DNA of 64,000 bases from Bilabrum cf. latius (Eukaryota), in assembly GCA_965178125.1 (NCBI GenBank), contig OZ237739.1, positions 496,001-560,000 on the forward strand, read 5' to 3'. The stretch's first letter is position 1; the number at the start of each line of letters is the position of its first letter. The notes beneath the pieces were generated by a model. It did not search any database, was not told where the DNA came from, and saw only the letters and a list, made by a program, of their open reading frames with translations. Positions 1 through 64,000 of this stretch are shown here, piece after piece. The position numbers and the translations under genes were made by a program.

Positions 1-3000
1 CCGTCGCATCCACGCCCACGCCGCCCTGCGCCGCCGCCGTGTTGCGGACCACGCCGCGCAGCACGATCTCCACGCCCTCCACAGTCAGCCCGTTGTCCGT
101 GCCGGCGTTCGTCACGTCGCCCAGCTGCACCGTCGCCGTGCCGGCCGCCCCGTCCACGCTCCAGTGGGACGAGTTCAGACCGCTCAGCGCGCCCGATCCG
201 CCCGCAAGCGACGACGTCACGTTCGACCCGGACCCTGCCGTGGCTCGCACTGACACCACCTCCAGCAGCTCCAGCACGTCCGCTCGAGACAGGCTCACGC
301 TCACCGACGACCCCACCAGAGTGCCTTCCGCAAGCTACAGCACCGCCGTCAGCTCCACCACCTGCCCCACCGCCACGCGCCCGGGACCCGCCACACTAGG
401 ATCCTCCACGCTCGCGTTCCACACCAATCCAGGACCAGGCACTGACACGGCCGTCGACTCAGGCGCCTCGGAGCTCTCGTTCCGGCTCACCCCGTACGAG
501 CTGCCCACCACCGGGTGCGAGCTCCACTCCACCCGCACGTCCGTCGGCACCGTCGTGCCAGATGCAGCCGCGTCCGTCAGACGCACGCGGTACACCAGCA
601 CAGAGCTGCTCACCACAGACTCCAACACGGCCCACTCGCCGCTCGTGCTGTGCCCGATCACCGACCCGCTCGTCTCGCGGTTGTACCGCTCCGTCCCGTC
701 CACCACCACAGACTCCACCACGTACGACGGGCCCGGCAGCGACGCGTCCACCAGCCGCACCCAGTACGCCTGGTTGTATCCCGCGCCCTGCGTCGCGTTC
801 ACTACCACCACCATCTGCACCACGTCGCCTCCGTCGCCCACCGCGCTGGCAGGACTCACAGACACAGACACATCCGGCTCCAGCACAGACAGGCTCGCCG
901 ACTCGGAGCTCATCGTCTCCTGCGTCACGAATGCCGCATCCACATCGATGCTGGCCCCGCGAGACACAGCGCTCACGTTCTCCACGGTCGCCTCCAGCAC
1001 CACCTCCAGGATCTCCCCGGCGCCAGACACGCCCACGTCCCGGTCCACATTGCGCAGCACGCACAGAGGCGCCCGGTACCACGACGCCAATGGACCGCCC
1101 AGACGCACCACAGACAGCCCGGACAGGTCATCCAGATACGACTGCACGCCAGACCCGCCCGACCCCACACCGCTGCAGCTCGACACCAGCACGCTGCTCG
1201 GCGACGAGTCAGTGCTGCCGTTCACCACCACGCGAGCCGACACCACCCGACGCAGACCGAGACCACTCACCAGCGACGATCCCGGCACAGACACGTTCAG
1301 CACCGCATCGCTCATGCGGGCTTCCGGCAGAGCCACGCTCACGTTCACAGTCACCACGCTGCCCACCACCACGTCCAGGCCGCCAGATGTCGCGCCGTCC
1401 GAAGACACAGACAGGCTCAACGATGGCGACCCCACGCTCAGCGACGATGCAGACGTGGTCGATACCACGGACTCGTTTCGGGACTCAGACGGGCTGGGAT
1501 GGCTGCCCCACCGCACGCTCACGAAAGGCACAGGGTACGATGCCCCGGCCTCCACGTCCGACGACACAAGCACCTCCCACTGCACGGCCAGCACCTGACC
1601 CGCTCCCACCTCGCTCAGCACAAGCACCGCGTCGGCCAGCGACGCAGACCCGCCTGCCACCAGCGACCCGTTCACCCACACGCGACCCATAGAGTACACC
1701 GGAGCCCCCGTGGCCGTCAAGCTCACGTTCGCCAGCACCGAGTCCGCAACCACCACGTCAAACACAGACGCGCCCGCCGACGCGATGGGCCGCAGCACAG
1801 TCGAGAACAACAGAGAGTCCCCGCCGTCCACGTCAGATAGCACCGACGGAAGCAACACATCCGGCCGAGACAGGCCCTGCCCCGCCACCGTCAAAGTCAC
1901 GCTCGAGTTCGTCACGGCAGGCACCACGTCCAAGCTAGACACAGACGCGATCACGCTAGACGTCGACCCGGCCGCCGCGTCCCGAAGCACGCGCCCGCCC
2001 ACCACCACCTCGATGGACTCGCTCACGCCATCCAGCGTGTCGTTGTTCACCATCGTGCACGGCCCGATCACCACCTCGCCCGTGCTGGCGTTCACGCTCG
2101 CGTGCGGCGCGCTGCCCAGCAGAGACAGTGGCGTCACCAGCACGCCGCCGCACACCACGCGCAGCTTCGTCAGAGACGGCCCGCTCACGGACACCACCGA
2201 GATGCTCGCAGGGTCCAGCACGCCGTCGGGCCCGCCAGGACGCACGCGGATCACCACGTCCCTCGCCGTGCCCGCTGGCAATGCGGCGGCCACCACCACC
2301 TCCACCGACTGGCCGCCCACCACGCTCGACGGACTCAGCGACGAGCTCAGGCTGCTGTCCGGCGTGCGCGCGTACATCTGCACCGCAGGATCCGCGTGCT
2401 GCATCAGCACATCCGCCTCCGCTGCCACGCTCGCGTTGCGGGAGTCGCCCACATCGGGGTGCGACCACCACCGGGCAGACAGGCTCGCGTTCACGCTGCC
2501 GCCAAGGTCGATGCTCGGCAGAAGCTCCACCTCCACCACCACCGACAACGAGTCGCCCACGTCCAGCCGAGGCCACACGATCACCGCGCCTGCAAGGCTG
2601 TCCGAAGACACCCCGGATGCCGACGCAGATGCCGCGTCCGCTCCCGCGCGACGAGACCCGCCCTCGCTCCACGCCGGCTGCACCACGCCGTTCACCCACA
2701 CGCCAGACACCACGTACCTGCCGTCCAGCAGCGTCGAGTCCAGCAGCGTCACGTTGAACACAGACGCGACCGATCCGCCCGCATGCCCCACCGTCATGGT
2801 GAAGTTCAGCTTGTCGCCGCCGTCCGTGTCCGTGAAGGCCACGGGGCTCACGCCGGGCGCTGCCAAAGACCCCTCCGATACCGTCAGCGTCACCACGCGA
2901 GACACGGCCTCGCCGCCGCTCAGGTCAGACCCAGACACAGACGCCGCCGCATCCACGCCCACGCCGCCCTGCGCCGCCGCCGTGTTGCGGACCACGCCGC

Positions 3001-6000
3001 GCAGCACGATCTCCACGCCCTCCACAGTCAGCCCGTTGTCCGTGCCGGCGTTCGTCACGTCGCCCAGCTGCACCGTCGCCGTGCCGGCCGCCCCGTCCAC
3101 GCTCCAGTGGGACGAGTTCAGACCGCTCAGCGCGCCCGATCCGCCCGCAAGCGACGACGTCACGTTCGACCCGGACCCTGCCGTGGCTCGCACTGACACC
3201 ACCTCCAGCAGCTCCAGCACGTCCGCTCGAGACAGGCTCACGCTCACCGACGACCCCACCAGAGTGCCTTCCGCAAGCTACAGCACCGCCGTCAGCTCCA
3301 CCACCTGCCCCACCGCCACGCGCCCGGGACCCGCCACACTAGGATCCTCCACGCTCGCGTTCCACACCAATCCAGGACCAGGCACTGACACGGCCGTCGA
3401 CTCAGGCGCCTCGGAGCTCTCGTTCCGGCTCACCCCGTACGAGCTGCCCACCACCGGGTGCGAGCTCCACTCCACCCGCACGTCCGTCGGCACCGTCGTG
3501 CCAGATGCAGCCGCGTCCGTCAGACGCACGCGGTACACCAGCACAGAGCTGCTCACCACAGACTCCAACATGGCCCACTCGCCGCTCGTGCTGTGCCCGA
3601 TCACCGACCCGCTCGTCTCGCGGTTGTACCGCTCCGTCCCGTCCACCACCACAGACTCCACCACGTACGACGGGCCCGGCAGCGACGCGTCCACCAGCCG
3701 CACCCAGTACGCCTGGTTGTATCCCGCGCCCTGCGTCGCGTTCACTACCACCACCATCTGCACCACGTCGCCTCCGTCGCCCACCGCGCTGGCAGGACTC
3801 ACAGACACAGACACATCCGGCTCCAGCACAGACAGGCTCGCCGACTCGGAGCTCATCGTCTCCTGCGTCACGAATGCCGCATCCACATCGATGCTGGCCC
3901 CGCGAGACACAGCGCTCACGTTCTCCACGGTCGCCTCCAGCACCACCTCCAGGATCTCCCCGGCGCCAGACACGCCCACGTCCCGGTCCACATTGCGCAG
4001 CACGCACAGAGGCGCCCGGTACCACGACGCCAATGGACCGCCCAGACGCACCACAGACAGCCCGGACAGGTCATCCAGATACGACTGCACGCCCGACCCG
4101 CCCGACCCCACACCGCTGCAGCTCGACACCAGCACGCTGCTCGGCGACGAGTCAGTGCTGCCGTTCACCACCACGCGAGCCGACACCACCCGACGCAGAC
4201 CGAGACCACTCACCAGCGACGATCCCGGCACAGACACGTTCAGCACCGCATCGCTCATGCGGGCTTCCGGCAGCGCCACGCTCACGTTCACAGTCACCAC
4301 GCTGCCCACCACCACGTCCAGGCCGCCAGATGTCGCGCCGTCCGAAGACACAGACAGGCTCAACGATGGCGACCCCACGCTCAGCGACGATGCAGACGTG
4401 GTCGATACCACGGACTCGTTTCGGGACTCAGACGGGCTGGGATGGCTGCCCCACCGCACGCTCACGAAAGGCACAGGGTACGATGCCCCGGCCTCCACGT
4501 CCGACGACACAAGCACCTCCCACTGCACGGCCAGCACCTGACCCGCTCCCACCTCGCTCAGCACAAGCACCGCGTCGGCCAGCGACGCAGACCCGCCTGC
4601 CACCAGCGACCCGTTCACCCACACGCGACCCACAGAGTACACCGGAGCCCCCGTGGCCGTCAAGCTCACGTTCGCCAGCACCGAGTCCGCGACCACCACG
4701 TCAAACACAGACGCGCCCGCCGACGCGACGGGCCGCAGCACAGTCGAGAACAACAGAGAGTCCCCGCCGTCCACGTCAGATAGCACCGACGGAAGCAACA
4801 CATCCGGCCGAGACAGGCCCTGCCCCGCCACCGTCAAAGTCACGCTCGAGTTCGTCACGGCAGGCACCACGTCCAAGCTAGACACAGACGCGATCACGCT
4901 AGACGTCGACCCGGCCGCCGCGTCCCGAAGCACGCGCCCGCCCACCACCACCTCGATGGACTCGCTCACGCCATCCAGCGTGTCGTTGTTCACCATCGTG
5001 CACGGCCCGATCACCACCTCGCCCGTGCTGGCGTTCACGCTCGCGTGCGGCGCGCTGCCCAGCAGTGACAGTGGCGTCACCAGCACGCCGCCGCACACCA
5101 CGCGCAGCTTCGTCAGAGACGGCCCGCTCACGGACACCACCGAGATGCTCGCAGGGTCCAGCACGCCGTCGGGCCCGCCAGGACGCACGCGGATCACCAC
5201 GTCCCTCGCCGTGCCCGCTGGCAATGCGGCGGCCACCACCACCTCCACCGACTGGCCGCCCACCACGCTCGACGGACTCAGCGACGAGCTCAGGCTGCTG
5301 TCCGGCGTGCGCGCGTACATCTGCACCGCAGGATCCGCGTGCTGCATCAGCACATCCGCCTCCGCTGCCACGCTCGCGTTGCGGGAGTCGCCCACATCGG
5401 GGTGCGACCACCACCGGGCAGACAGGCTCGCGTTCACGCTGCCGCCAAGGTCGATGCTCGGCAGAAGCTCCACCTCCACCACCACCGACAACGAGTCGCC
5501 CACGTCCAGCCGAGGCCACACGATCACCGTGCCTGCAAGGCTCTCTGCAGACACCCCGGATGCCGACGCAGATGCCGCGTCCGCTCCCGCGCGACGAGAC
5601 CCGCCCTCGCTCCACGCCGGCTGCACCACGCCGTTCACCCACACGCCAGACACCACGTACCTGCCGTCCAGCAGCGTCGAGTCCAGCAGCGTCACGTTGA
5701 ACACAGACGCGGCCGATCCGCCCGCATGCCCCACCGTCATGGTGAAGTTCAGCTTGTCGCCGCCGTCCGTGTCCGTGAAGGCCACGGGGCTCACGCCGGG
5801 CGCTGCCAAAGACCCCTCCGATACCGTCAGCGTCACCACGCGAGACACGGCCTCGCCGCCGCTCAGGTCAGACCCAGACACAGACGCCGTCGCATCCACG
5901 CCCACGCCGCCCTGCGCCGCCGCCGTGTTGCGGACCACGCCGCGCAGCACGATCTCCACGCCCTCCACAGTCAGCCCGTTGTCCGTGCCGGCGTTCGTCA

Positions 6001-9000
6001 CGTCGCCCAGCTGCACCGTCGCCGTGCCGGCCGCCCCGTCCACGCTCCAGTGGGACGAGTTCAGACCGCTCAGCGCGCCCGATCCGCCCGCAAGCGACGA
6101 CGTCACGTTCGACCCGGACCCTGCCGTGGCTCGCACTGACACCACCTCCAGCAGCTCCAGCACGTCCGCTCGAGACAGGCTCACGCTCACCGACGACCCC
6201 ACCAGAGTGCCTTCCGCAAGCTACAGCACCGCCGTCAGCTCCACCACCTGCCCCACCGCCACGCGCCCGGGACCCGCCACACTAGGATCCTCCACGCTCG
6301 CGTTCCACACCAATCCAGGACCAGGCACTGACACGGCCGTCGACTCAGGCGCCTCGGAGCTCTCGTTCCGGCTCACCCCGTACGAGCTGCCCACCACCGG
6401 GTGCGAGCTCCACTCCACCCGCACGTCCGTCGGCACCGTCGTGCCAGATGCAGCCGCGTCCGTCAGACGCACGCGGTACACCAGCACAGAGCTGCTCACC
6501 ACAGACTCCAACACGGCCCACTCGCCGCTCGTGCTGTGCCCGATCACCGACCCGCTCGTCTCGCGGCTGTACCGCTCCGTCCCGTCCACCACCACAGACT
6601 CCACCACGTACGACGGGCCCGGCAGCGACGCGTCCACCAGCCGCACCCAGTACGCCTGGTTGTATCCCGCGCCCTGCGTCGCGTTCACTACCACCACCAT
6701 CTGCACCACGTCGCCTCCGTCGCCCACCGCGCTGGCAGGACTCACAGACACAGACACATCCGGCTCCAGCACAGACAGGCTCGCCGACTCGGAGCTCATC
6801 GTCTCCTGCGTCACGAATGCCGCATCCACATCGATGCTGGCCCCGCGAGACACAGCGCTCACGTTCTCCACGGTCGCCTCCAGCACCACCTCCAGGATCT
6901 CCCCGGCGCCAGACACGCCCACGTCCCGGTCCACATTGCGCAGCACGCACAGAGGCGCCCGGTACCACGACGCCAATGGACCGCCCAGACGCACCACAGA
7001 CAGCCCGGACAGGTCATCCAGATACGACTGCACGCCCGACCCGCCCGACCCCACACCGCTGCAGCTCGACACCAGCACGCTGCTCGGCGACGAGTCAGTG
7101 CTGCCGTTCACCACCACGCGAGCCGACACCACCCGACGCAGACCGAGACCACTCACCAGCGACGATCCCGGCACAGACACGTTCAGCACCGCATCGCTCA
7201 TGCGGGCTTCCGGCAGAGCCACGCTCACGTTCACAGTCACCACGCTGCCCACCACCACGTCCAGGCCGCCAGATGTCGCGCCGTCCGAAGACACAGACAG
7301 GCTCAACGATGGCGACCCCACGCTCAGCGACGATGCAGACGTGGTCGATACCACGGACTCGTTCCGGGACTCAGACGGGCTGGGATGGCTGCCCCACCGC
7401 ACGCTCACGAAAGGCACAGGGTACGATGCCCCGGCCTCCACGTCCGACGACACAAGCACCTCCCACTGCACGGCCAGCACCTGACCCGCTCCCACCTCGC
7501 TCAGCACAAGCACCGCGTCGGCCAGCGACGCAGACCCGCCTGCCACCAGCGACCCGTTCACCCACACGCGACCCACAGAGTACACCGGAGCCCCCGTGGC
7601 CGTCAAGCTCACGTTCGCCAGCACCGAGTCCGCGACCACCACGTCAAACACAGACGCGCCCGCCGACGCGATGGGCCGCAGCACAGTCGAGAACAACAGA
7701 GAGTCCCCGCCGTCCACGTCAGATAGCACCGACGGAAGCAACACATCCGGCCGAGACAGGCCCTGCCCCGCCACCGTCAAAGTCACGCTCGAGTTCGTCA
7801 CGGCAGGCACCACGTCCAAGCTAGACACAGACGCGATCACGCTAGACGTCGACCCGGCCGCCGCGTCCCGAAGCACGCGCCCGCCCACCACCACCTCGAT
7901 GGACTCGCTCACGCCATCCAGCGTGTCGTTGTTCACCATCGTGCACGGCCCGATCACCACCTCGCCCGTGCTGGCGTTCACGCTCGCGTGCGGCGCGCTG
8001 CCCAGCAGTGACAGTGGCGTCACCAGCACGCCGCCGCACACCACGCGCAGCTTCGTCAGAGACGGCCCGCTCACGGACACCACCGAGATGCTCGCAGGGT
8101 CCAGCACGCCGTCGGGCCCGCCAGGACGCACGCGGATCACCACGTCCCTCGCCGTGCCCGCTGGCAATGCGGCGGCCACCACCACCTCCACCGACTGGCC
8201 GCCCACCACGCTCGACGGACTCAGCGACGAGCTCAGGCTGCTGTCCGGCGTGCGCGCGTACATCTGCACCGCAGGATCCGCGTGCTGCATCAGCACATCC
8301 GCCTCCGCTGCCACGCTCGCGTTGCGGGAGTCGCCCACATCGGGGTGCGACCACCACCGGGCAGACAGGCTCGCGTTCACGCTGCCGCCAAGGTCGATGC
8401 TCGGCAGAAGCTCCACCTCCACCACCACCGACAACGAGTCGCCCACGTCCAGCCGAGGCCACACGATCACCGCGCCTGCAAGGCTGTCCGCAGACACCCC
8501 GGATGCCGACGCAGATGCCGTGTCCGCTCCCGCGCGACGAGACCCGCCCTCGCTCCACGCCGGCTGCACCACGCCGTTCACCCACACGCCAGACACCACG
8601 TACCTGCCGTCCAGCAGCGTCGAGTCCAGCAGCGTCACGTTGAACACAGACGCGGCCGATCCGCCCGCATGCCCCACCGTCATGGTGAAGTTCAGCTTGT
8701 CGCCGCCGTCCGTGTCCGTGAAGGCCACGGGGCTCACGCCGGGCGCTGCCAAAGACCCCTCCGATACCGTCAGCGTCACCACGCGAGACACGGCCTCGCC
8801 GCCGCTCAGGTCAGACCCAGACACAGACGCCGTCGCATCCACGCCCACGCCGCCCTGCGCCGCCGCCGTGTTGCGGACCACGCCGCGCAGCACGATCTCC
8901 ACGCCCTCCACAGTCAGCCCGTTGTCCGTGCCGGCGTTCGTCACGTCGCCCAGCTGCACCGTCGCCGTGCCGGCCGCCCCGTCCACGCTCCAGTGGGACG

Positions 9001-12000
9001 AGTTCAGGCCGCTCAGCGCGCCCGATCCGCCCGCAAGCGACGACGTCACGTTCGACCCGGACCCTGCCGTGGCTCGCACTGACACCACCTCCAGCAGCTC
9101 CAGCACGTCCGCTCGAGACAGGCTCACGCTCACCGACGACCCCACCAGAGTGCCTTCCGCAAGCTACAGCACCGCCGTCAGCTCCACCACCTGCCCCACC
9201 GCCACGCGCCCGGGACCCGCCACACTAGGATCCTACACGCTCGCGTTCCACACCAATCCAGGACCAGGCACTGACACGGCCGTCGACACAGGCGCCTCGG
9301 AGCTCTCGTTCCGGCTCACCCCGTACGAGCTGCCCACCACCGGGTGCGAGCTCCACTCCACCCGCACGTCCGTCGGCACCGTCGTGCCAGATGCAGCCGC
9401 GTCCGTCAGACGCACGCGGTACACCAGCACAGAGCTGCTCACCACAGACTCCAACACGGCCCACTCGCCGCTCGTGCTGTGCCCGATCACCGACCCGCTC
9501 GTCTCGCGGTTGTACCGCTCCGTCCCGTCCACCACCACAGACTCCACCACGTACGACGGGCCCGGCAGCGACGCGTCCACCAGCCGCACCCAGTACGCCT
9601 GGTTGTATCCCGCGCCCTGCGTCGCGTTCACTACCACCACCATCTGCACCGCGTCGCCTCCGTCGCCCACCGCGCTGGCAGGACTCACAGACACAGACAC
9701 ATCCGGCTCCAGCACAGACAGGCTCGCCGACTCGGAGCTCATCGTCTCCTGCGTCACGAATGCCGCATCCACATCGATGCTGGCCCCGCGAGACACAGCG
9801 CTCACGTTCTCCACGGTCGCCTCCAGCACCACCTCCAGGATCTCCCCGGCGCCAGACACGCCCACGTCCCGGTCCACATTGCGCAGCACGCACAGAGGCG
9901 CCCGGTACCACGACGCCAATGGACCGCCCAGACGCACCACAGACAGCCCGGACAGGTCATCCAGATACGACTGCACGCCAGACCCGCCCGACCCCACACC
10001 GCTGCAGCTCGACACCAGCACGCTGCTCGGCGACGAGTCAGTGCTGCCGTTCACCACCACGCGAGCCGACACCACCCGACGCAGACCGAGACCACTCACC
10101 AGCGACGATCCCGGCACAGACACGTTCAGCACCGCATCGCTCATGCGGGCTTCCGGCAGAGCCACGCTCACGTTCACAGTCACCACGCTGCCCACCACCA
10201 CGTCCAGGCCGCCAGATGTCGCGCCGTCCGAAGACACAGACAGGCTCAACGATGGCGACCCCACGCTCAGCGACGATGCAGACGTGGTCGATACCACGGA
10301 CTCGTTTCGAGACTCAGACGGGCTGGGATGGCTGCCCCACCGCACGCTCACGAAAGGCACAGGGTACGATGCCCCGGCCTCCACGTCCGACGACACAAGC
10401 ACCTCCCACTGCACGGCCAGCACCTGACCCGCTCCCACCTCGCTCAGCACAAGCACCGCGTCGGCCAGCGACGCAGACCCGCCTGCCACCAGCGACCCGT
10501 TCACCCACACGCGACCCACAGAGTACACCGGAGCCCCCGTGGCCGTCAAGCTCACGTTCGCCAGCACCGAGTCCGCGACCACCACGTCAAACACAGACGC
10601 GCCCGCCGACGCGATGGGCCGCAGCACAGTCGAGAACAACAGAGAGTCCCCGCCGTCCACGTCAGACAGCACCGACGGAAGCAACACATCCGGCCGAGAC
10701 AGGCCCTGCCCCGCCACCGTCAAAGTCACGCTCGAGTTCGTCACGGCAGGCACCACGTCCAAGCTAGACACAGACGCGATCACGCTAGACGTCGACCCGG
10801 CCGCCGCGTCCCGAAGCACGCGCCCGCCCACCACCACCTCGATGGACTCGCTCACGCCATCCAGCGTGTCGTTATTCACCATCGTGCACGGACCGATCAC
10901 CACCTCGCCCGTGCTGGCGTTCACGCTCGCGTGCGGCGCGCTGCCCAGCAGAGACAGTGGCGTCACCAGCACGCCGCCGCACACCACGCGCAGCTTCGTC
11001 AGAGACGGCCCGCTCACGGACACCACCGAGATGCTCGCAGGGTCCAGCACGCCGTCGGGCCCGCCAGGACGCACGCGGATCACCACGTCCCTCGCCGTGC
11101 CCGCTGGCAATGCGGCGGCCACCACCACCTCCACCGACTGGCCGCCCACCACGCTCGACGGACTCAGCGACGAGCTCAGGCTGCTGTCCGGCGTGCGCGC
11201 GTACATCTGCACCGCAGGATCCGCGTGCTGCATCAGCACATCTGCCTCCGCTGCCACGCTCGCGTTGCGGGAGTCGCCCACGTCGGGGTGCGACCACCAC
11301 CGGGCAGACAGGCTCGCGTTCACGCTGCCGCCAAGGTCGATGCTCGGCAGAAGCTCCACCTCCACCACCACCGACAACGAGTCGCCCACGTCCAGCCGAG
11401 GCCACACGATCACCGCGCCTGCAAGGCTGTCCGCAGACACCCCGGATGCCGACGCAGATGCCGCGTCCGCTCCCGCGCGACGAGACCCGCCCTCGCTCCA
11501 CGCCGGCTGCACCACGCCGTTCACCCACACGCCAGACACCACGTACCTGCCGTCCAGCAGCGTCGAGTCCAGCAGCGTCACGTTGAACACAGACGCGGCC
11601 GATCCGCCCGCATGCCCCACCGTCATGGTGAAGTTCAGCTTGTCGCCGCCGTCCGTGTCCGTGAAGGCCACGGGGCCCACGCCGGGCGCTGCCAAAGACC
11701 CCTCCGATACCGTCAGCGTCACCACGCGAGACACGGCCTCGCCGCCGCTCAGGTCAGACCCAGACACAGACGCCGTCGCATCCACGCCCACGCCGCCCTG
11801 CGCCGCCGCCGTGTTGCGGACCACGCCGCGCAGCACGATCTCCACGCCCTCCACAGTCAGCCCATCGTCCGTGCCGGCGTTCGTCACGTCGCCCAGCTGC
11901 ACCGTCGCCGTGCCGGCCGCCCCGTCCACGCTCCAGTGGGACGAGTTCAGGCCGCTCAGCGCGCCCGATCCGCCCGCAAGCGACGACGTCACGTTCGACC

Positions 12001-15000
12001 CGGACCCTGCCGTGGCTCGCACTGACACCACCTCCAGCAGCTCCAGCACGTCCGCTCGAGACAGGCTCACGCTCACCGACGACCCCACCAGAGTGCCTTC
12101 CGCAAGCTACAGCACCGCCGTCAGCTCCACCACCTGCCCCACCGCCACGCGCCCGGGACCCGCCACACTAGGATCCTCCACGCTCGCGTTCCACACCAAT
12201 CCAGGACCAGGCACTGACACGGCCGTCGACACAGGCGCCTCGGAGCTCTCGTTCCGGCTCACCCCGTACGAGCTGCCCACCACCGGGTGCGAGCTCCACT
12301 CCACCCGCACGTCCGTCGGCACCGTCGTGCCAGATGCAGCCGCGTCCGTCAGACGCACGCGGTACACCAGCACAGAGCTGCTCACCACAGACTCCAACAC
12401 GGCCCACTCGCCGCTCGTGCTGTGCCCGATCACCGACCCGCTCGTCTCGCGGTTGTACCGCTCCGTCCCGTCCACCACCACAGACTCCACTACGTACGAC
12501 GGGCCCGGCAGCGACGCGTCCACCAGCCGCACCCAGTACGCCTGGTTGTATCCCGCGCCCTGCGTCGCGTTCACTACCACCACCATCTGCACCACGTCGC
12601 CTCCGTCGCCCACCGCGCTGGCAGGACTCACAGACACAGACACATCCGGCTCCAGCACAGACAGGCTCGCCGACTCGGAGCTCATCGTCTCCTGCGTCAC
12701 GAATGCCGCATCCACATCGATGCTGGCCCCGCGAGACACAGCGCTCACGTTCTCCACGGTCGCCTCCAGCACCACCTCCAGGATCTCCCCGGCGCCAGAC
12801 ACGCCCACGTCCCGGTCCACATTGCGCAGCACGCACAGAGGCGCCCGGTACCACGACGCCAATGGACCGCCCAGACGCACCACAGACAGCCCGGACAGGT
12901 CATCCAGATACGACTGCACGCCAGACCCGCCCGACCCCACACCGCTGCAGCTCGACACCAGCACGCTGCTCGGCGACGAGTCAGTGCTGCCGTTCACCAC
13001 CACGCGAGCCGACACCACCCGACGCAGACCGAGACCACTCACCAGCGACGATCCCGGCACAGACACGTTCAGCACCGCATCGCTCATGCGGGCTTCCGGC
13101 AGAGCCACGCTCACGTTCACAGTCACCACGCTGCCCACCACCACGTCCAGGCCGCCAGATGTCGCGCCGTCCGAAGACACAGACAGGCTCAACGATGGCG
13201 ACCCCACGCTCAGCGACGATGCAGACGTGGTCGATACCACGGACTCGTTTCGAGACTCAGACGGGCTGGGATGGCTGCCCCACCGCACGCTCACGAAAGG
13301 CACAGGGTACGATGCCCCGGCCTCCACGTCCGACGACACAAGCACCTCCCACTGCACGGCCAGCACCTGACCCGCTCCCACCTCGCTCAGCACAAGCACC
13401 GCGTCGGCCAGCGACGCAGACCCGCCTGCCACCAGCGACCCGTTTACCCACACGCGACCCATAGAGTACACCGGAGCCCCCGTGGCCGTCAAGCTCACGT
13501 TCGCCAGCACCGAGTCCGCAACCACCACGTCAAACACAGACGCGCCCGCCGACGCGATGGGCCGCAGCACAGTCGAGAACAACAGAGAGTCCCCGCCGTC
13601 CACGTCAGATAGCACCGACGGAAGCAACACATCCGGCCGAGACAGGCCCTGCCCCGCCACCGTCAAAGTCACGCTCGAGTTCGTCACGGCAGGCACCACG
13701 TCCAAGCTAGACACAGACGCGATCACGCTAGACGTCGACCCGGCCGCCGCGTCCCGAAGCACGCGCCCGCCCACCACCACCTCGATGGACTCGCTCACGC
13801 CATCCAGCGTGTCGTTGTTCACCATCGTGCACGGCCCGATCACCACCTCGCCCGTGCTGGCGTTCACGCTCGCGTGCGGCGCGCTGCCCAGCAGAGACAG
13901 TGGCGTCACCAGCACGCCGCCGCACACCACGCGCAGCTTCGTCAGAGACGGCCCGCTCACGGACACCACCGAGATGCTCGCAGGGTCCAGCACGCCGTCG
14001 GGCCCGCCAGGACGCACGCGGATCACCACGTCCCTCGCCGTGCCCGCTGGCAATGCGGCGGCCACCACCACCTCCACCGACTGGCCGCCCACCACGCTCG
14101 ACGGACTCAGCGACGAGCTCAGGCTGCTGTCCGGCGTACGCGCGTACATCTGCACCGCAGGATCCGCGTGCTGCATCAGCACATCCGCCTCCGCTGCCAC
14201 GCTCGCGTTGCGGGAGTCGCCCACATCGGGGTGCGACCACCACCGGGCAGACAGGCTCGCGTTCACACTGCCGCCAAGGTCGATGCTCGGCAGAAGCTCC
14301 ACCTCCACCACCACCGACAACGAGTCGCCCACGTCCAGCCGAGGCCACACGATCACCGCGCCTGCAAGGCTCTCCGCAGACACCCCGGATGCCGACGCAG
14401 ATGCCGCGTCCGCTCCCGCGCGACGAGACCCGCCCTCGCTCCACGCCGGCTGCACCACGCCGTTCACCCACACGCCAGACAGCACATACCTGCCGTCCAG
14501 CAGCGTCGAGTCCAGCAGCGTCACGTTAAACACAGACGCGGCCGATCCGCCCGCATGCCCCACCGTCATGGTGAAGTTCAGCTTGTCGCCGCCGTCCGTG
14601 TCCGTGAAGGCCACCGGGCTCACGCCGGGCGCTGCCAAAGACCCCTCCGATACCGTCAGCGTCACAACGCGAGACACGGCCTCGCCGCCGCTCAGGTCAG
14701 ACCCAGACACAGACGCCGTCGCATCCACGCCCACGCCGCCCTGCGCCGCCGCCGTGTTGCGGACCACGCCGCGCAGCACGATCTCCACGCCCTCCACAGT
14801 CAGCCCATTGTCCGTGCCGGCGTTCGTCACGTCGCCCAGCTGCACCGTCGCCGTGCCGGCCGCCCCGTCCACGCTCCAGTGGGACGAGTTCAGGCCGCTC
14901 AGCGCGCCCGATCCGCCCGCAAGCGACGACGTCACGTTCGACCCGGACCCTGCCGTGGCTCGCACTGACACCACCTCCAGCAGCTCCAGCACGTCCGCTC

Positions 15001-18000
15001 GAGACAGGCTCACGCTCACCGACGACCCCACCAGAGTGCCTTCCGCAAGCTACAGCACCGCCGTCAGCTCCACCACCTGCCCCACCGCCACGCGCCCGGG
15101 ACCCGCCACACTAGGATCCTCCACGCTCGCGTTCCACACCAATCCAGGACCAGGCACTGACACGGCCGTCGACTCAGGCGCCTCGGAGCTCTCGTTCCGG
15201 CTCACCCCGTACGAGCTGCCCACCACCGGGTGCGAGCTCCACTCCACCCGCACGTCCGTCGGCACCGTCGTGCCAGATGCAGCCGCGTCCGTCAGACGCA
15301 CGCGGTACACCAGCACAGAGCTGCTCACCACAGACTCCAACACGGCCCACTCGCCGCTCGTGCTGTGCCCGATCACCGACCCGCTCGTCTCGCGGTTGTA
15401 CCGCTCCGTCCCGTCCACCACCACAGACTCCACCACGTACGACGGGCCCGGCAGCGACGCGTCCACCAGCCGCACCCAGTACGCCTGGTTGTATCCCGCG
15501 CCCTGCGTCGCGTTCACTACCACCACCATCTGCACCACGTCGCCTCCGTCGCCCACCGCGCTGGCAGGACTCACAGACACAGACACATCCGGCTCCAGCA
15601 CAGACAGGCTCGCCGACTCGGAGCTCATCGTCTCCTGCGTCACGAATGCCGCATCCACATCGATGCTGGCCCCGCGAGACACAGCGCTCACGTTCTCCAC
15701 GGTCGCCTCCAGCACCACCTCCAGGATCTCCCCGGCGCCAGACACGCCCACGTCCCGGTCCACATTGCGCAGCACGCACAGAGGCGCCCGGTACCACGAC
15801 GCCAATGGACCGCCCAGACGCACCACAGACAGCCCGGACAGGTCATCCAGATACGACTGCACGCCAGACCCGCCCGACCCCACACCGCTGCAGCTCGACA
15901 CCAGCACGCTGCTCGGCGACGAGTCAGTGCTGCCGTTCACCACCACGCGAGCCGACACCACCCGACGCAGACCGAGACCACTCACCAGCGACGATCCCGG
16001 CACAGACACGTTCAGCACCGCATCGCTCATGCGGGCTTCCGGCAGCGCCACGCTCACGTTCACAGTCACCACGCTGCCCACCACCACGTCCAGGCCGCCA
16101 GATGTCGCGCCGTCCGAAGACACAGACAGGCTCAACGATGGCGACCCCACGCTCCGCGACGATGCAGACGTGGTCGATACCACGGACTCGTTTCGGGACT
16201 CAGACGGGCTGGGATGGCTGCCCCACCGCACGCTCACGAAAGGCACAGGGTACGATGCCCCGGCCTCCACGTCCGACGACACAAGCACCTCCCACTGCAC
16301 GGCCAGCACCTGACCCGCTCCCACCTCGCTCAGCACAAGCACCGCGTCGGCCAGCGACGCAGACCCGCCTGCCACCAGCGACCCGTTCACCCACACGCGA
16401 CCCACAGAGTACACCGGAGCCCCCGTGGCCGTCAAGCTCACGTTCGCCAGCACCGAGTCCGCGACCACCACGTCAAACACAGACGCGCCCGCCGACGCGA
16501 TGGGCCGCAGCACAGTCGAGAACAACAGAGAGTCCCCGCCGTCCACGTCAGATAGCACCGACGGAAGCAACACATCCGGCCGAGACAGGCCCTGCCCCGC
16601 CACCGTCAAAGTCACGCTCGAGTTCGTCACGGCAGGCACCACGTCCAAGCTAGACACAGACGCGATCACGCTAGACGTCGACCCGGCCGCCGCGTCCCGA
16701 AGCACGCGCCCGCCCACCACCACCTCGATGGACTCGCTCACGCCATCCAGCGTGTCGTTGTTCACCATCGTGCACGGCCCGATCACCACCTCGCCCGTGC
16801 TGGCGTTCACGCTCGCGTGCGGCGCGCTGCCCAGCAGAGACAGTGGCGTCACCAGCACGCCGCCGCACACCACGCGCAGCTTCGTCAGAGACGGCCCGCT
16901 CACGGACACCACCGAGATGCTCGCAGGGTCCAGCACGCCGTCGGGCCCGCCAGGACGCACGCGGATCACCACGTCCCTCGCCGTGCCCGCTGGCAATGCG
17001 GCGGCCACCACCACCTCCACCGACTGGCCGCCCACCACGCTCGACGGACTCAGCGACGAGCTCAGGCTGCTGTCCGGCGTGCGCGCGTACATCTGCACCG
17101 CAGGATCCGCGTGCTGCATCAGCACATCCGCCTCCGCTGCCACGCTCGCGTTGCGGGAGTCGCCCACATCGGGGTGCGACCACCACCGGGCAGACAGGCT
17201 CGCGTTCACGCTGCCGCCAAGGTCGATGCTCGGCAGAAGCTCCACCTCCACCACCACCGACAACGAGTCGCCCACGTCCAGCCGAGGCCACACGATCACC
17301 GTGCCTGCAAGGCTGTCCGACGACACCCCGGATGCCGACGCAGATGCCGCGTCCGCTCCCGCGCGACGAGACCCGCCCTCGCTCCACGCCGGCTGCACCA
17401 CGCCGTTCACCCACACGCCAGACACCACGTACCTGCCGTCCAGCAGCGTCGAGTCCAGCAGCGTCACGTTGAACACAGACGCGGCCGATCCGCCCGCATG
17501 CCCCACCGTCATGGTGAAGTTCAGCTTGTCGCCGCCGTCCGTGTCCGTGAAGGCCACCGGGCTCACGCCGGGCGCTGCCAAAGACCCCTCCGATACCGTC
17601 AGCGTCACCACGCGAGACACGGCCTCGCCGCCGCTCAGGTCAGACCCAGACACAGACACCGTCGCATCCACGCCCACGCCGCCCTGCGCCGCCGCCGTGT
17701 TGCGGACCACGCCGCGCAGCACGATCTCCACGCCCTCCACAGTCAGCCCATCGTCCGTGCCGGCGTTCGTCACGTCGCCCAGCTGCACCGTCGCCGTGCC
17801 GGCCGCCCCGTCCACGCTCCAGTGGGACGAGTTCAGGCCGCTCAGCGCGCCCGATCCGCCCGCAAGCGACGACGTCACGTTCGACCCGGACCCTGCCGTG
17901 GCTCGCACTGACACCACCTCCAGCAGCTCCAGCACGTCCGCTCGAGACAGGCTCACGCTCACCGACGACCCCACCAGAGTGCCTTCCGCAAGCTACAGCA

Positions 18001-21000
18001 CCGCCGTCAGCTCCACCACCTGCCCCACCGCCACGCGCCCGGGACCCGCCACACTAGGATCCTCCACGCTCGCGTTCCACACCAATCCAGGACCAGGCAC
18101 TGACACGGCCGTCGACACAGGCGCCTCGGAGCTCTCGTTCCGGCTCACCCCGTACGAGCTGCCCACCACCGGGTGCGAGCTCCACTCCACCCGCACGTCC
18201 GTCGGCACCGTCGTGCCAGATGCAGCCGCGTCCGTCAGACGCACGCGGTACACCAGCACAGAGCTGCTCACCACAGACTCCAACACGGCCCACTCGCCGC
18301 TCGTGCTGTGCCCGATCACCGACCCGCTCGTCTCGCGGCTGTACCGCTCCGTCCCGTCCACCACCACAGACTCCACCACGTACGACGGGCCCGGCAGCGA
18401 CGCGTCCACCAGCCGCACCCAGTACGCCTGGTTGTATCCCGCGCCCTGCGTCGCGTTCACTACCACCACCATCTGCACCACGTCGCCTCCGTCGCCCACC
18501 GCGCTGGCAGGACTCACAGACACAGACACATCCGGCTCCAGCACAGACAGGCTCGCCGACTCGGAGCTCATCGTCTCCTGCGTCACGAATGCCGCATCCA
18601 CATCGATGCTGGCCCCGCGAGACACAGCGCTCACGTTCTCCACGGTCGCCTCCAGCACCACCTCCAGGATCTCCCCGGCGCCAGACACGCCCACGTCCCG
18701 GTCCACATTGCGCAGCACGCACAGAGGCGCCCGGTACCACGACGCCAATGGACCGCCCAGACGCACCACAGACAGCCCGGACAGGTCATCCAGATACGAC
18801 TGCACGCCAGACCCGCCCGACCCCACACCGCTGCAGCTCGACACCAGCACGCTGCTCGGCGACGAGTCAGTGCTGCCGTTCACCACCACGCGAGCCGACA
18901 CCACCCGACGCAGACCGAGACCACTCACCAGCGACGATCCCGGCACAGACACGTTCAGCACCGCATCGCTCATGCGGGCTTCCGGCAGAGCCACGCTCAC
19001 GTTCACAGTCACCACGCTGCCCACCACCACGTCCAGGCCGCCAGATGTCGCGCCGTCCGAAGACACAGACAGGCTCAACGATGGCGACCCCACGCTCAGC
19101 GACGATGCAGACGTGGTCGATACCACGGACTCGTTTCGGGACTCAGACGGGCTGGGATGGCTGCCCCACCGCACGCTCACGAAAGGCACAGGGTACGATG
19201 CCCCGGCCTCCACGTCCGACGACACAAGCACCTCCCACTGCACGGCCAGCACCTGACCCGCTCCCACCTCGCTCAGCACAAGCACCGCGTCGGCCAGCGA
19301 CGCAGACCCGCCTGCCACCAGCGACCCGTTCACCCACACGCGACCCACAGAGTACACCGGAGCCCCCGTGGCCGTCAAGCTCACGTTCGCCAGCACCGAG
19401 TCCGCGACCACCACGTCAAACACAGACGCGCCCGCCGACGCGATGGGCCGCAGCACAGTCGAGAACAACAGAGAGTCCCCGCCGTCCACGTCAGACAGCA
19501 CCGACGGAAGCAACACATCCGGCCGAGACAGGCCCTGCCCCGCCACCGTCAAAGTCACGCTCGAGTTCGTCACGGCAGGCACCACGTCCAAGCTAGACAC
19601 AGACGCGATCACGCTAGACGTCGACCCGGCCGCCGCGTCCCGAAGCACGCGCCCGCCCACCACCACCTCGATGGACTCGCTCACGCCATCCAGCGTGTCG
19701 TTGTTCACCATCGTGCACGGCCCGATCACCACCTCGCCCGTGCTGGCGTTCACGCTCGCGTGCGGCGCGCTGCCCAGCAGAGACAGTGGCGTCACCAGCA
19801 CGCCGCCGCACACCACGCGCAGCTTCGTCAGAGACGGCCCGCTCACGGACACCACCGAGATGCTCGCAGGGTCCAGCACGCCGTCGGGCCCGCCAGGACG
19901 CACGCGGATCACCACGTCCCTCGCCGTGCCCGCTGGCAATGCGGCGGCCACCACCACCTCCACCGACTGGCCGCCCACCACGCTCGACGGACTCAGCGAC
20001 GAGCTCAGGCTGCTGTCCGGCGTGCGCGCGTACATCTGCACCGCAGGATCCGCGTGCTGCATCAGCACATCCGCCTCCGCTGCCACGCTCGCGTTGCGGG
20101 AGTCGCCCACATCGGGGTGCGACCACCACCGGGCAGACAGGCTCGCGTTCACGCTGCCGCCAAGGTCGATGCTCGGCAGAAGCTCCACCTCCACCACCAC
20201 CGACAACGAGTCGCCCACGTCCAGCCGAGGCCACACGATCACCGCGCCTGCAAGGCTGTCCGCAGACACCCCGGATGCCGACGCAGATGCCGCGTCCGCT
20301 CCCGCGCGACGAGACCCGCCCTCGCTCCACGCCGGCTGCACCACGCCGTTCACCCACACGCCAGACACCACATACCTGCCGTCCAGCAGCGTCGAGTCCA
20401 GCAGCGTCACGTTGAACACAGACGCGGCCGATCCGCCCGCATGCCCCACCGTCATGGTGAAGTTCAGCTTGTCGCCGCCGTCCGTGTCCGTGAAGGCCAC
20501 CGGGCTCACGCCGGGCGCTGCCAAAGACCCCTCCGATACCGTCAGCGTCACCACGCGAGACACGGCCTCGCCGCCGCTCAGGTCAGACCCAGACACAGAC
20601 GCCGTCGCATCCACGCCCACGCCGCCCTGCGCCGCCGCCGTGTTGCGGACCACGCCGCGCAGCACGATCTCCACGCCCTCCACAGTCAGCCCGTTGTCCG
20701 TGCCGGCGTTCGTCACGTCGCCCAGCTGCACCGTCGCCGTGCCGGCCGCCCCGTCCACGCTCCAGTGGGACGAGTTCAGGCCGCTCAGCGCGCCCGATCC
20801 GCCCGCAAGCGACGACGTCACGTTCGACCCGGACCCTGCCGTGGCTCGCACAGACACCACCTCCAGCAGCTCCAGCACGTCCGCTCGAGACAGGCTCACG
20901 CTCACCGACGACCCCACCAGAGTGCCTTCCGCAAGCTACAGCACCGCCGTCAGCTCCACCACCTGCCCCACCGCCACGCGCCCGGGACCCGCCACACTAG

Positions 21001-24000
21001 GATCCTCCACGCTCGCGTTCCACACCAATCCAGGACCAGGCACTGACACGGCCGTCGACACAGGCGCCTCGGAGCTCTCGTTCCGGCTCACCCCGTACGA
21101 GCTGCCCACCACCGGGTGCGAGCTCCACTCCACCCGCACGTCCGTTGGCACCGTCGTGCCAGATGCAGCCGCGTCCGTCAGACGCACGCGGTACACCAGC
21201 ACAGAGCTGCTCACCACAGACTCCAACACGGCCCACTCGCCGCTCGTGCTGTGCCCGATCACCGACCCGCTCGTCTCGCGGCTGTACCGCTCCGTCCCGT
21301 CCACCACCACAGACTCCACCACGTACGACGGGCCCGGCAGCGACGCGTCCACCAGCCGCACCCAGTACGCCTGGTTGTATCCCGCGCCCTGCGTCGCGTT
21401 CACTACCACCACCATCTGCACCACGTCGCCTCCGTCGCCCACCGCGCTGGCAGGACTCACAGACACAGACACATCCGGCTCCAGCACAGACAGGCTCGCC
21501 GACTCGGAGCTCATCGTCTCCTGCGTCACGAATGCCGCATCCACATCGATGCTGGCCCCGCGAGACACAGCGCTCACGTTCTCCACGGTCGCCTCCAGCA
21601 CCACCTCCAGGATCTCCCCGGCGCCAGACACGCCCACGTCCCGGTCCACATTGCGCAGCACGCACAGAGGCGCCCGGTACCACGACGCCAATGGACCGCC
21701 CAGACGCACCACAGACAGCCCGGACAGGTCATCCAGATACGACTGCACGCCAGACCCGCCCGACCCCACACCGCTGCAGCTCGACACCAGCACGCTGCTC
21801 GGCGACGAGTCAGTGCTGCCGTTCACCACCACGCGAGCCGACACCACCCGACGCAGACCGAGACCACTCACAAGCGACGATCCCGGCACAGACACGTTCA
21901 GCACCGCATCGCTCATGCGGGCTTCCGGCAGCGCCACGCTCACGTTCACAGTCACCACGCTGCCCACCACCACGTCCAGGCCGCCAGATGTCGCGCCGTC
22001 CGAAGACACAGACAGGCTCAACGATGGCGACCCCACGCTCAGCGACGATGCAGACGTGGTCGATACCACGGACTCGTTTCGGGACTCAGACGGGCTGGGA
22101 TGGCTGCCCCACCGCACGCTCACGAAAGGCACAGGGTACGATGCCCCGGCCTCCACGTCCGACGACACAAGCACCTCCCACTACACGGCCAGCACCTGAC
22201 CCGCTCCCACCTCGCTCAGCACAAGCACCGCGTCGGCCAGCGACGCAGACCCGCCTGCCACCAGCGACCCGTTCACCCACACGCGACCCACAGAGTACAC
22301 CGGAGCCCCCGTGGCCGTCAAGCTCACGTTCGCCAGCACCGAGTCCGCGACCACCACGTCAAACACAGACGCGCCCGCCGACGCGACGGGCCGCAGCACA
22401 GTCGAGAACAACAGAGAGTCCCCGCCGTCCACGTCAGATAGCACCGACGGAAGCAACACATCCGGCCGAGACAGGCCCTGCCCCGCCACCGTCAAAGTCA
22501 CGCTCGAGTTCGTCACGGCAGGCACCACGTCCAAGCTAGACACAGACGCGATCACGCTAGACGTCGACCCGGCCGCCGCGTCCCGAAGCACGCGCCCGCC
22601 CACCACCACCTCGATGGACTCGCTCACGCCATCCAGCGTGTCGTTGTTCACCATCGTGCACGGCCCGATCACCACCTCGCCCGTGCTGGCGTTCACGCTC
22701 GCGTGCGGCGCGCTGCCCAGCAGAGACAGTGGCGTCACCAGCACGCCGCCGCACACCACGCGCAGCTTCGTCAGAGACGGCCCGCTCACGGACACCACCG
22801 AGATGCTCGCAGGGTCCAGCACGCCGTCGGGCCCGCCAGGACGCACGCGGATCACCACGTCCCTCGCCGTGCCCGCTGGCAATGCGGCGGCCACCACCAC
22901 CTCCACCGACTGGCCGCCCACCACGCTCGACGGACTCAGCGACGAGCTCAGGCTGCTGTCCGGCGTGCGCGCGTACATCTGCACCGCAGGATCCGCGTGC
23001 TGCATCAGCACATCTGCCTCCGCTGCCACGCTCGCGTTGCGGGAGTCGCCCACATCGGGGTGCGACCACCACCGGGCAGACAGGCTCGCGTTCACGCTGC
23101 CGCCAAGGTCGATGCTCGGCAGAAGCTCCACCTCCACCACCACCGACAACGAGTCGCCCACGTCCAGCCGAGGCCACACGATCACCGCGCCTGCAAGGCT
23201 GTCCGCAGACACCCCGGATGCCGACGCAGATGCCGCGTCCGCTCCCGCGCGACGAGACCCGCCCTCGCTCCACGCCGGCTGCACCACGCCGTTCACCCAC
23301 ACGCCAGACACCACGTACCTGCCGTCCAGCAGCGTCGAGTCCAGCAGCGTCACGTTGAACACAGACGCGGCCGATCCGCCCGCATGCCCCACCGTCATGG
23401 TGAAGTTCAGCTTGTCGCCGCCGTCCGTGTCCGTGAAGGCCACGGGGCTCACGCCGGGCGCTGCCAAAGACCCCTCCGATACCGTCAGCGTCACCACGCG
23501 AGACACGGCCTCGCCGCCGCTCAGGTCAGACCCAGACACAGACGCCGTCGCATCCACGCCCACGCCGCCCTGCGCCGCCGCCGTGTTGCGGACCACGCCG
23601 CGCAGCACGATCTCCACGCCCTCCACAGTCAGCCCGTTGTCCGTGCCGGCGTTCGTCACGTCGCCCAGCTGCACCGTCGCCGTGCCGGCCGCCCCGTCCA
23701 CGCTCCAGTGGGACGAGTTCAGGCCGCTCAGCGCGCCCGATCCGCCCGCAAGCGACGACGTCACGTTCGACCCGGACCCTGCCGTGGCTCGCACAGACAC
23801 CACCTCCAGCAGCTCCAGCACGTCCGCTCGAGACAGGCTCACGCTCACCGACGACCCCACCAGAGTGCCTTCCGCAAGCTACAGCACCGCCGTCAGCTCC
23901 ACCACCTGCCCCACCGCCACGCGCCCGGGACCCGCCACACTAGGATCCTCCACGCTCGCGTTCCACACCAATCCAGGACCAGGCACTGACACGGCCGTCG

Positions 24001-27000
24001 ACACAGGCGCCTCGGAGCTCTCGTTCCGGCTCACCCCGTACGAGCTGCCCACCACCGGGTGCGAGCTCCACTCCACCCGCACGTCCGTCGGCACCGTCGT
24101 GCCAGATGCAGCCGCGTCCGTCAGACGCACGCGGTACACCAGCACAGAGCTGCTCACCACAGACTCCAACACGGCCCACTCGCCGCTCGTGCTGTGCCCG
24201 ATCACCGACCCGCTCGTCTCGCGGTTGTACCGCTCCGTCCCGTCCACCACCACAGACTCCACCACGTACGACGGGCCCGGCAGCGACGCGTCCACCAGCC
24301 GCACCCAGTACGCCTGGTTGTATCCCGCGCCCTGCGTCGCGTTCACTACCACCACCATCTGCACCACGTCGCCTCCGTCGCCCACCGCGCTGGCAGGACT
24401 CACAGACACAGACACATCCGGCTCCAGCACAGACAGGCTCGCCGACTCGGAGCTCATCGTCTCCTGCGTCACGAATGCCGCATCCACATCGATGCTGGCC
24501 CCGCGAGACACAGCGCTCACGTTCTCCACGGTCGCCTCCAGCACCACCTCCAGGATCTCCCCGGCGCCAGACACGCCCACGTCCCGGTCCACATTGCGCA
24601 GCACGCACAGAGGCGCCCGGTACCACGACGCCAATGGACCGCCCAGACGCACCACAGACAGCCCGGACAGGTCATCCAGATACGACTGCACGCCAGACCC
24701 GCCCGACCCCACACCGCTGCAGCTCGACACCAGCACGCTGCTCGGCGACGAGTCAGTGCTGCCGTTCACCACCACGCGAGCCGACACCACCCGACGCAGA
24801 CCGAGACCACTCACCAGCGACGATCCCGGCACAGACACGTTCAGCACCGCATCGCTCATGCGGGCTTCCGGCAGAGCCACGCTCACGTTCACAGTCACCA
24901 CGCTGCCCACCACCACGTCCAGGCCGCCAGATGTCGCGCCGTCCGAAGACACAGACAGGCTCAACGATGGCGACCCCACGCTCAGCGACGATGCAGACGT
25001 GGTCGATACCACGGACTCGTTTCGGGACTCAGACGGGCTGGGATGGCTGCCCCACCGCACGCTCACGAAAGGCACAGGGTACGATGCCCCGGCCTCCACG
25101 TCCGACGACACAAGCACCTCCCACTGCACGGCCAGCACCTGACCCGCTCCCACCTCGCTCAGCACAAGCACCGCGTCGGCCAGCGACGCAGACCCGCCTG
25201 CCACCAGCGACCCGTTCACCCACACGCGACCCACAGAGTACACCGGAGCCCCCGTGGCCGTCAAGCTCACGTTCGCCAGCACCGAGTCCGCGACCACCAC
25301 GTCAAACACAGACGCGCCCGCCGACGCGATGGGCCGCAGCACAGTCGAGAACAACAGAGAGTCCCCGCCGTCCACGTCAGACAGCACCGACGGAAGCAAC
25401 ACATCCGGCCGAGACAGGCCCTGCCCCGCCACCGTCAAAGTCACGCTCGAGTTCGTCACGGCAGGCACCACGTCCAAGCTAGACACAGACGCGATCACGC
25501 TAGACGTCGACCCGGCCGCCGCGTCCCGAAGCACGCGCCCGCCCACCACCACCTCGATGGACTCGCTCACGCCATCCAGCGTGTCGTTGTTCACCATCGT
25601 GCACGGCCCGATCACCACCTCGCCCGTGCTGGCGTTCACGCTCGCGTGCGGCGCGCTGCCCAGCAGAGACAGTGGCGTCACCAGCACGCCGCCGCACACC
25701 ACGCGCAGCTTCGTCAGAGACGGCCCGCTCACGGACACCACCGAGATGCTCGCAGGGTCCAGCACGCCGTCGGGCCCGCCAGGACGCACGCGGATCACCA
25801 CGTCCCTCGCCGTGCCCGCTGGCAATGCGGCGGCCACCACCACCTCCACCGACTGGCCGCCCACCACGCTCGACGGACTCAGCGACGAGCTCAGGCTGCT
25901 GTCCGGCGTGCGCGCGTACATCTGCACCGCAGGATCCGCGTGCTGCATCAGCACATCCGCCTCCGCTGCCACGCTCGCGTTGCGGGAGTCGCCCACATCG
26001 GGGTGCGACCACCACCGGGCAGACAGGCTCGCGTTCACGCTGCCGCCAAGGTCGATGCTCGGCAGAAGCTCCACCTCCACCACCACCGACAACGAGTCGC
26101 CCACGTCCAGCCGAGGCCACACGATCACCGCGCCTGCAAGGCTGTCCGCAGACACCCCGGATGCCGACGCAGATGCCGCGTCCGCTCCCGCGCGACGAGA
26201 CCCGCCCTCGCTCCACGCCGGCTGCACCACGCCGTTCACCCACACGCCAGACACCACATACCTGCCGTCCAGCAGCGTCGAGTCCAGCAGCGTCACGTTG
26301 AACACAGACGCGGCCGATCCGCCCGCATGCCCCACCGTCATGGTGAAGTTCAGCTTGTCGCCGCCGTCCGTGTCCGTGAAGGCCACCGGGCTCACGCCGG
26401 GCGCTGCCAAAGACCCCTCCGATACCGTCAGCGTCACCACGCGAGACACGGCCTCGCCGCCGCTCAGGTCAGACCCAGACACAGACGCCGTCGCATCCAC
26501 GCCCACGCCGCCCTGCGCCGCCGCCGTGTTGCGGACCACGCCGCGCAGCACGATCTCCACGCCCTCCACAGTCAGCCCGTTGTCCGTGCCGGCGTTCGTC
26601 ACGTCGCCCAGCTGCACCGTCGCCGTGCCGGCCGCCCCGTCCACGCTCCAGTGGGACGAGTTCAGGCCGCTCAGCGCGCCCGATCCGCCCGCAAGCGACG
26701 ACGTCACGTTCGACCCGGACCCTGCCGTGGCTCGCACAGACACCACCTCCAGCAGCTCCAGCACGTCCGCTCGAGACAGGCTCACGCTCACCGACGACCC
26801 CACCAGAGTGCCTTCCGCAAGCTACAGCACCGCCGTCAGCTCCACCACCTGCCCCACCGCCACGCGCCCGGGACCCGCCACACTAGGATCCTCCACGCTC
26901 GCGTTCCACACCAATCCAGGACCAGGCACTGACACGGCCGTCGACACAGGCGCCTCGGAGCTCTCGTTCCGGCTCACCCCGTACGAGCTGCCCACCACCG

Positions 27001-28765
27001 GGTGCGAGCTCCACTCCACCCGCACGTCCGTTGGCACCGTCGTGCCAGATGCAGCCGCGTCCGTCAGACGCACGCGGTACACCAGCACAGAGCTGCTCAC
27101 CACAGACTCCAACACGGCCCACTCGCCGCTCGTGCTGTGCCCGATCACCGACCCGCTCGTCTCGCGGCTGTACCGCTCCGTCCCGTCCACCACCACAGAC
27201 TCCACCACGTACGACGGGCCCGGCAGCGACGCGTCCACCAGCCGCACCCAGTACGCCTGGTTGTATCCCGCGCCCTGCGTCGCGTTCACTACCACCACCA
27301 TCTGCACCACGTCGCCTCCGTCGCCCACCGCGCTGGCAGGACTCACAGACACAGACACATCCGGCTCCAGCACAGACAGGCTCGCCGACTCGGAGCTCAT
27401 CGTCTCCTGCGTCACGAATGCCGCATCCACATCGATGCTGGCCCCGCGAGACACAGCGCTCACGTTCTCCACGGTCGCCTCCAGCACCACCTCCAGGATC
27501 TCCCCGGCGCCAGACACGCCCACGTCCCGGTCCACATTGCGCAGCACGCACAGAGGCGCCCGGTACCACGACGCCAATGGACCGCCCAGACGCACCACAG
27601 ACAGCCCGGACAGGTCATCCAGATACGACTGCACGCCAGACCCGCCCGACCCCACACCGCTGCAGCTCGACACCAGCACGCTGCTCGGCGACGAGTCAGT
27701 GCTGCCGTTCACCACCACGCGAGCCGACACCACCCGACGCAGACCGAGACCACTCACAAGCGACGATCCCGGCACAGACACGTTCAGCACCGCATCGCTC
27801 ATGCGGGCTTCCGGCAGCGCCACGCTCACGTTCACAGTCACCACGCTGCCCACCACCACGTCCAGGCCGCCAGATGTCGCGCCGTCCGAAGACACAGACA
27901 GGCTCAACGATGGCGACCCCACGCTCAGCGACGATGCAGACGTGGTCGATACCACGGACTCGTTTCGGGACTCAGACGGGCTGGGATGGCTGCCCCACCG
28001 CACGCTCACGAAAGGCACAGGGTACGATGCCCCGGCCTCCNNNNNNNNNNNNNNNNNNNNNNNNNNNNNNNNNNNNNNNNNNNNNNNNNNNNNNNNNNNN
28101 NNNNNNNNNNNNNNNNNNNNNNNNNNNNNNNNNNNNNNNNNNNNNNNNNNNNNNNNNNNNNNNNNNNNNNNNNNNNNNNNNNNNNNNNNNNNNNNNNNNN
28201 NNNNNNNNNNNNNNNNNNNNNNNNNNNNNNNNNNNNNNNNGCTCCAGCACAGACAGGCTCGCCGACTCGGAGCTCATCGTCTCCTGCGTCACGAATGCCG
28301 CATCCACATCGATGCTGGCCCCGCGAGACACAGCGCTCACGTTCTCCACGGTCGCCTCCAGCACCACCTCCAGGATCTCCCCAGCGCCAGACACGCCCAC
28401 GTCCCGGTCCACATTGCGCAGCACGCACAGAGGCGCCCGGTACCACGACGCCAATGGACCGCCCAGACGCACCACAGACAGCCCGGACAGGTCATCCAGA
28501 TACGACTGCACGCCAGACCCGCCCGACCCCACACCGCTGCAGCTCGACACCAGCACGCTGCTCGGCGACGAGTCAGTGCTGCCGTTCACCACCACGCGAG
28601 CCGACACCACCCGACGCAGACCGAGACCACTCACCAGCGACGATCCCGGCACAGACACGTTCAGCACCGCATCGCTCATGCGGGCTTCCGGCAGCGCCAC
28701 GCTCACGTTCACAGTCACCACGCTGCCCACCACCACGTCCAGGCCGCCAAATGTCGCGCCGTCCG
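1..28765. repeat. Coding tandem array of 2,943-bp units (981 aa): about 9.5 copies left of the gap plus a partial copy at 28241-28765
   Basis: The ORF pattern recurs at exact 2,943-bp offsets, with the fixed TAG at 335, 3278, 6221, 9164, 12107, 15050, 17993, 20936, 23879 and 26822. Copies differ only by scattered substitutions, with no net indels. Confidence 0.97.
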
Positions 28766-31700
28766 CGGACAGCTCCAGGTACACTTGCGGGGTTGAAATC
28801 TGTGTCTCATACTACGGCTGTGCATTAACAGAGTAGTTCCTGGATTGCTGCTGTATTGGGTGGCTGGTCCACCTGAGATCTAATAGTGACTTGTATGTTG
28901 CACCTGCCTCGATTCGATCGGTCATTACTATTCGGTACGATACCTCGGTCTGGCTGCCAATATCCAAGTCATCAATCTCAAGCAGCACACCAATGCCTTT
29001 GCTACCAACTGCACGTGGTGTCCCGTCGACGGATAAATCATGGATTACATACGGTACAGAGCCGTCAGAAGTCAAGGTGATGTTCTCGAACACCCGTTCG
29101 AATACTTGCAGATTAAAGGCCGGACCAGTGGAATAGTCTTCGTGGTAGATAGTCATATTCACCATGAACTCGTCTCCGGCGTCGACAGAGGTAGGCACAG
29201 TCGTCGATACATTTGCTGCTAACGAGGCCTCGCGAACCGTTAGTTCCTGCACCAGGGATGTTAAGCCAGAAACTGCTGCGGAAGCAAACGACGCAGTTGG
29301 GACAGTACTACTGCCAACGACCCCGGCAACCGGAGATGCTGCAACACGGGCTTGCCACACGAAGTCCAACGTCTGAAATACGAAGCCGCTGACAGAGTTC
29401 TTTATATAGCAGGACTGAATCGAAGCGTCACCGGTCGGACTCAGGCTGTAGAATACGGACGACGTGAGATCAGTTGCACTAAGGCCATTCACTCCGCTGC
29501 AATTAACTGTAATGTCTGTCCCTTGGCGGTTTACTTCGAATAGCTTGACGGTCGTTGGGTCAAGGACTTGGTCGCCAACGAAGTCCATAGCCAAGCTAGA
29601 ATTGCGGATGGACCCTCCGTGAAAGGTAAGTCTGAGAGTTGCCTAAACTAGCTGACCAGGAACTGGACCAGAGCCTGTTAACAGAGCTGACAGGCTAGTG
29701 TCAGGTGATGCATAGATCGTTGACAGCAGGGGAGCTCGATGCCTGTAGAATGGGCTGAAGAAGGGCGTGATCGAGTCGTTGCGAGCCTCTGTCCGCTCAG
29801 GGTGGGACCAGTACTGAACCTCCCATTGAGTAGGTGTGATGCCTCCTAGCTCAATCAAGTCCGTGAACTCAAACTGAACAGTCAGCTGCGTGGTTTTCTG
29901 GTTGAGCGTCAAGGGGCTGAGAAACGCAAATGTTGACTCCTGCCCATCAACTACGAGGCTACCTGCAGCAGCTCCGGATGCAACTGTGTCAGATTCGCTG
30001 GTATCGGCGAACAGAATTGTAGTCATGAAGTACTTGCCCGTTCCTAGAGTATAGTCTCGAACAGTTATGTTATATACGTCGGCGTCCGATGAGTCCGAGT
30101 GCGTCATTGGCAGAGAGATCGAGATCCTTGAGCCCACTTGCACGAAAGGCCCAAAGGTAGAACCAAAAAATATCGGGTTGTCTTGAATATCCCCTACTGC
30201 GGAGAGGAAAGATCCCGTATGTTGCTACTGAGGGACCATTGACCCTCCAACGAAAGGGACGAACGGCAATGCAGCATCTCGATCGAATCGACCTGATGCT
30301 TGTCCAAAGAAGCGCAGAGTCAGGGCCTCCGCAGACGTCGAGTTCGTGTCGGTGTTCGACACGTCTCCAATGCTTGCATTTACTACGCCAGAGTCAAATG
30401 TGTAGACAGACTCTGCGATGCTGCCAATGTCCTACCCAAGTGAGCTCGACAAGTTGCTGCTCTGATTGATAGACAAGAGGGTTCCGTTAAAGGACAGGAA
30501 GCTTGAAGCTGATCGAATCCCTACGTATGCATTGCGCAGCGTTGCCTCCGGAAACTCGAAGTCGATATCTACATAGAAGTACGATCCCGTCACGATGTTA
30601 TCTGGAAGTGGAGAAAACTCATCCGACTACAGCCTGTCGACCGAGATAGTTGGAATAGCCACCGGGATAGACGGCAAGTACGGCGCTGCATCCGAGTAGA
30701 ACCGAGAACCGACAAATCCAAAACCGTGCTGCTACTCCAGCGGCTAGGTGTAGTACTCGATCCGCATACGTGGCTGCACAAAGCTCCCAGAGGTCACTGA
30801 GGAGCGGACACGAACCTAGTACGTGAGAGACACGTTGGTTCCGGGGCGGATCTCACCAATCGAACCTAGGAAGCCAGTGCTGTTGATTTCATCAAATCGA
30901 GACTAGTCGGAAGCTGCAAAAATAACTTCACCGTTGAAGATGACCTACAGAAAGTCGTACTGCTGGTCAACACTAGTGAGTTGGTCATCGTACAACGTGA
31001 CGTTGTACGCTGTGGACAAGAAGCTGTCCTCCAAACCTAATACTAGAACCGCATAGGAAACCACGCTCCCTCCGACAACAACTTCCTTGTCAGTCGTGGC
31101 AGTCACGTTCACAGTAGGTTCTGCTACTCGAAGAATAATGTTGTCGCTCACATCCTCTCTGGAAATGTTGCGAGACGATACGCTCACCTCAACTTGGCCA
31201 GCGTTTGATTTCACCACTTCAGTTTTATTCGAAACAATCGCCTTCAATGCCACCACGATCGATTCCGGAATGGTCGGAGAAGATGCATTGATGCTGACAT
31301 CCCCCAGCCTGACGTTGCATGCCAGTTTGTCGCCAGCTACGGACACTAACTGGGGCAGAGTGAGGTTGGTCCGATCAAAAACTCCGTCTGGCTGGAATAC
31401 CACCACCGCGTCGTCCGTGAAAACAAAATTTGAAGAATCAGACTTGAAGTAGACCACCATATTGGACAGCGTACCCTCTGGAATGCTAATTGTGGCGGTC
31501 AGGTCCACCACAGAACTCACGGCAGCTGTGGTCGGGCTCGTTGTGGAGCTACTCGACTTGGCATCAAGTTGAACTTGCGCCGTGGGGACCACAAGCACGG
31601 GAGATGCTGCTTCAGGTGCAATTAAGAGCCTGGAGACTTCAAACTGAGGGTGCGTCTAAAACGACACCAACAGGAGAGGCTAGAAAAATGAGGCTACCTC

Positions 31701-34700
31701 GAGCGCTTGTAACAGCTGTAGTACGAAGACAAGCTTGACAAACCTACCTGGTGCTATTTGATCAAGCCAGAGCAGAGGTGCAGCAGCATTCCCCAAATCA
31801 AACGTGTGTTGAGCACCGGCTGGTTCAAGCTACACATGAAGCACCCGATAATCAAGGTTGCGACGGCCAAAGCTGCTGTCAGCGAGAGTCCAGCTCACGT
31901 TGTGAGCCACGGAGGACTCACGAAAGCGATCCACAGCGACAACGGTAACTTCGTACGACACAATATCAAAGGCGTCGGCTGATGATGTGTTGGCAGACAC
32001 GTTGTAAGCCAGCTCTGGCTGCATAACACGCAAAGGTGCCGACGCCGTGACTTCGCCAGCATCGATGCCGTCTGATACAAATTGCACCTATGACTCGATA
32101 CTAAGCCCACTGCTTGGTACGACAGTGCTAGTTTCCTTGACGCCTCCTTGCAGCACAAGCTCAATCCACCCGTCCGTGCTGCCCGGTATGTCGCTCGCAA
32201 TAACATCACCAAGATCAACTCTATACTGGCGGAACTAGACTTCCTCAACGAGAATCAGACCGGTAGCATCAAATGGCGATATTGATGAGGTCATGGCCGG
32301 TGCGGTGGAAGCTCTGAATGAGTCGATCCCAGTTAGCTTGATTGTGCTGGAGCTGTTGAAACCCACATGGACCGAGCTTCCAGACGCAGTTCCTTGGGGA
32401 ATAGAAACGTTCACGGCAACCCATACCTAAGATCCTACCGCCACAGTTGAGTTGCCTTTGCCAGTGAATCCATCTGATTCAATTCGCAACAAGATGCTTG
32501 GCTCCTTCGACACCCATAGTGGGTTAGAAGGTGGCAGGACAAAAACAGTTGTTGGGGCGGGGTTGTACAAGGACGCAGGATGCGTGGCAAAGTACACTCC
32601 GATTGAGAGAGCATCGCTCTATCCCACTTCAATAGTACCCATCAGTGAGACAGAATACGATACAAGTGCAGTTGCGCCGGGTACCAGTGTTGCGTTGGTA
32701 AGGATCGATCCTGTCGAGCTGTACGAACTTGATATACGTAACTCGTTTGCCGCTGACTGGCCGGCCAGCAACGCCGCCAACAAGCTGTAGTTTGAGGAGG
32801 CCAAACCTAAGTCAGAGTCAACTAGCGACACGTTAAACGGAATCGCTCCAGGTGCCACAATCAAACTGATCGACGACACTAGAACATCACCAGCGACAAC
32901 GGATGCAAACGTGGATGGAGTGACTGAGAGTATAACCTCCGGGAATTGGAACTCACGGGAGAAAGGCCCAGACGCAGAGCTCGAGTTTCCAGAGCTTGCC
33001 TGCAGTTCGAGCGACACGAGATCCCCTCGGCGCGCAAGACTGGCGCCGACGCCTCGAAGGTCGAGTACAACTTCAATGGACTCAATCACGCCGATATCGC
33101 GGTTCGTATTCACGATGTTGCACAGATCAATCGTGTAGCTGTTTGCATCAACCGCAACGAGACCAGTCCCTAAGCCAACGGCAGAGTTGCACGAAGAAGA
33201 CACCTCGGCAGCACCAGATCCGATTGCCTCGACCGAAACAAGACTGCCCAGGGCAAGCAAGTCGCTGCCATCCCCTGAGGCTGTGACTGCAAGCTCCAGA
33301 TTGGTTGTATTTCCTTGGGCCACGTCGATCAAGGATCGAATACGAACAGTCGAGCCGCTCGTGAATGCAGATTCTCTGTTCGCGGTGAAGTCGTCGCTGA
33401 CCACGGTTGCAGCATGCTGTAACCCCCTGACGTGAATCTCGGATACCTGCCTATCCACTGTGTATCCACGTGCCTCGTCCGAAGTTTTCGACGACACTGG
33501 GGTACTCTAATAAGACAATCGAGGTGTCGATGCAAGAACCTCGCCGGACTCCACAGCATCTCGAAGCTAAACGCCGTACTCAACCTGAACCACATCAAGC
33601 ACATCGAGAGCAAACATTGGAATGACAGCGATGATTCCAGTCGAAGTGACAGTGCTGCTCACAGCAGCTGTTGTGTCGACTTCATCCACAGCGACGGAAA
33701 CCAGATCAAGTTTCCGCCCACTGCCAACGAGCGAGTCGTCCGTGACGACAAGCTGGTAGGCCGGCCCCCGCGAGGATGGAGTGTGAGTCACGTTCACTCC
33801 AAGCGTGAGCGTTGAACCTGCCTGTGCGTCAAGGGGATCCCCAGACATAACAGAAGAGTAAAATTGTAGATCAGGCTCGACAAAGTCGAAGGTGAGGGAG
33901 TCAAGGTCAGCCTGTGTGCCGTTTTGCATCACTCTGCCCTACAGCGCAGCCGATTGACCCAGTACAGTCACCGTAGGCACATCTCTGGCAACCCCCTCGA
34001 CAAGCAACGTAATCTGCTGGGTAATTGCGGCTGAGGCACCGCCAGAATCGGTGCGAATCGTCCCAAGGTCGAAAGATACGCTGTCTAGCGCCCCCCTGGA
34101 CGAAAAGTTGGACAGCACCGCAGGCGCCGATACCACAGCTGCGCCAACGGTCTCCACGAAGGCCGTGATGATCTCAAACGGTCTATTTGCCGACCCTGCC
34201 TCAAATACAGCAGTCGCCGGGAACTGCAACCGGGGTAGAAATAGAGTGAAGCGTGCAAGGAAGGTCTCTCCCACCGAGAGGTCTGGAATGGACGTTGATG
34301 ACCCGAGCACAGCTCCTGTCAAAGCTTGGCTGGTGGAGACCAGCTCAAACCCGACCCGGATAGGTGCGAGCTGCACGCTTGCCTCATTCGAGTCCGTTTG
34401 CAACAGCTGCCGGTACGTCGGCTCGGTAGCATTGGCCGGTGCCGAGTACCAGGATACTGTTGACTGGAACCGTAAAGTCTCCAGAGGAGCTGTCGTCGGA
34501 TCCACAATGAATTGAACCGAGCCGCTGATCCTGTCTGCCACCTCGAAAGGCTTGCTGCAGTCATAGAAAGAGAACACGACGGAATCGCTGCCGTTGGTGG
34601 TTCCTACTCGGCAGCCATTCATAGACCCGAACACACCCCCAAAGCCAACAGTGTGGGTAGAATTCGTGACTGCATTGGGGGTCAAGCACTGCACTGTCAC

Positions 34701-37700
34701 AGTTACATTGTCCCAGGCAGGCTGGCTGTCGCCAATATCACGGTGGCGGATGTCAAAGCTGATCTCGATAGGATCGTAGCCTTGCACATAGCTGGTGTTG
34801 GAAGTCACCGCAAACTGCTCATACCTCAGGTCAGCATCCCTTGCTTTGTAAACCTCGATCGTCGAGGTGTTCGCGAGAATCCACTCAGACTCTGCACCAC
34901 TAGCCAGCGGGCGGGTAAATTCGAGAGTGCTAATGAGAGCGGATGCCGAGCCAATCCAGCTGTCGGTGCCAGACGGGAAGACCAGCTGAACGTCCCAGGT
35001 CATGGTATCGTTCTCGCTGTCAGTGTTGTCGCAATCGTTCAGAATGTTGCCAAGAACTGCTTGAGCCAGTCCACTCCGAGCCGAGCGATCTATTGCAGAG
35101 CTATCGAGAATGAGGTTGCTGCCGAGCCGACTAAGGTGAGGACGAGTCCGCACCACTAATGCATCTGCGACGCCATTCCGTGTCAGCACCGTGAAGTTCA
35201 GTCGCAGCGACGACACAAACCCCTCTGGTACCTATATAGTCGTGGTAAGGTTGAACACTTCGCCGTCAGCGAGGTCAATGCTGGCTGTTCCTTCTTGCGT
35301 GTACTGGTTGTCGCTGCTTCCCGGCGTGATCACGGACTGCACGACAGGAATGCCAGTTTCAATTCCGAATGCATCCTCTTCAAACTCCAACCTCCGCGCT
35401 ACGAACGTAGGTGAACCTGGCTGGGTAGAGTACCCTGCGAGATAGCAGTTGACCCCTCTGCTGCTCGACGTGAACCCCTGGTTGCCAGACGGACCTACAG
35501 CGCTTCCGATCGGGATGTCCATCGTGATCATGCGCACCTCGTCAGGCCCTTTGCTGTTGGGCAGGCCTTCGATCGTTGGGAACATGAACGAAATGTTCGT
35601 AAAGGCTCCGCTCTACATGATTGTCATGGTTGTGGGCGGACTCAACAGCAAGCCCTCGCCATCAGAGACGTACGTATTGAGGGTCCCGGGAGCGGGCAAG
35701 TCCACGGCAGCAGTCGCGTTGGTGCTGAGCAAGCTCGGGTCGCGACCATCTGCGAGCAGAAAGATCCGCTCCATCTCACATATGACCTCGACATTCCGAC
35801 CAGGAAAGTTTCCGGTATTTGCGACGGCCACTCCAAGCGTGACTACGTCGCAGGCGTCGATTCCCGTGAGATTGACCGACGGCATGTCGACCGCGTCGTC
35901 GACATCAATGGAAGAACCTGGAAAACGGAATCCAGACGAGCCAGGCTCCGAAATGTTGACAAAAGGCGTTCCAACAAACCCAGCTCCAAGAGAAGGTGGC
36001 TGTACCAGGGGAGCAAAGCTGCCGCCAGCGACATTACCCCTAAATGTCAGCATCGAAGTTGCCACCTATATGTTCGGATTCCGTATAACCGTAGCAGCCT
36101 GAACGGGCGCCGGACTCGCCAATGAACCCTCTTGTGGCTGCGAAATTGACAAAACGCGCGCGCCAGCTCCAACGCGAGACTGCGTCGCGGCGAGGGTGTA
36201 GATGAGCTGGATCTTGGTGGCTCGACGGAGAGTGTCCTTGTAGCCCTGAGGCCATGTGGCCACGATGATCTGCGAGTCCAAGTCCACCGTCACGTCTGGA
36301 ATCAGGCCTGATATGTTGTAAAACGTATCATTCTGGCCAATTCGCATGCTGTTAACCTGTGGAACGCCGGTTTGGAGCACCCCTTTCACAAGATCAGCAG
36401 AAATGTCCCGAGAAGCAATCCCGCCGGTACGCAGCACAGGAAACGGCGGCCAGATGCGAATCGTAAGGCTTGGAAAGCTCGAAAACGGTAGCGTATACTC
36501 GGCAAGGTACGTCGCATTTTCGTTCGGCTCGATAAACTCTCCGTTGCAGGGATCGCATACCACTCCGTCGGTCGCGTACAGCACATGACGCTCTGTGCCA
36601 ACGGGCAGAGAGAGGCTCGCGCCGGCTGACGACGTCCCAGCTCTGAACGCGGAACACTGCGCATAGAATGGCTCCCATGGCTCAGAAAAGTTTGCGTTCA
36701 TCGAGAAATTTGCAGGATCGCAGGCCGTGTACCGGAGCAGCGCGTTCTGCGGCAGCCCGATGCCGTGCTCGAGGCGGATGCCGTTGCTGTCGAACTCATT
36801 GATCGTGGATGTCCACTGCAACTGGCATGTCGCTCCATCCAGCCGTAAAGGCGCCACGTACCCGCTCTCGTTCAAGGCCTCTTGAATGGCGGCCCCTATC
36901 TCGAGCGTGCCGACGATGGTTTTGTTCAGCACGGCGAACTGGGACGTGTTGCCGATCTGCTGCGGGGTTGGGCTCATGGCCAGGTAGCCGTTGGCCAGGG
37001 TGAAATCAAGCCCATTAATTTCGTTGGGCTGCTCGTCCTAACAGGACATGGACACCACGAATGCACCTGGGTCGATCTTGTACCCCGAAGGCATGCTGAT
37101 CTCCGCCTGGAGGTCGGTAAAGTTCAGGTAGTCGGTAAGCCTGAACTAGAACGTCGATGTGACCAGGTTGCTGATGGCGTTCCCGCCCGTAGCGACGAGC
37201 GAGAGGCTACTGTCCACCGCCTCCCAGGTGACCGCGACGCTAGCGTTTGGCTTGGCCTGCTGCGTCATGTTGTAGTCCCCGAAGGGCTTGGTCTGGGCGG
37301 CCACATCGGTGAACCGGATCTGGGTGGAGCCTGTCAGCCGGTTGTCGGAGGCTTTGAAGGCAAGAACTCCTCCGCTGGATTCCCGCAGTATCTTGAAATC
37401 CACCCTGATTCCGGCAGATCCGGTGGTGCTGGCTGTAGATGCCATCCCTGTGGTGTTGACGAACAAGGGGGTGCCTGCATTGGCGTCGGCAACGGTGCCT
37501 CCGAGCTGCACGGCAGCGACGGAGGAACCGATCGCGGTGATGGCGGTCACCTCGATCGATTCAGGCGCGCGAAGCACCATTCCTGCCGCCCCCGCCTAGA
37601 AGCCCGACTCTAGCACGAGCTGCGCCTCGGCGCTGCGCGAGAAAGTCTCGCTCAGAGCGTCCTCCAGCCCGCCCGCCTTGCCCCCACCCGAACTTACAAA

Positions 37701-38164
37701 ACTCAAGACTAGCGGATTCACCGTGGCTGTCTGAGTCCAGTTAGACGCGAACGTGTCGTTGCACCCCTCCTCCAGCAGGGGGCGTGGGACCAGGTTGCCC
37801 GAGGCGCTCAGCCCCTGGGCGAAACCGCCGCGGAAGTAGACGTCGAATGGCGCCACGTTCGCCTTGAGTGTAGTGCCAGCGTGTGAGATAACAACTTCAG
37901 GAAAATCCGGAGACACCGTTATCAGACCAAGTCGATAGGTCACGAGCGCACTGCCTGGTGTGCCGCACACCTGACGGAGGTCCTCATCGAAGCTGTTCAG
38001 GAGGACTGGATGGTCCACGCACGACGGCTCTCCTGCGACGGGGGGAGGGAATACTTGAACCGTTTTTTCCACATCGCCAGCGAATATTGTTGCGCCGCCG
38101 CTGAGATCCAGAGCAACTTGCAACTGGCTGCCCGTCGGCGTTGCCACATCGACCTCGGGAACCA
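1..38164 (-). CDS. Giant repetitive surface/adhesin-like protein (more than 12,600 aa in window; 3' end beyond left edge, 5' exon unresolved) built of tandem DUF11/fimbrial-like beta-sandwich modules; TAG read as sense
   Basis: The long minus-strand ORFs from 38198 to the gap (37596, 37146, 36066, 35613, 35232, 33939, 33567, 32619, 31830, 30945, 29643, 28812) share one frame. I read the linkers by hand and found 26 TAG and no TAA/TGA. Left of the gap the 974-aa ORFs are joined by one TAG per 2,943-bp unit (ELTAVL*LAEGTLVGSS). An in-frame TGA at 38214-38216 and a pyrimidine-rich acceptor (ctttaccattttctccgatttcgcag, AG at 38166-38165) suggest an upstream intron. The protein is Val/Ser/Gly-rich with many N-x-S/T sequons. 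Confidence 0.85.
28041..28240. other. Assembly gap (200 N) within the repeat array
   Basis: Run of 200 N. Both flanks are repeat-unit sequence, so the frame change across it and the true copy number cannot be interpreted. Confidence 0.99.
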
Positions 38165-38918
38165 CTGCGAAATCGGAGAAAATGGTAAAGCTTGCCAACC
38201 ACCATTGTGTGTATCATAATGGATGTTTCGAGTAGATGACAGGAATGAGTTTGTCGACATTGGATGTCTCAAGCAGCACCGAGCGAGCGAGCGAGCAAGA
38301 CGTGATGATAGGTATCCACGAATAGCCACAAAGCGTAGCGACCTGTGTATACGCTCCATAATGTATGCTTCAGTTCACGAGAATCGCGAGGTGCATACAA
38401 GTAGCGCAACGAGCGAAGGTGAGGAGTCTAGCACCGCGCCGAAGAGCACTTGTCAAGTGAAACAGAGCTCACTGAAGTCAACAAAAGGGTTGAACCCGAT
38501 ACTGCTCCCAGCATTGTCAAACAACAGCTATAATCCAGTGTCCTATCCCGGTGATTGGTCGCCACTTCCCCTCGAAATAGCTGTAGAGGGGACCGAGTTT
38601 GAGTGTGCTATGTGTACACTTGCGGCAGCGACGGCAAGCTGAAGAAGCCACATTGGCCCAATCTGTCCTAAGTAACACTTTATTTGTATCGCTCAAAAAG
38701 CTTGTATGGCTCCGTAGAGGCTGTGCTTCTCGAAATTCTCGAGCCAAGGGCCGAGAGGTGCTCGCAAAACTGCCTTTTCCGCCGCCACATGGTCGCCTTG
38801 CGACCAACTGTTCGGATTTGGTGCGTGGGCCTCGCGAGCTCAATGCTTGCGCGACAAGAATGGTACTTTGACAGATAATTCGAAAAAAGACTCGTACGAT
38901 CGGAAGGCATGGCTGCGA

Positions 38919-40937
38919 TCACACGGACCACACTTTGTACAGGGCGATGCTGCCGTTCCCGGGAAGGGTGGCCTGGAGCGCGTCCGACTCCGGGTTGATC
39001 GTCCCGGGCACGTCCTGGCCAGCGAAGAGGTCCCTGGCTCGCAGCTGCACCCCCGCAGTCACGGGAGGAACCAGAGCGAGGCAGTGCCCGGATTCCTTCG
39101 CGCGCATCGTGCCGTCCGTCCTCAGCTCGACCTGCTGGTTGTCGCCCTGGTTGCACTCCCACGCGTCCGCAAACGAAGTGTTGAACTCCCACTGATCCAG
39201 ACAAAGGTCTGCATTCAGCGCGGAAGACAGGCTCCCGAACCCGGACCCGGGCCCGAAGGCGCTGCCCTGGGAGGGCGTCCACTTGAGGTCGTCTGCCCTG
39301 CACTTGGACTGGTCCCCCGAGCAGATCTGCACCTCGAGGCCCGTCCCGCTCTGGCCGTCGCAAGACACCGCCAGGCACCTGTCCAGCCTGCCACCGCGGT
39401 TGCGAAACTGCACCTGGCCATCGAGCCTCTCGCCCAGGTGCGCACTCGTCACACCGTCCGAGGACAGAATCTCCCACTGCTGCAGCGGGTCGCTCGGGTC
39501 GCACGACTCGCTCCAGTACACTGCCTCGAAGCCGGAGTGCGGCAGGTTCGACTTGCCCTCGCCCGCCACGCCGGGCTGCAGCACCGCGTTGCCCCACCCG
39601 CCAGTCAGGGTCATGGCACCGCCGGGGCCCCGGATGGCCGCTGCCTCCTTCTAGACGGCCTCCCATGCCTCATCAGCGAGGTCATCCGCGTGCACGCCCT
39701 GGCGCCAACCGGCGGCCTCCAGGCGAGCCCTCCGCGCCTGCACCTGTTCCTTCGTCTCTAGCTTGAGGCGACCCCAGCACTCCGGCCCGCACTTGACCGT
39801 GGACTCACCCGCGTTGTTGTTTAGCAGAGCCACCGCCCAGCTGCCGTCCACAAGCGGCCTCGCCCAAACGTTCGTGCCCCCGAGGGAGTTCAGGTCCTCG
39901 CCCACCACCCTCATGCCCTGAATGCCCATGGGGTCCTAGTCCACCGCAATGACCTCTGTGTTGCCCCACTGGCTCATGAAGGGCTCGCCCACCCCGTCGG
40001 GACCGACGTCCGCGCTGATGATCAAGGGCGCTGCCATGACGGACCACATGCCCATCTGGGACTTGGACTGGCCGGCCGTCTGGTACCACTGGTTGTTGTT
40101 GGAGGCATTCACTCGGGCGGAGAGGCGGTCATCGCGCTGCTCCTGGTCCCTGCCGCTGTTGAGCGGGCCGGTGGAGCCCGTGCCGTCTCCTTGCAGCAGG
40201 TCTGGGTCGTTCCAGCCCCCGGGCCCCGCGTACATGCCAAGGTACGCGTTTGCGTTGATTGCAGTGATGAGGTAGTACCAGTTGCGGCCATCTCCGTCCA
40301 CTCTCCAGAGATTTCCTATAGAATTGCCCTCTTCCGCAAAGTAGGGGTGCCACCCGCACAGCGAAAACACGATCGGCCGACCGGTCTCGTTGAAGGAATC
40401 ACGCCACAACTCGTACTGCTTCAATGCGGTCGGCTGGTCCTGCGGCGCGCCGCACGAATCGATCTTGGCATAGTCCGCCCCGCAGCTTGCAAAGTACTGC
40501 GCGTCATTCTTTTCGTGTCCCTCGGATCCGGGGGCGCTATAGTAGCTGGTCCCGCACTGCCTCGTGCCACGGCTTGTGTATAGTCCGTACGTTAGATGGC
40601 GAGTCTTGCCGTTCGCATCGATGTAACTTTGGTTGTGGATCCAGTCACCGAGAGACTTCATCCCGAACGGAAACTTGCCAGACTCCACTATGATGTCACC
40701 TGAGGCTGATCGCCCCTTCAGCCAGCCTTCATCAACGTGAACGCCGCCATAGCCAGCCTTTGCTAGACCAGATTTGATCAGAGCACCCGCGATGTAGCGC
40801 ATGCGCTGGTCCGTCACGTTGCTCGAACGGTCGTTCCAACTCGAGTACGCCATCGGAGGCGTTCGCGCAAGGCCATTGTTCAGAGCAACGGCAACACCAC
40901 TAAGTGCAACGCAAGAAAGTATGAGCGCTTGCCGCAT
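38919..40937 (-). CDS. Secreted glycoside hydrolase family 27 (alpha-galactosidase/alpha-N-acetylgalactosaminidase-like) with ricin-B (CBM13-like) lectin module; 672 aa, 2 internal TAG
   Basis: Signal peptide followed by LNNGLARTPPMAYSSWN, VDEGW, DYAKIDSC (nucleophile motif), WRVDGD (acid/base), GPGGWNDPDLL, WSVMAAPLIISAD and NTEVIAVD*DPMGIQG. Three ORFs lie in one frame, joined at TAG 39936 and 39651. Ends at TGA 38919-38921. Confidence 0.93.
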
Positions 40938-41207
40938 ACCCTGTGCGCAAGGAAGAGGCTGTTGACGTTAATTGTGTCCAGCAGAAGTGCTGCAGAACCC
41001 TGGGATTGATGATGAGAAGGAAAAGCAATCACATGATAGACCTGGAGGGCTCAGTATCTCCGAGTTCATGCGCGAATGCACAGTGCGTGGTGTATAGACC
41101 AAGCACTCAAGCAGGACGCACAAGGCAGCACGGACTGTAGCTCAGCCCGCAGCTCTGCTCGAACAGCCCCGCCGCTTGCGTGGAGCCGCCCAGTCCCAAG
41201 CTCACCA

Positions 41208-42248
41208 TCAGCACGATCGGCTGATGGGAACGTTCAAGTAGTGCAGGTGATCGCTGACCGAAGTGGGGAAATCCAGCGAATCGCTGCAGGATGAGTCCTC
41301 CCCCGACCCGTCGCAGACCTTGTACGAGCTAGAGTCCTCCGTGTACCACACCTCCTGCGACGTGTGGTGGAAGCCCACCAGCTCCGGGGGCAGGTGCGGC
41401 ACGATATCGGCGTAGTGTACCACCCTGTACCACGTCCCCAGGGGCACCCGCTCCTAGAACGTGCTCGCATACGTCGAATCGCCGTCCCGCGGCTGCCCGA
41501 ACGAGTACCCGCTGACAGAGTACCCCAGGGCCTGCAGGTCGAAGGCGCACAAACCGGCCATCGCGGCCCCGAGGGAGTGCCCAGTAATATACACCGTGGA
41601 GCCGGGACCGAAGCCCATCGACTGCAGCGAAGCAAGCACGCCCCCTCGCAACAGGTCGTAGCTCTGCACGAAACCGTCGGCGACCTCGCAGCCGCTGCAG
41701 CCCTAGCGGGGGTACGGGACGTGCTTGATCGCCTTGATATCCTAGATCCTGCGGGGTGAGCTCAAGATACTAAAAAGGACTGAATCAACGGTGCACTGCG
41801 CCACACGCATGGGAAAGCTGCTTGGTCGCAAGGGGGCGGCTCACCAATTTTCGATGTTCGAAGTTCCCCTAAAGCTGACAATCGCCGCATTTTCGTTGCT
41901 GAGCTTTGCAGTAAATCCGCGAACGTCTTCCCCCGCATGGTAATGCACTCGTAAAGTAGAAACATCAACTGGAACGTGCTGGCAAGCCTCGCACGTCCAG
42001 TTCAGCAAGGTACTGTTGTCACAGTATGCAGCCGCAGACAAATACACGAACTAGAGCGCAGTGTTGGGGTCATAGCTGGCGAGGGCTGCGAAACACGAGC
42101 CAAATGAAACGCAGTTAATGTGAGAACTGGTTGCAACTAGGTAGCAATACCGCACTTCAAGCGATGCAAGAAACAATGCTGCATGATTCTCACCCTACGT
42201 ACTAAGAATTACCGCAAGAGCACCGGCTAGTACCTGAGGCACCCGCAT
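41208..42248 (-). CDS. Secreted class 3 lipase (alpha/beta hydrolase); exons 42248-42194, 42085-41845, 41748-41208; 278 aa, 5 internal TAG
   Basis: Spliced product reads MRVPQVLAGALAVILST*ALASYDPNTAL*FVYLSAAAYC...VSFRGTSNIENWI*DI...ITGHSLGAAMA...YSFGQPRDG...RVVHYADIVPHLPP...DHLHYL. Ser-Asp-His motifs are intact and intron phases are consistent. Ends at TGA 41208-41210. Confidence 0.93.
41749..41844 (-). other. Spliceosomal intron 2 of lipase (96 nt, phase 2)
   Basis: Donor TG|GTGAGC and acceptor CCCCGCAG|G. Removing it restores NIENW-I*DI in frame. Confidence 0.9.
42086..42193 (-). other. Spliceosomal intron 1 of lipase (108 nt, phase 1)
   Basis: Donor G|GTGAGA and acceptor TTTCGCAG|CC. Removing it joins the signal peptide to the mature N-terminus in frame. 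Confidence 0.85.
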
Positions 42249-42575
42249 ACTTGACGTGTATTGGGCCCGAGAATGTTTCCCTTGTCCTAATATACCAGAT
42301 TCTGTTCGGAAGTACTCGTTACACTGTTGCAAGCGGTCGCAAAAGTTGCCTGATAGATGAAAAGTGCAGCGAGGGAGTGGTTGAGCACGCGTAATAATTT
42401 CAGCTAGAACAGCCAATGTTTCAACTAGTGCTCCACAGGCCGTGGCAACCAGGAGGCTCTCGCGCACTCCGTAGGTGGCTGGGCCCGCGAACCGGGACAT
42501 GACATGGCTCGGCTCACTCGGTCAACGCGCATGGGGCGCGGGGCCACACAGCCCCGCCCGTCTCCCACAGCTGAC

Positions 42576-44159
42576 TCACTCCTCCGACTCGAGAGCCTTC
42601 ACCCCAGGCAGCCGCTCCCTCAGGTAGTAGTTCAGCAGCAGCCCCCTGGGATCGAGCTCCCTGCGGATGGCCTCGAAGGACCCGATAGCAGAGGCCGGGT
42701 ACACCCTGGCCGTCTCCTGCGCCGTGGCATCGTTCCACTTGCCCCAGTGCCAGCGGCCCCCAAGCGGCTTGGCCAAAGAGGCGAGGGTGTCTGCGTACTG
42801 GTGGAACACGCTGAAGGGCCCGGTGCGGTTGGCCGTCCCCAGCGTGATCACAGAGACGACCCCGATGTCCTGGCCGTTCATTGGACTCAGCGCGACGTCG
42901 TCCGCCGCCACATATCGCATCCCGGTGAACAGGGCAAAGTCGGGCTCCCCCGGGGAGGGGTTCGCGGGGGGCTGCGGCAGCGAACCTTCGGCGAGGTTCA
43001 CCTGCTGGATGAGGCCATGCGCCTTGTCCACGGGCACGAAGTACTCCTCCTCCGTGTAGCGGATAGGGTCGTCGGCAGGGTGCGCCAGGGCCTTGAAGCT
43101 CCAGTCCACGCACACGGTGGAGGGACCCGAGGGGCGGGGCATCGCGCCGGGGCTGGCAGCTGCAGCTGCAGCGACGCCGATGCCCGAGGGGGGGTGTGCC
43201 CCGAATGGCGTCCTCAGGGCGGGCGGCTGCCTGCTGTCGCTCGCGAGCTGCCTGCCCGTGAGCCGCTCCATGTCCTCATGTGCGTGCCTGAGTGGGTCCA
43301 CGCCACGGACCACCAAACCAGCGGGTTCGGAAGGTGTGCCATCGTGCGATGCAGCTGCACCGGAGGGCCAACAAGGCACGATGGTGCTGTTGAGAGGTAC
43401 GGGCTCGCGGAGCAGCAGAGTGGCGTTCTGCGTGTGCGGGGTCCAGTACCACTACATGCGGTCGAATTGGTCGTAAATAGAAGGGATTGCGGGCATCAGG
43501 TCGCCCAGCAGGTACGGCGTGGCGGTCCGCCTGAGCTTGAAGGCCGGGACGGTCCGCACCGTGACGCGAACAACGACGCCCAGAGCACCAAGGCCCACCC
43601 TGGCTACCTTCAAAATGTCCGGTCGCTAATCTGCCTTCTCTGATACGTCCAATATCGTGCCATTGGCGAGGATAAGGCGCATGCCAACAATTGTCGTTGC
43701 CATCGAGCCGAGATGCTTGCCGGTGCCGTGGGTGCTTGTTTGCGTCGCGCCCGCGATGCTTTGCTGGGCAATGGCCCCCGTATTCGGCAGGGCCAGCTGC
43801 TTGGCGAGCAAAGCATTATTTAGTTCATATACCCTGATCCCAGCCTGCACGGTCACGTCTGCCCCTGGCTTGCCGTCGCCGCGAGCCGCAACACTCAGCA
43901 CGCTCTTCAGGGCATCAAGCTGTAGCATCACGCCCTCACTCAATGGAATGGCCGAAAAGCTATGTCCCGCCCCAACCGTTTTAATTGAAACCCCCATCTT
44001 GCTGGCGGAAGTCACCGCTTCGATGACTTCCTCCTCGCTCTTTGGGTGGACCAAACGCTGGGGCCAGCACTGCTAGCGCCCATCCCAATTCTGCCAATAG
44101 TCAGCAGACACGCACAACAGCGAAATCGACGCCAATAGCACGAATGATAGGACTCTCAT
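42576..44159 (-). CDS. FAD-linked aldonolactone oxidase family protein (L-gulonolactone/D-arabinono-1,4-lactone oxidase-like) with signal peptide; 527 aa, 3 internal TAG
   Basis: Motifs WQNWDGR*QCWP...P.SEEEV, VGAGHSFS (flavin-linking His motif), QSIAGATQTSTHGTG, GLGALGVV, GGRWHWGK and RRELDPRG. Single frame with TAG at 44073, 43626 and 43452. Ends at TGA 42576-42578. Confidence 0.92.
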
Positions 44160-44471
44160 GCCTCTGCGCAGGCAGACTTTGCTCGATCTGTTTTGCGGTT
44201 CGCAGCGGTAAATAAGGAACCGACTGGAACGTTCGCCTTCAGTTTCGCAGCCAGCCGAACTGCAGCCTTCAGAACTCTTCACTGCTGCCCGATTAAACAA
44301 AAATCATAAGATTCAACTGATTTTTTGTGGCTTATCTTGCTAGAACCAAAACTGCTGCTTGTATACGCCACTCATAGCACGCTATCGGCAGCCAAGCATA
44401 GCGACCAAACCGACGCACAGCCAAGCATTGCGACCTCGCGAGGCCAAGACCAACGACAAGGCGGATCCGCG
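44160..44471. promoter_or_regulatory. Probable bidirectional promoter region (312 bp)
   Basis: Short spacer between divergent start codons (44159 minus, 44472 plus) with an AT-richer core at about 44292-44345. No specific motif identified. Confidence 0.4.
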
Positions 44472-47400
44472 ATGGAATTGGGTGATTACACACTCTCACA
44501 GTAGAATGGAACGCATAATGGCACTGTAGCACCGTTTTTCTTGCGGCCGTGGGAGGGGCTGGCGGTCTGGGTGTGGCTGGTCTTGCTTGCAGTAGCCACT
44601 ATCGGATGCATCATTGGGTGTGTGTGCTGCAGCTACTGGTTGTGCGGTGCTAATCACCAGAGGGCAAAGTCGGATACGCCAGGCAGTGAAGACCACGATG
44701 CTCTTGTGCCTCTGCTTGCTGGCAACCCCTAGCAGACCGATGAATTACCACCAGCGACAGATCCTTACGACGGAAGCGCTATGCAAGCATCAGACGATGC
44801 AAGTTGGAAGAGTTCACTTGTGGAGCGTGTCAGGCCGGTACCAAAACGCCCTGCCGTGCGGTACGCAGACCAAGCAGCGAACCTGCCGGCCGATCGGCGC
44901 TGTGTGTCTGCGACCAGTTCAAGATCCGAGGGCTCGGTGCATAAAGTGGATGAAGAATCAGACTATCTGCTAGACACTGCGGTCACTGAGTAGCGCATTC
45001 CCCCGACCAGAGCCTCACGATCCAAAGCGCCCGACTCCGTGCGCGGGGCGGTAGAGCACACTACAACCGCGACGGATGAGCACTGGCCTGTTTCGGATGC
45101 CTCGCAGGCGGGCAGCACGGGCGTGCCTGTGGCCATACCACCCAGAGACCCAGCGGAGGTCGCTATCCCGAGCTCCTCGCCTAATGCGAAGCCTCGCTCC
45201 ACGAGCTCTCGCGCGGGGGGCTCCATCGGTGGCAGTTTGCCTGGCCGACGTGGCCTCGTAACTGCTCCAAGCGCGTTCAGGTACCGGGATCCGTGCGAGT
45301 CGGTCAGTCCAGAGAACAGCTCGCTAAATGGTACGAATCAGTAGACACCACACTCAAACGATTCAAGGCGGCATGGTTCCGCCACTCAGTCAAGGCATAG
45401 CATGGAGGCTGCCGGACCGGCAACCGAACCAGCACAAGAACCACATTCCGAGCCAATCAGCCAGACGCACGACATGCTAGCCCCAGACACTCGCCAAGCT
45501 CTCGTACCAACAAATGGCGCCGCAAAAACAACAGGAAACATACAACGAAGACCCGACGACAACCGTGGCAGTGTGGCTGAGCCGGACAGGGATGGCGGGG
45601 AGGCGGCCACAGCTGACGCTGGCACTGGCACTGGCAGTGGCAGTGGGTCTGTGACTGGCCCCGAGGGCGAGGATGGCGGTGTGGCTGAGCCGGACAGGGA
45701 TGGCGGGGAGGCGGCCACAGCTGACGCTGCCACTGGCACTGGCAGTGGCAGTGGGTCTGTGACTGGCCCCGAGGGCGAGGATGGCGGTGTGGCTGAGCCG
45801 GACAGGGATGGCGGGGAGGCGGCCACAGCTGACGCTGGCACTGGCACTGGCAGTGGCAGTGGGTCTGTGACTGGCCCCGAGGGCGAGGATGGCGGTGTGG
45901 CTGAGCCGGACAGGGATGGTGGGGAGGCGGCCACAGCTGACGCTGGCGCTGGCACTGGCACTGGCAGCGGGTCTGTGACTGGCCCCGAGGGCGAGGATGG
46001 CGGTGTGGCTGAGCCGGACAGGGATGGCGGGGAGGCGGCCACAGCTGACGCTGGCACTGCCACTGGCACTGGCAGTGGCAGTGGCAGTGGGTCTGTGACT
46101 GGCCCCGAGGGCGAGGATGGCGGTGTGGCTGAGCCAGACAGGGATGGCGGGGAGGCGGCCACAGCTGACGCTGGCAGTGGCAGTGGGTCTGTGACTGGCC
46201 CCGAGGGCGAGGATGGCGGTGTGGCTGAGCCAGACAGGGATGGTGGGGAGGCGGCCACAGCTGACGCTGCCACTGGCACTGGCACTGGCAGTGGGTCTGT
46301 GACTGGCCCCGAGGGCGAGGATGGCGGTGTGGCTGAGCCGGACAGGGATGGCGGGGAGGCGGCCACAGCTGACGCTGGCGCTGGCACTGGCACTGGCAGT
46401 GGGTCTGTGACTGGCCCCGAGGGCGAGGATGGCGGTGTGGCTGAGCCGGACAGGGATGGCGGGGAGGCGGCCACAGCTGACGCTGGCACTGGCACTGGCA
46501 GTGGCAGTGGGTCTGTGACTAGCCCCGAGGGCGAGGATGGCGGTGTGGCTGAGCCGGACAGGGATGGCGGGGAGGCGGCCACAGCTGACGCTGCCACTGG
46601 CACTGGCAGCGGCAGTGGGTCTGTGACTGGCCCCGAGGGCGAGGATGGCGGTGTGGCTGAGCCGGACAGGGATGGCGGGGAGGCGGCCACAGCTGACGCT
46701 GCCACTGCCACTGGCAGTGGCAGCGGCAGTGGGTCTGTGACTGGCCCCGAGGGCGAGGATGGCGGTGTGGCTGAGCCGGACAGGGATGGCGGGGAGGCGG
46801 CCACAGCTGACGCTGGCGCTGGCACTGGCAGTGGCAGTGGCAGTGGGTCTGTGACTGGCCCCGAGGGCGAGGATGGCGGTGTGGCTGAGCCGGACAGGGA
46901 TGGCGGGGAGGCGGCCACAGCTGACGCTGGCACTGCCACTGGCACTGGCAGTGGGTCTGTGACTGGCCCCGAGGGCGAGGATGGCGGTGTGGCTGAGCCG
47001 GACAGGGATGGCGGGGAGGCGGCCACAGCTGACGCTGCCACTGGCACTGGCAGCGGCAGTGGGTCTGTGACTGGCCCCGAGGGCGAGGATGGCGGTGTGG
47101 CTGAGCCGGACAGGGATGGCGGGGAGGCGGCCACAGCTGACGCTGCCACTGCCACTGGCAGTGGCAGCGGCAGTGGGTCTGTGACTGGCCCCGAGGGCGA
47201 GGATGGCGGTGTGGCTGAGCCGGACAGGGATGGCGGGGAGGCGGCCACAGCTGACGCTGGCACTGGCAGTGGCTCTGGCAGTGGGTCTGTGACTGGCCCC
47301 GAGGGCGAGGATGGCGGTGTGGCTGAGCCGGACAGGGATGGCGGGGAGGCGGCCACAGCTGACGCTGGCACTGGCACTGGCACTGGCAGTGGGTCTGTGA

Positions 47401-50400
47401 CTGGCCCCGAGGGCGAGGATAGCGGTGTGGCTGAGCCGGACAGGGATGGCGGGGAGGCGGCCACAGCTGACGCTGGCACTGCCACTGGCACTGGCAGCGG
47501 CAGTGGGTCTGTGACTGGCCCCGAGGGCGAGGATGGCGGTGTGGCTGAGCCGGACAGGGATGGCGGGGAGGCGGCCACAGCTGACGCTGCCACTGGCACT
47601 GGCACTGGCAGTGGCAGTGGGTCTGTGACTGGCCCCGAGGGCGAGGATGGCGGTGTGGCTGAGCCGGACAGGGATGGCGGGGAGGCGGCCACAGCTGACG
47701 CTGGCACTGGCAGTGGCAGTGGCAGCGGCAGTGGGTCTGTGACTGGCCCCGAGGGCGAGGATGGCGGTGTGGCTGAGCCGGACAGGGATGGCGGGGAGGC
47801 GGCCACAGCTGACGCTGGCACTGGCACTGGCAGTGGCAGTGGCAGTGGGTCTGTGACTGGCCCCGAGGGCGAGGATGGCGGTGTGGCTGAGCCGGACAGG
47901 GATGGCGGGGAGGCGGCCACAGCTGACGCTGCCACTGGCACTGGCACTGGCACTGGCAGTGGGTCTGTGACTGGCCCCGAGGGCGAGGATGGCGGTGTGG
48001 CTGAGCCGGACAGGGATGGCGGGGAGGCGGCCACAGCTGACGCTGGCACTGCCACTGGCACTGGCAGTGGGTCTGTGACTGGCCCCGAGGGCGAGGATGG
48101 CGGTGTGGCTGAGCCGGACAGGGATAGCGGGGAGGCGGCCACAGCTGACGCTGGCGCTGGCAGTGGGTCTGTGACTGGCCCCGAGGGCGAGGATGGCGGT
48201 GTGGCTGAGCCGGACAGGGATGGCGGGGAGGCGGCCACAGCTGACGCTGCCACTGGCAGTGGCAGTGGCAGTGGGTCTGTGACTGGCCCCGAGGGCGAGG
48301 ATGGCGGTGTGGCTGAGCCGGACAGGGATGGCGGGGAGGCGGCCACAGCTGACGCTGCCACTGGCAGTGGCAGTGGCAGTGGGTCTGTGACTGGCCCCGA
48401 GGGCGAGGATGGCGGTGTGGCTGAGCCGGACAGGGATGGCGGGGAGGCGGCCACAGCTGACGCTGGCACTGGCACTGGCAGTGGCAGTGGGTCTGTGACT
48501 GGCCCCGAGGGCGAGGATGGCGGTGTGGCTGAGCCGGACAGGGATGGCGGGGAGGCGGCCACAGCTGACGCTGCCACTGGCACTGGCACTGGCAGTGGCA
48601 GTGGGTCTGTGACTGGCCCCGAGGGCGAGGATGGCGGTGTGGCTGAGCCGGACAGGGATGGCGGGGAGGCGGCCACAGCTGACGCTGGCGCTGGCAGTGG
48701 CACTGGCACTGGCAGCGGCAGTGGCAGTGGGTCTGTGACTGGCCCCGAGGGCGAGGATGGCGGTGTGGCTGAGCCGGACAGGGATGGCGGGGAGGCGGCC
48801 ACAGCTGACGCTGCCACTGGCACTGGCACTGGCACTGGCACTGGCAGCGGGTCTGTGACTGGCCCCGAGGGCGAGGATGGCGGTGTGGCTGAGCCAGACA
48901 GGGATGGCGGGGAGGCGGCCACAGCTGACGCTGGCGCTGGCAGTGGCACTGGCACTGGCAGCGGCAGTGGCAGTGGGTCTGTGACTGGCCCCGAGGGCGA
49001 GGATGGCGGTGTGGCTGAGCTGGACAGGGATGGCGGGGAGGCGGCCACAGCTGACGCTGGCAGTGGCAGTGGCAGTGGCAGTGGCAGTGGCAGTGGGTCT
49101 GTGACTGGCCCCGAGGGCGAGGATGGCGGTGTGGCTGAGCCGGACAGGGATGGCGGGGAGGCGGCCACAGCTGACGCTGCCACTGGCACTGGCAGTGGCA
49201 GTGGGTCTGTGACTGGCCCCGAGGGCGAGGATGGCGGTGTGGCTGAGCCGGACAGGGATGGCGGGGAGGCGGCCACAGCTGACGCTGGCACTGGCAGTGG
49301 CAGTGGCAGTGGCAGTGGGTCTGTGACTGGCCCCGAGGGCGAGGATGGCGGTGTGGCTGAGCCGGACAGGGATGGCGGGGAGGCGGCCACAGCTGACGCT
49401 GCCACTGGCAGTGGCAGTGGCAGTGGGTCTGTGACTGGCCCCGAGGGCGAGGATGGCGGTGTGGCTGAGCCGGACAGGGATGGCGGGGAGGCGGCCACAG
49501 CTGACGCTGGCGCTGGCAGTGGCACTGGCACTGGCAGCGGCAGTGGCAGTGGGTCTGTGACTGGCCCCGAGGGCGAGGATGGCGGTGTGGCTGAGCCGGA
49601 CAGGGATGGCGGGGAGGCGGCCACAGCTGACGCTGCCACTGGCAGTGGCAGTGGCAGTGGGTCTGTGACTGGCCCCGAGGGCGAGGATGGCGGTGTGGCT
49701 GAGCCGGACAGGGATGGCGGGGAGGCGGCCACAGCTGACGCTGGCACTGGCAGTGGCAGTGGCAGTGGGTCTGTGACTGGCCCCGAGGGCGAGGATGGCG
49801 GTGTGGCTGAGCCGGACAGGGATGGCGGGGAGGCGGCCACAGCTGACGCTGCCACTGGCACTGGCACTGGCAGTGGCAGTGGGTCTGTGACTGGCCCCGA
49901 GGGCGAGGATGGCGGTGTGGCTGAGCCGGACAGGGATGGCGGGGAGGCGGCCACAGCTGACGCTGGCGCTGGCAGTGGCACTGGCACTGGCAGCGGCAGT
50001 GGCAGTGGGTCTGTGACTGGCCCCGAGGGCGAGGATGGCGGTGTGGCTGAGCTGGACAGGGATGGCGGGGAGGCGGCCACAGCTGACGCTGGCAGTGGCA
50101 GTGGCAGTGGCAGTGGCAGTGGGTCTGTGACTGGCCCCGAGGGCGAGGATGGCGGTGTGGCTGAGCCGGACAGGGATGGCGGGGAGGCGGCCACAGCTGA
50201 CGCTGGCACTGGCACTGGCAGTGGCAGTGGGTCTGTGACTGGCCCCGAGGGCGAGGATGGCGGTGTGGCTGAGCCGGACAGGGATGGCGGGGAGGCGGCC
50301 ACAGCTGACGCTGCCACTGGCGCTGGCAGTGGCAGTGGCAGTGGGTCTGTGACTGGCCCCGAGGGCGAGGATGGCGGTGTGGCTGAGCCGGACAGGGATG

Positions 50401-53400
50401 GCGGGGAGGCGGCCACAGCTGACGCTGCCACTGACGCTGGCGCTGGCAGTGGCAGTGGCAGTGGGTCTGTGACTGGCCCCGAGGGCGAGGATGGCGGTGT
50501 GGCTGAGCCGGACAGGGATGGCGGGGAGGCGGCCACAGCTGACGCTGGCAGTGGCACTGGCACTGGCAGCGGCAGTGGCAGTGGGTCTGTGACTGGCCCC
50601 GAGGGCGAGGATGGCGGTGTGGCTGAGCCGGACAGGGATGGCGGGGAGGCGGCCACAGCTGACGCTGCCACTGGCACTGGCAGTGGCAGTGGGTCTGTGA
50701 CTGGCCCCGAGGGCGAGGATGGCGGTGTGGCTGAGCCGGACAGGGATGGCGGGGAGGCGGCCACAGCTGACGCTGCCACTGGCAGTGGCTCTGGCAGTGG
50801 CAGTGGGTCTGTGACTGGCCCCGAGGGCGAGGATGGCGGTGTGGCTGAGCCGGACAGGGATGGCGGGGAGGCGGCCACAGCTGACGCTGCCACTGGCAGT
50901 GGCAGTGGCAGTGGGTCTGTGACTGGCCCCGAGGGCGAGGATGGCGGTGTGGCTGAGCCGGACAGGGATGGCGGGGAGGCGGCCACAGCTGACGCTGGCA
51001 CTGGCAGTGGGTCTGTGACTGGCCCCGAGGGCGAGGATGGCGGTGTGGCTGAGCCGGACAGGGATGGCGGGGAGGCGGCCACAGCTGACGCTGGCGCTGG
51101 CACTGGCAGTGGCAGCGGCAGTGGGTCTGTGACTGGCCCCGAGGGCGAGGATGGCGGTGTGGCTGAGCCGGACAGGGATGGCGGGGAGGCGGCCACAGCT
51201 GACGCTGCCACTGGCAGTGGCAGTGGCAGTGGGTCTGTGACTGGCCCCGAGGGCGAGGATGGCGGTGTGGCTGAGCCGGACAGGGATGGCGGGGAGGCGG
51301 CCACAGCTGACGCTGGCACTGCCACTGGCAGTGGCAGTGGCAGTGGGTCTGTGACTGGCCCCGAGGGCGAGGATGGCGGTGTGGCTGAGCCGGACAGGGA
51401 TGGCGGGGAGGCGGCCACAGCTGACGCTGGCGCTGGCACTGGCAGTGGCAGCGGCAGTGGGTCTGTGACTGGCCCCGAGGGCGAGGATGGCGGTGTGGCT
51501 GAGCCGGACAGGGATGGCGGGGAGGCGGCCACAGCTGACGCTGCCACTGGCAGTGGCAGTGGCAGTGGGTCTGTGACTGGCCCCGAGGGCGAGGATGGCG
51601 GTGTGGCTGAGCCGGACAGGGATGGCGGGGAGGCGGCCACAGCTGACGCTGGCACTGCCACTGGCAGTGGCAGTGGCAGTGGGTCTGTGACTGGCCCCGA
51701 GGGCGAGGATGGCGGTGTGGCTGAGCCGGACAGGGATGGCGGGGAGGCGGCCACAGCTGACGCTGCCACTGCCACTGGCAGTGGCAGTGGCAGTGGGTCT
51801 GTGACTGGCCCCGAGGGCGAGGATGGCGGTGTGGCTGAGCCGGACAGGGATGGCGGGGAGGCGGCCACAGCTGACGCTGCCACTGGCACTGGCAGTGGCA
51901 GTGGGTCTGTGACTGGCCCCGAGGGCGAGGATGGCGGTGTGGCTGAGCCGGACAGGGATGGCGGGGAGGCGGCCACAGCTGACGCTGCCACTGGCAGTGG
52001 CAGTGGCAGTGGGTCTGTGACTGGCCCCGAGGGCGAGGATGGCGGTGTGGCTGAGCCGGACAGGGATGGCGGGGAGGCGGCCACAGCTGACGCTGGCACT
52101 GGCAGTGGCACTGGCACTGGCAGCGGCAGTGGGTCTGTGACTGGCCCCGAGGGCGAGGATGGCGGTGTGGCTGAGCCGGACAGGGATGGCGGGGATGCGG
52201 CCACAGCTGACGCTGGCACTGGCACTGGCAGTGGCAGTGGGTCTGTGACTGGCCCCGAGGGCGAGGATGGCGGTGTGGCTGAGCCGGACAGGGATGGCAG
52301 TGTGGCTAGTAATGTGGATGCTAGCCGCGGAAGGGTGCGATAGCTGCCGATGCTGTCCCTATAGACTGGGTCTGTATCGAATGCGCCAAATTTGCCAAGA
52401 GTTGGTGTAAATGTCAGCGGGACTTCTACTCGAGGCGAAGATCCTGATGAGATCGCTACAAGGCGGCACAGGCGAGTGAAATCAACCATGCTTCGAGGAT
52501 TCGTGCAAGCATATGGCCGGTCCGTAGGAAGTTTGGCAGCCAAGCCAAAGCGGAAGCCGTTGCCGTAGTTGGCAATTGGTACTGAAGATCCGGATGCAGA
52601 GATGACACCTTAGGCCCCGTCGGTCCCTCGAAGGCTGTCTCTGTCCGGAGGCACTGCTGCTTCCGGTGCAGCCCCTAGGGATGTGTCGAGCGGTGCAGAC
52701 CCCGTCGATAGTGGTGCAGGTGTCGATTCGGAGGATGACGAAATGGTAATGCCGTCAAAAGACGACGTGTTTTTCGCTCTGTTCCACCACTACGCAGCTA
52801 CTGGGGACCCAACCCACACGAATACGATGAACAATCAACAGTTCAGGAACTTTACTCTGGATGCAGGTATCAGCTCACTTAGTGTCAAGCATGGATCTAG
52901 CAAACGAATGCATGCTAGGGACGCCGATGGTGAGGCGGACTCAGAAGTGCCGGCTTCGGCCCAGAGAACCCGGCGGTCGTCGCTGTCATCGCAAGCAAGC
53001 TCAGGCCCGGACGCCTCGCTGGCTCGGCGGTCCCAAGGGACTAGATCCAGGCGGTCCTCTATCGGCAGGTCGTCAAGTGCACAGTAGAGTACTGGAGGCA
53101 GCGGAAGGCCGCGGGTGCGCCGAGTGCTCGCTGCAGAGCTCGACATTTTATTCCAAACCGCTGCCAAGCGGAAGGCAGGAGCTGGCACCATCAGGCTACT
53201 TCAAGGAGGGGAAGGCGCTGCTTCTCGCAGTGGGCTCATTTCGCAAGGACAGTTCGCAAAAAAGGGTTCCTCTAGGAATTTAAGCGTAGAGCAGTTCGTA
53301 TCGTGCTTGAGGAAGCTCGCGATCAAGCTGTATCCGCAGCTGAAGCCCACGTCAAGAGCCATGGATCGAATGTACGACGACCTGCTCCTACCACTGGCCT

Positions 53401-54206
53401 TGAGAGAGGCGCAGAAGATGCAGGCGGTTCGAGAGAGGATTCACAGGTCGGATTCAGCCGCCGGAACCCACGGTACAGCTGCACGCGGGGCCATGGCTGA
53501 CCTCGCCGATGACCGGGTTGGGGTTGTGCGCACCTCGTCGGCACTTCTACTGGGCCATGGAGGAAGTACTGGTGACCGACCACGCGGTATACCGTCCAGA
53601 TCCCCGGACGAAGACGTTTCTGCCTCTGAGCTTCGTGCACCCGAGGGCATCTCTGCCTTGGTGAAGCAGAACAGGGCACCTGTCCGAACGGTCTTCATGC
53701 ACTATACCGGCGGCGACGAGTGGATGACCACTGCTCAGGCACTACAGTTCGCAAAGCACTTTGGCATTGTTCCTGAGCTGGTGAATCTGGCTACCTTTCA
53801 GGAGACGACGGAAAGCATGCATCGCATGGTGGCGGCGGAGGCAGCAGAGCATGAAGCGGGGTTGGGGCCCGGATCGGCGCGGCGTGCATCAAGCGGGGGC
53901 AAGACGGGCTCGAAGCAAAGGTCTGACAAGCTCGTCGCGGGCATTCTGAAGAGCGCAAAGTTCGTGGACATGCTGTCCGGAAGGGACTTCGTCACGCTGC
54001 TACTCAGGTTTGGTCGCTCTTGTGGGGCATCCCTGCCAGTTCCTATGCAAGGAGCAGGCAGCGTATCTTAGTCAACTTAGGGCTAGGAGGTAGCATAGCT
54101 GCGCGCACTGCTGCACCATATGAACAAGTCTCAAGGTTGGGACAGGTTGCAGCGAGCACGCGGAGCTCGACAAGCAACTTCGAAGGTAGCCGAGTTTGTG
54201 ACGTAA
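44472..54206 (+). CDS. 3,244-aa single-pass membrane protein: short N-terminus, TM helix, Cys cluster, about 2,240-aa acidic Gly-rich repeat, C-terminal TPPP/p25-alpha- or EF-hand-like region; 13 internal TAG
   Basis: One frame from ATG 44472 (MELGDYTLSQ*NGTHNGTV) through ORFs 44541, 44781, 45039, 45402, 52683 and 53115 to TAA 54204-54206, with only TAG in the linkers. TM segment LAVWVWLVLLAVATIGCIIGCVCCSYWLC. C-terminal motifs LFHHYAATGDP..MNNQQFRNFTLDAGI, ELDILF and LSVEQFVSCLRKLAIKLYP. Confidence 0.8.
45573..52298 (+). repeat. Coding minisatellite of about 60 units: constant 84-bp core plus a variable run of 6-bp motifs
   Basis: Each unit encodes VAEPDRDGGEAATADA-(GT/GS/AT/GA)n-GSVTGPEGEDGG with n about 2-7. 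All length changes keep the frame. Copy number is estimated from total length. Confidence 0.97.
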
Positions 54207-54460
54207 TCGGAATGCCTTGGCGCGGACCTAGCATTCCATGTTTATTCATTTATTCTGTAGATCATCATGATAAGAAGTTGATGTGCCTGCTTGACTATGA
54301 TGCAACCTCCAGCTTTGCGTGTTCTGCGGCCTGCACCGGCTACTATAGATCGCTGCCAAATTTCGACGCTTTTTTTTACTGCATTCTTATACCACATAAA
54401 AATTAATGTATTCTTTAACATTCTCATTTGAATACCATGCGTGACGGTTGTATCGTAGCC

Positions 54461-55578
54461 ACGGGGAAATACAGAAATACAGAAATACATTGTTGGGTTA
54501 AGTTACCGAACCCGCCACAGATGCACCATATCTCAGGTGATCACCTGCAGCGGTAGGAGCCCTCATAAGAGGACTACAAGACCCCCGACCCTTTCAGACC
54601 AAAGGCCCCCCATGTACCGGCCCTGATGTTGGGACCTCCCTTTGTCGCCTTCAAGCCCTCCTTCGCAGCAGTCCCGGAGCCTTTATTTCGGATATCCGTA
54701 GACACACAGGCATACTGCGTGGACCCGGCATTATGCGCGGTCCAGACCCACCACGGAGTGCCCCTCCAGCCTCCGACGTCACTTCCAGGATCGTCCGGAC
54801 TCGCGATCCCTCTGAGGGTCGAGCACGCACACAATCATGCTCGTCTCTGGAACTGTCAGCGTAAATATGTGAATAGTTCCGAGGCTCCCCCTCCTGGGAG
54901 TCTTCCCGAGCTCGGTGTCCCCGGGCCCGGCTGATATAGGTGGCACCAACGGTGCAGAAACCAATCGCCCTGCTCTCCGGCAGGTAGACCGGCGCCAAAG
55001 CATTAGATGCTAAGACTAGGGCTTCAAAGAACCCATTTTCTCCACAAGGGGAGAAATCCCGTGCTGAAATGACAGTACGGGCGTCGGAATAGGTGGCACC
55101 AACGGTGCAGAAACCAATCGCCCTGCTCTCCGGCAGGTAGACCGGCGCCAAAGCATTAGATGCTAAGACTAGGGCTTCAAAGAACCCATTTTCTCCACAA
55201 GGGAAGAAATCCCGTGCTGAAATGACAGTACGGGCGTCGGAGGCGGTAAACACCTTCCCGACCGTTTGGTCGTAGACCTTCCCGCGCACATCGGCGAACG
55301 GGCCATAACCACTTCGCAGCCCCCACAGGGATCTCGAGTGGAATCGAGAGCTATTTAGCTCTTCTTCCGCTGCGCAGACGACACTCCAGGACGCCTGAAC
55401 AGGGCTGTGCTGCTCAACCAGCACAGGCACCGAACCCGGTGCAGCCGACAATGCCAATCCAGGCGTCGGCTTCTCCCATCCCATAGGAAGGAAGAATATA
55501 GCCAAAGCACTATGTGCTAAGGCTAGGGCCCATAAAGGGTCCATCTCCCCCACCAGGAGATTTTTTTTTTACGGGGAA
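54461..55578. mobile_element. Probable non-autonomous or truncated mobile-element insertion (about 1.1 kb) with 8-bp flanking direct repeats
   Basis: ACGGGGAA occurs at 54461-54468 and 55571-55578. The inner left end is (GAAATACA)x3 and the inner right end is T10 (55561-55570). It contains a 153-bp duplication and no recognisable transposase or RT. Confidence 0.5.
54936..55241. repeat. Tandem duplication, 2 x 153 bp
   Basis: 54936-55088 and 55089-55241 are identical apart from one substitution that I could see (ggggag vs gggaag). Confidence 0.95.
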
Positions 55579-55934
55579 TAATTACAATTGTACGGTGATG
55601 TTTTGGCAGACAGTCTGGTTTGTGCTGATCGACGGACGGACCATAGTTTGCATCGCAGACGCACCAAAAACTGCAGTAAACCTAAGTGTCGACAGTCGAG
55701 CCTATTGAAACTATGCCTGGATACAGTAAAGCCCCATGGATGACCGGGTCATATCTCGGTGAGGGCTTCATTCTTACCAATGCACCATTCTGCGACCCAG
55801 CCGAGATTGTCATCCCGATTTGTGCCCTCTGGACTCCAACACACTACTAAAATGCGGTGTTTCCGTGCATATGTACACGGTTTGATGGCAAAGCCAAGCA
55901 GGTTACGTATAGGCTGTCCTTCCGTGGGAGGACC

Positions 55935-58900
55935 ATGGGATCCGTTGCGTTCTGCAATCCACTCAACCTGTTCACTCCCATTCCAGAGCTCATTTCTGCA
56001 GGCTTGTTTGGGGATCCGTATATTGGAGATACTGAACTTGATGGAAACAGCCCGTTTGCGGCGGCATCAACCCTAGCAAAAATGTGCGGCAAGCTGCAAC
56101 AAACAAACGACCAGCTCGGCTGGGGCATCAACAACGCCATCGTGCAGTAGGTCAAGGAGTTATTTGAAGAGAGTTTGGCTCTTCCAGGTGGCTCGCATCT
56201 TTCCGAGAGGATCGGCAATTTGCAGAAAAAGATTCGCGGAATGCCCGTAGACAAGTTCATCTGTTTGCAATCGGGCTGGACCACTCCTGACGGTGGCCAC
56301 GCCATCACCGTGAACTTCCACAAGACCTCCGCCGACAAGATTTCGATCATTGTCGTCAATTCCGGCCAGGGTGTCGGCTCCCATCCCAGTCGCTCCTGCT
56401 CGTGGCCACTGAGCACCGGAGGCATGAAGCTCGCCATGCGCTTCGACAACATCCCCCTGTCCCGGGCATCGGACGAGGTGGGCCTGTGGATGCTCCTCAA
56501 GCAGAACGCCTCGGCGGATGCAGACCACAAACCGTTTGCCTTCTACGAGATCTACCTCCCCTACGTCCTTAACAGGTCACTGGCTGACGGCACCGCGCCC
56601 ACGTTCAAGCACGGGCACGACGCGAGGGCCGGCGACTGGATGAAGCCGCAGAGGGCGGGCACGTGCTACTTCCGCGGGAACTACGCCACTCTCCGTTACT
56701 ACGCGCGCATGCGTGGCATGAGCAGGGACGAGGTGAAGCGGTTCGTCCTCCTGCTCCGCGTGCAGTTCATGCTTTGCCTGCAGCAGGACATGAGGGAATC
56801 GCTCAGGGGTGCAAACGGGCTGTCCGTCTGGCCATCTGACAGGGCCCTCATTCGAATGGGCATCCACCAGACTGCCTACCACACCCTCAAGCACCAGAAA
56901 TCCGGCCTGGTCACCGACAAAGAGGCGCGTGATGTCGACGAAGTGCTCCGCCCGTTCGAGGACGAGCTGCTGCCCGCGTGCAAGCCGGGCGAGTGGGTCG
57001 ACAGGGGCCACGTCCCGCCCCGCCTGGTGAAGGACGTCACGTGGAGGCCAATGACGGGTCGAATCGACACCATTTTCATGAAGGACGAGAGGGCGACCCT
57101 GGAAGGCGCGGCTGTGAGCCTGGCAGCGGATGACGGGATGGACCTGCTGAGCGGGGAGGACCTCCCATGCTCCACCTTCGACGAGGTCATGACGGCCATA
57201 GAGCAGTACAACCAGCGGATGGACAAGTGCTGGGAGCATAGTGAGGACTCTTACGGTGCCGCGATGGCGTCTCGCATCGGCAAGCAGTTCATTCTGGAAC
57301 GGCTGCCGTTCGACAGCATCGGGTGGATGGGGGCGAAAAGCGACCCCGATCCGAGCATCGGACACCCGTGCGGGAGCCTATCCAAGGATTAGGTGAGCCA
57401 GGTGTCCTTCTTTGCGCTCATGACCCTGCAAAAGTACCTGTCATACGCCTACTATGCCCCCAAGATGGACGATGCCGGCGTTGCTGAGCGGCAGGCTTGC
57501 TCACTTGCCGTGCTGTACTTTGTGCTCGCCACGATGCGGTACGGCTGCCCGGCAGACCAGGGAAGCTTCGTCACAAAGATGCTGAGGGCAATCCCCGCAG
57601 AGGAGCCCAAGACTCTGCGGTTCTCTGCGGAGGGTGTGGAGTCTTACACGTTTGTCCAGACCACCGCCGCTGGCGAAAGCCTCGAATCGTTGATGGAGTT
57701 TTGGAGCTGTGAGGATCCCGCCGTTGCAGTGGCCAAGCAGCGCATTCTCGGGTGCAAGGGCGCGGAGGATGCCGCGCTGCGTGCCATTGAATAGGCGAGA
57801 GGCAAGCGACGAGCCGCTCGTGGACGAGGGAACTTTGCTACGATCCAGTGGGCCACTGGCCAAGAGGGCAAGAGCTTTAAGATCCAAGAGGGTGGCGCAC
57901 ATTATGCGGAGCTGGCACTGGATATTGCCGCGGAGCTTGGGCTCCCCCTCGTGTGCGATCTAGCAAAGCAGGAGTGCGCCAAGGCTCATATTGATTCACC
58001 TGAGACCAAGTGTCCTCCATTCATCCGGCAAGTATGCATGCTGTGTTCCTTAGATATATCGGGGGAGTGCGCAGAATATGGCCACGTGCAGTCCCTGCAG
58101 GGTATCGTCCTTGCGGAGTTGGAGCCCGGTGGCGTGGAGCGAAAGGTGAATACCCGAAGCATCCCGTCGTTCGAGCTGGGCAAGGTCGAGTTCAACAAGG
58201 AGATGAATGTAGCCAAGGCGGTCGCTACGGTCTCCAACGCGGAGTCGACGAAAGGTCTCATGCTGCAGGGCCAGCTGCCCCGCTCGTTCCTCGAACCCGA
58301 GCTGCACGGCATTCTCGCTCGCGCGCCCTCGAAAGGGGCGGATGAGGACGACGTTGCACTCGCTCAGGGTTTGGACACCTTTGGCAACTTTCTCGGGGCT
58401 GCGGATTCCCAGCAGATGCTGACATCGCTGACGGTCAAGTCATCCATGCGCATACCTCTGCTGCTCGGCTTCTTCGCGGAGGCCAGGGCGGGGGCTCTCT
58501 TTTCAGAGGAACTGCGACAACTCTTGTGGACCGCAGTCACTCGTTTTGGGCCGCAAACCGAAAGCTCGCACCCTGCTCTGGTACCTGGCGATGCTCGCAG
58601 CGAATGGACTCACGCCGGAAATCCCTTTGCAGGTCTCAGGGCAGCGATGCTGGGACTGCTGGAAGACAAAGAAACAGACTACATTAAGCCAGATGTGCTA
58701 GAACGGTTCGGTTCCAAGAATGCACTTGCCGCGCCGCGGGTCGCTGAGTGCCCCAAGACAGCTCCAGCAAGCCGGGAGTAGTTGGGGTCTACGTATTGCG
58801 GCCTATGGCACGAGCTGGTAAGCGCACCGGAGGGAACCATAGATCCGCTGATCGCAATCGCTGAAGAGATGTCCAGGCTGGCAGGAAACACCCTGAATCC

Positions 58901-61900
58901 GACATTTATCACACCATTCGTGTTTGTCTGCCGCCTTGCCGGCAGGGTCATGGCTGCTGCCACGACCGTGCTGCGGCTGCGGTCCCCTCACCCAGCAGCC
59001 CCCTCTGCCGTCCAGCGGGAGCGGCTCGCCGCCAGGCGACAGGCACTGCGCATGTGCATCGAGCTGCAGCTCAGCAGCGTGCTTGACTTCTACGTGGAGG
59101 AAGCTGGCAAGACCCAGAAGCTGGAGCTGTCAGCCATGGCAAAGACTCACTGGGCGCTAATGAGAGAGGGTTTCACGGTGGCAGAGCTGGGTGATGAGGG
59201 ATTGGGCATGTTTATGGGCAACATATCGTTCTTTCATACCTACCACGGCTTGGGAAAGCAGCATGTCATGAAGTTCGCTGCACCAGAATACCGCAACGAC
59301 GCGCCTTCTCCTCCTCCCCGTGGCACCTAGGCTGGTGGCGACTCCGACGACGGAAAAGGCTCCAGCAAGGAGGGCATGGAGGCCCCGTACCTGCAGTCGG
59401 CGCTTCGAGCAGCGGAGCTGGACGTGTTCAACTTGATCGACGCCAGGCGAGCAGAAATCGTCGGTTATCTGAACGCCTGCTTCAAGGCTCACAAAGGCGG
59501 AGAGTGGGCGAAGCAATGGGCCACGGGAGTGCTGCCAGCACTAACTGCAGCTGGGTCAGCGCCAGGTGGCGCCGCCGCAAGTGGGGCCGGAAGCGATGAC
59601 GCGACCGAGCTGATGCGACCCACCGGTGACGTTTAGACGGCTCTGACGATGGCCAAGAGGGCGTACTCTAGCGTGATGGATGCCGAGTGGGGCGCTCCTT
59701 CCGAGGCCATGCATAAGAACGGTGCCTTCTAGGACGAGGAGGGCAAGATCGCGATGGATGGACAAATGTGCCGCATCCAGGCTTCCTCTGGTGGAGACGT
59801 ACAGCCCTTGCCTGCAGGTACCGTGAATAAAACCAGCTTTTTTGGAAAGTTGGACGTGCCTTTCTGCACCGTGCTGCAGCGGTCGCAGCAAGTCACCAAG
59901 TTCTAGATCATGACCCCGCCGTCTCTCGCCGGGTATGGCGACATCGAGGTGCACCACTGGAAGGGCGTGCTAGTGAATCATTATGGCTCTCAGCTGAGCG
60001 CCATGGGGATGCCATAGGTACATGCTGATGGCATCTCACTGTGCAGTGGCACTCAAGACGCCTCAAAAACGAAGAAATACAATGTGAGGCTTGGACCTGG
60101 GCAAGCATCGAACGATCGAAGCCCGGACCGCTGGGTTTCGTCGCTCTTGTAGGACACCTGGATCTGGGCGCTGAAAGAGGCCGCTGCCGACCTGCTCTTT
60201 CCCAATTCGCCGAACAAGGACAAGCACGCTGAGAGAAAGAACAGGGCCTCTGCACTCCTTGGCTCCGTCCGCATCTACGGTGACAGCACAGAGTTGGAAA
60301 GCGGCGGAGACGAGGTGGTGCTCTATGCCGTGGATGGCAAGGGCGCCATCCGCCAAGTCGTGCTTCGTAGGGCGCGACAGACCTGTGACGTGTACTATTT
60401 CCAGGAATTTGCGCGCCGTGCTTTCCCCGTCGTGCACTGGACTTCGGACCTGCGATTTTGTCTGGGACAGCTCGACCCTTACAACATCGAGCTCAGCCAG
60501 CCAGTGCCGGTCGTAGTCCAATTTCGCTGCGGCGATTGCGCACTTGGCCCCCTCTGCATGGATGGCATTGAGGTCGTCCGGTCGAGACTGGAACCCGACG
60601 CAGGGGCGACAAAAAGGGTGCGCTATGGCCTGGTTCCCACATCTCTGTTGAATGGCTCGCTGCCTGCCGCTTTGCTCGAAAAAGGGCTGCAGTGGTGGCT
60701 TAGGGAGGATAGCTAGCTGCTGATTGGGGAGCCCCGGCCTGCTTCTTTCACGCGAGCGGTGGCCGGTATAGGTCAAGAAAAGGCTGAAGGTGAGGAAGGC
60801 GGGAAATCTAAAGACAAAGAAGATGAGAACGCTGCAGAGAGCAAGTCGCCCCTTGATGGGGAAGATGCCGTGTACATGGTGCAGCTGCTGCAAGACGGCA
60901 TCAAGCTGACTTTCTTGAGTCCTCACGTCAAGTCGAGTGCTCGCGTCGTCCGCAAACCCCTGTTCCCTGGGATGAACGGAGACGGGGCTGCTGCTGCAGC
61001 TGCTATGGCCCGATACCCTGGCGTTGCTCGGATTGAAGAGGATGACGACGGCTGCATCGCAAGGCCCCCGGGCCTAAAGCCCGACTGCTTGCTTTTGGAC
61101 CTCTACAACGCTCCTCCAGGCTCTCCGTTGGATCGACTAGCCGTGTCCTTGGCCCGGGCAGAATCACTTAGCCATATGCTCGCGTGGACGCACGATCCGG
61201 AAGAAGCCAGAGGCGGCAAGGTTCCTCCCATTCCTTGGCCCATTCTGCTAGAGCCAGACGAGCAAGTAGAGCTTCAGTCTGTAGAACTTCCTCGCCTTGA
61301 CACAATGTTTGAATGCAGAACTATGTCGGACACCCAGCGCGATGATGTGATCGAGTCGGCCAAGAGCAGAGGGCATGGTACTGCCGCCAGAGCCTCCTCA
61401 GCCGCCTCTGGCGGTGCCTCCGCATCTGGAGCATCATCAGCACGACCCGCCCGGCTATATCTATCCGATCGGGCTAATGTGTTTCTTTGCGACCGCCGAA
61501 CTGCAGGCTAGCCTGTCCACAACTATTTGGCCACCGGGGAAGCCTCAGAGACTGGTGACGACGGAGTCACGCACGCGAGCCCTGGTGGTGGCTTTGAGGC
61601 TAATGCCGCACCGCCCCCGCTTGCCGAAGACGTGGGTGAGAACCTGGGGCCTCAAGCTCTGATGAAGGGCCTGAGGCATTCCCTACTTCTAGAGAGCGAT
61701 GCAGGTGCGCTGAGCCTCTACGTGCCGTCCCACAAGCAGAATCGCCCGATCGTGAAGTGCGCTCCGTTCTCCACTTGGACGCTCCAAGCTCGTGGCAGCA
61801 TTGCCTGGTGGATTAGATGCAGGTCGAAGTCGTTTGTACTTGACGTGTCCGTTTCCGAGTCGTTTCTGAAGCTGCCCTCCGTTTGCGCTGCCCTCTACTA

Positions 61901-64000
61901 TCTCAATTGCTTGCTTCGGGAGAGAGAGTACGAGCTGGCCACTCGCCTGCTGCAGTCCATAGACACCGACAGGGCGCTCTCTAGCGAAGAGACATTCTGG
62001 CTGAACTAGGTAGGCGAGCTAGCAGACGACATAACGCCAGACATGAATGCGATTCGGGTCAAGCTCGCATTGGCCCTGCGATTCGGAAGCGCCAAGATGC
62101 CGTTTGGGACAGGTGGGGCCTACGGGAGTTATATGTCGGCGCACGGGCACGTCAGAGCGTCTTGCCGCCTCAGCCGCATCGAGCATTAGGCCGTGTGCGA
62201 CATGCTTGACAACAAGGACATGTCAGAGAAGTGGCGAGCCCTCAGGTACGGTGACTCCATCCGGGCCACGTACTCCACCAATGGGGCTTCTGAGGGAAAT
62301 TTCGGCTGGTATGGCACGATAGCAGAGGGGGGTCTTCACACCGCTGACTACATGTCATAGGCCCAAATACCGACAGAGACAAAATCTGCAAGTGGCTACG
62401 TGTCTCTAACGTGGCCCGAGGACGGAAATCGCAACTGGTGCTTCAGTACGTATGGCTACGAGCCAATCGGGGATCTGAGCTCCAGTGCGAAAAAGTCAGT
62501 CGATAAGATCAACAGCTTGCTTCCGCTGGCATGGAACTAGCACACGCCCTACCTCATCGAGCTTGCGTTGGGGAAGGCGCGCATTCGCCTTGTCGAAGGA
62601 GGGGAAGAATGCGGCCGGCGATTCGCCCAAGTGCTCACGCGCTGGATGCAAGCGAAGCTGTTAGGTTGGAAACCGTACACGTTCTCCGGAAAACAGATGG
62701 TGCCCTACTATATTGGTGCAATTGCCAGCGTGATTGATGCTGACGGTTCCCCTGCCACGGAGGGATCTAGCGGTGGCTGGCCGGTTCCTACTACGGAAAT
62801 GCTAGCCAAGATCCAAACGTCATCGACTCAGACTTGGGTGAGGAGCTGGTTTCAAGCGCTGAAGGAATGCCCTACCTCTTCAAATCCGAGATTTGACAAA
62901 TCGAAGTGGGCTGGCAAAGAAAATGAGATCCCTTGGGGCCACTTTCCCCCGATCCGGCTTGGCCTTGGCACGGGAGCGGATGACGGCACGGCGAACCCGC
63001 CGCAGGACATCACGTCGGACCTTCTGCCACCGGATCCGCCGGGCTGCTTCGACACGTGTCCAGATAGAGCCCTGGTTCTCCGCAAGTTTGACCACTCGGG
63101 TATAGCCACAGCCAGCGGTGCCGCCTCGGGATCGGGGAAGGGCCACGGGAGGCGGGGCTCTGTGAGCGGTGGCGGCGTGGGAATGGACGTGAGCGTGAGC
63201 AAGCTCGACCTGGCCCAATTCGCCACCATGCCGCTGGGTCTCCTGGCAGAGGAGCACACCTTGGTTCTGTCTGCTGCCCAGTCACAAGTGCGTGTGCCGT
63301 CTGGCAGTTTACCGTTCGACAAGACAACCGGACGTCCCATCGAGTCGTCTTTCGTTGCCGACGCCATGCTCAAGCGACTGGAGGACTCTTGTGCCACTTA
63401 CAAGGAGATTGTGGCTGGCCGGACTTCGGATGCGATGGCCTGCTTGGTGGTAGATGCCAACACGGACAAGCAGAGGCACCCGAAGCCAGAGGAGCTGTCT
63501 GCCATAGCGGGTCCGGCTATTGCTTCGCTTCAGCGGTTGCTGCAGCAGCTCGTCAAGCAGCGCCGCGAAGATCTCAAAGACGTCCGCAAAGGGTTTGCGT
63601 CTGTTTTGGCTGTGCTGAACAGGATTGAAGAAGTCGACACGAGCGATGACGCGCCGGCCGCCGCTGCATCTGGTGCGGGCAGCAGCGACCGACCGCCGCT
63701 GGTCGTAAAGACTAGCTTGGAGAGGCATGCCTTCCAGCGCACGTATGTGTGGGACGAGCTGTTGCTTGGCACGCTCCTAAGCTCAAGACCTGAATAGGAC
63801 TTGTTCAATCAGAACCCATGCATGTCGGCAGAACGAGCGAGAGCAGCCGTCGAGTGCGCGCATGCCTTGGCGCTCAAGGCCAACCGCGTGTCGCAGGCCA
63901 ACCGGTGCATTGGGCTAGCACAGCGACTGGCAGGAATGCTTGGGAAGATTCAAAGCTAGTTCAGCAATGCTGGTGCCCACTTTGGATCAGATGCTGTTTC
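55935..64000 (+). CDS. Very large protein (more than 2,680 aa, 3' partial) with N-terminal putative thiol-protease-like motif; resembles giant DUF3638/DUF3645-type proteins; 18 internal TAG
   Basis: ORFs 55857, 56175, 57393, 57951, 58782, 59376, 60294, 60759, 61527 and 62568 share one frame. The linkers contain only TAG up to the window end. Likely start is accATGg at 55935. Motifs SGW...GGHAI...VVNSGQG..SHP...KPQRAGTCYF. The family assignment is from recalled motif resemblance only. Confidence 0.7.

Follow-up and report, generated by a model that had tools for sequence, protein, structure and literature searches.

UAG is a sense codon, most likely for glutamine, and UAA is absent from reading frames in a GC-rich eukaryotic DNA window

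INTRODUCTION

Both UAA and UAG (UAR) stand for glutamine (NCBI table 6 type) in many ciliates, in Dasycladales, Cladophorales and Trentepohliales, and in Hexamita, Streblomastix and Amoeboaphelidium. Since 2017, at least five lineages with nuclear codes changed at UAG alone have come to light (PMC5304391, PMC11687900, PMC8271138), and the rarity that the original prediction on the DNA studied here had implied for such a change was overstated. The fornicate Iotanema spirale uses UAG for glutamine and keeps UAA as its dominant stop codon (Panek et al. 2017, PMC5304391; PMC9161772); the mechanism proposed for it is a tRNA with the anticodon CUA together with a change from GTS to GGS in eRF1 (PMC5304391, PMC9161772). 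UAG has likewise been described as glutamine, without UAA, in Protocruzia tuzeti and two phyllopharyngean ciliate lineages, where this code is reported to have arisen independently several times (PMC11687900). In the green alga Scotinosphaera TAG encodes serine and is found at conserved TCC/TCG serine positions, with TAA and TGA as stops (Li et al. 2021, PMC8271138), and the uncultured rhizarian exLh is described as reading UAG as leucine and UAA as stop (PMC5304391). Among bacteriophages, code 15 (TAG as glutamine) is reported from Crassvirales and Lak phages (PMC9523058).

In this study we analyse a window of 64,000 nucleotides (the whole stretch of DNA under study) and ask how its use of UAG and UAA compares with these systems.

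RESULTS

Long reading frames pass through TAG

The window is GC-rich (about 60%), has introns of the form GTGAG...CAG and is filled almost wholly by long open reading frames once TAG is read as sense. Six long frames hold 20,112 codons, among which TAG occurs 74 times in frame while TAA and TGA are absent from the interior of the frames; their GC content at third codon positions (GC3) ranges from 0.61 to 0.85, and in-frame TAG is passed through in every long gene. About 11,700 of these codons belong to near-identical tandem repeats (2943-bp units at 2-28040, 108/222-bp units at 45566-52298), and the 8,376 non-repeat codons with their 65 in-frame TAG were taken as the independent sample. Hence the predicted absence of in-frame TAA from roughly 20,000 codons holds as a count (0 of 20,112), whereas the independent evidence behind it amounts to 8,376 codons.

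A giant frame on the minus strand runs off the window and is broken into two halves by an assembly gap of 200 N (28041..28240). Its repeat part (2..28040) consists of about 9.5 copies of the 2943-bp unit. A TAG at phase 483 is kept in every unit, and two further TAG are unit-specific variants: one stands against CAG, a single unit having TAG where seven others have CAG, and the other stands against GAG. Since the variants among the eight full units comprise 24 synonymous and 17 non-synonymous changes, the units are under purifying selection. The non-repeat part (28302..38213) has 3,304 codons with 26 TAG and neither TAA nor TGA. A Pfam scan returned no family for it; it resembles the repeat unit over its C-terminal third (29% identity), and the residues that face TAG in this paralogy are mixed (S, T, R, H, V, G, V, E).

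Three enzyme genes, also on the minus strand, end at TGA exactly where the original prediction had placed their ends. The first, a GH27 alpha-galactosidase-like gene with a signal peptide (38919..40937, TGA 38919-38921), has in-frame TAG at 39936-39938, in the Q column of its NQD motif, and at 39651-39653. The second is a class-3 lipase gene (41208..42247, TGA 41208-41210) with five in-frame TAG; its only internal in-frame TGA lies within an intron (41749-41844, GTGAGC...CGCAG, 96 nt), which is confirmed by the alignment of both exons to PDB lipases across the ...IENW/I... junction. A second, putative intron follows just after the signal peptide, and both are of the form GTGAG(A/C)...CGCAG. 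The third gene (42576..44159, TGA 42576-42578) resembles FAD-linked sugar-1,4-lactone oxidases (FAD_binding_4 and ALO) and has in-frame TAG at 44073-44075, 43626-43628 and 43452-43454, here called TAG77, TAG226 and TAG284 after their residues.

The claim that these TGA follow family-typical C-termini applies to two of the three. The lipase alignment to a 269-residue PDB lipase stops six residues short of both ends, and oxidase residues 46-566 of 575 align to residues 30-532 of 533 in the best homologue, P0008; no TAG is found near the homology-defined end of either gene. GH27, in contrast, carries about 270 extra residues past its beta-sandwich, a region with a sub-threshold ricin-lectin match. 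The 233 codons past its second TAG (TAG439) have a coding score of 0.43, compared with means of 0.30 in frame and -0.20 in intergenic DNA, and are thus strongly coding. UGA therefore terminates all three enzyme genes, with homologues anchoring the lipase and oxidase ends. Four gene ends are visible within the window in total, three at TGA and one at TAA. In the 3' flanks TGTAA occurs in one of four and AATAAA in one of four, which is not diagnostic.

A database protein of 142 residues, P0016, is 95% identical to the oxidase and spans its residues 84-225, that is, the stretch from TAG77 to TAG226, as a gene caller set to the standard code would produce on a close relative. Searching genome contigs for the DNA of relatives with oxidase and DUF3638/DUF3645-type queries gave 45 and 15 pattern matches, respectively, of which none was confirmed.

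UAG is used as sense without UAA

In the non-repeat sample TAG occurs 65 times in frame and 74 and 47 times out of frame, while internal in-frame TAA and TGA are both absent, compared with 30 and 29 TAA and 182 and 177 TGA in the two other frames. From position-specific base composition we would have expected 52 in-frame TAA and 42 in-frame TGA. TAA is not scarce in the surrounding DNA either, with 8.1 per kb in the flanks. If TAA and TAG were synonymous, their ratio should follow that of other A-ending and G-ending partners, which are 89 CAA to 213 CAG, 112 GAA to 289 GAG and 54 AAA to 170 AAG. With CAA/(CAA+CAG) at 0.295, 27 in-frame TAA are expected and the probability of finding none is 1.4e-10; even the lowest A-ending ratio seen, 0.17, gives 5.5e-6. 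TAG and TAA are therefore decoupled, as had been predicted. In-frame TAG is followed 29 times by G, 15 times by C, 11 times by A and 10 times by T, which matches the ordinary composition of first codon positions and thus gives no hint of a special context.

UAG is thus a sense codon here and UAA has no sense use. The stronger form of the prediction, that genes end only at TGA or TAA, stands with respect to sense UAG, non-sense UAA and terminating UGA; its remaining part, UAA as a working terminator, would follow from one candidate gene end that lacks a homologue anchor. Taken together, the probable explanation is that the window is nuclear DNA of a compact, GC-rich, intron-bearing eukaryote in which UAG is a sense codon, most likely for glutamine, UGA is the main stop, and UAA is kept out of reading frames and most likely terminates. 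UAG makes up about 0.8% of codons and would equal about 18% of glutamine codons.

Glutamine or serine at UAG

Three TAG lie in conserved glutamine columns, and no TAG lies in a conserved serine column. TAG344 of GH27 faces the Q of VIAVNQD in all three displayed PDB alignments. Among the best 30 oxidase homologues, Q is the residue opposite TAG77 in 17 of 25 aligned sequences and opposite TAG284 in 23 of 28, and P0008 has Q opposite TAG226. Serine is absent from column 77 (0 of 150 sequences) and rare in column 284 (2 of 150). A profile built from the 30 closest oxidase homologues prefers glutamine over serine by 3.5 log10 units. The five best-matching family profiles all score higher with TAG as Q than as S: Melibiase_2 (101.1 versus 98.8), ALO (64.7 versus 63.6), Lipase_3 (85.5 versus 85.2), TIGR01679 (229.3 versus 225.7) and TIGR01678 (199.1 versus 197.5). 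Two less-matched profiles lean slightly the other way, with Q at 66.4 and S at 67.2 for NF053785 and 62.3 and 62.7 for TIGR01677. Glutamate is on a par with glutamine in ALO, Lipase_3 and TIGR01679, and leucine is the worst residue tested (Melibiase_2 98.3, Lipase_3 83.2, ALO 62.3). Neighbour composition around TAG was uninformative for glutamine versus serine, and so was a flanking-residue classifier, whose best-fitting residues were V, A, R and T. Judged from these columns and profiles, UAG seems most likely to be read as glutamine, against which stands one gene.

That gene lies on the plus strand (55932..63998), runs off the window and encodes the N-terminal 2,689 codons of a DUF3638/DUF3645-type giant protein, with 18 TAG and neither TAA nor TGA. 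Against its only good homologue, P0006 (28% identity), 15 of the 18 TAG sites align and face S 7, A 3, Q 2, P 1, V 1 and C 1 times. As controls, CAA/CAG sites of the same gene face Q at 13 of 76 and S at 3 of 76 positions, and serine sites face S at 47 of 171; the serine count at TAG sites has a binomial probability of 2.4e-4. When TAG was masked as X and the proteins were realigned, the 16 sites covered faced S 6, A 3, P 3, C 2, Q 1 and V 1 times. This profile appears Ser-like and contradicts glutamine.

Could UAG then encode serine, with the same decoupling and UAA and UGA as stops? Such a code would use a tRNA-Ser with anticodon CUA, TAG would derive from TCG by a single C-to-A change, and a precedent has been described in Scotinosphaera (PMC8271138). 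Facing S, A, P or C at 12 of 15 sites, or at 14 of 16 after masking, the TAG sites of this gene behave like serine sites and unlike CAA/CAG sites. In a recurring [WYF]-x-[ST]-x-P motif of a giant protein, as recognised by eye, two TAG fall where paralogous modules have A, T, S or G. Pairwise substitution models taken alone rate the two residues about equal overall, serine being ahead by 0.5 log10 units. However, the signal comes from a single sequence of 28% identity, and at these TAG sites other homologues have H, Q, L, R, K, Y and I, but not S. Serine would also have to be accepted in three strongly glutamine-dominated columns and against both the 30-homologue oxidase profile and the ranking by all five best-matching family models. 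We consider UAG as serine doubtful, although it is the foremost competitor of glutamine.

A combination of both signals is conceivable. The window might come from an undescribed GC-rich, non-ciliate lineage whose UAG-only code is unsettled: UAG would be glutamine in the enzymes, the UAG of the giant protein would stem mostly from serine (TCG), decoding would be ambiguous, through competing CUA and near-cognate tRNAs, or in transition, and clusters at gene ends would be leaky before a UAA back-stop. We regard this as improbable.

A cluster of TAG before the candidate TAA end

The only candidate for a gene ending at TAA, as the original prediction had noted, encodes a single-pass membrane protein (44472..54206, plus strand) with 13 in-frame TAG, in which the first stop codon other than TAG is the TAA at 54204-54206. 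It contains a long acidic array of 108/222-bp repeats (45566-52298). A Pfam scan found no family in it, and its C-terminal 489 residues had no homologue among 8,000 scored candidates of 367-1169 residues. Four in-frame TAG within ten codons (54069, 54078, 54084 and 54096), all at the predicted positions, are joined by an out-of-frame TAG at 54091; this cluster (54069..54098) precedes the TAA by 36-45 codons. Among 20,000 permutations, 0.24% had as many TAG within ten codons (P=0.0024). The cluster is non-random, and a plain sense reading of TAG leaves it unexplained.

At the TAA itself GC content drops: it is 0.56 over the 198 nt that precede the codon and 0.43 over the 198 nt that follow it. 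Reading through it would add 25 codons up to the next in-frame TGA at 54279, and these have a GC3 of 0.41 and a frame-0 coding score of -0.32. Upstream, the coding signal drops from 0.48 at 53901-54005 to about zero from 54006 onward. The 66 codons at 54006-54203 score 0.006, which is below 98% of all in-frame segments; equally low values are found in 17-23% of the gene's own segments, and equally high ones in 15% of intergenic segments. The gene is weakly coding throughout. Past the cluster, up to the start of the DUF3638/DUF3645-type gene, no downstream frame showed a coding signal. An intron covering the cluster was considered and rejected: the nearest GT upstream of the cluster is CAG/GTTTGG at 54008, there is no GTGAG donor nearby, and possible acceptors shift the frame.

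It might be possible that UAG has a dual, context-dependent or leaky role, being sense inside genes and a full or partial stop at some ends, so that the gene would in effect end at the cluster, a row of weak stops backed up by the TAA. The clustering and the loss of coding signal from 54006 fit this idea, and ambiguous stop/sense codes have been reported in Condylostoma, karyorelicts, Blastocrithidia and Amoebophrya sp. Kv (PMC4967479, PMC12152300, PMC12005148). Yet it is a single case in a gene of which 17-23% of 66-codon segments are equally low, and the sharp drop in GC occurs at the TAA and not at the cluster. Neither the homology-defined ends of lipase and oxidase nor the base after TAG point to such a role, and GH27 ends at TGA too. 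We therefore hold a dual UAG to be rather improbable. In the reading that we favour, the membrane protein gene would end at TAA 54204, and the final 45 codons, in which the cluster lies, may form a tail under weak constraint.

Readings of UAA and of the data as a whole

UAA might instead be unassigned or avoided, with UGA as the sole efficient stop and the TAA at 54204 incidental. All three enzyme genes do end at TGA, and the case for UAA as a stop consists of its absence from frames plus one unanchored end. However, a TGA to TAA ratio of 3:1 is what a genome of 60% GC would give, and composition changes abruptly at the TAA. Recognition of UGA but not of UAA by eRF1 is known only where the UAR pair has been reassigned together, which also counts against avoidance. 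In the descriptions considered here, UAG-only lineages with described stops all keep UAA as a terminator, which dominates in Iotanema and the rhizarian (PMC5304391). Avoidance of UAA thus seems quite unlikely to us.

An ordinary code with both UAR codons as glutamine, in which TAA would be sense but rare from GC-richness and the membrane protein would end at TGA 54279, is compatible with the high GC3 and with a single TAA gene end whose readthrough costs only 25 codons. But A-ending partners of two-fold pairs are not rare, so that the absence of TAA beside 65 TAG is not accounted for even at the most GC-biased ratio; TAA is common both off frame and in the flanks, and the 25 codons past the TAA do not look coding. 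This code is very unlikely. That the in-frame TAG are artefacts (pseudogenes, assembly or base-calling errors, RNA editing) of a standard code is scarcely credible, although there is a 200-N gap and the long near-identical repeats are difficult to assemble, since errors or decay would also have produced TGA and TAA in the 8,376 codons, the repeat units are under purifying selection, an independent database fragment from a 95%-identical relative is bounded by TAG77 and TAG226 of the oxidase, and TAG sits in conserved glutamine columns.

DISCUSSION

We describe a window in which UAG is decoupled from UAA and most likely encodes glutamine. As to the mechanism, decoding might rely on a dedicated tRNA with anticodon CUA that is unable to pair with UAA, together with a release factor that would have lost recognition of UAG while keeping that of UAA and UGA, as proposed for Iotanema. 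Within the window itself, ARAGORN found no tRNA gene, there were no Rfam matches, and a Pfam scan of the open reading frames returned no eRF1 gene.

Standard-code gene calls on the genome from which the window comes would cut genes at TAG, and a translation table with TAG as sense is needed for its annotation; the ends of P0016 at two oxidase TAG show that a close relative has already been affected in this way. The old view that UAA and UAG have to change as a pair becomes weaker with every independent reassignment of UAG alone. The disagreement between glutamine at conserved sites and the Ser-like ancestry of UAG in the DUF3638/DUF3645-type gene is worth settling.

How does the window compare with described systems? 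Probably the same code table, with UAG as glutamine and UAA and UGA as stops, is described for Protocruzia and the phyllopharyngeans. Those are ciliates, whereas nothing ciliate-like was seen in the window, which is GC-rich and has genes of 10-30 kb on one long scaffold. Ciliate genomes are AT-rich, and phyllopharyngeans have gene-sized chromosomes. Codes with UAR as glutamine share with the window the change from stop to glutamine and TGA as terminator, but TAA is sense there too, whereas in the window none was found against about 27 expected. Amoeboaphelidium genomes have about 40% GC (PMC10608142, Table 1), and Amoebophrya sp. Kv is described as AT-rich with all three stops used as sense (PMC12005148), which makes either an improbable origin of the window. 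Code 15 of Crassvirales and Lak phages would again be the same table, but these are bacteriophages, and introns of the spliceosomal type, signal peptides and giant proteins of eukaryote type are present in the window. The rhizarian exLh shares the UAG-only change as described, although its leucine fits the window worst of the residues tested. Scotinosphaera, as reported, has UAG decoupled from UAA, and its serine positions resemble the Ser-like TAG profile of the DUF3638/DUF3645-type gene; unlike in this alga, TAG in conserved columns of the window corresponds to glutamine, no green-algal marker was found, and TGTAA is present in one of four 3' flanks.

Iotanema is similar in that, according to its published description, only UAG is reassigned, apparently to glutamine, UAA is not sense, and the proposed mechanism is the one that the original prediction had put forward for the window. 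UAA is its dominant stop, while TGA ends three of the four visible genes here. It is moreover an anaerobic gut flagellate studied from transcriptome data (PMC5304391, PMC9161772), whereas the window has about 60% GC, GTGAG...CAG introns and an FAD oxidase of an O2-dependent type. A full-text literature search, with most subscription journals outside its scope, found no GC-rich non-ciliate lineage with UAG alone as glutamine. In conclusion, the kind of code seen here, a UAG-only reassignment with TGA and apparently TAA as stops, is already known, and a GC-rich example that relies chiefly on TGA would complement those published with UAA as the dominant stop.

Codon usage and organization of the reading frames

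In the DNA analyzed here TAG is very probably decoupled from TAA, whichever amino acid it encodes. Six long ORFs with a total of 20,112 codons contain 74 in-frame TAG and neither an internal TAA nor an internal TGA. Because approximately 11,700 of these codons lie in tandem repeats, the recount was restricted to the non-repeat coding segments, an independent sample of 8,376 codons. The original prediction gave correct coordinates throughout when checked in the sequence, and the absence of in-frame TAA that it noted for some 20,000 codons holds, whereas the size of the independent sample was overstated. In the non-repeat segments we found 65 TAG in frame, one TAA and three TGA, the latter two codons in terminal position only. 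Off-frame, the same DNA contains 74 and 47 TAG (frames +1 and +2), 30 and 29 TAA, and 182 and 177 TGA. Hence TAG is about equally common in frame and off-frame, while TAA and TGA are kept out of the reading frame. Two-fold codons ending in A are not rare (CAA 89 versus CAG 213, GAA 112 versus GAG 289, AAA 54 versus AAG 170). Were TAA a synonym of TAG, about 27 would be expected in frame, and the probability of finding none is 1.4e-10, or 5.5e-6 using the lowest A3 ratio in the codon table; the predicted separation of the two codons thus stands. Position-specific composition expects 52 TAA, 122 TAG and 42 TGA, and the base 3' of in-frame TAG matches ordinary codon composition.

The GC content across the window is 51-71%. 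Viewed with the standard code, the window is a patchwork of mid-length ORFs; with TAG taken as sense, a few very long ORFs occupy nearly all of it. On the minus strand a giant ORF (over 12,700 codons) reaches from 38213 to the start of the window, interrupted only by a scaffold gap at 28041-28240, the one run of 200 N in the window. It matches no family in Pfam. Its lower 28 kb (2-28040, minus) are a tandem array with strong GC skew (-0.25), made up of about 9.5 near-identical copies of a 2943-bp (981-codon) unit, which differ at about 10 positions each (24 synonymous versus 17 non-synonymous changes, the latter mostly conservative). The reading frame changes across the gap, and TGA 27972, the apparent end of the upper ORF, is no real gene end because it lies beyond the gap. 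Three enzyme genes follow on the minus strand: a GH27 alpha-galactosidase-like gene (38919-40937), a class-3 lipase (41208-42247) and an FAD-linked sugar-lactone oxidase (42576-44159). The plus strand carries a membrane protein with a repeat array (gene E, 44472-54206) and a DUF3638/DUF3645-type giant protein (gene F, 55932 to the window end).

The array of gene E (45566-52298, plus) consists of 108/222-bp units in about 60 or 30 copies and encodes an acidic repeat rich in Gly, Ser, Glu and Asp; its opposite strand is open in all three frames, producing spurious ORFs of 2,300-2,400 aa. Between genes E and F, an AT-richer spacer with a 153-bp direct repeat in two copies (54936-55241) is overlapped by a 305-codon ORF (54651-55568, minus) that lacks TAG, ends at TGA, has weak coding potential and yielded no family match, and is a possible gene only. 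A search of the whole window for tRNA genes and Rfam families found none. When gene F and two homologues were used as a profile (55851-63998, plus), the top named relative was a Babesia ovata protein (P0158, 886 bits), while the fungal relatives scored far lower, at some 160-177 bits. The ranking weakly suggests that the gene family has an alveolate-like affinity; it does not place the organism.

Identity of the amino acid encoded by TAG

Several observations in the enzymes point to Gln. In GH27, TAG344 falls on the Q of VIAVNQD in all three displayed structures. For the oxidase, 150 homologues were taken from a scan of the full library and aligned. In the 30 that matched best, Q is opposite TAG77 in 17 of the 25 sequences aligned there and opposite TAG284 in 23 of 28; over all 150, Ser occurs never at TAG77 and twice at TAG284. 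The third site, TAG226, lies in a gapped region, where the best homologue (P0008) has Q. With this column profile, a rough likelihood at two sites favours Gln over Ser by about 3.5 log10. The three enzymes were also compared with family profiles, using translations in which TAG stood for Q, S, E, L or X. Gln scored above Ser with Melibiase_2 (101.1 versus 98.8), ALO (64.7 versus 63.6), Lipase_3 (85.5 versus 85.2), TIGR01679 (229.3 versus 225.7) and TIGR01678 (199.1 versus 197.5); Leu gave the lowest scores, and Glu was about equal to Gln in three models. Two of the 2943-bp units carry a TAG not shared by the rest, one at a codon that is otherwise CAG and one at a codon that is otherwise GAG. 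We favour Gln over Ser as the meaning of UAG with moderate confidence.

Gene F carries a conflicting signal. Its TAG sites meet Ser, Ala, Pro or Cys in P0006, its sole good homologue (28% identity), far more often than its CAA/CAG sites do. At 15 TAG sites P0006 has S seven times (binomial P=2.4e-4), A three times, Q twice and P, V and C once each, compared with Q at 13 and S at 3 of 76 CAA/CAG sites and S at 47 of 171 Ser sites. Masking TAG as X before the alignment gave S 6, A 3, P 3, C 2, Q 1 and V 1 (n=16). A small number of further homologues extend over TAG sites and have H, Q, L, R, K, Y and I there. Pairwise substitution models alone leave Ser and Gln tied in a rough likelihood, and overall we regard UAG as a Ser codon as unlikely. 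Beside the Gln reading, the apparent Ser-like ancestry of these codons is an unexplained anomaly. One idea is that TAG might have replaced TCG at free sites; G/T-type changes are the most frequent kind of transversion in a list of the repeat-unit variants that was read by eye. The scarcity of Glu and Gln ancestors is left unaccounted for by this idea.

Gene ends, read-through and introns

The GH27 protein had been predicted to end right after its family C-terminus. Instead it continues for about 270 residues that are strongly coding (score 0.43; codon log-likelihood with the coding DNA of the window as training set), and this score directly shows that TAG439 is read through. A second in-frame TGA lies one codon past the lipase TGA (TGA TGG TGA; 41200-41210, minus) and another 17 codons past that of the oxidase (42528-42578, minus); no TAG follows either stop. 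P0016, a database protein of 142 aa, corresponds exactly to residues 84-225 of the oxidase (43629-44054, minus), the part between two in-frame TAG, with 95% identity. Evidently, genes of a close relative have been fragmented by standard-code gene calling.

Gene E passes four TAG in ten codons (54069, 54078, 54084 and 54096), a non-random cluster (P=0.0024), before TAA 54204; with TAA as sense its stop would move to TGA 54279. Since a search with the C-terminal 489 residues of gene E among 8,000 scored candidates of 367-1169 aa found no homologue, and a Pfam scan no family, its end cannot be anchored. The coding score falls from 0.48 just upstream of 54006 to about 0 over 54006-54203 and -0.32 past the TAA. 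The 66-codon tail scores below 98% of all in-frame windows. Low scores are general in gene E, however, where 17-23% of the windows are no higher than the tail, and 15% of intergenic windows reach the score of the tail. A fall in GC, from 0.56 to 0.43, coincides exactly with the TAA. UAA is therefore a likely terminator, with this gene end as its one candidate example. The TAG cluster may belong to a tail under little constraint, or it may hint at residual termination. We found neither a convincing intron that would excise it nor an exon further downstream.

The lipase contains an intron of 96 nt (GTGAGC...CGCAG) that holds the sole in-frame TGA of the gene. PDB lipases align with both exons across the ...IENW | I... 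junction, which confirms the intron, and the window is therefore eukaryotic nuclear DNA. A putative first intron (about 42086-42193, minus; GTGAGA...TTTCGCAG) directly follows a TAG of the signal-peptide region; free of stops and divisible by three in length, it cannot be recognized from the ORF alone.

Relation to known UAG reassignments

According to a 2017 report (PMC5304391), nuclear codes in which UAG differs from UAA were first described there: a rhizarian with UAG as Leu, and Iotanema with UAG as Gln and UAA as dominant stop, together with a predicted tRNA with CUA anticodon. A later paper credits the same report with a GTS-to-GGS change in the eRF1 of Iotanema (PMC9161772). Further cases are on record: Scotinosphaera reads TAG as Ser and stops at TAA and TGA (PMC8271138), Protocruzia and several phyllopharyngean ciliates use UAG as Gln or Leu (PMC11687900), one ciliate reads UAA as Lys and UAG as Glu (PMC10553269, PMC11687900), and phages use the identical table as code 15 (PMC9523058). 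Our search of the full-text literature, with most subscription journals outside its scope, found no GC-rich non-ciliate lineage with UAG alone as Gln. Amoeboaphelidium, at 40% GC (PMC10608142), is unlikely to be the source of this DNA, and so is Amoebophrya sp. Kv, which is AT-rich and uses all three stops as sense codons (PMC12005148). Given Iotanema and the further published cases, the mechanism of the original prediction, a tRNA-Gln(CUA) with an altered eRF1, is the published one, and the phenomenon was already known in kind. The code of the window is another case of it, or a described one if the organism has already been covered.
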